Source: a virus
Reading direction: 5' to 3' (one strand)
IMG/VR virus record: IMGVR_UViG_3300025634_000001
Span: 41,738 to 105,737 of that record
DNA length: 64,000 nt
Every line of letters begins with the position of its first letter. Within the stretch, counting starts at the first letter, position 1. Positions 1 through 64,000 of this stretch are shown in pieces. A program made the translations under genes and the position numbers. The notes beneath the pieces are model-generated. The model had not been told where the DNA came from. It ran no database searches and was given only the letters and a program-made list of their open reading frames with translations.

Positions 1-963
1 GCGATAGCCAAGGCTGGTGGTAGCAGCGCAGTCCCAAAAGGTGACCCGGACGACTGGTCCGGCATCTGGGCCAGGACGCACGCGCGCCGGGAGAAGCTGC
101 TCGCCGGGCACGAGAAAGCCGTCCTCGCCGCGTGGAACGACCTCGCGGGGGACCTGAGCCCGCGCGTTCTCGTCCGCCAGTTCAAGGCCGACGCGGGACT
201 GGTCGCCAAGCTGGCCGACCCGGACCGGCCATGGTGGAAGGACCGCGGCAGGGACGCCGCGCTCGCGTGGCTGACCGCGATGCAGCAGCGGAAGGGCTGG
301 GCCGCTCTCGTCGCCGCGATCGAGGCCGCCATCGCCGACGGGATGGCCGAGGGCGAAGCTGACTCGCTCGCGGTCGCCGCTGACCGGCAGGGCGTCAAGG
401 GCTTCCCCGTCGCCGCCGCTTTCACCGCTGCGGCGCAGGCGCTCCAGGGTGACCCGGACGTAGGCCAGAAGGCACAGGAGACCGCGCAGGGCATCCTCGG
501 AGGCGTCGCGGCGGCCCTGTCCGTGACACTGGCGGACGGCGCCGGCAACGGCTCCAGCGACGCCGAGATGGCCGATGCGGTCACCGGCACCGTGACGGGC
601 CCGGACGTGGCCCCGGTGAAGTACGGGCTCGCTGACGCGCTCTGGGCGGCTGCCGGCGCCGGGCTGACACGGCTCATCGGCAAGCTGCTGACGGGCACCC
701 CGGCTCCAGCGGGAACAACCACGGAGACCGGTCCGGCTGCCCCGCCAGTTCCGCCGCCGGACGAGCCGGAACCCGGCCTCGCGATGATCAACTGGGTGTG
801 CGAGGGCGGCAACCCGTGCGTTACCTGCCAGGACAACCAGGATGGCAGTCCGTATGCGCCGCAGGACGTGCCGGCCTATCTGGCGCATAACCACTGCATG
901 TGCGCCCTGTACCTGGCAAGCGACGTTCCGTCATCGTTCTTCGCCGCCTACCTGCTGAACTGA
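1..963 (+). CDS. MuF-like minor head protein C-terminus (5'-truncated; possibly a portal-MuF fusion)
   Basis: Frame 1 is open from base 1. C-terminal WVC..NPCVTC...P...AHNHCMC matches the MuF Cys/His motif. Lies upstream of protease and capsid. Confidence 0.7.
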   Translation, partial: AIAKAGGSSAVPKGDPDDWSGIWARTHARREKLLAGHEKAVLAAWNDLAGDLSPRVLVRQFKADAGLVAKLADPDRPWWKDRGRDAALAWLTAMQQRKGWAALVAAIEAAIADGMAEGEADSLAVAADRQGVKGFPVAAAFTAAAQALQGDPDVGQKAQETAQGILGGVAAALSVTLADGAGNGSSDAEMADAVTGTVTGPDVAPVKYGLADALWAAAGAGLTRLIGKLLTGTPAPAGTTTETGPAAPPVPPPDEPEPGLAMINWVCEGGNPCVTCQDNQDGSPYAPQDVPAYLAHNHCMCALYLASDVPSSFFAAYLLN

Positions 964-1686
964 CTAGCCCCTGGGGATGAGCTGGTCAACGCTGACGCCG
1001 TGCTCGCCGAGCCATTCCAGGACGCTGAACACGGTCCGGGGCGTGATGTCGAATGATCCCCAGCTGGCGTTCGCCTGATCCTGGGCGCGGAGGATTTCAC
1101 TGACGAGCTCGTGGCGGCTCAGGAATCGCGCCGGACCGTAATCCTCCAGCCCCCACTGATCGCCATTCAGGGTCAGCGGCGCGATCTCCACCGACTCATA
1201 CATGACCGGAGCGCCGAAGCGGCTCGGCGGCAGGCTGATGTCGGCTCCCGGATAGAGGGTGTCCCGGCTGAAGCGGACCTCTGCGGCGATCTCGGCGTAC
1301 TTCACCGGGTGGCGGCGCAGGAACCACGGGATGAAGTAGACGCGCGGCACGATCGTGAGGATGTCGAGCGGCAGCCAGAACAGCAGATACCGGCTGAGGG
1401 GCTTCTGGAGCCACGCCGCGTGCCATTCGTCGGCCGTCTTCTTCAGGTGCTGCCACCCGCTGGCGGGCACCTTGACTGACGCCCGTTGCTTCTCGGTAAC
1501 AGTCCGCCCGGACAGGATGCTGGTTGTGAACCGCAGCATCATCTCCCCGAACGCCCGGTCTCGCATCTCCTCCACCTGGAGCAAGTCCCGGCTGTAGCTG
1601 CCCACGTAGCCGAACTGCTTCGAGGTGAGTTGCATCTGCCGCTGGAAATAGCCCGGCATGCTGAGAAGCCGGTTCTCTTCGCTCAT
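964..1686 (-). CDS. hypothetical protein (moron, possible TM segment)
   Basis: 240-aa ORF with plausible composition, downstream of a small minus-strand operon. Confidence 0.6.
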   Translation of the reverse strand: MSEENRLLSMPGYFQRQMQLTSKQFGYVGSYSRDLLQVEEMRDRAFGEMMLRFTTSILSGRTVTEKQRASVKVPASGWQHLKKTADEWHAAWLQKPLSRYLLFWLPLDILTIVPRVYFIPWFLRRHPVKYAEIAAEVRFSRDTLYPGADISLPPSRFGAPVMYESVEIAPLTLNGDQWGLEDYGPARFLSRHELVSEILRAQDQANASWGSFDITPRTVFSVLEWLGEHGVSVDQLIPRG

Positions 1687-1704
1687 CCCGCAATGATGCC
1701 CGAC

Positions 1705-1983
1705 CTACCTGCTGTCCTGACTGGCCTTCGGCTTCCTGCCGCCGCCCGCACCCTGGCCGGGCAGCGACGCTTTCCATGCCCTGATCTCGCCCATGCGTTC
1801 CGGCAGCCAGCCGGGGATGGCTTTCTCGTCGTCTTCGTCTTCGCCGGTCCACGCGTCGGGCTCGGGGAACGGCGTGGCCGTGTCGCGGTATCGGTTGCGC
1901 CACGTGGCGACGAGGTGGCGACTAGCGCCGAGCCTGCGGCCGATGGCGGCCTGTCCGAGGTAACGGGCGGTCATGGTTGTCAC
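1705..1983 (-). CDS. small MerR/AlpA-like HTH DNA-binding protein
   Basis: YLGQAAIGRRLGASRHLVATWRNRY...PFPEPD...PGW pattern. Confidence 0.65.
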   Translation of the reverse strand: MTTMTARYLGQAAIGRRLGASRHLVATWRNRYRDTATPFPEPDAWTGEDEDDEKAIPGWLPERMGEIRAWKASLPGQGAGGGRKPKASQDSR

Positions 1984-2019
1984 TCCCTGAGTTTACTTCT
2001 GTCGCAAAGTTTTACGCGG

Positions 2020-2259
2020 TCACCACGCCCGCCGGGTCACGGTGGGCGCGTAGCTCATCCGGGGATCGTGCTGGACTGCGTGCCGGACGCACGGGGGCAG
2101 GAACGCCGGGTCCGTGTGGTGTACCTGGACTAGCTGCCGGGCGACCGCGCATGTGCACTGCCCGGTGTCCCTGAGCTTGCCCAGGATGAATTCGGGCGTG
2201 ATGCGCGCTTGCTGCTGTGCCGTGATCCATGCCGGCTGCCTGCGGTGCTTGCCGTTCAC
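2020..2259 (-). CDS. hypothetical protein
   Basis: GTG start with GAGGAG RBS just downstream of a consensus promoter. Confidence 0.5.
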   Translation of the reverse strand: MNGKHRRQPAWITAQQQARITPEFILGKLRDTGQCTCAVARQLVQVHHTDPAFLPPCVRHAVQHDPRMSYAPTVTRRAW

Positions 2260-2303
2260 TGGATTCTCTCCTCGTCTGCTTAACCTCGCTTACTTATGTC
2301 TCA

Positions 2304-2332
2304 AGGTTAAGGCGAGGATAGGTCTATGTCAA
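2304..2332 (-). promoter_or_regulatory. sigma70/HrdB-type promoter of the minus-strand insert
   Basis: TTGACA-17 nt-TAACCT, overlapped by CCTCGC/GCGAGG and TATGTC repeats (possible operator). Confidence 0.75.
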
Positions 2333-2361
2333 CACGTGTCGCAAGGTTTTAGGGGGCATGC

Positions 2362-2586
2362 ATGGCCGCAGCCGAGTGCTCACCCTGCGGCGAGTCATTT
2401 ACCGGCGTGACCAGCTTCGACGCACACCAGGACCGCGACTACTCCCGCACGCCCGCCATCATCTGCCACCCCCCGGCTGAGGCCGGTCTCGTCCTGAACG
2501 AGCACGGACGGTGGGGCTTCCCGCTCAACGAAGCCGGACGCGCCTACTTCGCATCGCTGGCAGGCAAGGGGGCATCTGATGCCTGA
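2362..2586 (+). CDS. FDXHR-family-like zinc-binding phage protein
   Basis: CxxC..F.G..SFDAH..C motif. Confidence 0.65.
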   Translation: MAAAECSPCGESFTGVTSFDAHQDRDYSRTPAIICHPPAEAGLVLNEHGRWGFPLNEAGRAYFASLAGKGASDA

Positions 2587-2959
2587 CGAGCCGCAAAGAT
2601 ACGTTTTGTCCATCGCATACAAAGCCGGGAAAGACCCGCGCATAACCAAGGGCGCTGACGGCGGCCGGGACTTCCTGACGGCCGAATCGCTGGAGCTCGC
2701 GGCGTGGAATTACCTAGCCAAGGGTGACCCGCAGGTTGGCATCGGTCACCTAGACGGCACGACCGGCGCCGCGACTGTTGTCGAGAGCTACATCTGGCGT
2801 GGCCCTGACTGGGATCTCGGCGACGGCATCATCGTCACCAAGGGTGACTGGCTCGTCGGCATGATCCTGGACGAGCGCAGCTGGTTTTTGGCGCAGCAAG
2901 GGAAGCTGAACGGGCTAAGTCCGCAGGGAATCGCGAGGCGACGCCGAGCCGTCCGCTAG
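2579..2959 (+). CDS. XkdF-like prohead serine protease
   Basis: RYVLSIAY..D..LELAAWNY..H..VVESYI..KGDWLVG..W..GKLNGLS matches the XkdF/peptidase S78-like pattern; position before scaffold and capsid. Confidence 0.8.
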   Translation: MPDEPQRYVLSIAYKAGKDPRITKGADGGRDFLTAESLELAAWNYLAKGDPQVGIGHLDGTTGAATVVESYIWRGPDWDLGDGIIVTKGDWLVGMILDERSWFLAQQGKLNGLSPQGIARRRRAVR

Positions 2960-3274
2960 CTAGCAGCGGCAGTCCGGCTTGACGTGGGCCATCGACCCGC
3001 TGGCTAGCCGGTAGCACTTGGCGACGCGCGGGATGCGATCCCGGAACGGCGTCCAGTGCTCCGCTGATGGCCCCGGCCACTTCGGCAGCACCATGTCATA
3101 CACGAGCACGCCAGCGTCCCGGTTCCGCAGCGGAACGTTGACCGGCCAGGGATTTGCGGCCACGCAGGTAGCGCACCCGCTGACCACGCTTAGGTGCCGC
3201 TGATATCCCGGCGTCCCGCACTCGCCGCAGTTCTCAGACAGGAACCGGCTCAGGTCGGCGTGTCCGTAGCTCAT
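2960..3274 (-). CDS. Cys-rich hypothetical protein (104 aa, antisense insert)
   Basis: Fills the gap between protease and scaffold exactly; two CxxC pairs; likely real start of the long shadow ORF. Confidence 0.5.
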   Translation of the reverse strand: MSYGHADLSRFLSENCGECGTPGYQRHLSVVSGCATCVAANPWPVNVPLRNRDAGVLVYDMVLPKWPGPSAEHWTPFRDRIPRVAKCYRLASGSMAHVKPDCRC

Positions 3275-3304
3275 CCCGCCATCGTCCCACTGTGAGGTGA
3301 CACC

Positions 3305-5080
3305 GTGACCGCGCTCGCTGACGACGACGAGATGACCGAGCTGGTAGACGCAGACTTCCCGCGCGTAGACCTCGTGGGGAAGGGCGCCAACGGCATCCCC
3401 CGGTTCCTGGTCATGAAGAACGCGGACGGCGACGCTACCGGCCTGCTGGAGCCTGATTTCGTCCGCGACCTCATCGCGAAGGCCGAGCCCGAGCCTGCCC
3501 GTGAGCGCGCTGTGCTGTCCAACGGCATCACCCTGAACGGTTCCCCGGCTGACATCGCCGCTTTCATCCACAAGGCCGCGGAGCGCGCCGCAGTCACCGA
3601 AGTTCCCGAGGAGGCGGCCATGGCCGACACAGTGAGCAAGGCTGACATGGGCCCCGAGCTCGATGACGGCATCGACGGCATGGACCCCACCGTCCCCCTC
3701 GCCGAACCCGACGAGATGGGCGCCGGTGACCCCACCGACCCCGGCAGCCCCGCGTGGGAGTCCATCGACGCGGCCACCGCCCAGAAGTGGACCTCCATCC
3801 TCGCCCGCGCCCGGGTAGCCGTCGACATCCTCGCCGAGCGGGAGATGCTCGAGGCCGCCAGTGCGGACCCCGACGACATGTGCAACGCGATGGACCTCCA
3901 GGACGTGTGCAGTGCCATCGACTACGCCATCGGCGTCCTCGCCCCGTTCGCGGTCGCTGAGCAGTCGGAGGCTGACTGCGGCGAGGCGGACATGATGGCG
4001 ATGGTCGGGAAGTCCGCGGGCACCGACCCTGCTGTCTTCGCCCAGGTCGCCAAGGCGATGGGCGCCGCGGACCTGAGCCTGCCGCTGCAGCAGCTGGAGT
4101 ACTTCGGCGCTGTCGTCGCCAAGTCCGGCCGGGTCCTGTCCTCCGTCAACGAGGCCCACATCCGCGAGGCCAGCGCACGGCTGACTACGGTCCTGTCGTC
4201 GCTGCCGCAAGCCCCCATCACCGATGACGGCCAGCCCGTCGCCAAGGAACAGGAGAACGCCGTGGACGCAACCGAGACCGCGCCGGTCGCCAAGGCGGAC
4301 TCCGCTGAGGCGCAGGCCAAGAACAGTGACCCCGTGAACGCGGGCGGGACGATGGGCATGGGTACCCCGAAGGGCGGCGACGTCGAGGCGCTCCCCGGCG
4401 ACGCGCAGACCCCCGGCCGTGAGGTCATGAAGGCCGACGGGGACGGCGGGAAGCCCGCCCAGGTCGCCGTCTACGACGCGGACGGGAACCTCGTCGGCGT
4501 CGCCAACCCCGATGACATCACGCCGCTGGCCAACGTCAAGGCCCCCGCCAGCGACGACCCCAGCCCCGACGGAGCCGAGGCGGCACCCGCCCCCGACCCC
4601 GCCGACATGACCCCGGCCCCGCCAGCGGAGACCGGAACACCGGCCGATGCCGTCGACCCTGACGACGTGGCCAAAAGCGGAGAGCTGATCTCCGCGACCA
4701 GTCACCTGATCTCGCCTGATGCGCTCGAGAGCATCATCGCGAAGGCAGTGGCAGCAGCGCTCGGCGCGCAGGCCCCGGCACAGGACATCGCCAAGCAGGC
4801 TGATGTCGCCGGGCTCAGCGAGCAGGTCGAGACGCTGAAGGCCCGCCTCGCGACGGTGGAAGAGCAGCCCGCGGCGCCGAAGGTGTTCACCAACGGGGCG
4901 GTCCCCCCGGCGCACCAGCTGCGCGGACAGGACCAGGGTGAGGCCCGGCCGGTCGACGTCGCCAAGGCGCTCGACCTGAAGCACAAGATGTACACCGCAG
5001 AGCCGGGCGAGGCCAAGCAGATCCAGGACGACCTGACGCAGATGGCCATCGACCAGCTCGCGGCGATCCACCGCCGGTAG
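3305..5080 (+). CDS. capsid scaffolding/assembly protein
   Basis: N-terminal ELVDAD..RVDLVGKGAN..FLVMK motif as in XkdF-associated proteins; KSGRVLSSVNE motif; acidic, low complexity; directly upstream of MCP. Confidence 0.7.
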   Translation: MTALADDDEMTELVDADFPRVDLVGKGANGIPRFLVMKNADGDATGLLEPDFVRDLIAKAEPEPARERAVLSNGITLNGSPADIAAFIHKAAERAAVTEVPEEAAMADTVSKADMGPELDDGIDGMDPTVPLAEPDEMGAGDPTDPGSPAWESIDAATAQKWTSILARARVAVDILAEREMLEAASADPDDMCNAMDLQDVCSAIDYAIGVLAPFAVAEQSEADCGEADMMAMVGKSAGTDPAVFAQVAKAMGAADLSLPLQQLEYFGAVVAKSGRVLSSVNEAHIREASARLTTVLSSLPQAPITDDGQPVAKEQENAVDATETAPVAKADSAEAQAKNSDPVNAGGTMGMGTPKGGDVEALPGDAQTPGREVMKADGDGGKPAQVAVYDADGNLVGVANPDDITPLANVKAPASDDPSPDGAEAAPAPDPADMTPAPPAETGTPADAVDPDDVAKSGELISATSHLISPDALESIIAKAVAAALGAQAPAQDIAKQADVAGLSEQVETLKARLATVEEQPAAPKVFTNGAVPPAHQLRGQDQGEARPVDVAKALDLKHKMYTAEPGEAKQIQDDLTQMAIDQLAAIHRR

Positions 5081-5164
5081 CCCCGCCGCCCTTAAACGCA
5101 CACCTCCAGCCCCCGGAGAGCGCACCGCGCCCGGGGGCTTCCGCATGCCCCCGAAGGAGGCATC

Positions 5165-6658
5165 ATGGCTCCACCTCTCGGCCAGATGACCGAGGACACC
5201 ATCGCCGCCATCGCCAAGGCGCAGACGACGGGCATCCTCGAGTCCACCGGCATCTACTCCTATGACCTGTCCAACCTGATCTCCCTGATCCCCGTCGTCA
5301 CGCCGTGGCGTGACATGGTGTCGCGGGTCAAGAGCCCTGACGGTAACCCGTACGCGATCTGGCGGGCCATCCTCAACCTCACCAACAGCCAGCCTGACGG
5401 TTCGATGGGCTTCGACTACGCGGCTCAGGAAGTCCAGTTCCAGGAGCAGGACTTCCAGGCCAGGTACAAGCCGACCGGTTACGCGGGCCTGGTCACCCAG
5501 GACGCCTACGACATGGCCACGGGCTATGCCGACCCGTACGCGGTGTCCACGTTCAACACCCTGAACCAGGTGCTGATCATGGACGACCGCAAGCTGATGG
5601 GCGCCCAGTCCTTCGCGCTCGCGTCGGCGTCGGCGCCGACCCTGACCGGCCACACGACCGGCGGCACCATCTCCGCGTCCAGCTGCTACGTCGGCGTCGC
5701 CGCCCGCACCGGGTCCGGGTACTACTACGGTTCCGGGAACAGCCAGGGGAACAGCACCCAGATCACCGGCCTGACCGGCTCGACCAACTCGGTCACCGCG
5801 TCCGTCACGTCGGTCAAGGGCGCGGTCGCCTACGACTGGTTCTACTCGGCGAACGGCTCGACCTGGTACTACTACAGCACCACGACCACGAACACGGTGC
5901 TGATCACGACCACCATCACCAGCAACAACTCGCTGACGTCGGCGACGGTCTGCCCGGACATGTCCACCCAGTGGAAGGGCTCGGCGGGCGTCCCCACCTA
6001 CAACGCCGCCGCCGACAACGGCAGCGCCAACAGCAACGACTACGACGGGCTCCTCGCGAACCTGGCCGGCGACTACAACGGCTCCGGGCAGTGGGTCCAG
6101 CCCGGCACCGGCACCGCCAACCCGGCGATCAACGCCAGCCTCGACGGCGCCGCGCTGACCCTGACCGGCGGGACCATCACCGAGATCGAGTCCAAGCTGT
6201 TCGTCCCGCTGTGGAACCAGGTCAAGTGCTCCCCGACCGCGCTGATGGTCAACGCGGCACAGGCGCAGGAGATCGCCAACCTCATCCTGGGCGCCAACTC
6301 CGCGACGACCTACCTGCAGACCGACTCCTCGGGCCGTATCAACGTCACCGCGGGCGGCCGGGTCGGGTCCATCGTCAACGCCCCGGCAGGCGGCATGACC
6401 GTCCCCATCGAGGTCCACGTCTCCATCCCGCCGGGCACCATCGTCGCGCGCGCCGACCGGGTTCCGTTCCCGCAGGCCAACATCTCCAGCGTGTTCGAGT
6501 ACCGCGCGCTGCGGGACACCGCCCAGTTCGACTACGGCATCTCGCGTGTCGCGAACACGGTCGGCGGAGGGCCGCGTAAAGAATATGAGATTCGCAGTAT
6601 GGGTTCGTTCCTGTGCAGGGCTCCTGTTGCCCAGGCGGTGCTCCAGAACGTGGCCTAG
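5165..6658 (+). CDS. major capsid protein with Ser/Thr-rich beta (Ig/FN3-like) insertion
   Basis: AAGGAGG RBS, very strong codon bias, TG..SYDL..LIPVVTP.R..VSRV and PIEVH..IPPGT motifs, position. Confidence 0.85.
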   Translation: MAPPLGQMTEDTIAAIAKAQTTGILESTGIYSYDLSNLISLIPVVTPWRDMVSRVKSPDGNPYAIWRAILNLTNSQPDGSMGFDYAAQEVQFQEQDFQARYKPTGYAGLVTQDAYDMATGYADPYAVSTFNTLNQVLIMDDRKLMGAQSFALASASAPTLTGHTTGGTISASSCYVGVAARTGSGYYYGSGNSQGNSTQITGLTGSTNSVTASVTSVKGAVAYDWFYSANGSTWYYYSTTTTNTVLITTTITSNNSLTSATVCPDMSTQWKGSAGVPTYNAAADNGSANSNDYDGLLANLAGDYNGSGQWVQPGTGTANPAINASLDGAALTLTGGTITEIESKLFVPLWNQVKCSPTALMVNAAQAQEIANLILGANSATTYLQTDSSGRINVTAGGRVGSIVNAPAGGMTVPIEVHVSIPPGTIVARADRVPFPQANISSVFEYRALRDTAQFDYGISRVANTVGGGPRKEYEIRSMGSFLCRAPVAQAVLQNVA

Positions 6659-6813
6659 TTCTAGCTGCGGAAACGCGCTAACGCGTGCCGAGAACACGCG
6701 GATGCGCAACCATCGCCGCACCTAGCCCGCTTCACCTGACCGGAAGGCCCGGACGGCGCCTGCTCCCGCCCTCCGGGCCTTCCGCATGCCCACCTAACCC
6801 AAGGAGCAAATCA

Positions 6814-7110
6814 ATGCGTCTTTACTCGCGCACTGGCGCGGCATCGGTCCAGCACGGCGGCCAGCGGTACGAGCCCGGCAAGTCCGGCGGGTTCGACTTC
6901 CCCGACCACGTGTCCGACGTGCTGCACCCGTTCGCGGTCCGCGGCGAGAAGCTGTGGGAGACCGACATCGAACGGCAGCGCCGCATGCTGGCCGAGGAGA
7001 TGGACCGCCGCCGCGACCCCGCGTCCCTGTACGACGCGGTGGAGAAGATCATGCAAGCCGCCGAGGTGGCAGGCGCGAAGCCCTCGCGGGCCAAGTCCGA
7101 AGCGAAGTAA
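6814..7110 (+). CDS. hypothetical protein downstream of MCP
   Basis: AAGGAG RBS before ATG 6814. Confidence 0.7.
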   Translation: MRLYSRTGAASVQHGGQRYEPGKSGGFDFPDHVSDVLHPFAVRGEKLWETDIERQRRMLAEEMDRRRDPASLYDAVEKIMQAAEVAGAKPSRAKSEAK

Positions 7111-7162
7111 CGAACCCCTGCGGGGATCTCCCGCGCCCCTTACATGACCCTGGAGGTCTCCC

Positions 7163-7825
7163 GTGCCCAATGCCAATGACGGCCTGATCGCCGCGTACGG
7201 CAACACCATCAACTCGACCTCGACGTCGCCGCAGACGGTGGCGGGCCTGATCGTCGCCCAGTCCGGCGTGTCCACCCAGGCGCTCCCCGCCGGGTACCTC
7301 GGGCAGTCGATCGCCCCGGAGGTGCTGTCTTCGACCGCCGTGGTCCTGACGACCGCCTACGGGTACCTGACCCGGATCAACGTCCCCGTCTCGGGCACCT
7401 CCACTTACCTGGATGTGGTCCTGACCACCGGGAACACGGTCACGAACGCGATCTGGGGGCTGTACACCGGGTCGGGTGTCAACCCGGTCGCGTGGACCGC
7501 GGAGGCTCACGCCACCGTCACCGGCACCGCGAACCTGTACTCGATCCCGTGGGTGACCCCCGTAGCGCTGACCGCGGGAACCTACTACGTGTACCAGGAG
7601 CTCACCGGCACTACCCCGTCGATGCCGGGGGTGACGGCGACCGCTACCGGGTCGATCGGCGCGACGATCCTGAACCCGAACTGCTCCCTGTCCGCCACCG
7701 TGCCGACGCTGAACGCCGCGGACCTGACCTCCGGCGCCCCGACCACGATCGGGTCGACCACCACGCTGGCGTGGGGGACCTCGTGGGCGCTGACCGCCAC
7801 GAAGCTCTGGTACGGCCTGCGGTAG
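7163..7825 (+). CDS. virion structural protein (decoration-like, Thr-rich beta)
   Basis: GGAGG RBS, strong codon bias, location. Confidence 0.6.
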   Translation: MPNANDGLIAAYGNTINSTSTSPQTVAGLIVAQSGVSTQALPAGYLGQSIAPEVLSSTAVVLTTAYGYLTRINVPVSGTSTYLDVVLTTGNTVTNAIWGLYTGSGVNPVAWTAEAHATVTGTANLYSIPWVTPVALTAGTYYVYQELTGTTPSMPGVTATATGSIGATILNPNCSLSATVPTLNAADLTSGAPTTIGSTTTLAWGTSWALTATKLWYGLR

Positions 7826-7834
7826 GGTGCTTGA

Positions 7835-7882
7835 CCTGAACCGCCAGCCCTGCGCGTATCGCGGGGTGGCTGGCGGTTCAGG
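7835..7882 (+). terminator. strong stem-loop (15-bp perfect inverted repeat)
   Basis: CCTGAACCGCCAGCC (7835-7849) / GGCTGGCGGTTCAGG (7868-7882); no U-tract, so function uncertain. Confidence 0.55.
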
Positions 7883-7918
7883 CCGGCGCTGCCGCGGAAA
7901 CGATGGAAGGCGATCCAG

Positions 7919-9058
7919 ATAAAGATCCTCTGGCATTCAAACGGGCCGTGGAACCGTAGCGGGTACGGCAAGCAGACCGCACTGTTCGTCCCCCGGATAG
8001 CCGCCCTCGGGCATGAGGTCGTCATCGCCTCCCCGTACACCTTCGGCGGGACGCCGCTGGAATGGGAAGGGTTCACCGTCCTTCCGTGCTCGCGGGACAC
8101 CGCCGGGAACGACGTCTTCACCGCCAACTACGAGTACTTCGGCGCGGACCTCGCCATCACCCTGTGCGATGTGTTCGGGCTGATGAAATGCGCCCCGGAA
8201 CTCGCCGGGCTGAACGTGGCCCACTGGTTCCCCGTGGACACCGACCCGCTCGGCGAAGGTGACGTCACCGTCCTGCGGGAAGGCCAGGGCGTCCCTGTGG
8301 CCATGTCCCGCTTCGGTGAGCGTGTCCTCCGCGGTGAGGGCGCGGACCCCCTGTACGTGCCGCACGGCACCGACACGGCGGTCTACTGCCCCGGCGACCC
8401 GGCTCCTTACCGGGACACCGTTCCGGGGATCGGGCCGGGCACGTTCGTCATCGGGCTGTGCGCGATGAACAGGGACCCGCAGCGCAAGGGCTTCCACGAG
8501 CAGATGCTGGCGTTCTCCCGGTTCCACGCGAGGCACCCCGACTCGTTCCTGGCGCTGCACACGTCCCCGGTGAACAATCCCGGCATCAACCTGCCCGGCA
8601 TGGCGGCCAGGCTCGGGATCTCCGGTGCCGTCGCGTGGCCCGACTCCTACAGCTACGACATGGGCCTCGTCACCGAAGAGCAGATGGCCACCTGGTACCG
8701 GGGCCTGGACATCCTGTCGCTGTGCTCCTACGCGGAAGGGTTCGGCCTCCCGCTGGCAGAGGCCCAGGCGTGCGGGATTCCCGTGGTCACGACCGACGGG
8801 TCCGCGATGTCTGAGCTGTGCGGCGCCGGATGGGTGGTGTCCGGGACGCCATTCTGGGCCAACGGGCACGGGGCATGGTGGAAACGGCCCGACGCCGACG
8901 ACATCGACCAGGCGTACGAGGCGGCATGGCAGGCCCGCGAAGCCGGCCAGCTGCCGCGCAAGCAGGCCCGCGACTTCGCGATGCTGTATGACGCCGACCG
9001 GGTGTTCACCCAGTTCTGGAAGCCGGTCCTCGCCGAGCTCGAAGCCCGCATCACCTAG
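7919..9058 (+). CDS. GT4-family glycosyltransferase (probable ATA start)
   Basis: KILWHSNGPW..SGYGKQT N-terminus; EGFGLPLAEAQACGIPVV GT-B motif. Confidence 0.9.
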   Translation: MKILWHSNGPWNRSGYGKQTALFVPRIAALGHEVVIASPYTFGGTPLEWEGFTVLPCSRDTAGNDVFTANYEYFGADLAITLCDVFGLMKCAPELAGLNVAHWFPVDTDPLGEGDVTVLREGQGVPVAMSRFGERVLRGEGADPLYVPHGTDTAVYCPGDPAPYRDTVPGIGPGTFVIGLCAMNRDPQRKGFHEQMLAFSRFHARHPDSFLALHTSPVNNPGINLPGMAARLGISGAVAWPDSYSYDMGLVTEEQMATWYRGLDILSLCSYAEGFGLPLAEAQACGIPVVTTDGSAMSELCGAGWVVSGTPFWANGHGAWWKRPDADDIDQAYEAAWQAREAGQLPRKQARDFAMLYDADRVFTQFWKPVLAELEARIT

Positions 9059-9072
9059 GGAAGGGCACGCCG

Positions 9073-9288
9073 ATGGCCGAGGTCAACGAGACCACCCAGC
9101 GGAAATGCGACCGCTGCGGCGAACTGTCCGCCCCGGCCGCGAAAGGAGGCGTGCCGGACGGGTGGCTGACGGGCCTGGGCCTGCGGGTGCCGGGGACGTT
9201 CGACGTCTACGACGACCTCGACCCCGCGTGCGCGTCGCTGGCTGTGGTGCAGGCGGTCGTGCCGGTACCTGCGGAGGACGCGGTTTAA
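9073..9288 (+). CDS. small hypothetical protein (CDRCG..PDGW)
   Basis: 71-aa ORF with RBS, in operon. Confidence 0.6.
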   Translation: MAEVNETTQRKCDRCGELSAPAAKGGVPDGWLTGLGLRVPGTFDVYDDLDPACASLAVVQAVVPVPAEDAV

Positions 9289-9290
9289 CG

Positions 9291-9899
9291 ATGCCGCTCG
9301 CCCGCACCTTCGACCCCGCCACCGGCAAGGTCATCACCACCCTGCACGACGCGTACCTGGACAGGCTGTCCCGGTGGAGCGACATCCAGGAATACCTCCC
9401 GTTCCTGCACGAGCAGGCCCGGTCCCGCAAGGGCGTGCGGGTGCTGGAGCTGGGCAGCAGGCGGGCGAACTCCACCCTGACGTTCCTCGCGGGGGCAACC
9501 GAGTCCGGCGGGCACGTCTGGTCGGCGGACATCGACAACATACTGACCCACGCCGGCGGGATCGGCCCGTGGGCGGACTGCCCCCGGTGGACGTTCATCT
9601 GCGGCGACGACATGAACCCCGCCCTGCAAGCGCTCCTCCCGCCTGAGGTTGACGTGTTCTTCCTCGACACCAGCCACGAGTACGAGCACACCCTCGCCGA
9701 GCTCCGCGCCTACATGCCCCGCGTGGCGGCGGGCGGGATCGCCCTGTTCCACGACACGAACCTCATCGGCTGGCCCGGCTACCAGTGGGACCGGGACATC
9801 CCCCCGGTACGCGCGGCGCTGGACGACTACTGCGCGGAAACCGGGATCACCTGGGAGAACATGCCGGGTGATTACGGGCTCGGGGTCATCCGGCCGTGA
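9291..9899 (+). CDS. class I SAM-dependent methyltransferase (Methyltransf_24-like)
   Basis: VLELGSR..ST, FFLDTSHEYEHTLAEL, GGIALFHDT. Confidence 0.85.
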   Translation: MPLARTFDPATGKVITTLHDAYLDRLSRWSDIQEYLPFLHEQARSRKGVRVLELGSRRANSTLTFLAGATESGGHVWSADIDNILTHAGGIGPWADCPRWTFICGDDMNPALQALLPPEVDVFFLDTSHEYEHTLAELRAYMPRVAAGGIALFHDTNLIGWPGYQWDRDIPPVRAALDDYCAETGITWENMPGDYGLGVIRP

Positions 9900-10045
9900 C
9901 CGTGAACCCGCGGCTGCTGGACCTGCTGGACCGGGACGAACTCGACTGGGATGACCCGAGGCACCGCGAGGCGTACCTGCGCGCATGGGTGAACCGCGAC
10001 CTGCCCGTGAAGGCGGAGGGGAGAGAACCTGATGACCAGCGGTGA
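9896..10045 (+). CDS. small hypothetical protein (49 aa)
   Basis: GTGA overlap with the upstream stop; fills the gap to GT2. Confidence 0.45.
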   Translation: MTVNPRLLDLLDRDELDWDDPRHREAYLRAWVNRDLPVKAEGREPDDQR

Positions 10046-10739
10046 CCTGCTCGTGATCGTCCCCTCTCGCGGACGGCCTGGAAATATCGCCAGGCTCCTC
10101 GACTCCGTTCACGCCACCGCCAGGGCGCAGACGCACCTGCACGTCGCCGTGGACGACGACGACGAGAAACTGCCCCAGTACCGGACGGTCATGGACCATG
10201 CGGGCCGGGACGGCGACACCCTGGAGACCGGGCCGCGTAAGGGCCTGTGCGCATGGACGAACGAGGTAGCCGTCCGCCGTGCGGGCGAGTACCCGTTCCT
10301 CGCCAGCTTCGGTGATGACATGGTGCCCCGCACCCCCGGCTGGGACGCGGCCCTCCTGCGCGGGATCGCGCACATGGGCGGGACCGGGACCGTCTACCCG
10401 TGGGACGGCGCCAGGGAAGACATCCCCGAGGCCGTCGCCCTCTCCAGTGACATCGTGACCGCGCTCGGCTGGATGTGCGAGCCGACGCTGAAGCACTGGT
10501 ACCCCGACAACGTGTGGGCGGACCTGGGGCGCGGAGCGGGCTGCCTGCGGCACCTCCGCGCCGTCGCCGTCGATCACCTGAACGTGGCCGCGCAGGCTAA
10601 GCCCGACGCGACCGCCCGCGACAACGGGCGATCCCTGGACGATGACCGTGAGGCGTACTGGCAGTGGCGGGCCACCCGGATGGCCGGTGACATCGCGACG
10701 ATCGTGAAGCTCCGCGAGAAGACGCTTCAGCCTGCTTAG
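10032..10739 (+). CDS. GT2/GT-A fold glycosyltransferase
   Basis: LLVIVPSRGRP, VAVDDDD, GDD motif. Confidence 0.85.
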   Translation: MTSGDLLVIVPSRGRPGNIARLLDSVHATARAQTHLHVAVDDDDEKLPQYRTVMDHAGRDGDTLETGPRKGLCAWTNEVAVRRAGEYPFLASFGDDMVPRTPGWDAALLRGIAHMGGTGTVYPWDGAREDIPEAVALSSDIVTALGWMCEPTLKHWYPDNVWADLGRGAGCLRHLRAVAVDHLNVAAQAKPDATARDNGRSLDDDREAYWQWRATRMAGDIATIVKLREKTLQPA

Positions 10740-10866
10740 GCCAGGCGTCCGGAAAGCGCCGAGATCGAAGAGCGCGCCCATAGCCTCGCCCGGCGCCTGC
10801 TTTTCCCGCACTTCCGGCTTGCGTGCCGGGTAAAGAAAACCAACCTGACACAAGGAGAGGGTTAAA

Positions 10867-11388
10867 TTGGCGATCGGCCGCACATATAACGTCGACAGTG
10901 GTCAGACGACCGGAATTTCGATCGGCACGGGCGGAGTCGGGGGCACTGAGTATGTCCTGATGTACGGCGGGACTGCCGGCGAGTTCAACATCAGCGCCAT
11001 CCGCGTCGGCACCTACTCCGGCTCCTCGGCGTCGTACCCGTCGAACGGGACGATCACGTGGCGGATCCGCAGGGTGTCCTCCACGAACTCCGCCACCCTC
11101 GTGGGTACCGGCACCGCGTACCCGGTGAGCCAGTCCACGACCGCCGCCTCGAGCGTGTGGATCTACTCCACCGCGAACGGGTCGGGCACCGCGACGTTCG
11201 CCACTCCCGGCAACGTGCTGTGGTCCCAGACGACCCCGTGCACCGCCGGCGCGAACTGGGGTGAGTGGTTCACCCCCGGCTTCGAGCTGAACTGCACCAA
11301 CTCCACCCTCGCGATCACCTACGAGCTCGGTGCGGCGGGTACCACGTCCGCGGTGAACCTGATGCCGGAACTGGTCATCTCCGAGTAA
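10867..11388 (+). CDS. virion structural protein
   Basis: AAGGAGAGG RBS, TTG start, Ser/Thr/Gly-rich beta protein. Confidence 0.6.
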   Translation: MAIGRTYNVDSGQTTGISIGTGGVGGTEYVLMYGGTAGEFNISAIRVGTYSGSSASYPSNGTITWRIRRVSSTNSATLVGTGTAYPVSQSTTAASSVWIYSTANGSGTATFATPGNVLWSQTTPCTAGANWGEWFTPGFELNCTNSTLAITYELGAAGTTSAVNLMPELVISE

Positions 11389-11470
11389 CGATGCCGTCGC
11401 GTAACAAGTAAGGCAGGTGCCTCTGGAGGTGTGCTGTGATTGCAACGCACTTCCAGGATAGACGGCAGTC

Positions 11471-14400
11471 ATGAGCATCGGCTTCAGGGCTGCAGCTAAC
11501 GCCAGCTCCGCCGGGGCAGTCGCCAGCCAGGCCATCACGATCCCCTCGACGGTGCAAGCCGGGGATGTCCTGTTCCTGGTTTTCAACGCCTACAGCGGGG
11601 CATCCGGCTCGTCCACGCTGACCGTCACCTCCACCGGGTCGGCGTGGACGCAGCTGGGCACTACCCAGTTCGAGAGCGCGGCCAGCGCCGAGACGAACTC
11701 GGCGATTTTCTACCTCCAGGCGGGCTCCTCGGACGCCAGTGCGACAGTAACGTGTCACACGTCGGTGAGCCTGTTCGTCAACGCCACGATATCCGCGTAT
11801 TCCGGGGCGAACTCGTGGAAGTTCCTTGACGTAACGAACACCACCGGGTCGGCGACGCTGACCTCGACCATGGCAGTCTCCTCGGTCGCCCCCGCCGGGA
11901 CCGCCGACTGGATTATCTACGGGCTGTCCTGCTGTAACGGGGCCACCGGGTATTCCTCCTGCACCGCGCCCGCCGGCACGACGATGCGGGAAGCGAACTT
12001 CGGGTCGGCTTCCGGGATCGCCGCCATCGCCGACTCCAACGGAGCGGTGGCCCCCGGGAGCAGTAACGGCGGCGGGCATTTCACCCCCGATCAGACAGGC
12101 ACGTACACCACCTGGACGATCGGGCTCGCCGCAACGTACGTCCCTCCCGCGGGAACGCCGGCCAAAGCCAGGTTCCCGCTGCCCGCCCGCGGTCGCACGT
12201 ATCCCCTGAATCCCCCCCGGACCCTGCGGATCGTCAACAGCTCCGAGGGCGGCGCCTCCGGGACGACCGCTACCCGCGCCAACAGCGGGGGGCTGTCCGG
12301 GAGCGCGTTCGATGCCGTCGCGATCGCCGCCGGCGGGACGATGGCGTTCAACAGCACGCGCACCGCGCACGGCCTGCGGTCATACAAGGTCGCTGTCGGG
12401 GGGACAGCCGGCACGTCGGTGCTGGAGTGGACTACTTCACTCGGCGGGCCGCAGCCGGTCATCTACTACCGGGCGTACCTCTACTACACGGCGTTCCCGG
12501 CTGTAGCTTCTTCGCCCGTCAGTACCCGTACGGGCGCGTCGGTGAGCTCGGCTTCCATCTCGGTCAGCAGCACCGGCAAGATCAACATCCGCGACGCCGC
12601 CTTCACGACCCGCGCCATCGTCGCACAGCCGATCCCGCTGAACCAGTGGTTCCGGGTCGAAGGCTATTTCGTCGGGAACGCGGTAAACGGCGCTGCCAGC
12701 GCCAGCCTGTACTACCCGATGGATTCCGTCACCGCCGCCTCGACGGCGACCGCCACCGGCATGAACAACGCCGGGCCGGCGAACGCGGTCTGGTTCGGGG
12801 AATCGAACAGCGGGACAAACGAGGGTCCCTGGTGGATCGACGACATCGGGATCTCCAACGCCGGGTACCTCGGTCCCGCCGGCCCCCCGTCCGGTGCGGT
12901 CTTCTACCCGCCAAGCCAGGCGGTCAGGGCGAGGCTCCCGCAGCAGCCGCTACTGCGCGGCCGGGTCACCTCCAGCCCCGGGTCGGTACCCCCGGTGGCC
13001 GTCAGCGGGTCCGCGAAAGCGCTCCAGCGGAATGCCGCCGACAAACTCGCGTACCTGTACGACGGGTCCCTGATATTCGGGTACTGGAGCGGCACCCAAG
13101 GGCAGGTCGGCCACGTCACCAGCCCGCTTGCCGGGCTCTCGGTCACGAACCTGATCTCCACGGCCGAAGACGGCATCTCGATCTGGGTTGACAACAGCGC
13201 CGGTACCTCCAGCGACATCTGGGTCTGCTCCTCCGACGACGACGCCTCCGGCGGCGCCGGCCCGTCCCTGCACGTCCGCCACGGCACCTACACCGGGGGC
13301 GTCTTCACCTGGGACGCCTCCACCCTGATCTCCGGCACCACCACCGCCGCCACCATCCAGTCCACGATCACGTGGAACGGCACCTACCTGATGGTGTTCT
13401 GGTGGGACGGCGCATCCGGCTCGGACCGGGTGTCGTACGCCTACACCAGCACCAAGAACGGCACGTCGGGCTGGACCGCGGCAGCGACGTTCTCCGAGTC
13501 CGCCACCTGGTCCACGATCGTGCAGGTCTGCGCCCGGCACTCGTACAAGCTCGGCGCGACCGTCGTGGTGTACGGCGGCAACAGCCAGATGCACTACGCA
13601 TGCCTGGCCGATTCCGCTGCCAGTCCCGCGACCGGGAACTGGGGCGGCCGGACGGTCTACGACCAGTTCGATGATTCCCTTGAGCTGTTCGGCGGCCCGC
13701 AGGTCGTCATCGACGAGTCTTCCGGTGCCATCCACGTGGCCAGGGCCGTCGCGAACCTGGGCGGGCCGTCCTGGGATGGCGTCATCTACTGGCATGGCAC
13801 CTACACCCCGGGGGCGTCAGGCTCGGTCAGCTTCGCCGCCCGTGTCACGGTCGCGTCCGCCGCGTCCGCCACGGGACCGGCGGATATCGCCGCCGCCGTC
13901 GACGCCACCGGCACCGTCTGGGTGCTGTGGACGGATAACGCTGCCCAGGGGAACCTGAAGTACGCGACGCTGACAGCCCCCTTCACCTCGGCGTCCGCCG
14001 CTACGACGCTGATCGCCGGCAGTGCCACGTCGAACCCGCGCTGGCCGCACGTCCCGGCGGTCTCGGCGGCCCAGGCGGGGCTCGCCACGTTCCTGCCCGT
14101 GCTGTACATGGACACCACGGGCAGCCCGTTCCCGGTCCTGCTGAACACCTCGATCGCGCTGCCCGCCACCCCCGGCCCGGTGTTCTGGCCGGCATCTCAG
14201 GCGGTCCGCGCCCGCCTCCCGCAGCCGCCCATCGGGACAGGCGCCTTCCGGGGCCGGGTCAGCTCCAACCCCGGGACCCCGGTCCGCAGCGTCCCGACGC
14301 AGGGCCCGGTCTTCACCCAGAGGCCCGCCCCGGTCAGGTACGCCCTGCCTGCATGGCAGCCCCGCGCGGGCCGGATCGGGTCGAGTTTCGGCGCCCCGGT

Positions 14401-16456
14401 CATCAACCCGGTCCACGGGCCTCCTGTCTACCCGCTGCAGGGCGAGGTAAGAGCCCAGCTTCCCCCGCTGCAGCCGCGCGCCGGCCGCAGCGCGTCCTGC
14501 CCTGGCAGTCCGCCCCGGAACCCCTCTGCGGGGCCGGTGTTCTACCCTGCGGTGCGCCCGGTACGCGCCCCGGTACCCCCGGTTTTCTCCAAGGGCCGCG
14601 TCCGCTCCGGTCCTGGCAGCGCCGCACGGAATCCGTCCGCAGGCCCCGGGGTTTACGCCCCGGCGGGCCCGGTCCGGATCAGGACCGCCCCCCCGTTCTC
14701 CAAGGGCCGCGTCACTTCCGGTCCCGGATCGCCCGCCCGTAACCCCTCAGCCGGCCCTGCCGTCTACGCGGCGCAGGGTCCCGTCCGCGCCCGGACCGTA
14801 CCCCCGTTCAGCAAGGGCCGCACCGGATCTAACCCCGGCGGCCCTGTCACCGCCCTCCCGGTGCCAGGCCCGGTGTTCCGGCAGGCGCCGGCCCCGGCAC
14901 GCATCCGGCCCGCCCTGCCGTTGCGGGGCCGGATCAGCTCGAACCCCGGCGGGCCCGTCCAGAACCCGCTGCCGCCGATCTTCGGCCCGGTGTTCCGCCC
15001 GTTCCGGTTCCCGGCCAGGGCGAGGATCATCCCGCCGCCGCGCGGCAGGGTCACCTCCAGCCCGGGGTCTCCGCCCCGGAACCCGTCCGCAGGCCCCGTC
15101 TTCGTCCAGGCGCCCCGCCCGGCCAGGGCTCCCGTCCCGCAGGTCTTCTCCAAGGGCCGGGTCAGCTCCGGTCCCGGCACCGCGCCCAGGAACCCCTCAC
15201 CGGGCCCGGTGTTCCGGCAGGCCGTCCGGCCCGCACGCGCCCCCGTCCCGCAGGTGTTCAGCAAGGGCCGCGTCGCATCTTGCGCGGGCGCGCCAGCACG
15301 GAATCCGGTCTCCGGTCCCGTCATCTACGCTCAGCATGGCCCGGCCAGGGCCAGGACCGCCCCCCCGTTCTCCAAGGGCCGGGCCGGCTCTAACGCCGGG
15401 GCTCCCGCCCGGAACCCCGGTACCGGGCATGTCTTCATCCAGGCCGTCCGCCCGGCCCAGGCCAGGCTCCCGCTGCCCGCACGGGGCAGGATCAGCTCGA
15501 ACGCGGGCGGCCCGGTCAGGAACCCGGTCCCGCCGATCTTCGGGCCCCCGTTCTATCCCGCGAGGTCCCCCGCCCGGATCAGGGTCACCCTCCCGCCGCG
15601 AGGCCGCATCGCCTCCGGATCAGGGGCACCTGCCCGGAACCCCGGTACGGGACCCGCCGTCTACGCGGCGCACGGCCCCGTCCGGGCCCGCGTCCCCCAG
15701 GTCTTCTCCAAGGGCCGGGTCCGGTCCGGCCAGGGGACTCATGTCCCGCAAGAAGCCCCGGTCTACCCGCAGCACGGGCCCGTCCGGGCACACCCGGTCC
15801 CGCCTGCTCGCGGGCGTATCGCCTCCGGTCCGGGCATCCCGGTCCCCGCGACCGTCCCTGTTCCCGCCTTCGCGCAGCACGGGCCGGTCCGGGCCAGGAT
15901 CACCCTTCCGGCTCGCGGGCGGGTCAGCATCTTCCGGGCCCCGGCAATCCAGCCGGTCCCGGCCCCGGTCTACCCGCAGCACGGGCCGGTCGCGGCCCGC
16001 CAGCCCCTGTCCCGCAGGGGCCAGGTCCGGTCCGGTGCAGGCACCCCCGTCCGGCATCCCGCGCCGGCCTACCCGCTGCGGCGGCCGGTCCAGGCACGCA
16101 TCCCGCTGCCAGCGCGCGGCAGGACCGCAGGCAACCCGGGCGCCCCCGTCCGGAACCCCGGAACAGGACCGAAGGTCTACCCGCAGCACGGGCCCGCAGG
16201 CCTCGCATGGCGGGCACCCGGCCCGTTCCGCAAGGGATCCGCGCAGGGCAGCCCAGGCAGGTTCACGGCCACGCCGGCCATGTCGCCCCCGTTCGCCGCC
16301 GGCCCCGCCCGGTGGGCGTGGGAAGCGGGAAGCGCCCGCCCGGTATGGGCCGCCGGCCCCGCCCGGTGGGCGTGGGAAGCGGGAAGCGCCCGCCCGGTAT
16401 GGGCCGGCGGCCCCGCCCGGAAGACATGGAACCCAGGCTCCGGCCGGAACCAGTGA
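11471..16456 (+). CDS. large modular virion-associated protein: three beta-rich domains plus about 19 Pro/Arg-rich repeats
   Basis: 1661-aa ORF; repeat consensus GPVF/Y....PVRAR.P...(S)K/RGR..S.PG.P.RNP. Confidence 0.7.
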   Translation: MSIGFRAAANASSAGAVASQAITIPSTVQAGDVLFLVFNAYSGASGSSTLTVTSTGSAWTQLGTTQFESAASAETNSAIFYLQAGSSDASATVTCHTSVSLFVNATISAYSGANSWKFLDVTNTTGSATLTSTMAVSSVAPAGTADWIIYGLSCCNGATGYSSCTAPAGTTMREANFGSASGIAAIADSNGAVAPGSSNGGGHFTPDQTGTYTTWTIGLAATYVPPAGTPAKARFPLPARGRTYPLNPPRTLRIVNSSEGGASGTTATRANSGGLSGSAFDAVAIAAGGTMAFNSTRTAHGLRSYKVAVGGTAGTSVLEWTTSLGGPQPVIYYRAYLYYTAFPAVASSPVSTRTGASVSSASISVSSTGKINIRDAAFTTRAIVAQPIPLNQWFRVEGYFVGNAVNGAASASLYYPMDSVTAASTATATGMNNAGPANAVWFGESNSGTNEGPWWIDDIGISNAGYLGPAGPPSGAVFYPPSQAVRARLPQQPLLRGRVTSSPGSVPPVAVSGSAKALQRNAADKLAYLYDGSLIFGYWSGTQGQVGHVTSPLAGLSVTNLISTAEDGISIWVDNSAGTSSDIWVCSSDDDASGGAGPSLHVRHGTYTGGVFTWDASTLISGTTTAATIQSTITWNGTYLMVFWWDGASGSDRVSYAYTSTKNGTSGWTAAATFSESATWSTIVQVCARHSYKLGATVVVYGGNSQMHYACLADSAASPATGNWGGRTVYDQFDDSLELFGGPQVVIDESSGAIHVARAVANLGGPSWDGVIYWHGTYTPGASGSVSFAARVTVASAASATGPADIAAAVDATGTVWVLWTDNAAQGNLKYATLTAPFTSASAATTLIAGSATSNPRWPHVPAVSAAQAGLATFLPVLYMDTTGSPFPVLLNTSIALPATPGPVFWPASQAVRARLPQPPIGTGAFRGRVSSNPGTPVRSVPTQGPVFTQRPAPVRYALPAWQPRAGRIGSSFGAPVINPVHGPPVYPLQGEVRAQLPPLQPRAGRSASCPGSPPRNPSAGPVFYPAVRPVRAPVPPVFSKGRVRSGPGSAARNPSAGPGVYAPAGPVRIRTAPPFSKGRVTSGPGSPARNPSAGPAVYAAQGPVRARTVPPFSKGRTGSNPGGPVTALPVPGPVFRQAPAPARIRPALPLRGRISSNPGGPVQNPLPPIFGPVFRPFRFPARARIIPPPRGRVTSSPGSPPRNPSAGPVFVQAPRPARAPVPQVFSKGRVSSGPGTAPRNPSPGPVFRQAVRPARAPVPQVFSKGRVASCAGAPARNPVSGPVIYAQHGPARARTAPPFSKGRAGSNAGAPARNPGTGHVFIQAVRPAQARLPLPARGRISSNAGGPVRNPVPPIFGPPFYPARSPARIRVTLPPRGRIASGSGAPARNPGTGPAVYAAHGPVRARVPQVFSKGRVRSGQGTHVPQEAPVYPQHGPVRAHPVPPARGRIASGPGIPVPATVPVPAFAQHGPVRARITLPARGRVSIFRAPAIQPVPAPVYPQHGPVAARQPLSRRGQVRSGAGTPVRHPAPAYPLRRPVQARIPLPARGRTAGNPGAPVRNPGTGPKVYPQHGPAGLAWRAPGPFRKGSAQGSPGRFTATPAMSPPFAAGPARWAWEAGSARPVWAAGPARWAWEAGSARPVWAGGPARKTWNPGSGRNQ
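16295..16402 (+). repeat. perfect 54-bp tandem duplication (AAGPARWAWEAGSARPVW x2)
   Basis: Direct inspection. Confidence 0.9.
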
Positions 16457-16467
16457 CAGGAGGCTGA

Positions 16468-16791
16468 GTGAACACGATCTCCCAGTCCGTCCTGTCCACG
16501 AACTACATCCAGGTCCCCGTCACGATCCAGTCACCGGGGGCTTATGACCCCAGCACGGATGTCGTGCAGTTCGCGTTCCCGCCGTCCACCTACCCGCCGA
16601 CCTCGCCCGGCACCTGGTACACGGGCTCATGGGCCGTCTTCCCCGGCCCGGTGTACTGGGCTCAGTGCCTCGTGGGCCCCGCTAACGGGGGAGTGTCGCT
16701 GGCCATCGGCCGGTACCAGGGGGCAGTGAAGATCACCGACAGCGATGCAGTGCCGGTCGAGTACCCGTTCCTTCTGGTCATCACCCCGTAG
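16468..16791 (+). CDS. small virion protein (BppU N-terminal/Ig-like)
   Basis: AGGAGG RBS; DP..DVVQFAF..W..GSW..AQCLVGP..G..L..G.Y...KITD pattern typical of actinophage structural genes. Confidence 0.55.
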   Translation: MNTISQSVLSTNYIQVPVTIQSPGAYDPSTDVVQFAFPPSTYPPTSPGTWYTGSWAVFPGPVYWAQCLVGPANGGVSLAIGRYQGAVKITDSDAVPVEYPFLLVITP

Positions 16792-16842
16792 GTATTCCGC
16801 ATCCCCCGTACCGCTGATGCAACGAGGGCGAGGTGATGCCCC

Positions 16843-17790
16843 TTGTCCACCCCCCTGCCTGTCGCTGGCCTCACTCCGTACGTTTCGCCAGAGCTGCTAA
16901 CCCAGGCCAGTACAGGCGTTTCCTGGAATACCGTGCCCCCCGGCGCCAATGTTTCCCCGGCTCAGCGCCTCGCGGAGCAGTCGAACATCTGCGCCCGCGC
17001 GACGGCCGAGGTCGACAAAGCCGCGAAACAGCCGCTCCGCGCCACCATCGACACCCTGCCGCTCTACGGGCCCGGTGTCCGCGTCGGCGCGCAGGGCAAC
17101 GGCCCGGCGACTCTCATCATGACCCGCTGGCCGGTGCTCGAGGTCGTCTCCGTCCAGGTGTCCCGCAACTGCCTGCCCTACGTGTGGACCACCGTCCCGT
17201 CCGACCTGGTGCAGGTCCAGTACCCGCCTGTCGGTCTCTACGGGAGCACAGCCCCCCCGGCGGCAGGCGAAGGCGGGCAGGGGATCCTCGTCTCCCAGGA
17301 GTACGTCAACTGGGCATACGGGCGCAACGGGCTCGCCATCCAGGTCGAGTACATCAACGGGTGGCCCCACTGCGGGCTGCTCGCCAGCGCCGCCCAGGGC
17401 GCGGTGTCCCTGTCCGTCGATGACTGCACCGGCTGGGCGGTCACCTCCCCGCTGACCGGCTACAGCGGGGCCACGGGAACGGTCTACGACGCCGGCTACC
17501 AGGAAGTCATCCAGGTCACCGCCTCGTCCGTAACCCAGGGGCCGGGAACGCTGACCCTCGCCACGCCGCTCCAGTCCGCCCACGCGGCCGGGGTGATGGT
17601 CTCCACCCTCCCGCAGACCGTGGTGTGGGCCGCCACCCTGTTCGGTGCCGCGCAGGCACTCACCCGCGGCGCGACGTCCACCACGGTCCGGCAGATCCCC
17701 GGCACCTCATCGTCGGGTGCGAGCCGGATGGCGGACCTGAAGAAGGAAGCCACCTGCCTGATCGAGGGCACCTTCGACCGGATCATCTGA
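16843..17790 (+). CDS. head-to-tail adaptor
   Basis: PYVSPE.L..., RAT.EVD...QPL, RWPVLEV.SV, VEYINGW; position. Confidence 0.7.
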   Translation: MSTPLPVAGLTPYVSPELLTQASTGVSWNTVPPGANVSPAQRLAEQSNICARATAEVDKAAKQPLRATIDTLPLYGPGVRVGAQGNGPATLIMTRWPVLEVVSVQVSRNCLPYVWTTVPSDLVQVQYPPVGLYGSTAPPAAGEGGQGILVSQEYVNWAYGRNGLAIQVEYINGWPHCGLLASAAQGAVSLSVDDCTGWAVTSPLTGYSGATGTVYDAGYQEVIQVTASSVTQGPGTLTLATPLQSAHAAGVMVSTLPQTVVWAATLFGAAQALTRGATSTTVRQIPGTSSSGASRMADLKKEATCLIEGTFDRII

Positions 17791-17803
17791 ACGGGGGCGG
17801 GCA

Positions 17804-18322
17804 ATGCCGATCGCCTCGGTGATGGGGTACGTGAAGGGGCTCCTCGACGGCCTCCCGATGCCCGGCTACGCGCCGCCCATGTCAGCGCAGATCAACGCGC
17901 AGGACCCCAACACCGAAACCGACATCCCCACCGCGTACATCTGGCCGACGCGAGGCCATGAGTCCCGCGACGACCAGAACTACGCCGGCACGATGTCCCG
18001 CAACACCGGACCGGGAACCTCCAGCGGCGAAAAGACCATCCTGCACTCCGTTGACATCTACATCGTGTGGATGGAAGCAGGCGACGACGAAGACGCCGAC
18101 TCGATGTTCCCCGGCATCGTAGACGCCGCCATGTCGGCCCTGCGGACCGCGTACCCGATGCCCGCGCTCGCGACCGACCCCTACACCGGGGCCGAGACGC
18201 TGATCTCGAACATCGGCGAAGTCCAGGACTACCAGATCGTCGTCAGCGCGCTCGAGGACCAGGCCTACAACCGCTGCGACTCCCTGATCACCCTGCCGGT
18301 CATCGAGGTCATCCAAGCCTGA
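17804..18322 (+). CDS. tail terminator/completion protein
   Basis: Acidic 172-aa protein with P.AYIWP, upstream of tail tube. Confidence 0.6.
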   Translation: MPIASVMGYVKGLLDGLPMPGYAPPMSAQINAQDPNTETDIPTAYIWPTRGHESRDDQNYAGTMSRNTGPGTSSGEKTILHSVDIYIVWMEAGDDEDADSMFPGIVDAAMSALRTAYPMPALATDPYTGAETLISNIGEVQDYQIVVSALEDQAYNRCDSLITLPVIEVIQA

Positions 18323-18375
18323 CCGCCCCGCCCGACACCTCCCCTTTCTTCCTCGCTGCGCTCTCTGGAGGCCCC

Positions 18376-18594
18376 ATGCCGCCCGCCTACTGGACGATGA
18401 CCGATTCCGGGGTTCGCTACTACCCCGCCACCAGGGACGCCTACGGCGTGCCCCTGGGCGACGTGAAGCCCGGCGACGTCATTGAACGCGACGAGGCCCC
18501 CGACCAGTACTGGGCGCCCTACGACGGCGAGCCGCCCCGCACCGACACCCCCGAGACCGACACGGCCGGCGAGACCGGCAGCGAGGAGAACTAG
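18376..18594 (+). CDS. small acidic hypothetical protein
   Basis: GGAGG RBS, MPPAYW.. start. Confidence 0.6.
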   Translation: MPPAYWTMTDSGVRYYPATRDAYGVPLGDVKPGDVIERDEAPDQYWAPYDGEPPRTDTPETDTAGETGSEEN

Positions 18595-18596
18595 AC

Positions 18597-19868
18597 ATGG
18601 TTGCTCCCAACCCGCCGACCGCCGTATACCCCGTCTGCACGCAGCTGCTGCAGATCGGACTGGAGCAGGGCGGCTTCGGCGTCACCCCGGCTCAGGCCGC
18701 GTTCGCGTCGGTGCCCATCGCCAGCTTCATGCCGGACAACAAGATCATGCCCTGGATCGAGGATTCGTCCATGTGGGGCGACTTCGTGAAGACCCATGAT
18801 CTTCAGGAAGGTCCGCGCTGGGCCGAGTCTGAGATCAAGGAGTCCCCTCTCTACGGGGATACGTTCGGTCACTTTCTGTATAACCTGATGGGTGACCTGG
18901 TAGAGACCGGGACCGCGAGCACCCCGACGTGGATGACCTCCGGCGCGCTGTCGGCGGGCGCGGGCCCGATCCCGGTCACCTCCGGGTCCACCGCCGTCGC
19001 CGGGACCTTCGTCCAGGTCGACACGGGCGTCAACGCCGAGGTCGTGAAGGTCGGCACGGGCTCCTCGGCAACGAGCATCGTGCTGGACGCCACGACGCCG
19101 CTCCGGTTCTCCCACCTGACCACCATCGCGGTCGTCACGGTCATCGCACCGTACAGTCACGTGCTTTCCCTGCTCAATCCCTACGGCAGCACCGGGAACG
19201 TCACCGGCCAGGGCCCGACCCACTCCCTCATCCACCGCACGGGCATCCCCGGCTCGGGCAACAACTACTCGTGGCAGTTCGCGTACGGCTGCATGAGCGA
19301 GATCATGATCTCCGGCAAGGCGACCGGCGCTCTGACGTGGAGCGGGAAGGTCACCACGTACATCAAGACCTATCCGAGCTTCGTTCCCACTCCCAGCTTC
19401 TCGTCCGTGCGGATGATCCCCGCATGGAACAGCACGACCACGGTAGCCAGCGCGGCCGTGAACGACATCACCGAGTGGTCCGTCACGCTGACCAGGGACC
19501 TCGACGTGATCCCGACCGCGGACGGATTCCAGCAGCCGTACCTGATCGGCCGCGGCAACCTGTCCGCCCCGTTCAAGCTCAAGTACTCGCCGGCGCTGGA
19601 CGAATCGCCCTTGACGGCGATGCTGTCCAACACCCAGCCGACACTGGCGTGGTCGATCTCCAACGGGCTCAGCGGGTCAAGCCTCGTGTCCTTCGCGCTC
19701 GCCGCGAACCAGGCCGCCTACAAGCAGACGCCGCTGGACAGCGGAAAAACTTTCTGGGGCTGGGACGTGGACGGCGAGTTCATCGCAAACACGACAAACG
19801 CGGGCAATTCGGGCGGTCGCTCTCCGCTTAGCATTACACTACAGAATGCTGTCCCGACCTACGCCTGA
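18597..19868 (+). CDS. major tail (tube) protein with inserted beta domain
   Basis: LQIGLEQ..FG.TP N-terminus, ITLQNAVPTY C-terminus, position before chaperone and tape measure. Confidence 0.8.
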   Translation: MVAPNPPTAVYPVCTQLLQIGLEQGGFGVTPAQAAFASVPIASFMPDNKIMPWIEDSSMWGDFVKTHDLQEGPRWAESEIKESPLYGDTFGHFLYNLMGDLVETGTASTPTWMTSGALSAGAGPIPVTSGSTAVAGTFVQVDTGVNAEVVKVGTGSSATSIVLDATTPLRFSHLTTIAVVTVIAPYSHVLSLLNPYGSTGNVTGQGPTHSLIHRTGIPGSGNNYSWQFAYGCMSEIMISGKATGALTWSGKVTTYIKTYPSFVPTPSFSSVRMIPAWNSTTTVASAAVNDITEWSVTLTRDLDVIPTADGFQQPYLIGRGNLSAPFKLKYSPALDESPLTAMLSNTQPTLAWSISNGLSGSSLVSFALAANQAAYKQTPLDSGKTFWGWDVDGEFIANTTNAGNSGGRSPLSITLQNAVPTYA

Positions 19869-19870
19869 CC

Positions 19871-21115
19871 TCAGAACAGCGACTCCGTCTCCACCTGCTC
19901 CCGGCCCTGCGCTGAGTGCTGCCGGGCTGCGAGCAGGCTAGCGAGCCGATCCACCTCGGCGGCGAGGCCTCCTATCGTCGCGTCACGGTCAGCTAGATCG
20001 CGGGTGAGCGCGGCTATCTTCCGCTGGTTCTCGTTCTGCTCGCGCTTGGTCGCCCATCGGCAGTTGGGTGGCCAGCCGTTCCGCTCGCACTCCTCGCAGC
20101 GACCGCAGAGGTAGCCCTTGTCATTGTCCCGCCGGTCGACACTGTGGGACCGGCTAGGCCGCGGACCCAAGTCCGCAGCGAAGGCCAGCAGCCCGTCCGG
20201 GATGCCGCGATACCCCTGGCAGACCGTGATCTCACGGGGGTCGCCGCCGTACTTCGGCCATGCAGCGTTGTTCGGGTCGGTGCACCGGCCGATGATCCCG
20301 CGCCAGATGCCGTAGAGCGGGTGCCTGCTGAGGCCGTGGGTGAACTTCCCCTTCCCGCATCCGCACGACCTGACCTTGCCGTCCCTGACCATCCCGGCCA
20401 TCTTCGTCGTCACTCTGCCGCACTCGCAGCGGACCGTGACGAGGTCGCAGTACAGGTAGCCGGCTTCCAGAACCTCCAGTTTCCCGAAGCTGTCGCCCGG
20501 ATTCACGATGGCGGTCTTCCGGTTCTCGCGCGGTCCGCTAAGGCATGAGCAAGAACGGCTGGTGCCTATCTGGAGCGACTTGGCGCGGACGCGCCTAACC
20601 CTCCCGCAGTCACATCGGCAGAGAACGCTGCCGTCGCCTCCCTTGTAATCCTCTAGCGTCATCCACAGTCCGAAGAACTCGCCGGCACTGATGACGATCG
20701 GGTGATACTTCGGGCCGATCGGGCCGAGTTCGCCGGTGGTCTTGAGCCTGACTGCGTGCATGTTGCACAAGCCGCCGGTACGGCTGGGCACCGGGCAGCC
20801 ATCGGGGTGACTGCACGTGCCGCCCTTGGGCTGCACACCCCGCGCCCGCCGCGCTCTGGTCGCTCGCTCACGCAGGCACGCGTTGGTTTTCTTGCAGAGC
20901 CCCGTGGTGTTGTCGCGCCGCAGGGGGCTACCGCAGACCTGGCAGTGACCTGTCGCCGGCCCGAACCTGCGGTCAAGTGCGTCGCGGGCGCGGGCCGCCT
21001 TGCATGCGGGACTATTCCGGCTGTCGCAGATGCCCGACTTATTGTCATGGCGCAGATGTTTGCCGCAGACCTTGCAGCTCCGGGGTGCCGGAAGGAGCTC
21101 GGGGACGGCCATCAC
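19871..21115 (-). CDS. free-standing HNH-type homing endonuclease with multiple Zn-binding repeats
   Basis: HGLSRHPLY.IW..I..RC, YGG..ITVC, DLGPRPS..HSVDRRDNDKGY..NCRWAT; CRCDCG repeats. Confidence 0.9.
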   Translation of the reverse strand: MMAVPELLPAPRSCKVCGKHLRHDNKSGICDSRNSPACKAARARDALDRRFGPATGHCQVCGSPLRRDNTTGLCKKTNACLRERATRARRARGVQPKGGTCSHPDGCPVPSRTGGLCNMHAVRLKTTGELGPIGPKYHPIVISAGEFFGLWMTLEDYKGGDGSVLCRCDCGRVRRVRAKSLQIGTSRSCSCLSGPRENRKTAIVNPGDSFGKLEVLEAGYLYCDLVTVRCECGRVTTKMAGMVRDGKVRSCGCGKGKFTHGLSRHPLYGIWRGIIGRCTDPNNAAWPKYGGDPREITVCQGYRGIPDGLLAFAADLGPRPSRSHSVDRRDNDKGYLCGRCEECERNGWPPNCRWATKREQNENQRKIAALTRDLADRDATIGGLAAEVDRLASLLAARQHSAQGREQVETESLF

Positions 21116-21456
21116 GCCTCTCCGTCCTCAAGGTCGAGCATCGCCTGCAGGATGACTGCCTCGGCCTGCAGTTCCGCGCACTCGGCGAGCAGTTCTTCCG
21201 TCTGGGCTTTTATGGCGGCGGTCCGCCCCTCATCGACTTCGCCCGTGAGCACCATCTCCCGGTAGTCGTCCTCGGCCTCGTCAAGGATGAGCTGGGAGTA
21301 GCCGACGTCCAGGCCGATGTGGCAGGACTCCTCCAGGAGATCCATTGCGGACAGCACACGGGCCCGAGCCTGCTGGACTGAAACGGGCGCCTTCATGATC
21401 CGGCCGGACGGATGGCCGGCGGGGTAGCTCTCGCCGAGGTCTGTACGATTAGTCAT
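21112..21456 (-). CDS. acidic helical hypothetical protein coupled to the HNH gene
   Basis: GAGGAAGG RBS; stop overlaps the HNH start. Confidence 0.6.
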   Translation of the reverse strand: MTNRTDLGESYPAGHPSGRIMKAPVSVQQARARVLSAMDLLEESCHIGLDVGYSQLILDEAEDDYREMVLTGEVDEGRTAAIKAQTEELLAECAELQAEAVILQAMLDLEDGEA

Positions 21457-21553
21457 AGCTGGGCCTTCCTCTGCTAAGGGTTGAGGTCGAGCACGCGAGG
21501 CGATGGGGTGCAATCCTGTCGCCTCGCTTTTTAATGCCTTCACATTCTACCGC
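21457..21553 (-). promoter_or_regulatory. endonuclease cassette leader 1 (TAGAAT -10, hairpin, RBS-occluding hairpin)
   Basis: GCGGTAGAATG..AAAAA-GCGAGGCGA/TCGCCTCGC-..CCCTTAGCAG. Confidence 0.7.
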
Positions 21554-21601
21554 AATTCCCTCCCTTAAATGGCATCGAAACGAACACGGAAGCGAGCATC
21601 A

Positions 21602-22003
21602 ATGACCCGTCACAATGTCCCCGGCGACGGCGGCTGGTTCGAGCTGCGGGACATCAGGGAACTCAACGAGGACCACCAGATTGAGTACCTGGACCTCGCG
21701 GACAAGCTGCGCCAGGACAAGCGCGACGCCACTGCGGCGCGGCCCCCGGAGAACCCCGCCGTGATGCCGGTCCCGGGGGACGAGGCCCCGGTCAGGCTGA
21801 CCCGCGCGGAACTCGCCCCGGTCCGCGAGCTGGTAGAGGGCTGGGTAGTCGCCGATTCCTCGTTCGGGATACCGCTGCCGCACCCGCTGCCCCTCGTTGC
21901 CGGCAACGTCTTCCGCGAGGCCATTGATTTCTACTACGGGGCCCTGAACGGCGAAACCCCAAAAGAGAATCCGGGTTCGGACTCCACCTCTACCAGTACC
22001 TGA
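21602..22003 (+). CDS. tail assembly chaperone (gpG-like)
   Basis: Between tail tube and tape measure; slippery C CCA AAA at 21958-21964. Confidence 0.8.
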   Translation: MTRHNVPGDGGWFELRDIRELNEDHQIEYLDLADKLRQDKRDATAARPPENPAVMPVPGDEAPVRLTRAELAPVRELVEGWVVADSSFGIPLPHPLPLVAGNVFREAIDFYYGALNGETPKENPGSDSTSTST

Positions 22004-22185
22004 ACGGTGACTGCCACTGCTGTCCCCGCCCCGTAGGCGCCGGGACTATCCGTCATTGCGTGTGGATCATCCGGGGCCGGCTGCATCCGCAGACACCCAG
22101 GGACATCCCGCTGCTGGTCGGCAACTACCTGGGGCCGGTCGCTGAGGTGCTGGACGGCATCGATGAGGCCCGGCGCCGGAAGTGA
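21958..22185 (+). CDS. -1 frameshift extension of the chaperone (gpGT-like)
   Basis: -1 frame after CCCAAAA is open for 73 codons (RESGFGLHLYQYLNG...IDEARRRK) to TGA 22183-22185. Confidence 0.8.
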   Translation, partial: PKRESGFGLHLYQYLNGDCHCCPRPVGAGTIRHCVWIIRGRLHPQTPRDIPLLVGNYLGPVAEVLDGIDEARRRK

Positions 22186-22191
22186 GGTCCC

Positions 22192-22608
22192 GTGAATTTC
22201 TCCGAGGCCGCGGCGAGATTCAAGGCCGCCACTGACCGGGCTGAAGCGTCGATGGCCCGTGACTGCGCGGCGGCGGGGGCGCGGGCGTTCCTGCCGATCG
22301 AGCGGTCCATGACGCCGGTCCTGTCCGGGCGCCTGCGGGAGTCCGAGGCGGTCAAGGCGGTGACGGGCGGCGGGACGTACGCGGAGGCGGTCGTGTCCCC
22401 GAACATCATCTACGCGCGGTTCCGGAACTTCGGCGGGACGATCACGGCGAAGCGTTTCCCGCAGCTCGGCAACCCGACGGTGGGGTTCTTCGGCAAGTCC
22501 GTGACGCAGGCCGGGAGTCACTACGTGGAGCGGGCGGATGCGGCTGCACGGGGTCCCGTGCAGGTCGCTATCCAGATGCGGGCCGACACGTTCTTCGAGG
22601 GCCTGTAA
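22192..22608 (+). CDS. HK97 gp10-like tail component
   Basis: TPVLSGRLRES..YARF.NFGG motif. Confidence 0.75.
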   Translation: MNFSEAAARFKAATDRAEASMARDCAAAGARAFLPIERSMTPVLSGRLRESEAVKAVTGGGTYAEAVVSPNIIYARFRNFGGTITAKRFPQLGNPTVGFFGKSVTQAGSHYVERADAAARGPVQVAIQMRADTFFEGL

Positions 22609-22609
22609 T

Positions 22610-22770
22610 CCCTCGCGTCCTTGCGTTGCCTGCTGGTCTAGCCATGCCTTCACGGCGTCTGAGATGACGCGGCGGACGGGCTGGCCGGTGGCGCGGGCGT
22701 AGTCCTCAAGCCGCTGCCGCTCAGCCCCTAGGCGCAGGCTGAGCGGCTTCTCCCTGTGGCGGTCGGTCAT
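22610..22770 (-). CDS. ribbon-helix-helix regulator (end uncertain; frame runs on to 21934)
   Basis: KPLSLRL...RLEDYARATGQPVRRVISDAVKAWL. Confidence 0.6.
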
Positions 22771-22967
22771 CGGGTGGTCTCGGCCTGCGCGGCGCGGTAA
22801 GCGGTGCCTGCGGCGTCCTGGACATCGCCGTAGCGAGCCCACGCCGCACGGCGTGCGTCCTTGTCGGTTCCGGCAGCGGCCAACTCGGCCCCCAGTACCT
22901 CGCCAGCCGCGCTGACGGTCTTCTCGAATGCGGTGTCCCTGGCGTCTCTGGCGGTGTCGGCGGTCAT
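22767..22967 (-). CDS. small Ala-rich hypothetical protein
   Basis: GAGGGAG RBS; ATGA overlap with the RHH gene. Confidence 0.6.
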   Translation of the reverse strand: MTADTARDARDTAFEKTVSAAGEVLGAELAAAGTDKDARRAAWARYGDVQDAAGTAYRAAQAETTR

Positions 22968-22985
22968 TTCGTGCTCCCTCTCTAG

Positions 22986-23026
22986 GTGGTAGCTCCACTC
23001 TAGGGCATGTGGCGCTACCACGTCAA
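22986..23026 (-). promoter_or_regulatory. promoter with two inverted GTGGTAGC(G/T)CCAC operators
   Basis: TTGACG-18-TAGAGT; operator copies lie in the spacer and over the predicted start region. Confidence 0.75.
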
Positions 23027-23063
23027 GGCTCTCACTGACTTCTGACCTGCCGGGGGTGATCCG

Positions 23064-26000
23064 GTGGGCGACATCAACGAGACGATTTCCGTCAACGCGG
23101 GGCCCGGTATCGCAGGGCTCAAGGAGTTCACGGACGCGCTCGATCAGGCGTCGGCGAAGTGGGCGGCGTTCGAGGACAAGCTCAACGGCGGCGGCGGTGG
23201 CGCCGGCCCGGCGAAGCTCGCCGCGAGCATGGACGCCGCTGCGGCTTCGATCTCCGAGGCTGCGGCGAAGATCAACGCGGCGGTGGATAAGGTCGGCGCG
23301 TCCGCTGATACGGCGGCCGGGGGGATCGAGCGGCTCGGCTCGGCTGCGGGGACCGCTGGCGGCGGCCTGGATGAGGCCGCTGCGGGGGCTGATGCTGCCG
23401 CTGCGGCGTCGGATCGCCTCGCGGAGGCCGCGGATGCGGCGGGGGCGTCCCTGGACGTTCAGGCGGCTTCAGCGGCCCGGGCGGGGAAGTCCGGTGCTGA
23501 GGCGGCTGCGTCGTCGGAGGGGTTCGGGAAGGTCGCGAAGGTCGCCCTCCTCGGCCTCGGTGTCGCGGCTGCGTACGGCCTTGACAAGGCGATGAAGTTC
23601 CAGTCGCAGATGCTGCTGCTGAACACCCAGGCGGGCGTGTCCCTGCCGAAGGTGAAGCAGATGTCCCAGGGCGTCCTGGAGATCTCCACCCAGACCGGCC
23701 AGTCCCTCTCCGACGTGTCCGAGTCCGCCTACCATGTCGCGTCGAACATGGCGTCGATGGGGTCGACGGTCCCGAACATGCTGAAGGCGACGAAGATCGC
23801 CGCTGAGGGCGCCTCTGTCGGCCACGCCCACATGGTCGATGTCACCAACGCGCTGACCGCCTCCATCGCATCCGGGATCCCGGGGGTCAAGAACTACTCC
23901 CAGGCGATGGGCATGCTCAACGCCACGGTGGGTTCCGGCGACATGAACATGCAGGACCTGTCGGAGGCGTTCGGGACCGGCATGGTCGCGTCGGTGAAGG
24001 GCTACGGCCTGTCGCTGAAGGACGTCGGCGCCGGGCTCGCGGTGTTCGGTGACAACAACATCCGGGGTGCCAAGGCGGGCACGGACATGCGGATGGCGGT
24101 CCAGTCCCTCGCCGTCCCCGCGGCCAGCGCGAAGAAGGAGCTCGCGGGGCTCGGGCTGACCCAGAACTCGCTGGCGAAAGACATGCAGTCCGGGGGGCTG
24201 CTGAAGGCCCTGGATGACCTGAACGGGAAGTTCAAAGAGCACGGGATCACCGCGAAGAACGAGGGCCAGGTCATCACTGACCTGTTCGGCAAGAAGGCCG
24301 GGGTGGGCCTGTCGCTGCTGATGGAGCAGATGGACCGGCTCAAGTCGAAGTACCCGGCGATCACCGCGGGCGCGAACAGTTTCAATGCGGCGTGGGAGAA
24401 GACGCAGCAGTCCCCGGCGCAGAAGTGGAAGGAAGCCGTCGCCGGCTTGCAGGCGTCCGCGACGGGGTTCGGTACTCAGCTGCTCCCCGCGTTCAGTTCC
24501 GCGCTGGGGTTCGCGGACAAGATCCTCGCCGACATCAACGGGACCAAAGGCGCCGCCCAGGGGCTCGCCGTCGCGTTCGGCGGAGCCGCTGCGCTGTTCA
24601 CCGGCAAGAAGCTGGTCTCCGGGGTCGAGTCGGCGTTCAAGACCGGCGAGACGGTCTTGCGCGGGGTCGGGAAGATCTCCGAGGTGCTGAAGATCCCCGG
24701 CCTGGACAAGCTCAGCAATATCGGCAAGAGCGCCGGCCTGGATACGGCGGCGGAGTCCTTGACTGGGGCCGCGGGGGATCTCAGCGCCGCGGCGGCGAAG
24801 CTGTCAGAGGGCGGCCTCGGGGGCGCTGCAGGTGCGGCAGGAAAAGCCGAAGGCGGCGCTGCGGCGACGGCGGAAGGCGCGGGCGCCGGCGGCCTGCTCG
24901 CGAAGATAGGCAGCAGGACCGGCATGGATGCCGGAGGCCTGGCCTCCGCCGCCAATCCGATCGCGGCGGGCGTCGCGGCGGGCCTGCTGCTGCGCGGCTA
25001 CAGCGATTCGCTGGCACCGAAGGGCACCGGGGCCGGGGATATCAGCAAGGCCATCCAGAAGGGTAACCCGATCAGCCCGGACTGGGCTCTCGGCGGGATC
25101 ATCGGCAAGCTCGGGACATCGAACTTCGGCCTTGACGCCGGCAAATTCCTCAGCCGGGGCCTGTCGCAGGCCAGCCAGATGGTCACGGACCCGTTCGACG
25201 CTGCCCGGCACGGCATCGCCGGCCTGTTCGGCGGCGGCGGCCCGGCGCAGATGCAGCGCACCGGGGGCGGGCGCGGGGACGCGGTGAACTTCGCCGCCGT
25301 CAAGCCCCCGGACACCGGGGCGTTCACCTCGGCTGGACACGCCATCGAGAGCGCCTTCGACGGCGCGAAGGCGCGCGCCGGGTCGGCACTGTCGGGGATC
25401 GCGTCGGAGGTCGGCAGCGCGGGGTCGAAAGCCGCGTCAGAGGCGTCTTCCGCGTTCCACGGCGTCGAGTCGGCGGTGGCGTCGGGGATGTCGTCGGCTG
25501 CGGCGGCGGCCGGGTCCGGCGCGGGCAGGATCGAGTCGGCGCTAGCACGGCTGCCGGGCGAGCTCACGTCGGTCGGCAGTGCGGCGATGGCCGGGCTGGC
25601 TCACGGGATCGAGTCGGGGATCGGCGCTGTCATCGGCGCGGCCGAGCATGCCGCGGGCGCTGTCGAGGGCGCGATGAAAAACGTGCTGAAGATCTTCTCC
25701 CCGTCCAAGGTCACGGAGAAGATCGGCAAGTCCGCAGTCGACGGCCTCGTCGTGGGCCTGGAAGGCGGCCAGGCCGCCGTCACCGCGGCGGCGCAGGCGC
25801 TCGGCCAGCAGACCGCGAAGGCCGCCGACGTGACCGCCATCGACACCGCGATCACCAAGGGGATCGCCGACGCGGGCAAGGACTCGGCGCTGGTGAAGTA
25901 CCTCAAGGCGGACCAGTCGAAGCTGCTGGCCCTGGCGGCGCAGCGGACGAAGCTCGAGGCGGAGATCACCGACGCCCAGCAGATAGCCCAGGCCGCGATC

Positions 26001-26807
26001 AGCGGGGCGTCCATCATGAACGCGTCGGCCGCCACCCCCTACGATCCGTCGACGGTGCAGTCCCCGTACACGCTCGTGCAGGGGCAGCAGATGCAGGCGC
26101 AGCAGGCCGCCATGTTCGCCAAGGCCGTCGGGCAGGACAAGAAGCTCGGCCTCAACGCCACGTCGCTGAACCAGATCGTGCAGTCGGGGGCCTCGGCGGG
26201 CCTGCCGGTGGCGCAGGGGATCGCGCAGGGCGGCAAGTCCACCGTCGCGCAGCTCAACGCGCTGCAGGCCCAGATCCACGCGTCCGCCGCGAAACTCGGC
26301 GACGAGGGCGCGGGGCCGATGTACCAGGCCGGCGTCCAGGCTGGCCAGGGGCTCGCGGAAGGCATCAAGGCGTCACTCGGCTCGGTCGACGCGGCGATCT
26401 CGCAGATGGCCAAGTCGATGGTGGCGACGATCGAGAAGGATCTCAAGATCCACAGCCCGAGCCTGGTGTTCGCGGAGCGGGGCGCGATGGTGCCCGCGGG
26501 CGTGGCGATGGGCGTCGACGCGGGGGCCGGGCAGGCTGCCGCTGCGGTGGGCCGGATGGGCAGCCGGATGACGGGCGCCTACCACCCCGCCATGGCCTAC
26601 GCGGGCGGGTTCGGCGGGGGCCACGGCGGCGGGAGCGGTTCCGGTTCAGGCTCGGGCGGCGGCGACACGCATGTCACCGTGAACATGACGGTCATGGGCA
26701 GTGTCTCGACGCAGAACGACCTGATCAACGCAGTACAGCGCGGACTTTTGAAAAAAGGTTCGAACAACTGGCAAGTTGGCGTTATCAGGCCAGGTCGGGG
26801 CGGGTGA
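23064..26807 (+). CDS. tape measure protein (TP901-type core)
   Basis: 1247 aa, Ala/Gly-rich; G.KAGT.MR, DLFGK motifs; IFSPSK and IHSPS motifs. Confidence 0.95.
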   Translation: MGDINETISVNAGPGIAGLKEFTDALDQASAKWAAFEDKLNGGGGGAGPAKLAASMDAAAASISEAAAKINAAVDKVGASADTAAGGIERLGSAAGTAGGGLDEAAAGADAAAAASDRLAEAADAAGASLDVQAASAARAGKSGAEAAASSEGFGKVAKVALLGLGVAAAYGLDKAMKFQSQMLLLNTQAGVSLPKVKQMSQGVLEISTQTGQSLSDVSESAYHVASNMASMGSTVPNMLKATKIAAEGASVGHAHMVDVTNALTASIASGIPGVKNYSQAMGMLNATVGSGDMNMQDLSEAFGTGMVASVKGYGLSLKDVGAGLAVFGDNNIRGAKAGTDMRMAVQSLAVPAASAKKELAGLGLTQNSLAKDMQSGGLLKALDDLNGKFKEHGITAKNEGQVITDLFGKKAGVGLSLLMEQMDRLKSKYPAITAGANSFNAAWEKTQQSPAQKWKEAVAGLQASATGFGTQLLPAFSSALGFADKILADINGTKGAAQGLAVAFGGAAALFTGKKLVSGVESAFKTGETVLRGVGKISEVLKIPGLDKLSNIGKSAGLDTAAESLTGAAGDLSAAAAKLSEGGLGGAAGAAGKAEGGAAATAEGAGAGGLLAKIGSRTGMDAGGLASAANPIAAGVAAGLLLRGYSDSLAPKGTGAGDISKAIQKGNPISPDWALGGIIGKLGTSNFGLDAGKFLSRGLSQASQMVTDPFDAARHGIAGLFGGGGPAQMQRTGGGRGDAVNFAAVKPPDTGAFTSAGHAIESAFDGAKARAGSALSGIASEVGSAGSKAASEASSAFHGVESAVASGMSSAAAAAGSGAGRIESALARLPGELTSVGSAAMAGLAHGIESGIGAVIGAAEHAAGAVEGAMKNVLKIFSPSKVTEKIGKSAVDGLVVGLEGGQAAVTAAAQALGQQTAKAADVTAIDTAITKGIADAGKDSALVKYLKADQSKLLALAAQRTKLEAEITDAQQIAQAAISGASIMNASAATPYDPSTVQSPYTLVQGQQMQAQQAAMFAKAVGQDKKLGLNATSLNQIVQSGASAGLPVAQGIAQGGKSTVAQLNALQAQIHASAAKLGDEGAGPMYQAGVQAGQGLAEGIKASLGSVDAAISQMAKSMVATIEKDLKIHSPSLVFAERGAMVPAGVAMGVDAGAGQAAAAVGRMGSRMTGAYHPAMAYAGGFGGGHGGGSGSGSGSGGGDTHVTVNMTVMGSVSTQNDLINAVQRGLLKKGSNNWQVGVIRPGRGG

Positions 26808-26823
26808 CCGGGCTTCCGTCCGG

Positions 26824-27591
26824 CTAGAACAGCACGCCCGCCAGCTCGCATTCGCGGGCGGCTTCACGCTCCCGCATTGCCGGCGACATTCTCGCGTGCA
26901 TCCTGCATGCGGCGTTGCAGTAGAGCTTGCCCTGCCGCCTTGTCTCGAAGGTGCTTCCGCAGTCGGCGCAGACGTGCACCTGCTCGGCACCTATCTGCTC
27001 GGCGCGCACCCTCTCTAGCGCCTCCTGATAGGTGATGCCCTCGCGGCGCGCAAGACAGACCGCGTTCGCCCGGTCTAGGTGGCACGCTCGGCAATCGCGC
27101 CCCCGTCCGTTTTCGCGCACGATCGTGTTCTCGGGCGTGAACTCGTGGCCGTGAATGCAATGCGTCTGGCTCGACATCACCTGCAACATCGTGCCGTGGC
27201 GAATACCGTCCGCGACATTCTCTTTCCGCGTCCCGTAGAACAGGTTGCCGCCGGCCGCCCTGGCCTCGTCCTCGTCGCCGGGTGCCCAGCGGTTGTTCGC
27301 CGGGTTACCGTCGAGGTGACGGACCTCCTGGCCGGGCGGGCACGGGCCGATAAACGCCCTGGCCACAAGCTGGTGGATCCAGTAGCTGCGCCCGTTCTCT
27401 ACCAGCCCGTACAGGCTGACCTCAACGTGTCCGCTCACCTTGTGGACCTGCGGCTTCAGGATGCAGCCGCGCACCTGCCGCCCTGAGGCGGTCGTGCGCG
27501 GAAGGCTCCGGACGCGACCGAGGTCTGAAATCTCATAGCTGCCCTCATAGTCATCTACGGGCAGCCAGTTCTCGGGCATAGCATCGTTCAC
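26824..27591 (-). CDS. NUMOD4-HNH homing endonuclease
   Basis: ENWLPV..YEG.YEISDLGRVRS (NUMOD4); HQLVARAFIG..VRHLDGNPANN; THCIHGHEFTPENT. Confidence 0.92.
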   Translation of the reverse strand: MNDAMPENWLPVDDYEGSYEISDLGRVRSLPRTTASGRQVRGCILKPQVHKVSGHVEVSLYGLVENGRSYWIHQLVARAFIGPCPPGQEVRHLDGNPANNRWAPGDEDEARAAGGNLFYGTRKENVADGIRHGTMLQVMSSQTHCIHGHEFTPENTIVRENGRGRDCRACHLDRANAVCLARREGITYQEALERVRAEQIGAEQVHVCADCGSTFETRRQGKLYCNAACRMHARMSPAMREREAARECELAGVLF

Positions 27592-27683
27592 GTCGGACCT
27601 CCTGCTAAGGGGTAAAGGTTCGGCCACGCCCCCGGACGATTCACAGTCGTCGCGGGGGTCTTTTCGTACAGCCATTCTACCGC
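27592..27683 (-). promoter_or_regulatory. endonuclease cassette leader 2
   Basis: GCGGTAGAATG..AAAA-CCCCCGCGACGA/TCGTCCGGGGG-..CCCTTAGCAGGAGG. Confidence 0.7.
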
Positions 27684-27712
27684 CAACACAGTCTTGCGAA
27701 CGGAGTTTGGCT

Positions 27713-28312
27713 ATGCCTTTTAGCACTTCTGCGGCCGACTATCAATTGACCCAGTGGGCCACCAACGAGGCCCTGTACACGTCGCTCCACACCGCTTACA
27801 GCGCCAGCGGCGCCAACGAGCTGACCGGCGGTTCCTACGCCCGCGTGGCGATCACGTGGGGCAGCGCTTCGAGCAACGCCATTTCCCTCTCCGGCACCCC
27901 GTACACGCTGAATGTCCCCGCGAGCACGACGGTGGCGTTCGTAGGCTTCTGGACGGCATCCTCTGGCGGGACGTTCCAGGGGATGACCCCGCTCGGCGGC
28001 GCGACCGGGTACGGGTTCAGCGCCCCGTCGTCCACGGGCGTCCTGCTGGCGCCGGGCACGTCGTACTCCAACGGGAACACGGTGTGCGTGTTCGCCCCGG
28101 CGGGGACCACCTTGCCGACCGGATTGACCGCGGGCACCATCTACTTTGTGGTGAGCGCTTCGAGCGACACCTTCAAGCTCAGCGCCACGCTAGGCGGGTC
28201 GGCTATCTCGCTGTCCGCTGACGGGTCGGGGCTCGTGCAGGCCATCACTACAGAGGCCTTCAGCGGAGCCGGCACGTACCAGGTGACCGCCGCAACTCTT
28301 AACCTAGCGTAG
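27713..28312 (+). CDS. minor tail protein
   Basis: YTSLHTA..GANELTGGSYARVAITW..GFWTASSGGTF motif. Confidence 0.75.
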   Translation: MPFSTSAADYQLTQWATNEALYTSLHTAYSASGANELTGGSYARVAITWGSASSNAISLSGTPYTLNVPASTTVAFVGFWTASSGGTFQGMTPLGGATGYGFSAPSSTGVLLAPGTSYSNGNTVCVFAPAGTTLPTGLTAGTIYFVVSASSDTFKLSATLGGSAISLSADGSGLVQAITTEAFSGAGTYQVTAATLNLA

Positions 28313-28369
28313 CCAATCCATCTCTTAAAGTAAGCATACCCCTTCTGGCGGCCGGGAGGGGCGTGCCCC

Positions 28370-29773
28370 TTGGCCAGCATTGTCATCTCAGCCAGTACCA
28401 CGTGGACCGCCCCCAGCAACATCTCCGGCGCACCCGAGGTCCAGGCCTGGGGTGAGAGCGGGACCGGCGGGACCAGCCTCAACGGCTCCCATTCCGGCGG
28501 GTCCAGCGGCTCGGGTGCCTACGCGGCGGAACCTGCTCTCGGCGGGGTGACCGCCGGGACCGTCCTGACGATCACCATCGGCACGGGCGGCAGCAGCACG
28601 GCCACGACCGTTACCGGCGGTTCGGTCGCGGTGACCGCGGCCTACGGCGGGAGCGCGTCGGGGTCCATCGCCGGGTCGGGCGGTGCGGCGGGTTCCAACA
28701 CTGTCGCCACGGCGGGCACGGGCGGCGAGAACGGCACCACGGGAAGCTCGAAGGGCGGCGGGGGCGGCCCCGGGTCGCCGGGGGCTTCCGGTTCCGGCGG
28801 CGCGGGCAGCCTCGGCGGGACGACCGGCGGGTCCGGCGGTACGGCGGGGTCCGGCGGCGGCGCAGCAGGCGGCGCGGGCGGCGGCCCCACATCCTCCGGG
28901 AACAGCGGCGGAACCCCCGGCGCGGGGTCCGGCGGCGGCGGGAACACCGGGAGCCGGCCCGGCGGGGCCGGCGTGCCCGGCCAGGTCATCATCACGTGGA
29001 CCGCTGTCAGCGGCTACCCGGCCGAGGACTACGCGGCGGGGTACGGGAAAGCGTCCGGCCTCAAGAAGGCCGCCGGGACTGTCAAGGGCTACGCGGCCGG
29101 GACCGGCACTGCGTCGGGTGCCAAGCATGCGTCCGGCACGGCGGCGGGCTACGCGGCGGGCACAGCGGTCATCAACCCGCCTCCGTCGTCGTCGTCCAGC
29201 GGCTACGGGTACGGGACCGGCACCGCTACCGGGATAGCGCACCGCAAGGGCACCGCGAAGGACTACGGGGCCGGGTACGGGCTCCTGACTGGCGCCGCGT
29301 TCAACCCCGGCGTCGTCAACGCGTGGGCTGACAGCTTCGCGCAGCCGTCTGCGTTCGGGCCGATGCCGCCCGCGTTGCAGTCCGTCAACGTGCCGCTGAC
29401 CGCCGCGTACAGCATCACCGGGGGGACCGGCGTCCCGTCGGAGGGTAACTGGCTGTTCTGCCTCGCCGGCTGGAACCAGGACGACGGGCTGCCCGCCCTC
29501 ACCGTCGGGGTAGCCGATGACATCCACAGCTACTGGCGACCCCAGTCCCCGTCCGTCTCGACGGGTAACACGCGGGCTGTGACCTGGTACACCGCGAACC
29601 TGGCGAGAATCCCCACGGTCGTCTACGTCGCGCCGAACGGGGCCTACGCGGGGATCGCGGTCATGGTCGTGGAAGTCGCCAACCTCGGCCCCTGGGACAC
29701 CGTGACGGGCTACGAGACGAACTACGCGGCCGGGGCCACATCCCTGCCGCTGACGCTCCCGGCACCCACCTAG
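28370..29773 (+). CDS. glycine-rich minor tail protein
   Basis: TWTAP..EVQAWG..GG..GQVIITW Gly-rich domain. Confidence 0.75.
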   Translation: MASIVISASTTWTAPSNISGAPEVQAWGESGTGGTSLNGSHSGGSSGSGAYAAEPALGGVTAGTVLTITIGTGGSSTATTVTGGSVAVTAAYGGSASGSIAGSGGAAGSNTVATAGTGGENGTTGSSKGGGGGPGSPGASGSGGAGSLGGTTGGSGGTAGSGGGAAGGAGGGPTSSGNSGGTPGAGSGGGGNTGSRPGGAGVPGQVIITWTAVSGYPAEDYAAGYGKASGLKKAAGTVKGYAAGTGTASGAKHASGTAAGYAAGTAVINPPPSSSSSGYGYGTGTATGIAHRKGTAKDYGAGYGLLTGAAFNPGVVNAWADSFAQPSAFGPMPPALQSVNVPLTAAYSITGGTGVPSEGNWLFCLAGWNQDDGLPALTVGVADDIHSYWRPQSPSVSTGNTRAVTWYTANLARIPTVVYVAPNGAYAGIAVMVVEVANLGPWDTVTGYETNYAAGATSLPLTLPAPT

Positions 29774-29818
29774 GCCCGGCAGTCACCAGGCGCCTTACGC
29801 ACTGAGGGGGAGGCGTCC

Positions 29819-31951
29819 GTGGCTACCGAGGTCTTCGCCAACGACCCGTCTACGACGATCAGCAGCGGCGGCACCACAGCACCCGCCAGCGGCACCACGG
29901 AAACCTGGACGGGCGCGTCCTGGGCGTCGTTCCCGGTCGCGGCCACGGGCGCGACCCAGTTCCACGTTTACGACACCGCCGCCGGGTACGGCAGCGAGCT
30001 GATCCTGGTCAGGAACATCTCCGGCACGACGGCGAGCGTCACCAGGGGCGCGGAGGGCACCACCCCGGTAGCCCACGTGACCGGGTTCACGGTCACCCAG
30101 CCGATCACGGCGGGGTTCCTGGGGAACCTGGTCCAGTGCGCCAGCATCGTCTCCTTCGGCGCGGACCCCACCGGGGCGGCCGACTCCACCGCCGCGATCC
30201 AGGCGGCATGGGAGAACGGCCTCCCCGTCTACGCGCCGGCCGGGAATTACCTCGTCGGCACGGGCGGCGTGTCCCTCATCTGGCAGCCGGGCCTGGTGTT
30301 CTTCGGCCCCTATGCGGGCACCTTTCCGGGCCTGGACACGATCCCCGGCATCGCCTACCTGCACCGGGTGGCCAGCACCAATGCGGACGTGATCCAGGTC
30401 CCGGACGGCACGAACTACGGCCGGATGTCCGACATCGCGATCGACGGGAACAAGACCCACAACACCGCCGGGTACGGGATCAACCTCCAGGACGGCGCCG
30501 CCCTCCAGGAAACGGAGATCCACTTCACCCGGTGCTTCATCCACGACAACCCGTACTCGAATTTCTACCTCGGCAACTTCCGGCTCGCGAACCGGCTGCG
30601 GGACTGCACGATCATGTACTCCGCGACGGGGGACGGTATCACCGTCGCGGGCACGGACAACATGATCTCCGGCAACATCATCGGCGACAACGGCCGGTGC
30701 GGCATCGCGGTCGGCACCACGATCTCCCAGAATTACGCCGCCTCGGGCACCGCGTGGGATCCGGCCGACACCCAGATCTACGGGAACAACATCTTCAAGA
30801 ACGACACCGGGATCGCCATCTCCAGTGGCGTGGACAACACGGTCCTGGCGATGAACATCATCAACCTGAATAACAGGCAGGGGATCACGGTCTACGACCA
30901 GACCTGCAACACGATCCACGCGAACATGCTCCACGGCAACAGCCAGGCCACGAACAACGGCTACGCCCACATCGACGTAGGGGCGTCCGTCACCGGGGTC
31001 TCCATCTCGGACAACATGTTCGGCGCGCCGGACGCCGGGACCACCAACGTCGCGTCGTGGTGCGTGAATGTCGGGTCCGGGGCGAGCCCGGGCACGATCA
31101 GCGGGAACCTCGGCACGATGAACGCCACGTCGTCCGTGAACGGGCTGATCAACCAGGCGGGCAGCAACGCCTCCCCGTCGATCATCTTCCCGTCGATGAT
31201 CGTCAAGGCGACGAGCTCATCGCAGAAAGTCTTCCAGCTGGAAAGCACGACGGGCTCTGTGCTGTTCAGCCTGACCAACGGCGGGTCATTCACGCTCCCG
31301 AACGGCGCCGGCCAGTTCGAGACCGCGCAGAACGTCTTCGGGTCCGCGACCGCGCTGGCCAGCGCGGTCGTGTCCCTCGTCGGCACGGCCACGGGGACGG
31401 CGCAGCTGAAGACGCAGCTGTTCGCCGGGCAGACCGCCGACATCGCCGACTTCTACGCCTCCAACGGGTCCACGCTGCTCGCCAAGATCACCGCAGCCGG
31501 GGTGTACGTCGGCCCGCAGGCGGCCTCAGTGAGCTACACCCCGTCCAACCCGACGGCGACGGCCAGCGGCACCCTGGTCATGATGGGACTCGGGACCACC
31601 TGCACCTTCACCCCGGGCGCGACCGGAATCGTGATGGCCACGGTGAACGGGTTCTGGAATACGGCCACGGCGTCAATTAACGGCACCCTGTCGGCGCGCT
31701 ACGGGACCGGGACCGCGCCCGCGAACGCCGCCGCCGTCACGGGCACCCGGTGGGGCACCGGCACGAGCGACCCGTCGATCAACGCGGCCCGCTCCCAGTC
31801 CGGCGCGGTCCCGTTCTCGTTCACCCAGGTCATCACCGGCCTGACGGTCGCCACCGCCTACTGGTTCGACCTGGCCACGAGCACGAGCAACCCGTCGGAC
31901 TCGGCCACCGTCACGAACGTGACGATGAGCTTCACGGAACTGCCCGCCTGA
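29819..31951 (+). CDS. tailspike / right-handed beta-helix (pectate-lyase-like) receptor-binding protein
   Basis: VTRGAEGT..VAH anchor; FGADPTGAADSTAAIQAA..VYAPAGNY; Asn-ladder repeats. Confidence 0.85.
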   Translation: MATEVFANDPSTTISSGGTTAPASGTTETWTGASWASFPVAATGATQFHVYDTAAGYGSELILVRNISGTTASVTRGAEGTTPVAHVTGFTVTQPITAGFLGNLVQCASIVSFGADPTGAADSTAAIQAAWENGLPVYAPAGNYLVGTGGVSLIWQPGLVFFGPYAGTFPGLDTIPGIAYLHRVASTNADVIQVPDGTNYGRMSDIAIDGNKTHNTAGYGINLQDGAALQETEIHFTRCFIHDNPYSNFYLGNFRLANRLRDCTIMYSATGDGITVAGTDNMISGNIIGDNGRCGIAVGTTISQNYAASGTAWDPADTQIYGNNIFKNDTGIAISSGVDNTVLAMNIINLNNRQGITVYDQTCNTIHANMLHGNSQATNNGYAHIDVGASVTGVSISDNMFGAPDAGTTNVASWCVNVGSGASPGTISGNLGTMNATSSVNGLINQAGSNASPSIIFPSMIVKATSSSQKVFQLESTTGSVLFSLTNGGSFTLPNGAGQFETAQNVFGSATALASAVVSLVGTATGTAQLKTQLFAGQTADIADFYASNGSTLLAKITAAGVYVGPQAASVSYTPSNPTATASGTLVMMGLGTTCTFTPGATGIVMATVNGFWNTATASINGTLSARYGTGTAPANAAAVTGTRWGTGTSDPSINAARSQSGAVPFSFTQVITGLTVATAYWFDLATSTSNPSDSATVTNVTMSFTELPA

Positions 31952-31978
31952 TGCGGGCCTCCGTCCGGGGGTGAGCGG

Positions 31979-34957
31979 ATGAACGCCTCCGCGGTCCCCG
32001 GCCGCGCTGTCCCCGGCCTGGCCGTCCCCGGCTACCACGGAGGGGCGCCCGTGGCTGTCAACGCGTTCACGATCGCGTTCACCTGCGGCGACAACACCAG
32101 CGCCACGCAGGCGTTCGCCCCGGCCGGCTGGACGACGCTCCCGGCCGTCACCGCCAGCAATGGTGTAGACCACTCGTGCGATGTGGTCCTGACCGCCGCG
32201 TGGACCGTCACCTCATCCGCCGTCTCCGTCACCGGCACCGCGGGGACAGCAGAAGACCTCTCCGGGGCCATCATCGGCGTCCAGGTCGACGCACCCAGCC
32301 CCATCCCCGCCGTGTCCGGGGTATCACCGGGATGGGCCGGGCGGACCATCCTGCAGGCCGCGCTCGGGTCCGGCTTCCAGACCCCCGCCGACGAGATGAC
32401 CTGGACCACCCTCTCCGACTCCGCAGCCGCACCGGGAAGCATCAAGCGGCTCTGGTCATGGTCGGAGACCAGCACCGGCATCCCGTACGCTCTCGGGCAG
32501 CTCCAGTCTTCCGAGGGCACCGTCGAGATCGACAACGCCGACGGGGAAGTCACCCCCTCCAACGCCGCCAGCGCCTACTTCCCCGACGTCACCACCGGCA
32601 CCCCTTTGCGGATGCTGTTCGCGCTCGGCACCTACGGCGGGGTTCCGGTCGACCGCTGGTACTGCTGGCAGCGGAACGCCCTGGACTGGACCGAGAAACG
32701 CGACGAGTCGCTCCGCAACTACGTCGAGACCGGCCTCACCGACGGCTGGTCCGTCGTCGGCGCGTCCTGCCCCACCCCGTACCGGGGGGAAGTCCTCCAG
32801 GACGGCCCGTACGCGTGGTGGCCGATGGACGACCAGCCGCTCTCCGGCGGGGTCCTCCCGACTGCGCTGCTCAACGCCGCGCCGGGGAACAGCAGCACCC
32901 TCAACGTCCTCGCCAACTCGGTCACCGCAGGCGACCAGTACTCCACCACGGGCACCGACCTGACCACCGACGGGACCGTCCTCACCGGCATCCCCGCCGG
33001 GAACCCGCCCCCCAGCGTGGCCGTCTACGGCGCCGGCACGAACCCGGGCTGGATGTACGGCGACCCCCAGTCCTCCCCGAGCTCGTACAGCACCGGCAAC
33101 CCCGTCACGTCCAGCCCCGGGTCCGCCGCATGGCAGCAGACCGGCCTCCTCGGCAACACCGGGGCCAACGGCTGGTTCCTCGCCGCCAACGACACCGGTT
33201 TCCCGCCGCTGTCCGGCGGGATGACGTTCGGGCTGTGGTTCAACGCCACGTTCTTCGGCACCGCGACCGGGTTCACCGACACGGGCAACTCCACGTTCAA
33301 CGTCGCCGGGCAGCCCTACGGCCAGATCACCCTCGCCACCCTCGCGACCGCATCGAACGCCGTCGCGATCCTCTACCTCGACATCAGCGGTCACCTGATC
33401 CTGGAGACGTTCGCCGGGTCAACGGGGACCACGCACTCCATCTACAGTTCATCGGACCTGCGCTCATCCTCGTTCCACTCGGTGAAGATCGCCCTGACCA
33501 CGACCACGTGGACGGTGTACGTCGACGGCGGCCAGACCGCCCTCGTGTCCGGCACCGCGGCGGGCATGACCAGCGCGTGGACGTGGCTGATCCTCGGCGC
33601 CGACTGCGGCACCGCAGGCGGCTCGAGCCTGGGCAGCGCCGTCCACATGAGCAACATCGCCCTGTCCCACGCCGAGGTGTACCCGGGACTGCTCCCCGCA
33701 TGGCGGGAACTCAGCCACTACGCTGCGGCGACAACCGGGTTCGGTACCATCCCCGCACCCCAGTCCGTCGCCGTCAGCACGGTCGGGAACCAGCTCGCCG
33801 GGGTGGGGTATGTCCCCGATGGAAGCGAGTTCCGGGGGTCCTACGGAAGCAGCGGCAGCGCCGCCACCGCGTTCGGGTTCTCCGCCCTGGTCACCGCCGG
33901 GATCGGCTCGTACAGCAGCGGACCCTCGGCACGGTCCACCATCGCCGCGATCGGCGGCAATACCGGCGGGACGATCGTCGGGAAAGCCTCGTGGGTGTCG
34001 TGGACGTCGCTGGCCCCCCAGTCCGTCGTCTACACGGCGGCGTCCGCGAACGCGGAGACCAGTGCGGGGACCGCGGACGGGTCCGGGCTGGCGTTCACCG
34101 CCGGGTACGGCGGGTCGGCTACGGCGGCGGGAGTGTGCAAGACAGGCGGCGGAGCCGGGGCGTCGCCGCCTACAGGGCCTGACGCGCTCGGGGACACGGT
34201 AGCGAACCGGCTAGAGCGGATCCTTTCGTACGGCGGGGTGACCTCGCCCAACCGGGCCATCGACGCGACAGCCTCTGCGCTGGTCCAGGCGGCCCTCGAC
34301 GTGGGCGGCCAGCAGGCGGGCGCGAGTATCGCGTCGATCGTCAGCAGTGACTACGGGATGCTGTTCGTTGACAGCAACGGCACGACCTGCTACAAGAGCC
34401 GGCCTCACCTCAGCTCGGACACGGTGGTCTGGAACATCAGCTCGGCAGGCCCGGACTACGGCTACCCGTACAGCAAAGACCAGAACTTCGGAAATGATCC
34501 TCAGTTCGTCTATAACGTCATCCAGGTAAACCAGTACTCGCCCGACGGCGCGAGTTTGCCTGCTACCACGCCGGCTAACGCGAGCGCCGCGACAGCCTCT
34601 CAGTCGCAATACGGGCCGCGCCCGCTCAGCGTCGGGACCACGAGCTACCTGCAGAGCACGGCACTCATCCAGTCGGCTGTCAACTGGCTTCTCAGTACGT
34701 TCGGCGCGCTCGAGCGCAGGGTGCTGACCGCCACCGTCGACGCCGCCGGGTACCCGCCCGCATGGCCGTACGTTCTTTCCGTCCAGTGCGGAGATCTTCT
34801 CCAGATCACGGACCAGCCGATGCAGGGCGGCCCGCTCAGCGTCGGCACCTACCGCGTGAGCCTGATCAGCCGGAAGGTGGCGTTCGGGGCCAACGGGTCC
34901 AAGCCGACCGGGGCCGTGACGGTCACCTGCGATCCCGTTCCCGCCAGCTACTTCTGA
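31979..34957 (+). CDS. large minor tail/hub protein with LamG-like domain
   Basis: DGPYAWWPMDD (LamG entry); tail-hub-like C-terminus (SQSQYGPR, GDLLQITD). Confidence 0.75.
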   Translation: MNASAVPGRAVPGLAVPGYHGGAPVAVNAFTIAFTCGDNTSATQAFAPAGWTTLPAVTASNGVDHSCDVVLTAAWTVTSSAVSVTGTAGTAEDLSGAIIGVQVDAPSPIPAVSGVSPGWAGRTILQAALGSGFQTPADEMTWTTLSDSAAAPGSIKRLWSWSETSTGIPYALGQLQSSEGTVEIDNADGEVTPSNAASAYFPDVTTGTPLRMLFALGTYGGVPVDRWYCWQRNALDWTEKRDESLRNYVETGLTDGWSVVGASCPTPYRGEVLQDGPYAWWPMDDQPLSGGVLPTALLNAAPGNSSTLNVLANSVTAGDQYSTTGTDLTTDGTVLTGIPAGNPPPSVAVYGAGTNPGWMYGDPQSSPSSYSTGNPVTSSPGSAAWQQTGLLGNTGANGWFLAANDTGFPPLSGGMTFGLWFNATFFGTATGFTDTGNSTFNVAGQPYGQITLATLATASNAVAILYLDISGHLILETFAGSTGTTHSIYSSSDLRSSSFHSVKIALTTTTWTVYVDGGQTALVSGTAAGMTSAWTWLILGADCGTAGGSSLGSAVHMSNIALSHAEVYPGLLPAWRELSHYAAATTGFGTIPAPQSVAVSTVGNQLAGVGYVPDGSEFRGSYGSSGSAATAFGFSALVTAGIGSYSSGPSARSTIAAIGGNTGGTIVGKASWVSWTSLAPQSVVYTAASANAETSAGTADGSGLAFTAGYGGSATAAGVCKTGGGAGASPPTGPDALGDTVANRLERILSYGGVTSPNRAIDATASALVQAALDVGGQQAGASIASIVSSDYGMLFVDSNGTTCYKSRPHLSSDTVVWNISSAGPDYGYPYSKDQNFGNDPQFVYNVIQVNQYSPDGASLPATTPANASAATASQSQYGPRPLSVGTTSYLQSTALIQSAVNWLLSTFGALERRVLTATVDAAGYPPAWPYVLSVQCGDLLQITDQPMQGGPLSVGTYRVSLISRKVAFGANGSKPTGAVTVTCDPVPASYF

Positions 34958-34970
34958 CCGGGGGTGAACC

Positions 34971-35138
34971 GTGGCCGTCGTTTTCAAGGCCCCGAACCGC
35001 GTCCAGGAACTGGCGCCCCCGCACCGCAAGGGGACAGTCAGGCACGTGGCAGGCACAGGCTCGAACGCCACCGTGACCGTCAACCTCGACGGACGCGCCC
35101 CCACGTCGTTCCGTCCCGCGCAGCTGAAGCTCATCTGA
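34971..35138 (+). CDS. small hypothetical protein (55 aa, SH3-like pattern)
   Basis: GTG start after GGGGG; MAVVFKAPNRV...QLKLI; not in the ORF track. Confidence 0.5.
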   Translation: MAVVFKAPNRVQELAPPHRKGTVRHVAGTGSNATVTVNLDGRAPTSFRPAQLKLI

Positions 35139-35178
35139 CCCGCAGGCAGTACGCCCGCACTGCATGAAGGGGGGCGTA

Positions 35179-35451
35179 TTGACATCTGGGGAAGCACTGG
35201 CCATCGGCATCCCGCTGATCGTCTTCATCCTCGGGGGCATCGCGACCGGTATCACGATGCTGGTCAAAGGGTCCGCCTACATGGCCAGGAGCGCGGTGGC
35301 GCAGGAGTCCACGGCCACGTCGAACGCCGAGATCAACGAGACGCTGAAGGCGTACATGGCGAGCAATGACGCGCGAGTCAACGACCTGGACCGCCGGGTG
35401 TACCTGATCGAGGACTGGCGCGACCGGGACCGGGAGAGGGGGCACCTGTGA
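35179..35451 (+). CDS. membrane protein, holin-like
   Basis: N-terminal TM plus coiled coil, in lysis region. Confidence 0.55.
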   Translation: MTSGEALAIGIPLIVFILGGIATGITMLVKGSAYMARSAVAQESTATSNAEINETLKAYMASNDARVNDLDRRVYLIEDWRDRDRERGHL

Positions 35452-35696
35452 ACGTCATCAGGAGACGCGCTGTCGTCCTCGGCTCCGCCGCCTTCGCCGC
35501 TGTCGTCCTGACCGTGACCGCGTGCATCGGCGGGTCCTACGTCGTGGCCCTGAATGCCCTGCACAATCACAACAACCTGTCCGTGAAGCAAGCCTGCGCG
35601 CACTGGGGCTGGATCTATCAGGCCACCGCGCATGACGGGACACCTGTGCTGCATGCCGCGGTGAAACGGACCCTCGCCCAGCTGGACTGCAAGTGA
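35448..35696 (+). CDS. membrane protein
   Basis: N-terminal TM, two Cys. Confidence 0.6.
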   Translation: MNVIRRRAVVLGSAAFAAVVLTVTACIGGSYVVALNALHNHNNLSVKQACAHWGWIYQATAHDGTPVLHAAVKRTLAQLDCK

Positions 35697-36031
35697 CCGG
35701 GCACGGTGCCGACGACCGGCACAGGCGGCAGCGGAAGACCGGGGTGCTCCTCGTCGCCGCGGGGATCGTCCTGCTCGGCGGGATCATCGCCGGGAACTAC
35801 TACCTGACCATCGGGGTAGCGACCCGCACTGCCACCGCGCAGCAGCGGGCAGGGGTCGTTCTCGGCGAGCGGCTGTGCACGACGTTCGGGAGACTCGCGG
35901 CGCTGAAGCCGCCACCCGGAAACCCTGCCGTTAACCCCAGCCGGGCGTACGAGCAAGAAGAACACGCGACCCTTGACCAGCTCGGCACTGACCTCGGCTG
36001 CAAAGTTACCGGACCCCGGAAAGGCAAGTGA
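35693..36031 (+). CDS. membrane protein
   Basis: N-terminal TM, two Cys; GTGA overlap. Confidence 0.6.
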   Translation: MTGHGADDRHRRQRKTGVLLVAAGIVLLGGIIAGNYYLTIGVATRTATAQQRAGVVLGERLCTTFGRLAALKPPPGNPAVNPSRAYEQEEHATLDQLGTDLGCKVTGPRKGK

Positions 36032-36035
36032 CCTA

Positions 36036-36197
36036 ATGATCTTCATCTCTGCTCTCGCGTTTGCTGTTGCCCTGATCCTCGACTTGGCCGGGGTCAGTAA
36101 GGGTCACGTCGACCCGGTGACATTCATGCTCGCGGGCCTGCTGTTCCTCGCGCTCGCCGGCTGCCCGTGGGGCTGGCTGCCGCGCCGCACGCCGTAG
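36036..36197 (+). CDS. small two-TM protein (holin candidate)
   Basis: Two hydrophobic segments. Confidence 0.55.
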   Translation: MIFISALAFAVALILDLAGVSKGHVDPVTFMLAGLLFLALAGCPWGWLPRRTP

Positions 36198-36238
36198 CCG
36201 CGGTCGTCGCTGTCCTGCCTCCCGGGGGGTGCTGCCTG

Positions 36239-36580
36239 ATGTGGTGGTGGCACGCCTTCCAGCACTGGCTCGCCTATCACACGGGCAGCCTCAACGAGCC
36301 GGGGGTCGCGCCGGGAGGCGCATTCTGGGGCGGTATCGCGTCCGACCTCGGCGAAGTGACGCTGGTCGGCGGGATGATCGCGATCTACCGCAAGCACGCG
36401 TGCCATACAAGGTGGTGCCTGCGGTTCGGCCGCCACGACTTCACCGACGAGGCGACCAAGATCACCTATCGTCTTTGCCGCCGTTGCCATCCCGCGCATC
36501 CGGGGCGCCCGCTCACCAAGCTCCACATTGCCCTTATCCATCAGCGGAACCAAGGAGGCCACCGTGACGCGCAGAACTGA
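36239..36580 (+). CDS. membrane protein with Cys/His cluster
   Basis: FWGGIASDLGE..CH..WC.R.G.H..CRRCHP. Confidence 0.6.
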   Translation: MWWWHAFQHWLAYHTGSLNEPGVAPGGAFWGGIASDLGEVTLVGGMIAIYRKHACHTRWCLRFGRHDFTDEATKITYRLCRRCHPAHPGRPLTKLHIALIHQRNQGGHRDAQN

Positions 36581-36836
36581 CCAGTCCGACCGCATCGAGG
36601 CGTCCCTGGATCGCGTCGAGGGGGCGCTGTCCAGGATCGCGGATGCGCTGAACCCCGCCACGGCGGGCGGCGTGGCTGCCGTCGCCGCCGACGCTAAGGA
36701 TGCCCGCGCTGAGGCGTCAGCGGCACGGACCGAGATGACCGCGCTCCGCGAGCTCATGACGACGCTGGCGGCCCGCCCATCGCCGCAGACGGTCATGACG
36801 CCCTCGGCGAAGACCCGCAAGGGGGCGGGGGCGTGA
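36564..36836 (+). CDS. coiled-coil hypothetical protein
   Basis: AAGGAGG RBS. Confidence 0.6.
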   Translation: MTRRTDQSDRIEASLDRVEGALSRIADALNPATAGGVAAVAADAKDARAEASAARTEMTALRELMTTLAARPSPQTVMTPSAKTRKGAGA

Positions 36837-36946
36837 ACGGGTTCTGCTTCAGGTGCGGCGCCTTCGGGCTGCTCGGCCGGGCTACGGCATGGTGCGGCAA
36901 ATGCACGGACCGGTGGCACCGGGACCGCCAGCGAGGACCGCGATGA
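36833..36946 (+). CDS. tiny CxxC..CxxC protein (37 aa)
   Basis: GTGA and ATGA overlaps on both sides. Confidence 0.45.
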   Translation: MNGFCFRCGAFGLLGRATAWCGKCTDRWHRDRQRGPR

Positions 36947-37701
36947 CGCCGCTGAAGCTGTCCGTCGACTCCGAGGGACGCGTTCACGGCCCGCGCATCA
37001 CCTGGAACGACCCGTGGCCCTGCCGCAACGGGGACGCCGGGGGGATGAAGGTCCCGTCCGGGGTGCTCGGGATGCTTGTCCACACCCAGGTTGGCAACAA
37101 TCCGGGATCTGTCAGCTGGTTCAATAACAGCGCATCTCAGGCATCGGCACATTTCTGCGTGGCCCAAGATGGCTCGATCGTGCAGATGGGACCGGTCAAC
37201 GGGTGGAAGGCGTGGCATGCCGCCGAGGGCAATCCCCACTGGTTCGGCTGTGAGTTCGCCGACGACGGCAACCCCGCGAACCCGCTCACCGCATCGCAGG
37301 TCATCGCCGGGGCGCAGCTCCTCGAGCTGCTGTCGCGGCCCGATGTCGGCCGGTTCCCCCTCCAGATGAGCAACTCGCCGAGCACCGAGGGGCTCGGCTG
37401 GCACGGGATGGGCGGCGTCGCGTTCGGCGGCCACTTCGACTGCCCCGGCGACACCCGCAAAGCCCAGCGACCGCGGATCATCGCGCTGGCCGCGGCCATC
37501 CGGGCGGGCGGATCGCAGGCGGGACCGTTCCGGCACACCGCGCCGGGCGGGAAGACGCTCGGCGAGATAGCAGCCGCGCGCAGTACGACGCCGGAGCACG
37601 TCTTCGGCGTGTCCGCGAAGGCCTACACCGCCGCGGACGTGGCCGTGATCGCCACGCTGCCGCTGCCGCCCGGTTTCCCGTATTACACATCCAGCCCCTG
37701 A
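36943..37701 (+). CDS. endolysin, N-acetylmuramoyl-L-alanine amidase (Amidase_2) with LysM-like tail
   Basis: LVHT, ASAHFCVAQDG.IVQ, AWHA..GN..GCE, H.DCPG; KTLGEIAA. Confidence 0.9.
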   Translation: MTPLKLSVDSEGRVHGPRITWNDPWPCRNGDAGGMKVPSGVLGMLVHTQVGNNPGSVSWFNNSASQASAHFCVAQDGSIVQMGPVNGWKAWHAAEGNPHWFGCEFADDGNPANPLTASQVIAGAQLLELLSRPDVGRFPLQMSNSPSTEGLGWHGMGGVAFGGHFDCPGDTRKAQRPRIIALAAAIRAGGSQAGPFRHTAPGGKTLGEIAAARSTTPEHVFGVSAKAYTAADVAVIATLPLPPGFPYYTSSP

Positions 37702-37713
37702 TCGGAGCCCGTC

Positions 37714-38577
37714 TTGACCCTGAAGCTAGGCCGCCTTCCCGGCCAGATCCCGGCGGGACTGCGGGACCTCACCTTCTACTCGGCCGGGCCGCTCCCGAAG
37801 CCGCCGCCGAGCGTGACCATCCCCGCCGTCCCAGCGTGGGGCATGGACGGCAACGACGTCTACGGAGACTGTGGCGTTGCCGGGATCACCCACGGCTTCC
37901 AGGCCGCCGCAGCGGACACCCGCGAGACCGAAGCGTTCCCGCCCGCCGCCGAGGTCATCAGCTACTACCTGAAGTACACGGGCGGCCAGGACTCCGGTGT
38001 CGTCCTCTCTCAGTTCCTCGCCTACGTCCGTGCGCACGGGTTCTACGGCCACTCGGTAGCCGCCTACGCCCCCGTCGCCGTCCACGACGTGCCGACTCTC
38101 CAGTTCTGCATCGACGCCTACGACTTCGCCTATGTGGGCATCACGGTCACCCAGGGCATGATGGACGCCGCCCAGGGCCCCGGGCCGTGGACATGGACTG
38201 CTGAGGACGCCGCAGGTGCCGAGATCGGCGGGCACTGCATCATCCTCGTGGCCTACGACAGCCAGTGGCTCTACGGCGTCACCTGGGGCCAGGTCGTCCG
38301 CATCGCCTACCCGGCCTGGCACCGGATGAGCGACGAGGCGTGGGCGGTCCTGCCGGGTGAGATCCGCACCGCGGGTACTGACGGCCACGGGATCAACATC
38401 GCCGCGCTGAACGCCGACATGCCCCGCCTCGACGGGACCGCAGGCCAGCCCGCAGCCGGCCCGGCCGGGCATGAGGGCCTTCTGGGTGAGCTCGCCGCCG
38501 CTGTCCGGGACGTGGCCGCAAGCACCGAGAAGGACGTCACGGAACTCCTTTCCTTCCTCGCATCGAAGGGGCTCTAG
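37714..38577 (+). CDS. papain-like cysteine peptidase
   Basis: GND.YGDCGVAG (Cys), GGHCIILVAYD (His), VTWG. Confidence 0.75.
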   Translation: MTLKLGRLPGQIPAGLRDLTFYSAGPLPKPPPSVTIPAVPAWGMDGNDVYGDCGVAGITHGFQAAAADTRETEAFPPAAEVISYYLKYTGGQDSGVVLSQFLAYVRAHGFYGHSVAAYAPVAVHDVPTLQFCIDAYDFAYVGITVTQGMMDAAQGPGPWTWTAEDAAGAEIGGHCIILVAYDSQWLYGVTWGQVVRIAYPAWHRMSDEAWAVLPGEIRTAGTDGHGINIAALNADMPRLDGTAGQPAAGPAGHEGLLGELAAAVRDVAASTEKDVTELLSFLASKGL

Positions 38578-38579
38578 CC

Positions 38580-38843
38580 ATGTCCCATGCCGCAGACCCC
38601 GGCATCGCCGCCCACATCGAGCACTGGCTGCAGCAGCACGTAGCCCCCGACATCACCCGCCTCAAGGCCGACGTGTCAAAGGTCCGGGCGCTGCTCCCCG
38701 AACTCCAGGTGCTCGCTAACACCGTCGTGACGCTGGCTAAGGCCTCTGACGTCCCCGAGGTCGCGGTGATCGCGGAGGACGCGGTGAAAGCCGCTGAGGT
38801 CATCGCGGAGATCGCGACGGCACTGGCGGCGGCAGGGATGTAG
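38580..38843 (+). CDS. hypothetical protein
   Basis: 87-aa ORF in operon. Confidence 0.6.
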   Translation: MSHAADPGIAAHIEHWLQQHVAPDITRLKADVSKVRALLPELQVLANTVVTLAKASDVPEVAVIAEDAVKAAEVIAEIATALAAAGM

Positions 38844-38947
38844 GTCTCGCTCCCGCGCGGCTGAGGGGGCCGCTGGTGAATACGTCCGGGCAGGCGGGAT
38901 GGCCCGGCGGTAGGTAACGGCGGCCACGAGCAGAAAGGCGGCCAGCC

Positions 38948-39200
38948 GGCGATGCAAGGATTTTTTCGTGACTCCTCCTGCGGATTGAGTCCGCAGGATT
39001 CTCAGGCAGCTATCGCCTGACGGGCAAGCCCTGCCCGCAAGATGTTGATGGCCGCGTTCACGTCCGCGTGGGCCTCGTGGCCGCACGACAGGCACCGGAA
39101 AACGGCCTGGCTTGCACGGTTCCCCTTGGCGACGTGCCCGCACTGAGCGCATCGCTGCGAGGTGTTCTGGGGGTTTACTGCGACTACCGTCCGTCCGGCC
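38948..39200 (-). ncRNA. TnpB omega (re)RNA: right-end hairpin plus 3' guide (5' boundary approximate)
   Basis: Minus strand after the stop: TCCTGCGGA-CTCAA-TCCGCAGGA-GGAGTCAC|GAAAAAATCCTTGCATCGCC, a typical IS605-type right end. Confidence 0.75.
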
Positions 39201-40189
39201 CATTCTGCCTTGGCGGCGAGTATCCGCAGGAAGTTACCCCATCCCGCATCCTTGATGGATCTGTTCAGCCCAGCTTTGGCCGCCGCGCCGTTTGGCTCGA
39301 ACGTGCCGTCACCAACCGGCCGCGGTTTCGGTCGGCGGGTCATGTTCGCGATCTTCAATGCTTCATGCACGATCACGTCATGGTCACGGACGAGAGCCAG
39401 CGCGGTCTTATGGGCATGGTCGAGGCGCTGGCGGCGTGCCTTGCCGTACAGTGCCGCAACCCGCCGGGTGGCCTTGCGCCTGCGATTGCTTCCTAGTTTC
39501 TTGCGGGAGTGCTTCCGGTTGGCGGCGGCAAGACGTTCAGTGATGGCGGCATGCGGGCGCGGGTTCGGGACGTGCTTCCCGTCGCTGGTCGTCAGGAACG
39601 ACATCACGCCTAGGTCGATGCCGACGACCGCGCCAGTCGGCGCCAGTGCCTCAACCGGCACGTCATCGCAAGTCAGGATCACGTACCAGCGACCAAGCTC
39701 ACGTCTTACCGTGATCCTCTTGACGATGCCCCTGACCGGGCGGTGCTGGTGTACGCGGACGTGGCCGATGCCCTGAAGCTTCACGCGGGTCACGGTCGGA
39801 TGCGGGACAGAATCCCAGAGGCATGCATGGCCATTCTCCGGCCACTCGATGGAGTTCCACCGACCCCGCCCCTTGAAGCGAGGATGGCCGGGTACCTCGC
39901 CTGCCTTGACGCGACGGAAGAAGCCTAGGAACGCATCGTCAAGGCGACGGAGAGTTTCCTGCTCGCAACTGTAGGCCCACCGGGTGAACCGCTCCGGGGC
40001 GGCGGCACGGATCTCCTTCAGCTGTGCCGCCTGTGTGCTGTAGAAGATGCGGCGTTTCCCCATCCGCCATGCCTCAACGCGTTCCTCAAGCGCGGCGTTA
40101 TATAGCTCGCGGGTGTCCTCAAGGCACGCCTCGAACGCGGCTATCTGCTTAGCAGTCGGCCGCAGAAGGAACCTATAGTTGCGATACAA
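39002..40189 (-). CDS. tnpB: RNA-guided endonuclease TnpB (IS200/IS605 family), RuvC triad intact
   Basis: YRFLLRPT..LYNAAL, PRFK, GIDLG (D), VHEAL (E), TSQRC..CG..FRC..CG, ADVNAAINI (D); likely TTG start at 40189. Confidence 0.95.
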   Translation of the reverse strand: MYRNYRFLLRPTAKQIAAFEACLEDTRELYNAALEERVEAWRMGKRRIFYSTQAAQLKEIRAAAPERFTRWAYSCEQETLRRLDDAFLGFFRRVKAGEVPGHPRFKGRGRWNSIEWPENGHACLWDSVPHPTVTRVKLQGIGHVRVHQHRPVRGIVKRITVRRELGRWYVILTCDDVPVEALAPTGAVVGIDLGVMSFLTTSDGKHVPNPRPHAAITERLAAANRKHSRKKLGSNRRRKATRRVAALYGKARRQRLDHAHKTALALVRDHDVIVHEALKIANMTRRPKPRPVGDGTFEPNGAAAKAGLNRSIKDAGWGNFLRILAAKAEWAGRTVVAVNPQNTSQRCAQCGHVAKGNRASQAVFRCLSCGHEAHADVNAAINILRAGLARQAIAA

Positions 40190-40280
40190 CCTGCACCGGG
40201 TCTCAGTAGTCGGTGTGGGTTCAGGCCCGGTTCGGTGGTTGCACATCGGCCGGGCCGCTTTATGTCGAACAGTCTAGCGG
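40190..40280 (-). promoter_or_regulatory. TnpB leader (TAGACT -10, hairpin, start-occluding hairpin)
   Basis: CCGCTAGACTG..AAAGC-GGCCCGG/CCGGGCC-AACCCACACCG/CGGTGCAGGTT(G). Confidence 0.65.
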
Positions 40281-40328
40281 ACTTAGACCACGACATGCAT
40301 GAGTGCCACGCTGAAAGGTGGCGAAAAA

Positions 40329-40652
40329 TTGAACGGCTTTTTCCACCCGGAAGTCCTCCGGGTGCTCGACAGGATCGACGCGCAGCTCTGCGCAATCAAC
40401 GAGAAACTGGAGAACATCATCATGTCTCAATCGGATATCGATGCTGCCGTGGCGACCGACACGGCGCTGCTGGCCGACCTGACCACCCAGACCGCCGCGA
40501 TCGCCGCCGCGCAGGCCGCGTTCGCCGCGGAGATCGCCACCCTGCAGGGCCAGGGCGTGGACACGTCCGCGCTGGACGCCATCAACGCTCAGCTGGCCGC
40601 CGCTCAGGCGCCTCTGGACGCTGCGGTGACCGCGCTGACCGCTGCGAGCTAG
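40329..40652 (+). CDS. Ala-rich coiled-coil protein, end of late operon
   Basis: AAGGTGG RBS before TTG; heptad pattern. Confidence 0.65.
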   Translation: MNGFFHPEVLRVLDRIDAQLCAINEKLENIIMSQSDIDAAVATDTALLADLTTQTAAIAAAQAAFAAEIATLQGQGVDTSALDAINAQLAAAQAPLDAAVTALTAAS

Positions 40653-40680
40653 CCGGTAGGCTACCGCCCAGGTAAACGGG

Positions 40681-40720
40681 AAGCAGCGCGCCTCGTCTTC
40701 GGACGGGGCGCGCTGCTTTT
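40681..40720 (+). terminator. intrinsic terminator between convergent arms
   Basis: AAGCAGCGCGCCTCGTC-TTCG-GACGGGGCGCGCTGCTT-TT. Confidence 0.9.
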
Positions 40721-40734
40721 GCGTTGGGGCGGGA

Positions 40735-41403
40735 CTAGCCGGCGATATTGCCATCCCCGGCCGAGTCGCCGTAGTTGTTGTTATAGCCATCCGTCCACTG
40801 CTGGTACTGCTCGCTGGCGACAGGGACGACGAAGCGGCCGAACACCCGGTAGGAGATCGTCGTCACCGTCACGCCGTAGTGCCACGACCAGTCCCCGATG
40901 CCGATACCGCCGAAGGTGGTCCCGTGCGGGAACGCCAGCTCATACCACGTCGAGGTACTGTCGGCCGGGTCGGCACCGTGATCGTTCTCGCTGTAGGCGA
41001 CACCCGCATTGAACGCCGCGCTCGGCAGCTCGGACGCAGTGAACGAGAAATCGGCGTAACCCGCCATCTGCCCGGTGACCCTGGACTTGATCACGTCGCC
41101 GGCGTAGGAGCCGCCCTGGTTCGGGGTCGGCGCTCCCTTGACCGTCGTGAAGGTGCCGATGTCGCCGAGCGTCGCGGTGAAGGTGTAGGCGCCGGGCGAG
41201 CCGCCAGTCAGGGTGACCGTCAGGCTCCGGGTCATGGTGTCGTCAGCCCAGGTGTCCGGGTTACCGTTCCCGCCGTCAGGGCGGTCGGTGACAAAGGTCA
41301 GCGCGTGCCACGACGGCTGACGGGCAGCGGCGTTCGCGATGCCGCCTGACGTCAGCAGCGCTGCGGCTGCGGCAACCGCGATGGCTGCGGCTTTGATGCT
41401 CAT
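40735..41403 (-). CDS. secreted protein
   Basis: Signal peptide ending ANA; GAGGAG RBS. Confidence 0.75.
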   Translation of the reverse strand: MSIKAAAIAVAAAAALLTSGGIANAAARQPSWHALTFVTDRPDGGNGNPDTWADDTMTRSLTVTLTGGSPGAYTFTATLGDIGTFTTVKGAPTPNQGGSYAGDVIKSRVTGQMAGYADFSFTASELPSAAFNAGVAYSENDHGADPADSTSTWYELAFPHGTTFGGIGIGDWSWHYGVTVTTISYRVFGRFVVPVASEQYQQWTDGYNNNYGDSAGDGNIAG

Positions 41404-41557
41404 TACGTTGTCTCCTCGTTGAGTGTTCAATCGGTTGCTGTGGGGTATTTAGGCAGTGATCGCACCGTTACCGCTCGCGCTCCCGGTTACAGCCGGCGAG
41501 CACCCCCGCCAAGCCCGGCCGCGCCGATCCCCCCCAGGCGCGGCCGGGCCCCAGGGG

Positions 41558-41998
41558 TCAGGCGACCTTGCTGAGCACCTCGCCGTGCAGCGCGAGCCCC
41601 GCTTTTGCGAGTGCCAGGCGGACCTCATCGACCTGCGGCCGGCTGAAACCCAGATCATCCAGGTCGAGAGCGGACAGGCCCTTCAGCTTGCCGACCGTAT
41701 TGAAGCCCGCGGTCTCCAGGCGCCGCTGGATGGTCACCGCCGGGCCGGTCCGGAAGGCAGGCCACAGGGACGTCAGGGACGCGTCGAGGGGATCGGGGGC
41801 GCCGGGGGCGGGTGTGCCGGCGAGGAGCGCGCGGACCTCGGCCTCCTTGTAACGTCGATGTCCCCCAAGTGTCCTTATTGTTGACAGTTTGCCCGCTTTA
41901 GCCCATCTTGTCACGGTCTTCGGATCAACTCTGAACATCTGGGCTACTTCGGACGGCGTGAGTAGATTGTCTGTTTCGATTGGCGTCCTGGCACTCAT
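41558..41998 (-). CDS. bldC: BldC-family regulator fused to an RNAP alpha-CTD-like domain
   Basis: LLTPSEVAQMFRVDPKTVTRWAKAGKLSTIRTLGGHRRY.EAEVRALL is essentially Streptomyces BldC; C-terminus LETAGFNTVGKL..LS..DL..LGF....VDEVRLAL..AGLAL. Confidence 0.9.
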   Translation of the reverse strand: MSARTPIETDNLLTPSEVAQMFRVDPKTVTRWAKAGKLSTIRTLGGHRRYKEAEVRALLAGTPAPGAPDPLDASLTSLWPAFRTGPAVTIQRRLETAGFNTVGKLKGLSALDLDDLGFSRPQVDEVRLALAKAGLALHGEVLSKVA

Positions 41999-42099
41999 CT
42001 TGCTACCCTCCCATTAGGTCCGCTGGCCTCCTGACCAGCGGTGATGTACCCTTATTGCGGTAAAGGGCGGCTATTGCGGATAACCGCCTGACTGCTTCA

Positions 42100-42136
42100 C
42101 CCCGTCCGGCCTCCCCAGGTCGGGCGGGGCTTTTTC
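42100..42136 (+). terminator. hairpin plus T-run
   Basis: CCCCGTCCGGCCT-CCCC-AGGTCGGGCGGGG-CTTTTT. Confidence 0.6.
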
Positions 42137-42197
42137 ATGCCCGGAGCCGGGCGGCCCCAGGAGTAAACGGTTCCCTGGGACCACCCGGCATCCGGTA

Positions 42198-42301
42198 TCG
42201 CGGTGACGCAGGCGATCTAAAATCCCTCAACGACAAAGAGGGCCGGGAACCGATCAGCCCGTTCCCATCGCCGGCGTTCTGATGTGGCTGCCCCACCGCG
42301 A
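42198..42301. ncRNA. candidate multibranch structured RNA
   Basis: Four nested helices in an intergenic region (see findings). Confidence 0.45.
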
Positions 42302-42312
42302 CTAGCTACTTC

Positions 42313-43068
42313 TTAGCGCAGCACGCCGAAGTCGGCGCCCCAGAGCTGGTTGTCGTTCACCGTGCCCAGCTCAGGCACGAGGAAGGCACCCGTGAACCCG
42401 GTCAGGCTGTCGGTCTCCAGCTGCGGCCGGGGAGTGTTCGTCGGATACCCGTTCTTCGGGTAGTCCAGCACGAACGGGTGCGAGAACGTGGTGTCCGACC
42501 CGTTGATCAGCGGCACGTAGCCGTGGGTGATCGTAGTGTCGAGCGTGTCCACGACCCAGGCGGTCTTGCTCGTGTAACCACAGGGCTGAAGGGTCACCTT
42601 CGTGCCCTGCTGGGCGGTCGCCGCGACACCCGCGCACAGGCCGGACGCCACCCCGTACGGGGTGTACTCCAGCTCGAACGCCGGGTCATCCGGGTAGCCG
42701 TTCCCTGCGGCCGTGACGCCGGCCATCCCGATCCCGGAACCGTAATGCAGGTCGATCGCCGCGGACATGAGACCCGCGGCGAAGAAGTCCGACGTGGTGC
42801 CGTTGAACTCGGCGCTGAAGTCCTCAGCCGGGTCGGTGTCCGACGTGCGGAACAGGATGACCGGCTGGCCGACCTTCGCAGCCTGCTGGAACACGTCGAG
42901 AACGAACGCCGGCGTGTGGTGGGTGCCGAACTCGCGGCTGAACACGTCAGCGCACGTAGACCCGCACGACGGGGTGGCAGCACTGGCGGACATCACGCCC
43001 ACCGCGCCGACACCGCCGACGAGGGTCAGCGTGGCCGCTGCGGCGAAAACCTTGCTCTTGACAGACAA
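42313..43068 (-). CDS. secreted protein, ricin-B/lectin-like pattern
   Basis: Signal peptide ending ASA; VLDV, LCAGV..VTLQPC..W, NQLW. Confidence 0.7.
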   Translation of the reverse strand: MSVKSKVFAAAATLTLVGGVGAVGVMSASAATPSCGSTCADVFSREFGTHHTPAFVLDVFQQAAKVGQPVILFRTSDTDPAEDFSAEFNGTTSDFFAAGLMSAAIDLHYGSGIGMAGVTAAGNGYPDDPAFELEYTPYGVASGLCAGVAATAQQGTKVTLQPCGYTSKTAWVVDTLDTTITHGYVPLINGSDTTFSHPFVLDYPKNGYPTNTPRPQLETDSLTGFTGAFLVPELGTVNDNQLWGADFGVLR

Positions 43069-43167
43069 TTCGATTCCTCTGTTTGGACTCCAGCCTCGCC
43101 CTGCGCGCGGCTGGCCCTGCGATTCCCCGGTCATTACCCGGACCGGGACGGGGGTCTATGGGGGCGG

Positions 43168-44193
43168 CTAGCCCATCTCGAACGCCAGCACCGTCTGCTC
43201 GGGCTGCTCAGACTCCAGGATGGCCAGGTTCTTCACGGCCTGCCGGTAATAGCTGGCCTTCAGTTCCGCGCCGGCGGCCTTGCGGCCCAGCTCGACCGCC
43301 GCGTAGGCCTCAGATCCGACGCCGAGAAACGGAGTGAACACCGTCTCGCCAGGATTGGTCCGCATGTCCACGAACCGGCGCGACACGTCGAGCTGCAGCG
43401 GGTGGACGTGCTTCTCGTCCTCCTCGTCGCGGGCCTCCCGGTACGGCAGGACCGCCATGTGACTGCGGTCATCGTACTGACCCAGGTTGCCGCGGACGTC
43501 ATCCCACACCGACCCGGCATACTGCCGCCACACCCACTGCGAATACCGGTTCTCCAGCTGGCTCCCCGACCACCCCCGGTACTTCATCACGTCGGCGGGC
43601 GGGACGCTGGCGCCATGGTAGGCAGTGAACCCGTTCGGGTGCGTCACCGGGACGGGATTCTTCCCCTTCTTGCGGAAGATCAGGAGCCAGTCCGCGCCGG
43701 CGATACCCGCGAACGTGGCGTCATCCACGATCGTCTTGTGAGTGAGATCCTTGACCATCGTCCGGTTCCGGACCGCCAGCGGCTCCTTCCAGATGGCGTG
43801 ACGGCCCAGGTACTCGAACCCGTGCCGCTGATGCAGGCGGATCACGTCACCGGGGAAGTCGACCAGGGCGTCACCGCCGGAGTTCCCCGACGGGGTGTCC
43901 ATGCAGTGGACGGCGTTCAGCCGGCCCGGCATCGTCAGCCGGTGAAGCTCGGCGACGAAATAGCCGTACATCTCGAAGAACTCCGTGTACCCGCCGGCAT
44001 TGGACAGGTCCCGCTCACTGGAGGAGTACTTGTACAGGCCCGCCCCCCCGGCGCCCTCGTCGCCGTAGGCGAACGGCGGGGAGTAAACCACGCCGTGCAT
44101 GCACCCGTCCGGGTAGGCGGCCATGACCTCCATGCTGTCGCCGTTGTGGATGGCGTACCGGTCGGTGATGACCTGTGCTGCTACCTGACCCAT
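43168..44193 (-). CDS. N6A/N4C DNA methyltransferase (beta class)
   Basis: GDSMEV, YSPPF, HVHPLQLD, VFTPFLGVGSE, GAELK.SYY. Confidence 0.9.
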   Translation of the reverse strand: MGQVAAQVITDRYAIHNGDSMEVMAAYPDGCMHGVVYSPPFAYGDEGAGGAGLYKYSSSERDLSNAGGYTEFFEMYGYFVAELHRLTMPGRLNAVHCMDTPSGNSGGDALVDFPGDVIRLHQRHGFEYLGRHAIWKEPLAVRNRTMVKDLTHKTIVDDATFAGIAGADWLLIFRKKGKNPVPVTHPNGFTAYHGASVPPADVMKYRGWSGSQLENRYSQWVWRQYAGSVWDDVRGNLGQYDDRSHMAVLPYREARDEEDEKHVHPLQLDVSRRFVDMRTNPGETVFTPFLGVGSEAYAAVELGRKAAGAELKASYYRQAVKNLAILESEQPEQTVLAFEMG

Positions 44194-45557
44194 GAGGGGA
44201 CCTCCGTGTCCTTGGCGTAGGTGGCGCTGCGGTCGACAGCCAGCGCGTTGTTCATGTGGGCGGTCAGGGAACTGAACATCCGGTCCGCCTTGACGGCCTT
44301 GCGTTCCAGGCTGGCGAGGACCCGTTCCCCGCCCGTGGTCGTGACGACATCCACGATCACCGGATGCTGCTGCCCGAACCGCCAGCAGCGGCGCACCGCC
44401 TGGTAGTAGGCCTCGAACGAATGGTCCACGAAGTACGTCATGCGGTGGCAGTTCTGGTAGTTCAGGCCCCACGACGCGATCCGGGGTTTCGTGACCAGGA
44501 CCCGGATCTCCCCGCGGCCGAACGCGCCGAGCTTCTCCTCTTTCGCTTCCACCGGATCGGACCCGGTCACCTGGACCGCGCCGGGGATCAGCTTCGTGAG
44601 CAGGTCGCCCTCGTCGTTCAGGTGGCACCAGGCGATGCCGGGCGCGGCGTCCGAAAGCAGGTCCGCGGCCTTCTCGCACCGCTCCGTGATGGTGCGCCGT
44701 GACTCTTCCCGCTCCTCGTGCAGCCCGACGGCAGGCACGTCGAACAGGGTGCCCTCTTTCACCGTCCGCGCCTCCACGACATTGCAGCGGGTCTCCAGCG
44801 GCGGCAGGATGAACCCGTCATCTGCGAACCCGAGATCGGACGGCTTGCGCATCGCCCTGGCCCACGACGACACCCACCGCCAGAACAGTTCCTCGGCGTG
44901 GCCCTTGAACCGCCATTCCTCCCCGGCCCGCGGGCGCCACTTCCCGCCCATCGTCTTGCTGGTCTTCTCCTTGTTCGTGAAGAACCGGCCGAGCATGTCC
45001 ATGTGACCCAGGTACCCGAGGGCCTCACTGGAGGTCCCCAGCTCCGTGTGATCGTTCGGGGAGGGCGTGGCCGTGGCCAGCAGCCGGTACGGCACGGTCC
45101 GCATGAACTCGTTCACCATCGCCCGCCGCACCGAATCGTACGACTTCAGTGCCGAGCTCTCGTCGCAGATCACGCCGCCGAACTTGTCCCGGTCGAAATG
45201 CTCGAGCCGCTCGTAGTTGGTGACGGTGATGGGGGCCGGGATCTTGCCGTCCCGCGAGATGGCCGCGTCTATCCCGAACTTGGCGGCCTCGGTCACCATC
45301 TGGTCGGTGACGCCCAGCCGGGTCAGCAGCAGGACGGGCTTGCCGGCGTGCTTGTGCACGTTCTGCCCCCAGACCAGCGACATCGGGGTCTTCCCGCCCC
45401 CGCAGTCCACGAACAGCGCGCCGCGGCCCTGCCGGATCGACCACTCCGTGAGCATCCGCTGGAACCCGAACAGGAAGTCCGGCGTCCACAGCGGCTCGAA
45501 CCCGGCCGAGCTACCCAGCTGCGCCTTGCGTGCGAGCAGTTCCGCGTAGGTGCCCAT
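44181..45557 (-). CDS. SF2 (SNF2-like) helicase
   Basis: DCGGGKT, DESS, TATPSPND, QAVRRCWRFGQ. Confidence 0.9.
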   Translation of the reverse strand: MGTYAELLARKAQLGSSAGFEPLWTPDFLFGFQRMLTEWSIRQGRGALFVDCGGGKTPMSLVWGQNVHKHAGKPVLLLTRLGVTDQMVTEAAKFGIDAAISRDGKIPAPITVTNYERLEHFDRDKFGGVICDESSALKSYDSVRRAMVNEFMRTVPYRLLATATPSPNDHTELGTSSEALGYLGHMDMLGRFFTNKEKTSKTMGGKWRPRAGEEWRFKGHAEELFWRWVSSWARAMRKPSDLGFADDGFILPPLETRCNVVEARTVKEGTLFDVPAVGLHEEREESRRTITERCEKAADLLSDAAPGIAWCHLNDEGDLLTKLIPGAVQVTGSDPVEAKEEKLGAFGRGEIRVLVTKPRIASWGLNYQNCHRMTYFVDHSFEAYYQAVRRCWRFGQQHPVIVDVVTTTGGERVLASLERKAVKADRMFSSLTAHMNNALAVDRSATYAKDTEVPSWVR

Positions 45558-45973
45558 CAGCAGGCCCCCAGGTCTCTCGCAGCGGCTTCCGTGCGGTGAT
45601 CCCACGCTTCCTGGTCGTGCACTGGTGCGGCGGCAGGCAAGCCGGGACCGTGGACCGCGCAGTCAGTGACCGGGCTCGTGTCGGTGCCGGGGATCTCGCG
45701 GCCCAGGTAGCAGGTGCAGTGCGGCTGCCCTTCCAGGATCGCCAGAGCCACCGCAGCGACCTGGACAAGCTCCGTCCTCAGTGCTTCCGGGTCACCGTCG
45801 AGGGCGGCGCGGGCGACTTCCCCGCACTCCTCGGTGAGTACCGCGACCTTGACCATGAGGGGGACGGCGGCACTTGAGCAGTCACCCTGCCCGTGGGCGT
45901 GCGGTGCGGCCCAGAGCTGCGCCTGGCGGTCCCGCTCGGCGCTGATCGCGGCCAGGGCGTCGGCGCGGGTCAC
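45557..45973 (-). CDS. MazG-like NTP pyrophosphohydrolase
   Basis: LTEECGEVARA..ELVQVAAVA. Confidence 0.8.
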   Translation of the reverse strand: MTRADALAAISAERDRQAQLWAAPHAHGQGDCSSAAVPLMVKVAVLTEECGEVARAALDGDPEALRTELVQVAAVALAILEGQPHCTCYLGREIPGTDTSPVTDCAVHGPGLPAAAPVHDQEAWDHRTEAAARDLGAC

Positions 45974-46158
45974 TGCGCTGCCTCGTGTGCGGGCAGTTCG
46001 GCCGCGGCGGCAACTTCGGGTGGCGCGGTGATCATCGCGACCACGCGGCCCCGGCTGGTGACGTAGGTGATCCGACCCCGGATGGCGTCGTTGATCACAT
46101 CGGCTAGGTGCTCGCGAACGTCGCGGATGCTCCGCTCGCACGGTTCGGTGGTAGTCAT
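45970..46158 (-). CDS. Phd/YefM-like DNA-binding (antitoxin-type) protein
   Basis: SIRDVREHLADVIN..ITYVTSRGRVVA. Confidence 0.75.
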   Translation of the reverse strand: MTTTEPCERSIRDVREHLADVINDAIRGRITYVTSRGRVVAMITAPPEVAAAAELPAHEAAQ

Positions 46159-46215
46159 GACGCTAGCGTACACAAGTAGTGGCGGGTGCACACTGGTGAC
46201 ACGCCGGAAAGTTTC

Positions 46216-46458
46216 TCACGCCGCCGCGCCCGGATTCACGCGGGAGCCGGGCATCGGCCTCGGGTCGGCGCCGGCCGCCTGCTGGGCTTCCTGCTGGCGC
46301 TTCTCCCAGGCGATGACGTCGGCTAGCTTGTAGAGGGTCCTGCGCCCGAACCGTGTCCCGGACGGGCCGTAGCCGCGGTGCTTCCAGTAGCGGACCGTGG
46401 ACGGGACAGTCCGCAGGCGGTCGGCTAGCTCGGCGGTGGTCAGCCACTGGTCGTCCAC
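46216..46458 (-). CDS. xis: excisionase / HTH_17
   Basis: WLTTAELADRLR...TVRYW...YGP..FGRRTLY...DV.AW; divergent from repressor-integrase. Confidence 0.8.
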   Translation of the reverse strand: MDDQWLTTAELADRLRTVPSTVRYWKHRGYGPSGTRFGRRTLYKLADVIAWEKRQQEAQQAAGADPRPMPGSRVNPGAAA

Positions 46459-46569
46459 GGAAATCCTCACAGGGAATACGTACCGGAACCCGTCACGGGG
46501 ATGATGACGACAGGTTCGCATATCCGTTGGCTATATGCAACCTGTACCGGGATGCGGTTTAATATCCCC

Positions 46570-47100
46570 GTGACGAATCAACGCCAGCCAACGGTAACCC
46601 CTGAATCCGGGGACTCCCCCGGCATGCGGGACGAGTACGCCGGCGAACCGGAACGCGTCCTCGCCGCCCGGGTCCGCGAGATCCGGGAGAAGCTCGGCAT
46701 GACCCAGGCCGAAGTCGCCAGGGGAATGACCGCGCAGGGGCTCGCCATGCTGCAGAGCACCATCGCCAAGATAGAGGCCTGCCAGCGGCCCGTACGCCTC
46801 AACGAGGCCGTCCGCCTCGCCGCCGTGCTCCGCACCCAGCTGGACGACCTCATGACCGACCCCCGCCAGCGGGACATGCAGGACGCCCTCGCCGCAGCGA
46901 GGGACGAGGAACGGGAGCTGCTCGGGCAGCTTCTCCAGGCAACCCACCGGCTCGAGCAGCGCCGCGCCGCGCTCGACGCCGCCGGGCATGCCGTGCGCGA
47001 GTCGGCCGCCCAGGTCGAGGAACTGCAAGACCTGTACGCGCAAGCCCAGTACACGACCGGGATGCTGATCGCAGCCGGCGACGAGAGGAACGAACCGTGA
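46570..47100 (+). CDS. XRE-family repressor with coiled-coil tail
   Basis: RVREIRE..GMTQAEVA..QSTIAKIE..R; TAATAT just upstream of GTG suggests a leaderless start. Confidence 0.8.
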   Translation: MTNQRQPTVTPESGDSPGMRDEYAGEPERVLAARVREIREKLGMTQAEVARGMTAQGLAMLQSTIAKIEACQRPVRLNEAVRLAAVLRTQLDDLMTDPRQRDMQDALAAARDEERELLGQLLQATHRLEQRRAALDAAGHAVRESAAQVEELQDLYAQAQYTTGMLIAAGDERNEP

Positions 47101-48323
47101 GCCATGTCGAGGACCGGTGGTTCACCACCGTCAAGGACGAGAACGGCAAGGCCGGCAAGGAACGCAGCGCACGGCACGGCAACGGCCGGCGCTGGCGGGC
47201 CCGGTACGAGGACCCGGACGGGCGGGAGCGGAACCGCAGCTTCGCCACGAAGGTGATGGCCGAGAACTTCCTCACCGAGGTCGAGCACTCCAAGCTCGCC
47301 GGTTCCTACCGTGATCCCGACGCCGGGAGGGTGAGCCTGCGGAAGTACGCGGAGGGGTGGGTGGATGCCTATCATGCCGACTCCGCCCGCGGCGAGCAGA
47401 TCCGCCGGCAGCTCCGGCTCCACATCCTGCCGGGCCTCGGCGCTCACCCCCTGGCTCAGCTCAGCCAGCGGCCGAGCATCATCGGGAAATTCTTGCAGGG
47501 GCTGCCCATGACGCCGGCAGGGCAGAGCCAGGTCCGCATCACCCTGTCCAGCCTTCTCGGCACGGCACTGGAGGACGGCCTGATCGCCCGGAATCCGTGC
47601 GAGGCCAAGGTGGCGAAGATCCAGCTCCCGCCGAGGCGCAAGCTCATCCCGTGGACATCCGCCCAGATCTCCGAGCTCCGCGCCGGGCTGCCCGAGCAGT
47701 GGCGGGCCGTGGCCGACTGCGGGTCAGGGCTCGGGCTGCGGCAGGGGGAGATATTCGGCCTGGCTGAAGATGCTGCCGGGCTGCTGAAGCGGCGAGCGCG
47801 GATCGTGCGGCAGGTAACGCGGATCAACGGGCGCCTGTGGTTCTCGCTGCCGAAGGGAGATAAGGAGCGGGACGTGCCGCTGCCCGAGTGGGTCAGGTTC
47901 GCGCTGGCCGCCCACATGGAGCGCTTCCCTCCCGTGGAGGTGACGCTGCCGTGGAATGACCCCAAGAACCTGAAGCGGCACGGGAAGCCGGTTACCGTCG
48001 CGCTGCTGTTCACTAAGAACGGCGGCCCGATGATGCACTCGACGTTCAACACGATGGCGTGGCGGCCGGCCCGGAACGCGGCGGGCATGACCGAGGGCGG
48101 GCTGCATCAGCTGCGCCACTTCTACGCCTCGACTCTTCTCGCCGGAGGGGTTGACATCAAGGCAGTGTCGGAGTATCTGGGCCACCATGACGCGTCGGTG
48201 ACGCTGAGGGTTTACGCGCACCTGATGCCGGTGGCCGAGGGGCGTGCCCTGAGGGCGATCGAGGCCGCTTTTGAGGCCGATGACGGCCCCGTGACGGCCC
48301 CTGAGGCAGAAAGTGGCCCCTGA
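47097..48323 (+). CDS. int: tyrosine integrase
   Basis: GLRQGE, K, HQLRHFYAS, LGH, TLRVYAH. Confidence 0.95.
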   Translation: MSHVEDRWFTTVKDENGKAGKERSARHGNGRRWRARYEDPDGRERNRSFATKVMAENFLTEVEHSKLAGSYRDPDAGRVSLRKYAEGWVDAYHADSARGEQIRRQLRLHILPGLGAHPLAQLSQRPSIIGKFLQGLPMTPAGQSQVRITLSSLLGTALEDGLIARNPCEAKVAKIQLPPRRKLIPWTSAQISELRAGLPEQWRAVADCGSGLGLRQGEIFGLAEDAAGLLKRRARIVRQVTRINGRLWFSLPKGDKERDVPLPEWVRFALAAHMERFPPVEVTLPWNDPKNLKRHGKPVTVALLFTKNGGPMMHSTFNTMAWRPARNAAGMTEGGLHQLRHFYASTLLAGGVDIKAVSEYLGHHDASVTLRVYAHLMPVAEGRALRAIEAAFEADDGPVTAPEAESGP

Positions 48324-48477
48324 CCTGCAATGCCATCGGTAGGAGTGGTTCTTGTGCGGCTTCCGGCCCCGCCTGCGGCCCGATCCGGGGTGCCGTTCTG
48401 GCCTGCAACTTCAGACGTTGGCTAGCGTTGGAAACGTTGGGGCGGGTTAGGCGCTGTCACGTCCCCCCGACGGCCCC
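48282..48477. other. attP region
   Basis: Arm-type GACGGCCCC at 48282, 48293 and 48469 (plus degenerate CACGTCCCC at 48458) flanking non-coding DNA. Confidence 0.6.
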
Positions 48478-48597
48478 AGTCCGGACCGGCCTCCGCCGGC
48501 GTCCTGTCCCCGTGATGCCACCGGAACGGATGAGCCCAGAGATTCCACCGGGCCACATGAGGCCACTGGGTGGGCCGGTCCGGATGAGTCCTGCCGG

Positions 48598-48807
48598 TCA
48601 AACAGTCCAGCGCATCACCCAGTACGGCAGCGCAGGCGAGTCCAGCGGGTGCCGCGGCGAAAGGTCAACGTCGATCACCGGACGGCGGGCCACAACCCTG
48701 GTGAGCGCCGCCCCGAGGAGCGCCGCGGCGCCGATGTCGAGTTCCCCGGAGAGCTCGACGACGACGAGCCTGCGGGGATCGCGGGCGGACAGCTCCGTGC
48801 CGGTCAT
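48598..48807 (-). pseudogene. truncated STAS anti-anti-sigma factor
   Basis: VVVELSGELDIG..L..AL..IDVDLS...LDS, then apparent frameshift. Confidence 0.6.
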
Positions 48808-48976
48808 GGGCGTCCTTCCTTGCTGGGCGGCAAGGCGGGGTCCGGGCCGTGCGTCGGGTGTGGGACGGGATGCTACTGCATCGCGCGGAGGGGCGGAAGA
48901 GATGCAGCGAGGGCAGGGAGCAGGGCGAGGCAAATTGTCCCGTTTCCGGGAATCGGCTGGCGCGGCAGCCGTGAGG

Positions 48977-49675
48977 TCAGGCTAGCGGAGTAGCGGCCCG
49001 GACTTGCGCTAGGCGTTCCCTCGTCACGTCGGCCGCGTCATCCATGCTCGCCTCGTACTCGCGGATCACGCCGAGGATCGCCGCCTCGCTGGCCGGTCGC
49101 AGATCCCAGGCGTCAAGCCCGGCATGGACCTCCCGGCCGCGCGGATGCGGTTTGCCTGGCCCTCCGGTCGCGGGATCCATGATCGTCAGATAGCGCGGGT
49201 GCGGCCCGAGCCGGTTCTGCAGGTGGGTGTGGCCGTGGATCAGCCACGCGCCCTCGTCCCGCAGCCGGTACTGCGTGGCCCGGTCCTCGCCGACGTGATC
49301 GCCCTCGTAGGGGAAGTGTGACAGCAGCACCTGGCGCCCGTCGATGCGTATCCGCGCGAACGCCTGCACCGACTCGAAGACCTCGAGCCAGCGGCGCTGA
49401 TGCTTCCGCGAGTCCCGGTGACCCGGCCAGCATGCGTCGTGGTTGCCGGTGATGAGCTGCTTGCGCCCGTTCAGCCGCGCGGCCTGCTCGAGTATCAGCG
49501 TCTCGCTACCGAGGCCTACGTCTCCCAGATGCCACACGAGGTCATCGGGGCGCACCATCTCGTTCCATCGGTCGATGATGGCCTCGTCGTGCTCCTCTGG
49601 GGTGTCGAAGCCACGCAGGGCCGCCACGAACCGGTGAAGGAAGTGGCTATCCGACGAGAACCAGACTGCGCTCAC
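48977..49675 (-). CDS. calcineurin-like metallophosphoesterase
   Basis: SDSHF.H, LGD, GNHD, LSHFP, HGHTH. Confidence 0.92.
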   Translation of the reverse strand: MSAVWFSSDSHFLHRFVAALRGFDTPEEHDEAIIDRWNEMVRPDDLVWHLGDVGLGSETLILEQAARLNGRKQLITGNHDACWPGHRDSRKHQRRWLEVFESVQAFARIRIDGRQVLLSHFPYEGDHVGEDRATQYRLRDEGAWLIHGHTHLQNRLGPHPRYLTIMDPATGGPGKPHPRGREVHAGLDAWDLRPASEAAILGVIREYEASMDDAADVTRERLAQVRAATPLA

Positions 49676-52600
49676 GATCTCTCATTCCCCGTCTCCAGGC
49701 CGGCCAGCATCGCGCCCGCGGTCCCCCGGTCGGTAACCTGCTCACGGCGGATCGTGAACTGCTCGCTCGTGCAGTAGCGGTCCACGTTGCCGCCCACGTG
49801 CTCGAGGAGGTCTCCCGGTCCGGGCTTCACGCGGCGGCGGTGGGCGGTGCACACGATGGTGATGGTCCCGGGCTCAGGCACCGCCGGCCGCCTCGTTCGC
49901 TTCCTTCATCGCTGCTGCGAGCTCGTCCAGCCGTCCCCGGAGAGCACCGACCGCGCGGGCGTGAAGCTCGCGATCCTCAGGCGTGTACATGTTCACGTGC
50001 TCCAGCATCTGGAGGGCGTGGTCGGCGATCAGGCCGAGCTGGACCATGATGCCGTGGTCGGTGTCGATGTGCTCGCGGAGCCGGGCGATCTCCGTCATCA
50101 CGTCCTCGCTGGCGTATTCAGCCATGCTCGGCACCTTCCCCTCCGCGCAGCTCGCGCCAGTCCGGCAGTGCCTCGCCTCGCTCGATCCGCCTCAGGCTGA
50201 TGTCCATGCTTCCCCACGGGCCCGCGTTCCCGGAGCACTGGCGGTTCACGTGGTGAAGGTGCAGGATCTCGCGGGCCATCCTGCGGCATACTTCGCGCTC
50301 GATGAGCGGATAGGCAGCAGCGACGGCAGCCTCGGCCAGCGCCCCGGAATCGCCGGCCACTACGCGATCCTGGCCGAAGTCGACAGCCGTGCCGATGATA
50401 GCGGCCTCGGCCGCGTCCCGGATCTTACGGGAGAGCCTAGGCTTCTGTTCAGCTTCCATCGCCAGCCCCCCCGGTCAGCTCGCGGGTGATGGCCTCGCGG
50501 ACGTCGCCGACAGTCAGGACGCGCTCGCGGTGCCGGTCGTTGCCTGTGCTGTCGCGGGTCAGCGCCAGTACCGCGTCTACAGCAGACAGGAGGCGGAGCG
50601 CGTTGTGGCCGAGACAGGACACCCGGACCTCTGCGCAGTCCTCATCGGAGTCGATGATGAAGCCCTCGGCGTCGGCCCGGATACCGGCCAGGATGGCGGT
50701 CAGGTCGTCACTCACAGGTGCTCACCTCACTGAAAGCTTCTGGGTGTGCGTCCTTGAACGTCTGCCACTTCGCCGGAACCAGGTCGTTGATCTTGTCGAG
50801 CACCTGCTCGAGGCTCAGGCGCTCGTCGCTGTTCCAGGGCGGGATCATGCACGGGCCGGTCTGCCATGACGCGCGCCGGTAGCACCAGCCGCCCTTGGCG
50901 CGCTTCTGCAGGATGACCGTGTTCGTCGTCCCGTCGACGTCGAGCGGGCGCTTGCGCATCCCGGCTTTCCAGTTCTCGTTGTAATAGAGCATGCGGTACT
51001 CGATGTAGGCCACGACCTGGCGGACCTCGGCGTCGTCAGGACGCAGCGACGGGTAGAGATCCTGGCCGGCCGGGGAGTCGGGGCAGAGCAGCGCCACCTC
51101 GTACTTCCATCCGGGCCACGGGCTGCCGACAACAGGGATTCGTAGCGCGGCCAGCGGGTCATCCTGGTAGGCATCGAACGGCCATGCGGCGGTCTCGGTG
51201 TCCATGCTCTATTCCTTTCCCGCCCTGGGGGCGGATGGCTGATCGGCTCGTGCGTTCAGCACGGCAAGGCACTCCAGGCAGTCGGGCTTGCCTTCGCTTG
51301 CTGCCGCCCCTCATGGTCACGACGTAGCCACACAAGGTCGGGTCGTTGAGTGCTTCCGGGTCCGGTTCGGCACCGGCAGGGAGCGCGCACCAGCCGTCGC
51401 GGTGGTGGACGATCCAGGGCTTCGCGCTCATGTCGCTACTCCTGCCCCGTAGTGCTGACCGGCCCACGTCGCGGCGTCATCGTCCCGGCAGTCCTCAGTG
51501 CAGAACGGGTGGCCGGACTGGTCAGTCACCGGAGTGCCTGTGATGGGCTCGTCGCAGCGGCAGACGGGGACCAGGCGCAGGCGCCCGCTCTCGCGCCACG
51601 CCGAGCCGCGGGAGTCCAGCAGGAATAGCTGCTCGTTCCCGTCGCCGAACCGGGCAGTGACGGAGCACAGGCGGGCCTCGGTCACGGTGCCGTAGTGGAC
51701 GGCTCCGGACTCAAGCGGGTTTCCTGCGTCTTCGTGCTCTACTGCGGCTACTTCCTGGTGCTGGCGGAAGGGGGTGAGGTCCAGCAGCTTGACGCGGTTG
51801 TCGTGGGCGATGATGTAGGGCATCGGGTCTGCGGGGTGAAGGGTGGTCATGGCTTATGCCTCCGTCTTCGTGGTGACGATGAGCCGGCAGGCCTGCGCGT
51901 CGGTCTCGACCGCGTAGCCGTGCATGCTGAGTACCCGCTCGTATCTGGCGAGGTGCATCAGGCGGTGCTCGTTGCTGGTGCCCATCGAGACGGACGAGTA
52001 GCGGACCTCTACGTCAGGTCCGGCGCCGTACTTCGAGACGCTATAGCCGGACACGCCGCCGCGCAGCAGCGAGATAGCGCGAACGAATCCGGCTTTCCGG
52101 AGCAAGGCGCTGATGGCCTGCGGGGTGGGGGCATTGGTCACGGATCAGCCCTCCTCGGTCGGCTGGAAGGCGGACAGCGCGTCCATTACCTCAATGTCAC
52201 GGGCCAGCTTCAAGGCGTCGTCCAGAACCGACCGCAAGCGCGGAGTGCGGGCCCGGTCCAGATCCTGCAAGATGTAGCCCGCGTTGGCCAGAAGCCTCTC
52301 GGCGGCCTCCTGTACTGCCAGCGCCCGCGTCAGGTACGCATCGCGCGCAAGGCCGGGAGGGGTGACGGGGTGCGGGGCGCTCATGGCTCAGGCCGCCTTT
52401 CCGGCGTCGTAGCGGGCCGTGTCGAAGTAGCGGACGCCGGCCCTCTCGCTGGCGGGGGTGATCGCGTACTGACCGGCCAGCAGCAGGCCGACCGTGATCC
52501 GCACCTCGCTGCCGTTGCTGGAGACGGCCAGATGGCAGCGGTTGATGTCGGCGTGGTCGTGCTGCTGCGGGGTCATGACGACGGCGGGGAAGCTGATCCG

Positions 52601-53188
52601 CCGGCCGGAGACTTCTACGGAGTCGCCGCGCTGGAAGCTGGCGAGGTGGGCGTAGGCGTCCTCGGCCCGGGTGAGCTTGGTGTCTGTGGTGGTGGTCACG
52701 GGGTCAGGCCCTCTCGTTCGCCGCGCGCATTGCGTTGAGCATCTGGCGCTTCTCGGCCTCAAGCTTGTTCTGGTCAATACCGGCCCACTCGGCGAGCAAG
52801 TCGCGGATGCTCGCGTCGAACTGGCGCGGGAAGTTCATGCCATCGACGTAATGGGCCAGGAAGGCTCCCTTGCCCTCCAGCCATTCCATGAACTCGCCGA
52901 TGGCCTGCGTTTGCTCAGCGACCGCAGACAGCTTGTCGTGCTCGGGGTAGTCGCTCATGGCTAGGCCTCCATCGCGGCGAGGTGGTCGGCCATCTCGTGG
53001 CCGCTGTGGCGGGTCCAGCCGCAGGTGCACCACGGCGGCAGGCCGCCCGCTGCCGGCACGGTGGCCACGTGCTCTTCCATGAAGTGCTCGGGGCTGACGA
53101 TCGGGTTGCCGTAGTAGTTGAGGGTCAGCGAGTCGTCGGTGTTGTGCTCGTAAGCCCATTCAGGATACTTGCCAGTCGCGCTTGCCAT
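49672..53188 (-). other. run of small early hypothetical genes
   Basis: Closely packed ORFs 49672-49881, 49874-50125, 50118-50459, 50449-50715, 50708-51205, 51428-51850, 51854-52141, 52145-52384, 52388-52699, 52704-52958, 52961-53188. Confidence 0.7.
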
Positions 53189-53194
53189 ATGAGA

Positions 53195-53224
53195 AACGTA
53201 CCAGCCTCTACCCGCGCTTGTCAA
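53195..53224 (-). promoter_or_regulatory. promoter for a leaderless early operon
   Basis: TTGACA-18-TACGTT, 6 nt before ATG 53188. Confidence 0.8.
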
Positions 53225-53245
53225 CTGGGGAGTACAATCGGTGAC

Positions 53246-53440
53246 ATGGAATACGACACGCGCCACGTCCTCGGCGCGCATGAGATCGGTGAGCTGCTGG
53301 GCGTGACCCGTTCGCGCGCCAACCAGCTCTCCCGCGAGGTCGGCTTTCCGAAGCCGCTCGGAGTGCTGCACATGGGCAAGGTCTGGAGACGCGCCGACAT
53401 CGAGAAATGGATGGGCAGGCGCAAGGCCCCGGCCGGCTAG
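53246..53440 (+). CDS. AlpA-like HTH regulator
   Basis: LGAHEIGELLGVTRSRANQL....FPKP...GKVW...DIEKW; TACAAT 7 nt upstream. Confidence 0.8.
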   Translation: MEYDTRHVLGAHEIGELLGVTRSRANQLSREVGFPKPLGVLHMGKVWRRADIEKWMGRRKAPAG

Positions 53441-53587
53441 CCCGCAGCTGTCCCCGACAGAAAACGACAGGACCGGCGCCCAACCGCAAAGAAGAACGCC
53501 GGCCCTGCCCACTCCCTTCTCAAGGAGCGTGCTCAGTATGCCATTTGACCCTGCCCGGACTCCGCGCGCCGTCAGGGAGTTACCGGG

Positions 53588-54112
53588 GTGGCTTGCGGCC
53601 TTGGCCTGCCCGATGCACAGGACTGCGCCGCTGATCACTGGTCGCTCGCACTAGACGGACGCCGCGAGCCGAACGGGCAGTGGCGTGCGCCGTGCCCTGT
53701 TCCCGGCTGCGGCACGCTGCGGTCTCTGGAATACGACGCACCGGGCAAGCATGTGCGGTGGAAGTCATGGTGTGGCGAGCATGACAAGGAAGCGGTGCGC
53801 CCGCACCTTGCCCGGCTCATCGGCTCTTGCATGCCCGGAGGCAGCCGCCGCGAGGTGATCAGCCATGACGAACTTATCGAACTGGCGCTAGCCGGCGTGC
53901 CGCCCATGACCATGAAGCTGATGATGCTGCGGCTGGCCGGACTCGGCACGATCGAAGCACTCGACAAGCTCGGCGTACGGCCCGACCATCGGGCGCGGGT
54001 CATCGGAGGCCGCACGGGCGGCGCGCCCAAACGGGCGCGGAACCGCAGGTCGTTACTCACGCCCAAATGGGCGGGCTGCAATACGCCCAAATGGGCGCGG
54101 GATCGCAGGTAA
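53588..54112 (+). CDS. hypothetical protein with primase-type Zn-ribbon-like N-terminus
   Basis: GQWRAPCP...C..SL..W..WC..H. Confidence 0.5.
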   Translation: MACGLGLPDAQDCAADHWSLALDGRREPNGQWRAPCPVPGCGTLRSLEYDAPGKHVRWKSWCGEHDKEAVRPHLARLIGSCMPGGSRREVISHDELIELALAGVPPMTMKLMMLRLAGLGTIEALDKLGVRPDHRARVIGGRTGGAPKRARNRRSLLTPKWAGCNTPKWARDRR

Positions 54113-54207
54113 ATCGAGGGATGTTCTGGCTTGCTTCCTGCTGCTACTCTCATCCCGCCGGTAGGCGGCGTAAGGACTAGGCTCGGCAGCGAAGGGAGGT
54201 GAGAGTC

Positions 54208-54366
54208 ATGGGCAACATCACGGTGAGCAGGTACGACCACCCGGCCGACGTGGGCTATCAGGGCTGGATCGAACCGGACGACCGGAGCTGGATCGCATTC
54301 GTGGCCAGCGACGGGAGCCCGGTCGTGTTCCTGAACCGCGACCCGGAAACCGGCGCGGTAGCGTGA
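54208..54366 (+). CDS. small hypothetical protein (52 aa)
   Basis: GGAGG RBS; not in the ORF track. Confidence 0.6.
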   Translation: MGNITVSRYDHPADVGYQGWIEPDDRSWIAFVASDGSPVVFLNRDPETGAVA

Positions 54367-54425
54367 CCGGCTGGCCGCTGCGGGACGAGCAGCGCGCCAG
54401 TACCCCGTGGCTGATCCTCCCGCGC

Positions 54426-54659
54426 TCACCTGACCAGATCCTCAAGCTTGATGTGCAGGATCTGGGCCAGCAGCGCCAGCCGGGTTATGGCCATCTCCTG
54501 ATTGCCCCGCTCCAGGTTCGCCACGCTGGAGCGGTGTATGCACGCGCGGTCGGCTAGCTCCTGCTGCGTCATGCCCGCATCCGTGCGTGCCGCAGCGATG
54601 CGCCGGCCGATCTTTATCAGCAGTTCCGACTCGCGCCAGGTCCCGAGGATCACAGGCAT
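54426..54659 (-). CDS. XRE HTH regulator
   Basis: IGRRIAAAR..AGMTQQELA...RSSVANLERG. Confidence 0.85.
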   Translation of the reverse strand: MPVILGTWRESELLIKIGRRIAAARTDAGMTQQELADRACIHRSSVANLERGNQEMAITRLALLAQILHIKLEDLVR

Positions 54660-54714
54660 GATGCACTCATCCTGTCGTCGGCATCATCCGGCTCATAGGG
54701 ATCAGGCAGCGCGC

Positions 54715-57514
54715 TCACTCCGTCCACCATGGCCCGCCCGACTCCAGCCGTTCCCCGATCACAGCGCGCAGCTCGGCCACGGTGTCAGCCTTGACCTCGC
54801 GGGCGAACCCCACGATGCCCGGCCGCTGCCACAGGTACGCCCGCCACTTCCGGGTGTGCATCTGGAGGCAGACGCCAACCTGAACCCCGTCCGCCATGAT
54901 CCGCCGTGCTCCCGGCTCACGGGCCGGGAGCGTGAGCTTCACGGGGCGGTCAGGCGGCACGACTGGCCTCCGTCGTCGCTGCGTCTCTAGCCGCCAGCCT
55001 CCGCACCTCGTACCGTTCCGCCGTCCTCAGGCTCACTCCCAGCCGTGCAGCCGCTACCTCCAACGTGGCACCCCATGAGCGGAGCCACGCGTAATCCTCG
55101 GTCCTCGCGGGCAGGGTGCGGCCCCACGGGCGCACAGGCGGCGGCGGGCCGTCCGCGGGGAAATCCGCGGCCTTCCACCGGTTCCAGCAGTTGGGGCACA
55201 GTCCGTGAGCGCAGCCGCCGCGACGGGGGACGACGACACCGGGGCAGGTGCGGCAGTCCATCACGCGACTCCGGGGAACCTGAGCTGTCCGGCCGCCTCA
55301 AGCTCGGCAGGAGACGGCGGCGGCGGGGTTCCCCCTTCGGCGTCGCCGTAGCAGTACGCCTTGTCCGGCACACCGGTCGTCCAGCCGTCCGCGGTCATCC
55401 ACGTCATGAGCGAGTCCGCGCTGCCGTAGTGCTCGCCTCCGCTGTCCTCGTCGGAGTAAGTCTCTTCACAGCCCGGCGAGTCGCATTCCGCGATCCAGCA
55501 CGGGCTTTCCCCCTGCTCGGGCCGGACGCGCTCAAGATCGGCGAGATCGCGCGGATCCGGGCCGCGCTCCTTGCGGAGTTCTGCGAGAGCTTCGCTCGCT
55601 TCGGCCCACGTCTTGTGGTGCGGGATGCCGCAGTCGCTGTCACCCCACGGGTTCGGTTCGAGCGTCCAGCAGCGGTCCTTGAGCTGGTGAATGGTCACGA
55701 GGTCTCCGTTCTCGCCGCGTCTTGCAGCGCGCCTTTCATCGCCAGCGGCATGCGGAGCTCGCTGTTGCTCCGGTCGTGCCGGCACACCATGCACAGCCAC
55801 ACGCCCCGCGCCGGGCACCATGCCACCTCGAAGACGCCGCCGCATGTCCCGCAGTGAGCGGTCAGCGCCTCCAGCGGGTCATCAGGCATCGGGATCGACC
55901 TCACCGTCTCTTGCGTCGCGCTCAGCGCAGTACCGCTCGATGTCCGCGATGGCGACGTGGGCCAATTCCGGAACTCCTGCGCCGACGGCCCAGATCCACC
56001 GCTCCAGCACGTTCGGGAACGTCTCCGGGGCGCGGTAGAGGTAATCGGGTCCGTAAAAGGCGCGGAAGTAGCGTTGCGCGTGACCGCGGATCGTGGCTGC
56101 TTCGGATTCGGCCTCAGTCGCCTTTGCCTTCAGGTCGCCCAGCGCGTTGCTCCAGCAGCATCCGCCGGCTTCCTCGCACTCGTCTTCGCTGCGTCCGCAC
56201 CAGCAGTTGGCGGCGTCGAGTTCGTCTAGCAGTTCAGCCACGGTCATCCCCCTCGGCGCCGACGCGCCTTCCTGGCGGCGGCGTGTGCCTGTAATGCTCC
56301 GTGAGTGCGCCTACGGCCGAGACAGGCGAGACCGGGGCGATCGTCAGGCGCCGTCCCGCAAACCGCGTCTCGCGCGTCCTGCCGTCGTGATCGACCGGCC
56401 GCAGTTCCTCCCGCTCATGGTCGGCAGCCAGCAGGTTCAGCGCCTCGATCAGCGCCGGGAGGCTGACGGAGATCTCCGCGATCTCCGTGTGCTTCTCGCT
56501 CAGGTGGTCCTGCTCGACGCTGCAGATCCGCACGAACACGGTGTCGTCGCATGCGCTGACGTTGAGCACCCTGGCGGGCGGCGAGTACTGCTCCAGGCAT
56601 TCGGCTAGCGAGATCTGGTGGATCACGACCGCGTTCCTTCCTCGGCGCCTTCCAGCACCTTCAGCCCGTCCCGTGCCGCAGCGATCACCTTGCGGTTGGC
56701 GTCCCCCAGGGCAGCGGCCATGTCCAGTGCCTTCCTGACGGCAGCGACGGCGTTCCCGTGCTCGGTGACCATCCGGTCCAGGCGGGCGAGCTCCGCGGCG
56801 GTCCGGCGGGGCGGCTCGGGCTCGGTGCCGATGATGGCCAGGATCGTCCAGCCGCAGACCGCTTCTGTGGCACTGGCGGCCGAACCGTCGTCGGTCGTGG
56901 TCCACTCGCAGGCCTGGCGGCGGGTCTCGGCCAGCTTCGCCCCGTCCGCCTCGCGCACGGCGGCCGCTACAGCCTCACCGATCGCCATGTCGAGCTCTTG
57001 CTGCCAGCGGGGGCGTTCCTCCCAGGGCGGCATGCTGAACCGTTTCCGCCCTTCCGCCTTGGCCCGCTCGGCTTCGCAGGCGAGGCGCTTGGCGTGGACG
57101 ATGCGGCCTAGCGCCTCCCGTCCGGGCGAGGATGCCCCCGCGCGGGCGTCAGGCCGCCCGAGAGCGGCCGGCGCGTCTCGTGCCGTGTCGTCGGGCACGG
57201 AATCGCTAGCGGCGATCTCAGGGCGCTGCTCAGTCATCGCTGCCTCCGTTCAGGGCGTCCCACTCGGCCTTCAGCGCCTCGATCTCGGCGATGATCTCCT
57301 TGGCTTCGGTGAGACGCTTCTCGTCATAGCCGGCCGCCTCATCGATCAGGCGGCCGAGCGGGGTCAGCCGCTTGCCCTCGGTCTCAACCTCGCGCCGCAT
57401 CTCGTTGAGCAGCCATATCCGGTAGTCGATCTCGGCCTGCAGTTCCAGCCAGCGGGGAATGTTAGCCACCGCAGCATCCCTCGTCGCATCCGCACTCGTT
57501 CCGGTCGGCGTCAT
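54715..57514 (-). other. run of small hypothetical genes
   Basis: 54715-54960, 54950-55264 (Cys cluster plus HTH), 55261-55698, 55695-55904, 55882-56247, 56234-56626, 56623-57237, 57230-57514. Confidence 0.65.
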
Positions 57515-57983
57515 CGGTGCCGAGCCTGCAACCGCAGCCGCCAGGACACAGGAGGTCGGTCGCGGGCGCCCATGCCATCACCAGGTGCGCCCAGTCCGGG
57601 TACCACTCGATGTCCGGCAGGGTGTGGAACACATGCTCACGCGGGCCGGCGAGGACCAGGCGCAGACCCAGCCCGATCGCCACACCAAGCTCAACGTGAC
57701 GGCCGCCCTTCCCGCCGCCGCCTTCGGAGGTGAACGAGATCAGCGTGTCAGCGGCAGACAGGTCATCCAGGTCCACGAGAGCGTAGTGAGCGCATGCCGC
57801 CGGGTCCGCGTTCAGCTTCTCGGCGACGACGGATTCGAGCAGGTTCCCGCCGTGCTGGTCGATCCAACGGGACGTGACCTTGTGGCCGAGCGCTTCGAGG
57901 ACGTCGCGTACTCCGCGCATCTCCTCGTTGCGGCTGTAGCGGGCGGCAAGGTAGATCTTGCGGCCCGGTTCGGTGGTGCTCAT
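57462..57983 (-). CDS. nucleoside 2-deoxyribosyltransferase-like protein
   Basis: KIYLAA, D..D...AD, GG.HVELG.A. Confidence 0.75.
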   Translation of the reverse strand: MSTTEPGRKIYLAARYSRNEEMRGVRDVLEALGHKVTSRWIDQHGGNLLESVVAEKLNADPAACAHYALVDLDDLSAADTLISFTSEGGGGKGGRHVELGVAIGLGLRLVLAGPREHVFHTLPDIEWYPDWAHLVMAWAPATDLLCPGGCGCRLGTDDADRNECGCDEGCCGG

Positions 57984-58495
57984 CGGTCGGTCCTTTCGGT
58001 CTCGTGCGGACTGCCACCGCAGGCACAGGCGGGACCGCAGCCGGTGCAGCAGGGGCCGTCGGCGAGCGAGGTCTCCAGGGCAGCAGGCTTGTCGAGTGCC
58101 AGCCGCGCGGTATCCAGTCGGCCGATCTCGTCCACGTCGATGCCGAGCGCGGTCAGGTGCTCCCACAGCCACTCGCCGATCCCGCCGCCGTCGTTCCAGG
58201 CGTCCGCGATCTGCGCAGCGGTGAGCTTTGCGCGATCCGGGTCCGCCTCGGCCAGTGCCAGCAGGGCGTGCGCGGCGGCGAACTGGGCGACGACCTGCGC
58301 GACAGGAATCTCCTGGTCGCTGCGGATGAACGGGGTTACGTTCCGTATCCAGCTGATCTGCGCGCAAACGGCGAGGTAGCGGGCCACGCCTTCGGCCGTG
58401 ATCTCGGTGCCCCATTCAGGCCACGGGGCTATCTCGGCCAGTCGGTCGCGGATCTGCTTCGCGCGGTCCGCTTCGGTCGTTTCGGTGGTGCTCAT
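57980..58495 (-). CDS. hypothetical protein
   Basis: GAAGGA RBS, ATGA overlap. Confidence 0.65.
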   Translation of the reverse strand: MSTTETTEADRAKQIRDRLAEIAPWPEWGTEITAEGVARYLAVCAQISWIRNVTPFIRSDQEIPVAQVVAQFAAAHALLALAEADPDRAKLTAAQIADAWNDGGGIGEWLWEHLTALGIDVDEIGRLDTARLALDKPAALETSLADGPCCTGCGPACACGGSPHETERTDR

Positions 58496-58565
58496 GCTCG
58501 GTCCTTCCGGTGGTCGGTGGTCATCTGGACGGGGGCGTCGTGGTCGTCTGGCCGGTCCCGGGTGG

Positions 58566-59237
58566 TCACGCGGCAGGCTGGGACTGACTAGCAAGCTCGG
58601 CGTCGATCCACGCCAGGAACGCCGTGTAGCGCTCCTCAGGGGTCTTGCCGCGGTACGTCTCGTCATTGCGGTAGGCCAGCTCCCACGCGAGCGTGTAGGC
58701 GATCCCGGCTTGCTGTGCGGCCAGCTCGGCGGTCTCCGTCAGCGGATTGCCGTCGTCAAGGGACGCGATCGCAGGCAGGGCGGCGAACGCTTCCGCAGGG
58801 TCGGCCCCTTCGCGGACCTTGCGGTGCCACAGGTAGGCGCCGATCAGGCAGACACCCTCGCCTTGGCCGCTAGCCGTCTCCTCGATCGCGCGGCGCTGCT
58901 CGTCCACGTCCTGGCGCATCCACTTCTCAACGAATCCGGCGTCGCGGTCATCGAAGGTGAGATTGCACTCGATCGCGCGGGCGCGGTGTTCTGCGACCTT
59001 CGCCGCTATCGCCTCCTGCGTGACACCGGCTACGCGGGCCGGGCCACCCACCGTGCATAGCGCGCCCTCGATCAGCCGCTTCTCGGGGAGTGCTAGCAGT
59101 GCTTCGCGGATCTCGGCCAGGGCCTTCCGGCCGCGCTTGCTCTTGAGGGTCGCGCGGGCGTTCCGTTCCCACCGGCCCTGAGCCAGGATCTGCTCGGGCT
59201 CGCCGTCGTAGTCGTCGTAGTCGCTGAAGCGGCTCAT
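58566..59237 (-). CDS. hypothetical phage protein
   Basis: AGGAG RBS; MSR..RG.KAL.E..ALLALPEKRLI..VCLIG..ND..TPEERY. Confidence 0.7.
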   Translation of the reverse strand: MSRFSDYDDYDGEPEQILAQGRWERNARATLKSKRGRKALAEIREALLALPEKRLIEGALCTVGGPARVAGVTQEAIAAKVAEHRARAIECNLTFDDRDAGFVEKWMRQDVDEQRRAIEETASGQGEGVCLIGAYLWHRKVREGADPAEAFAALPAIASLDDGNPLTETAELAAQQAGIAYTLAWELAYRNDETYRGKTPEERYTAFLAWIDAELASQSQPAA

Positions 59238-59277
59238 CGGTGTTCTCCTGTTTCGGTTCGTTCGGATTCGTTCTCGC

Positions 59278-59511
59278 TCATGCCGCTCTTGCCTGCTCCG
59301 GGGCGATGGCGATGCTCCGGTCATGCACAAAGCCCCAGCGGTCAGAGGTCGCCGTCCAGGCGGTCCCGCACTCCTGGCACTGGTGGTCGGTGACCCGGAA
59401 GCGGCCGGACCCGGTTACGGGACCGATGGGGGGCGATGCGTCGGGGATGCCTGGGGGGCACTCCGGGCATGCGTCGGCCATGGCGGGGGGCGGAGCGGGG
59501 ATGGTGATCAT
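59278..59511 (-). CDS. small zinc-ribbon protein
   Basis: CPEC..CQECG.AW. Confidence 0.6.
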   Translation of the reverse strand: MITIPAPPPAMADACPECPPGIPDASPPIGPVTGSGRFRVTDHQCQECGTAWTATSDRWGFVHDRSIAIAPEQARAA

Positions 59512-59984
59512 GCGGCGATATCCCGTCCCGTGTAGCCCGGCAGGTTCTCTAGCCGCCACTGGTGCGCGACCTTGGCAGCTTCCTCGGGAGTGCCGTAAAC
59601 GCCAAGGTTGTGGATCCGGCCGCCCTGCTTGGCGCGGGCCTGCCACTTGCCCTTCATCGGGTAGACGCCTCGAAAACCGCTGGCCGCGCGTCCCTTGACG
59701 TTGGCGCTGGACTCGCTCGCCGTGACGAACCGCAGGTTGACCTTCCGGCAGTCAAGCCGGTTGCCGTTGATGTGATCTACGATCTGGCCGTCATAGCGGG
59801 TGGCGCCCATTACCCAGCGATGCAGGAGGATGGTCCGATTGAGTCCGGGGCCCTCGCACATCTGGGCGTAGCCATGCGAGCCGAGCGAGAGACTGCGCTC
59901 GCCGAGTCGCTCGACATTCTCGGCGTCCAGCCATGCGTAGACGGTCAGGTCGCCGACCTTGACCGGAACCCTTGCCGCGCCCAT
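59508..59984 (-). CDS. HNH endonuclease with AP2 domain
   Basis: LHRWVM..VDHINGNRLD.R..NLR; SGFRGV..KWQAR..LG.Y.TPEEAA. Confidence 0.9.
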   Translation of the reverse strand: MGAARVPVKVGDLTVYAWLDAENVERLGERSLSLGSHGYAQMCEGPGLNRTILLHRWVMGATRYDGQIVDHINGNRLDCRKVNLRFVTASESSANVKGRAASGFRGVYPMKGKWQARAKQGGRIHNLGVYGTPEEAAKVAHQWRLENLPGYTGRDIAA

Positions 59985-60412
59985 TAGAACGGTGGTTCCG
60001 AGTCGAAGGGGTTCTCATCCCGCGCCGCGGTCTTCGGGGCGTCCGCGGTCTGCCGGTCGGCCCGCATGACCTTCGCTGAATGGAAGCGCAGTGACGCGGC
60101 CACGTCCTCGGCGACCACCTTGAGGGATTTGCGCTTCTCGCCGTCCTTGGTGGTCCACTCCTCTTGCGAGGCGTGGCCGGTGACGATGACGCCGGTCCCC
60201 TTGGTGAGCGAGTCGGTGATGTTGCTGGCCAGCTCACCGAACGCCACGCAATCCCAGTAGGTGACATCGGAATCCGACCACTCGCCGGTCTGCTGGTCCT
60301 TAACGCGGCGGGACGTGACTACCGAGAACCGGGCCACGGCCTTGCCTGCTTGGCTGAACTTCAGGTCCGGGTCTCGCGTGAGGCGTCCGGTCAGCGTTAC
60401 GTCAGTGCTCAT
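59984..60412 (-). CDS. ssb: single-stranded DNA-binding protein
   Basis: GRLTRDPDL.F, OB-fold motifs, acidic PPF C-terminus. Confidence 0.95.
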   Translation of the reverse strand: MSTDVTLTGRLTRDPDLKFSQAGKAVARFSVVTSRRVKDQQTGEWSDSDVTYWDCVAFGELASNITDSLTKGTGVIVTGHASQEEWTTKDGEKRKSLKVVAEDVAASLRFHSAKVMRADRQTADAPKTAARDENPFDSEPPF

Positions 60413-60421
60413 GTTGATCTC

Positions 60422-62002
60422 CTATTTCGATTTCTTGCCGGCCAGGTTGAGCCCGTCGGCGACTTTCCAGGGCCAGTCGAATTCATGCGTGCCCCACATC
60501 AGCTCCTGCGGCCAGTGACGCTCTTCGCGCGGGCCGCGCCACGGAAGCACGGACACGAGGCGATGCCGGCCGTTCTCGTCGGTGTCGCCTTGAGGCTTGA
60601 TGCCGTAGCCAAACTCGGGCCAGCGCATGAGCAGGCTCGAGCCGGTCGGGCGGATGCTGCGGTTAACGCCGTCGCCATGGCCGGCGTGGGCTTCGGTGAC
60701 GAGAGCGCAGTCCGCCTTGACGCGGGCGGCGTCCAGGGCGGAGACGACGAGGCGGGCCGCCGATTCCTCGTTCGTGTCCGTGGCATGCAGGCGGTAGAAC
60801 GGGCCGCAGACCAGCAGGCTCGGCTGATGTGCGGTGACGCGCTCGAGTAGCCACGCGGCGTCTTCCTCGCGGGTCAGGTCGATTCCCGCGGGCTTCTGCA
60901 GGATGCGCAGCGCGCCCTCGGGGACCGGGTGGCCCTGGCCGCGGGCGATGGCCTCGAGCTTGCGGAAGTGGCGCCGCGATTTGCGGTCAGGGTTCTCGCA
61001 GTCGATGAAAAGGACGCGCTGCGGAGTGATCGGCTCATCGGTGAACGGATGCACGCCAGCCGCCGCGGCGACTGCGAGCTGCCGGATGACGACGCTCTTG
61101 CCCAGCCCCTCGAATCCGGTCCAGATGAGGCGGTCGCCGCGCTCAAGCAACTCGGGTATCACCCAGTCGCTCGGCGGGTCGATGATCGAGATGAACTCGT
61201 ACAGGTCCGGGGCGAGGTCGGGCTTCCCCGTGTCGTCGCCGCGGAAGGTGACCTCGAGCTCGGCGAGCGAATGACCGGCCCGCAGGTGGTCCGATACATC
61301 CTTGAGGTCGCCGGCGGCCTCGTGGATCTCGACTGCCCCGGCGATGTCGTTAAGGCTTGCGGCGACCTGCCGGGCGTGGGCCTGCCCGGGCTTGTCCTTG
61401 TCCGCGATGATGATCACGATGGCCTCGCGGAGGAATTCCGCGTACTCGGACCGCCACTTCCCGGCGCCGCCCGGATTGCATGTCGCAGTGACGCCCGCGG
61501 CCTCGAGCGCGTGGACATCCTTCTCGCCCTCGACCACGTAAATGATCTCGCCGTCCTTGACGGCCTCGATCACCTTCGGCAGGCGGTACAGGACGCGACG
61601 GGTCTCGCCGAGACTCCAGCGCCAGCCGCTCTTGCGCGTGGCGTCAGGGACTCGCTGCGGGAAGCTCTTCGTCGCGGTGCGGAGCACCTGGAACAGCAGC
61701 TTCTCGCTCTCGTCCACGTAGCTGTAGACCGCGACCGCATCGCCGTGCGGGGTCCACTCGGCTTGCGACTGCTGCTCGTCCCGCGGCGTGCAGAGGTCAT
61801 TCCAGGTGAGGCCGATCTTGGCGAGGATGTCTTCGGCCGCGCAATTGGCGTGGCAGCGGATGACGACCGGGTGTGACGTGCCGCGGCCGATCGTCATGCT
61901 GGCCTCGCGGTCCTCGTGGGCCGGGCAGCAGGCTTTCCAGTAGCCGCCGAGCTGGCGGACTCCCTCGAGCCTCGGCAGCAGAACCTCAGTGAGTGCGTCC
62001 AT
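60422..62002 (-). CDS. primase-helicase (Zn finger + TOPRIM + RecA-like ATPase)
   Basis: CPAHED..S..CHANC; VEGEKD, IADKD; GFEGLGKS. Confidence 0.9.
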   Translation of the reverse strand: MDALTEVLLPRLEGVRQLGGYWKACCPAHEDREASMTIGRGTSHPVVIRCHANCAAEDILAKIGLTWNDLCTPRDEQQSQAEWTPHGDAVAVYSYVDESEKLLFQVLRTATKSFPQRVPDATRKSGWRWSLGETRRVLYRLPKVIEAVKDGEIIYVVEGEKDVHALEAAGVTATCNPGGAGKWRSEYAEFLREAIVIIIADKDKPGQAHARQVAASLNDIAGAVEIHEAAGDLKDVSDHLRAGHSLAELEVTFRGDDTGKPDLAPDLYEFISIIDPPSDWVIPELLERGDRLIWTGFEGLGKSVVIRQLAVAAAAGVHPFTDEPITPQRVLFIDCENPDRKSRRHFRKLEAIARGQGHPVPEGALRILQKPAGIDLTREEDAAWLLERVTAHQPSLLVCGPFYRLHATDTNEESAARLVVSALDAARVKADCALVTEAHAGHGDGVNRSIRPTGSSLLMRWPEFGYGIKPQGDTDENGRHRLVSVLPWRGPREERHWPQELMWGTHEFDWPWKVADGLNLAGKKSK

Positions 62003-62005
62003 GGC

Positions 62006-62920
62006 TCAGTTCTCGTAGGGCGAGGTCGGGTAGTTGATCCGGGCCGGGGGGGTGTCTTCCGCGTCGTCCTGCTGCTCGATCCAGCATTCGCCGTTCAGCC
62101 AGGTGGCGGGATGCTTGGTGTAGTCGATGGGCCGCGACTGGCGCTGGTAGTCGTCGCGGTAGCGCTCGGCGCCGAGAATGATCACCTTCGGGTCCACGGC
62201 ACCCTTGACGACGGCGGTCTTCCATGCCTTGCGGGCCTGCCCCTTGGCGACGCGGCGCGGGTACACATCCCAGAACGCGGCGAAGTCAGGATCGGCGTCG
62301 GAGCCGACCTCGACGCCGGCCGGCCTCTGCCGGCCAAGGTTTTTACCTGCCTCTTCCTCTGTCTCTGAATATGTCTCTGTCTCTGACTCTGTCTCTTTGG
62401 AGTCAGACCGTTTCGCATCACCGATCCGGCCAGCGATGGGCAACTGATCTGAACTCTGCTCTGATGTCTGATCGGTAGTCTGATCAGACATCAGAGCCTC
62501 TTTCCGGCACCATTCGCAGTCCGGGTCGGGACTTTCCTGCTCAACGTGCCAGCGCCGGTGGTTGGCGTGCCGTGCACCGCGGGCCTTGGCGTGCGACTTC
62601 CGCTCTATGGCCTCGCGGCTAGGGTTGCGCTCCAGCCAGCCCGCGACCTGGTATCCGTAGTCGCCGCGTTCGATCAGGCCGACCTCAACGAGGCGGCCGG
62701 CGTCGCGCTGGCCGTTCTTCTCGCTGTCCGGGAGAACGAGAAAAGCAATCTCGTCCTCGGGCACGAAGCCGTCCGACTTGGTTTCCTTGCAGAACAGAAG
62801 CATCTGAACGTACAAGTCGCGCAGCATCCGGGCGTCGCGCCCGTAGCGATTCAGCCGTCGCACCTTCGCGTTCTTCGGGAAGGTCACGGCCAGCTGTAGA
62901 TGCAGCTCCCCCGCTGGCAC
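62006..62920 (-). CDS. replication initiator / replisome organizer
   Basis: wHTH-like N-terminus, ETESETE linker, FAAFWDVYPRRVAKG.A.KAW..HPATWLNGECW. Confidence 0.8.
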   Translation of the reverse strand: MPAGELHLQLAVTFPKNAKVRRLNRYGRDARMLRDLYVQMLLFCKETKSDGFVPEDEIAFLVLPDSEKNGQRDAGRLVEVGLIERGDYGYQVAGWLERNPSREAIERKSHAKARGARHANHRRWHVEQESPDPDCEWCRKEALMSDQTTDQTSEQSSDQLPIAGRIGDAKRSDSKETESETETYSETEEEAGKNLGRQRPAGVEVGSDADPDFAAFWDVYPRRVAKGQARKAWKTAVVKGAVDPKVIILGAERYRDDYQRQSRPIDYTKHPATWLNGECWIEQQDDAEDTPPARINYPTSPYEN

Positions 62921-62922
62921 AG

Positions 62923-63519
62923 TTACGCCGCCGTTCCCTTGGTCTCGCCCTTGCCGGTACCGCCCTTGCCGAAGCGGTAGGCGAGCGCGACCACGGAAGC
63001 CGCGGCGATCTTCGCCTCGCCGCCGCCGCCGAAGTCGGTCGGATCGGCCGGGCAGCCATCTTCAACGAGCCGCCCGTAGAACACGCCGGGGAACGCGAGG
63101 TCGAAATGCTCGCCGCTCGGGCAGGGGCGCCACTCGTGCGTGTCGTCCTCCCAGCCACCCTGGCCAGGCTCCTTGGCGGTGTCGTCGCCACCGATGAGAA
63201 CCGGCTTGATGTGCGGCGTGGGCAAGCCTGCGAACAGCGCCGTGCGTGATGGCTGCGGGCGCTGCGCTGCGAACTTCCGCCACTTCGCAACGCCCTCCGG
63301 GTCTTCCTTCCAGTCCGGCTTGATCTCGATCCAGAGATCACCCAAGGGGAGTCCCTTGATGATGAAGTCGGGCAGGTAGGCCATCCCGTCGATGACGAAC
63401 CCCTGCGGCTCGTATGTGGCGTCCAGGCCCAGCTCTTTGAAGAAGATCGCCCATCGCGTTTCTGTGTGGGACCGGTACGACTTCCCCTCGTATTCGCCGG
63501 GCAGTGACCAGCGGGACAT
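62923..63519 (-). CDS. PD-(D/E)XK nuclease-like protein
   Basis: YRS..E.RWA.FF..YEP..YLPDF..WIEIKP. Confidence 0.8.
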   Translation of the reverse strand: MSRWSLPGEYEGKSYRSHTETRWAIFFKELGLDATYEPQGFVIDGMAYLPDFIIKGLPLGDLWIEIKPDWKEDPEGVAKWRKFAAQRPQPSRTALFAGLPTPHIKPVLIGGDDTAKEPGQGGWEDDTHEWRPCPSGEHFDLAFPGVFYGRLVEDGCPADPTDFGGGGEAKIAAASVVALAYRFGKGGTGKGETKGTAA

Positions 63520-63611
63520 GTGGCGCCGTCCTTTCAGGGGGTCGAGTTGCTTTAGGTGTTCAGGTGATGCCGCCGCGCGATGTCTTCGGCTTGCCTAACT
63601 ATGCCAGCAAT

Positions 63612-63670
63612 CATTGGCCAACACAAGTTGGCCAATGGAAGTGAGCGTGATGCTATCATGGTGTTGGCCA
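63612..63670. promoter_or_regulatory. operator repeats TTGGCCA(A) in a divergent control region
   Basis: CATTGGCCAAC-ACAA-GTTGGCCAATG palindrome plus a third copy at 63664. Confidence 0.65.
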
Positions 63671-63693
63671 CATGGGTGTGGCATCCTGACCAC

Positions 63694-63987
63694 GTGACAG
63701 AGGAAGAGGCCATGACCGAACTTCGCGCCGCGCTCGCGGCCACGTCGCCTGAGGCGGAAGAGCAGCGCTCCGCCCGCATCGGCGCCGCGTTCTATGAGGC
63801 GATGAAGGCCGCTAACGGGCGCCGCGGATGGCAGGCCGAACTCGTCAAGGAAACTGGGCTGACCCGTGAGACGATCCGGCGCCACGTCGAGGATGAGCGG
63901 ATCCGTCGCGGCGAGATCCTCCCGACGAAGCGCTACCTCGAGCAGCAAGAAGCGCTGGCGCGCAAGAAGGCCCGCACCAGCTCCTGA
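63694..63987 (+). CDS. HTH DNA-binding protein (start uncertain)
   Basis: WQAELVKETGLTRETIRR. Confidence 0.7.
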   Translation: MTEEEAMTELRAALAATSPEAEEQRSARIGAAFYEAMKAANGRRGWQAELVKETGLTRETIRRHVEDERIRRGEILPTKRYLEQQEALARKKARTSS

Positions 63988-64000
63988 CGACGCCAAGAAG

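Follow-up and report, generated by a model that had tools for sequence, protein, structure and literature searches.

What does a bacteriophage do with a near copy of an actinomycete developmental regulator that is joined to a domain resembling part of RNA polymerase? In Streptomyces, sporulation and antibiotic production are delayed by a regulator family of which BldC is regarded as the founding, single-domain member. To our knowledge it has been described as the sole MerR-like protein consisting of a wHTH (winged helix-turn-helix) alone, and phage interference with actinomycete development is largely unexplored. The gene considered here lies in a 64-kb window (the whole stretch of DNA that was analysed), which corresponds to bases 41738-105737 of a 105,737-bp IMG/VR virus record. 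All coordinates given below are those of the window.

The gene (41558..41998, minus strand, stop codon included) encodes a fusion protein, P0001, of 146 amino acids. Its frame is intact, with 146 codons and an ATG start, and a Shine-Dalgarno sequence, GGGAGGG (42006..42012, minus strand), can be read directly from the sequence 7-13 nt 5' of the ATG. Three parts, all on the minus strand, can be distinguished. Residues 1-61 (41816..41998) form a BldC-type wHTH, as judged from NF033787 and the structures 6ama and 6amk; the codons of this domain are unusually AT-rich (GC3 0.59). Residues 62-65 (41804..41815) are a Pro-rich flexible linker, placed from pLDDT values and from an alignment to S. coelicolor RpoA 236-250. 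Residues 66-146 (41561..41803) comprise an (HhH)2 domain derived from the alpha C-terminal domain of RNA polymerase (alpha-CTD), together with a conserved tail. An AlphaFold model calculated with a 55-sequence alignment as input has a mean pLDDT of 80 and places helices in the C-domain at residues 86-96, 102-106, 110-115 and 120-132. The mean pLDDT falls to 57 over residues 61-70, which are Pro-rich (TPAPGAPDP), and the low-confidence stretch extends past the linker into the PDPL..LWP motif. This is the layout proposed in an initial sequence-only reading of the locus (BldC, Pro-rich linker and alpha-CTD-like domain, in a phage). The profile, structure and homology results agree that it is correct.

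The element that carries the gene is a complete temperate tailed phage of the siphovirus type, 105.7 kb long and from peat. This follows from the direct terminal repeats at the record termini, the estimated completeness of 100% and the gene content as identified by PHROG and Pfam scans. The latter includes a tape-measure protein (23064-26807), an endolysin (36853-37701), an XRE-type repressor candidate (46501-47100, plus strand), a tyrosine integrase (47097-48323, plus strand) and the replication genes for a primase (60422-62002, minus strand) and a replication initiator (62006-62920, minus strand). The description of the protein as phage-encoded is therefore well founded. The same scans detected an IS200/IS605-type TnpB (39002-40246), an N6/N4 DNA methylase (43168-44223) and an SNF2-type helicase (44181-45605), all three on the minus strand. 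An HTH_17 protein (46216-46521, minus strand) is encoded beside the repressor candidate and the integrase.

The phage has a G+C content of 65-70%, and several metagenome runs of peat from 2016 contain its DNA; there are no RNA runs among the sequencing runs listed for the locus. No nucleotide relatives were found among GenBank phages. The best BldC matches (80-84% identity) are in Actinomadura, Streptosporangiaceae and Frankiales MAGs. From its composition and from these matches we infer that the host is an uncultured actinomycete.

The N-terminal domain had been read as near-canonical BldC, and the comparisons bear this out. Residues 12-59 score 103.4 bits against the NCBIfam model HTH_BldC (NF033787), whose curated cut-off is 77. 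Residues 1-64 align with the solved structures 6ama and 6amk, obtained from BldC crystals of the S. coelicolor and S. venezuelae proteins, at 99 bits with one single-residue gap. The model matches these structures with a TM score of 0.87-0.92 and an identity of 82-90%, and in a structural search the N-domain reached a Z of 9.3 to 6amk_A. In BldC, phosphate and base contacts are made by Ala15, Asp24, Lys26, Thr27, Thr29, Arg30, Trp31, Lys33, His46, Arg47 and Arg48, while the head-to-tail dimer has a hydrophobic core made up of Phe21, Trp31 and Leu43; the consensus AATTNNNN(C) occurs in 9-bp direct repeats (PMC5859096). The phage protein keeps all of these contact and interface residues, at +1 numbering, except for Ala15, which is replaced by Ser. 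Ala15 contacts DNA through its backbone amide. Since the DNA-contact and interface residues are kept, the phage protein is predicted to read the same type of site as BldC (AATTNNNN(C) in 9-bp repeats) and to be able to form BldC-type protomer contacts. Its sequence would also allow it to co-polymerise with host BldC.

The fusion protein also matches the TIGR01764 'excise' model (32.5 bits compared with a cut-off of 28.8). This model describes the shared wHTH, which is also present in BldC. A role for the fusion protein as the phage excisionase is unlikely because a different HTH_17 gene adjoins the repressor candidate and the integrase. The integrase is about 5 kb away from the fusion gene.

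The identity of the C-terminal domain was addressed by structural, profile and sequence comparisons. Residues 66-140 form a four-helix domain, for which matches were sought in an all-against-representatives structural search. The best match was to E. coli alpha residues 248-317 (4mex_A; Z 10.7, rmsd 2.6, 68 residues aligned). The B. subtilis alpha-CTD (1z3e_B) gave a Z of 10.4 (rmsd 1.9, 66 residues aligned, 27% identity) and was also found by Foldseek (TMt 0.80). The plastid and H. pylori alpha-CTDs gave Z scores of 8.3 and 8.1, RAD51-paralogue HhH domains 6.9-7.4 and SAM domains about 6. The domain might have been a generic SAM or HhH fold, but this reading is disfavoured because the alpha-CTDs score about 3 Z units higher and the profile homology to RpoA (see below) is significant.

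The sequence-only reading had called for an HMM or structure search for an alpha-CTD. The structure search and the profile-profile comparisons were positive, whereas the direct Pfam model RNA_pol_A_CTD (PF03118) gave no match to the fusion protein at E <= 10; sub-threshold matches to PF03118 occur in 11 of the 55 family members (best E 0.006). Another Pfam model, PF22993 (SAM_EPH), gives a sub-threshold match to the fusion protein (E 0.046) and weak matches to 33 of the 55 members. We regard these SAM_EPH matches as cross-talk, because bona fide alpha-CTD-repeat proteins match the same model. A phmmer search of residues 62-146 against 1.84 billion representatives retrieved multi-repeat proteins (for example, P0121, E 2.7e-26), which are called RNA_pol_A_CTD by Pfam at 2e-81.

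Among approximately 1,200 actinobacterial genomes, the C-domain matched only the C-termini of frames of 340-370 amino acids; these frames are RpoA, and the identity across residues 6-77 is 37-39%. The family HMM matched rpoA CTDs at 1e-7 to 1e-9. In an hhalign comparison of the family C-domain with the CTDs of nine actinobacterial and the E. coli RpoA, the probability was 96.8% (E 2.8e-10), with 42% identity over 48 columns; against a larger RpoA set, which was motif-selected, it was 97.9%. BLASTP aligned the C-domain with actinobacterial RpoA (35-38% identity over 73-74 residues) and gave no match with E. coli RpoA, and the only PDB sequence matches were Streptomyces and Mycobacterium RpoA. 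The alignment reaches into the RpoA inter-domain linker, with PDPLDASLTS..LWP in the phage protein facing PSPTDAALAADLALP in S. coelicolor RpoA (residues 236-250). In P0136, a relative without the BldC domain, the actinobacterial DLLDIRNFG motif stands beside the LWP and GLALKGEV motifs of the family. The proposal that the C-domain is alpha-CTD-like is thus upheld both by the structural scores and by hhalign. Three independent lines (phmmer, the genome searches and hhalign) show it to be homologous to the RNA polymerase alpha-CTD, with actinobacterial RpoA as its closest relative. Because of this proximity and because the end of the RpoA inter-domain linker is included, it most likely originated when the phage captured the 3' end of rpoA from an actinobacterial host.

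We aligned E. coli rpoA with the family and with actinobacterial CTDs, which requires one single-residue gap (E. coli P293) in the core. We take the 265 determinant, which contacts UP-element DNA, to be R265, N268, C269, G296, K298 and S299 in E. coli, and the 261 determinant, which contacts sigma region 4, to be D258, D259 and E261. The equivalents in the phage protein are T89, R92, R93, S119, P121 and Q122 for the former and F82, R83 and G85 for the latter, so that all nine positions are changed. The six residues of the 265 determinant are intact in nine actinobacterial RpoA proteins. Across 124 family members, the R265 equivalent is T, A or V, and N is the commonest residue at the 268 equivalent, yet at only 29%. 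R or K is found at the equivalents of positions 267, 269, 296, 304, 309 and 310 in 67-98% of the 124 members.

Other positions are conserved in a family-specific way. These are D69-P70-L71, P74, L78-W79 and G139-E140, and the last residue is Ala in 95% of cases. R127 (98%), L130, L137 and G139 are conserved at 98-100% in the 124 members. A stretch of helix 3 (S-x-A-D-L-x-D) is similar to the S-E-A-D-L-L-D seen in actinobacteria. Judged from these alignments, the C-domain is one in which the alpha-CTD fold and core are kept and the known partner surfaces are gone, while the face equivalent to the DNA-binding surface is still basic.

How widespread is the architecture? A word-indexed search recovered more than 100 full-length homologues of 137-157 amino acids (identity 51-65%, coverage 90% or higher), almost all of them from JGI, ENA and Logan metagenomes. 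Both domains are present in 124 retrieved protein sequences, and at least 120 proteins from independent metagenomes share the two. Many of the homologues are named 'excisionase family DNA binding protein'. In the ESM Atlas, the fusion protein falls in a 52-member cluster, of which 89% are viral among members with a record. The C-domain also occurs joined to an XRE HTH (P0133 and P0139) and on other N-termini (L181, P0136 and P0137). One further protein, P0127, combines a fragment of the neighbouring secreted protein with the C-domain; it is probably mis-called or rearranged and gives a weak hint of linkage.

A metagenome motif scan yielded mostly rpoA genes, together with one family member on a 4.4-kb contig, L195. 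This contig is syntenic with the window: it carries a methylase, a 266-amino-acid secreted protein (60% identical to the product of 42313-43134 in the window), the fusion gene and a convergent homologue of 40299-40652.

No two-domain fusion was found in three samples of 401 actinobacterial genomes (phylum and two orders), and among PLSDB plasmids and GenBank phages there were only N-domain matches or no match. None of approximately 80 host bldC loci has an alpha-CTD-like tail. The full-length-alignment scan of genome contigs was dominated by canonical 68-amino-acid bldC; two longer matches in it (L068 and L034) are not two-domain genes, and a 152-amino-acid frame matched in one genome (L171) is spurious. 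Phage contigs commonly carry near-exact copies of BldC, and 180 BldC-like relatives are found on those of IMG/VR. Most of these are stand-alone: about 74 of the 86 ORFs looked at are of stand-alone BldC size and a few have unrelated tails. A second fusion on IMG/VR contigs was not found using alignment patterns, exact C-domain peptides or a degenerate DNA motif. The search for this architecture in phage datasets, which had also been proposed, was negative for GenBank phages and other IMG/VR contigs; the >100 proteins that share it are metagenomic. Taken with L195 and the taxa in the Atlas cluster, the negative genome searches suggest that the family is borne mostly by phages.

A full-text literature search identified no paper on a BldC with a C-terminal domain or on a phage alpha-CTD-like regulator, in agreement with the initial impression that the fusion had not been described. 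BldC combined with an alpha-CTD-derived domain is thus an architecture that has not been described for the BldC family.

The region upstream of the gene provides a candidate target for the N-terminal domain. This 314-bp intergenic region (41999..42312, minus strand) is more conserved than the adjacent coding sequences: nucleotide identity between the window and L195 is 77-83% in the intergenic region and 66-69% in the coding sequences. The upstream neighbour (42313..43134, minus strand), which is syntenic in L195, encodes a 273-amino-acid protein whose N-terminus resembles a signal peptide and for which there is no family match. It is separated from the fusion gene by a strong terminator-like hairpin of 13 pairs (42100..42137, plus strand; stem 42100-42129) followed by CTTTTTC; L195 retains the stem of this hairpin, built from other letters. 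The intergenic spacer also contains a long inverted repeat (42137-42198). Closer to the gene is a leader hairpin, CCGCTGG-N8-CCAGCGG (42020..42041, minus strand), which is found in L195 with one compensatory pair change. The upstream hairpin, the Shine-Dalgarno sequence and the leader hairpin are all signs that the fusion gene is its own transcription unit. A sigma-70 consensus scan found no promoter, and an Rfam scan of 41900-42400 gave nothing above threshold.

Between the two hairpins lies a candidate BldC-type operator (42048..42088, minus strand) with four AT tracts 8-11 bp apart. The tracts are at 42052-42083, with spacings of 8, 11 and 8 bp, and are located 55-86 nt 5' of the ATG. In the direction of the gene the units read GTTATCCGC, AATAGCCGC, (C)CTTTACCGC and AATAAGGGT. 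At the same place L195 has three exact 9-bp units (GATATCCGC, AATTACCGC and CATAACCGT), the middle one of which, AATTACCGC, matches the published AATTNNNN(C) consensus exactly. The array in the window equals that of L195 with exactly one extra 10-bp unit. The short CCGCAATA repeat was read directly from the sequence and is absent from the repeat-search listing.

A scan of the 105.7 kb for clusters of four or more distinct AT tracts, each 4 nt or longer, within 36 bp gave this site and no other. The phage genome contains 29 AATT in total, no canonical AATT-N5-AATT and, beyond the promoter array, no AATT pair within 40 bp. The background for AT-tract arrays, from 160 other loci, is 0.002-0.005 per 240 bp. 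No such array was found upstream of these 160 other phage and host bldC genes and, for this reason, autoregulation is not a general trait of BldC. These observations suggest that the AT-tract array is a BldC-type operator in the promoter of the fusion gene itself, which host BldC could possibly bind as well.

The reading that we prefer, and to which we give about an even chance, is that the protein is a BldC-like, self-controlling phage regulator that probably also acts on host BldC sites and carries an alpha-CTD-derived accessory module. It would be expressed from the prophage as a separate transcription unit and would assemble head-to-tail, in the BldC fashion, on AT tracts approximately one helical turn apart. 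Given the direct-repeat array in its own promoter, it probably autoregulates through the three or four 9-10-bp units found there. Since its DNA-reading residues are the same as those of host BldC, it probably occupies host BldC operators too, either alone or mixed with host BldC. The alpha-CTD-derived domain would serve as an accessory contact module on a flexible linker. Because the canonical determinants are lost and the family is strongly basic on the equivalent face, its likeliest task is to stabilise or bridge the filament through additional DNA contact, either non-specific or in the minor groove. We infer this DNA binding from the conserved basic residues only, the R265 equivalent being T, A or V. 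Faithful mimicry of alpha-CTD appears less likely than such an extra DNA contact.

Mimicry was the core of the sequence-only reading, in which the protein could co-polymerise with host BldC and present an alpha-CTD decoy, rewiring host development. As weighed here, this would take place on host developmental promoters, and the decoy would titrate factors that normally contact alpha-CTD (activators, sigma region 4 and NusA-type partners). Several features are as this would lead one to expect, including the conserved BldC interface and DNA-contact residues, a C-domain that is truly alpha-CTD-derived and nearest to actinobacterial RpoA, the actinobacterial resemblance within helix 3, and a gene that forms a separate unit at a moron-like position in a temperate phage. 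However, partner surfaces should be kept in a decoy, and here all six 265 and all three 261 positions are replaced, although all nine actinobacterial RpoAs carry the 265 set unchanged. What the family does conserve (LWP, R127, the GE-[VI] tail and the terminal Ala) is specific to it and unlike alpha-CTD. The decoy proposal is weakened by these replacements and we consider it quite improbable. Unlikely, in our judgement, is also a broader scenario in which tailed phages of actinomycetes have welded the 3' end of rpoA to a copy of BldC, giving a protein that joins host BldC filaments on developmental promoters and, through its RNA-polymerase-derived module, alters the engagement of polymerase or activators there.

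Alternatively, the protein could serve the phage alone, as a regulator or architectural protein (Cro/Apl-like, gp36-like or an RDF) with a self-associating C-domain and no host targets. Its BldC-like wHTH is structurally near Xis and RDF proteins (Z 8.2 to Pukovnik Xis in the structural search), the 'excise' model scores above its cut-off, the sole repeat array found is in the phage itself, and there is a precedent in D29 gp36, which is BldC-like and regulates genes of the phage (PMC12266134). At 83-90% identity, however, the N-domain is far closer to host BldC than an Xis-type function needs, and the family holds this identity; moreover, the HTH_17 gene beside the repressor and integrase is a better Xis or Cro candidate. 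As to the C-domain, its occurrence on an XRE HTH in P0133 and P0139 fits a generic oligomerisation module, as might the SAM_EPH matches in 33 of the 55 members, but we regard the latter as cross-talk and SAM scores fall well under those of alpha-CTD. A complex prediction with two copies of residues 66-146 scored 0.00 and speaks neither for nor against self-association. We hold this purely internal role to be rather unlikely. That the fusion arose through misassembly or faulty gene calling, or that the gene is decaying and non-functional, could be imagined from the exclusively metagenomic sources and the aberrant codon usage of the N-domain. This is extremely improbable and effectively ruled out by the conservation of both domains in the family: the frame is intact, at least 120 independent homologues carry both domains and are conserved to the last residue, the locus is syntenic in L195 and the phage DNA recurs in several runs.

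What would follow depends on the C-domain. Should it only add DNA affinity, the fusion extends BldC biology modestly. Contact with polymerase or its activators would make it a new mode of viral transcription takeover; and if the protein does join host filaments, it would be a viral regulator made from two host transcription parts that reprogrammes differentiation during lysogeny. That a widespread, mostly viral sub-family of BldC (>100 members) should have gained a domain descended from RNA polymerase alpha will be surprising to specialists in Streptomyces development and in phage-host transcription. A 146-amino-acid protein and a 40-bp candidate operator provide a concrete and cheap experimental handle on two questions: phage hijack of the Bld cascade and the role of the alpha-CTD fold outside RNA polymerase.

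The protein can be compared with several known systems. With Streptomyces BldC (SCO4091; 6ama, 6amk; NF033787) it shares the wHTH, its fold, the DNA contacts and the Phe21/Trp31/Leu43 core, and its candidate operator of 9-10-bp direct repeats (AT tract and C) likewise resembles AATTNNNN(C). Streptomyces BldC, however, is a chromosomal, single-domain protein of 68 residues, whereas the phage protein has an extra folded domain of 80 residues. With the RNA polymerase alpha-CTD (PF03118; 4mex_A, 1z3e_B and, from S. coelicolor, 7vpd_A) the C-domain has in common the (HhH)2 fold, the hydrophobic core, the motifs G-x-x-T-V-G-x-L and D-E-V-x-x-x-L-x-x-x-G-L-x-L, and a similar preceding linker (PDPLDASL in the phage protein, PSPTDAAL in RpoA). 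It also resembles alpha-CTD in that a flexible linker ties it to an N-terminal domain that assembles. Unlike alpha-CTD, it is located outside RpoA with a BldC wHTH as its N-terminal partner, its 265 and 261 determinants are replaced, it carries the LWP and GE[VI]..[VA]A-COOH motifs, and it misses the Pfam threshold.

Small phage wHTH regulators bind direct repeats cooperatively and some of them regulate phage transcription (PMC12266134). D29 gp36, Pukovnik Xis and 186 Apl are also phage-encoded MerR/BldC-like wHTH proteins, but they are single-domain, far more diverged from BldC and without an alpha-CTD-like domain; D29 gp36, in addition, prefers GC-rich repeats. A similar general architecture, known from automatic annotation only, is that of uncharacterised viral 'HTH_17 + RNA_pol_A_CTD' proteins of tailed phages. 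These include a separate 51-member viral cluster in the ESM Atlas, in which PF03118 is present in all members and HTH_17 in 78%, and the BFVD entry A0A6J5MNY7, a protein of 128 amino acids labelled 'RNA polymerase alpha subunit C-terminal', from an uncultured Caudovirales phage.

The codon usage of the fusion gene (window 41558-41998 (-)) differs between its two parts. The codons that specify the BldC domain (codons 1-61, window 41816-41998 (-)) have a GC3 of 0.59, a value under the first percentile for windows of 61 codons across the phage's genes, while codons 62-146 have a GC3 of 0.86, as does the genome median. Rare codons (CTA, GTA, AGA, ACA, ATA, TCA and AAA) are numerous in the BldC part, although TTA does not occur among codons 1-61. 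The homologue carried by L195, a syntenic 4.4-kb metagenomic contig, does not show such recoding (GC3 0.80). The low GC3 could be due to recent acquisition or to selection for nucleotide divergence from the host bldC.

BldC carried by phages seems to be widespread. The IMG/VR viral contigs include 180 BldC relatives, with no more than 86% identity to the N-domain of the fusion protein, P0001, and stand-alone near-canonical homologues are common (loci L083-L162). A few (L097, L124 and L156) carry unrelated C-terminal domains and one, L143, has a second wHTH in tandem. No discussion of phage-borne BldC was found in the papers searched.

The C-domain of P0001, used alone as a query, retrieved P0121, a 900-aa protein from an ENA metagenome composed of 10-12 alpha-CTD-like repeats in tandem (Pfam RNA_pol_A_CTD, 2e-81, 10 stretches). 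Proteins P0123, P0125, P0129 and P0130 are repeat proteins resembling P0121.

The fusion family has a conserved C-terminus, G-E-[VI]-x-x-x-[VA]-A-COOH (P0001 residues 139-146, window 41561-41584), and the final residue is Ala in 95% of the 124 members. This non-polar Ala-Ala or Val-Ala end is reminiscent of ClpXP-type C-terminal degrons, and regulated proteolysis through the tail is a possible reading of the likeness.

The intergenic region upstream of the fusion gene (41999-42312) shows 77-83% nucleotide identity to L195, compared with 66-69% for the neighbouring genes. It includes a terminator-like hairpin on the + strand (42100-42137) and an inverted repeat with 25-nt arms (42137-42198); no Rfam family matched in the region. 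A + strand RNA terminating at the hairpin would be antisense to the leader and start codon of the fusion gene.

The genes flanking the fusion gene, 42313-43134 (-) (273 aa) and 40735-41430 (-), specify proteins with a signal-peptide-like N-terminus and no Pfam or PHROG family. The 273-aa product has a syntenic L195 counterpart (60% identity). The pair resembles a moron or lysogenic-conversion cluster. Between the lysis genes and 40299-40652, a TnpB-type IS200/IS605 transposase gene has been inserted (39002-40246 (-); phrog_506, E 1e-96), which is absent from the equivalent position in L195. A host genome with near-identical copies could point to the phage's host.

The phage has two HTH_17-type genes besides the fusion gene. 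The gene at 46216-46521 (-), divergent from the paired XRE repressor and integrase genes, has a 101-aa product that is likely a Cro or Xis. A BldC-like HTH_17-type ORF of 74 aa lies outside the window (G000:C1:20118-20237 (+); 47 bits, below the cut-off). A weak Phd/YefM antitoxin-like match (45970-46191 (-); E 2e-4, below the cut-off) falls among the early leftward genes.
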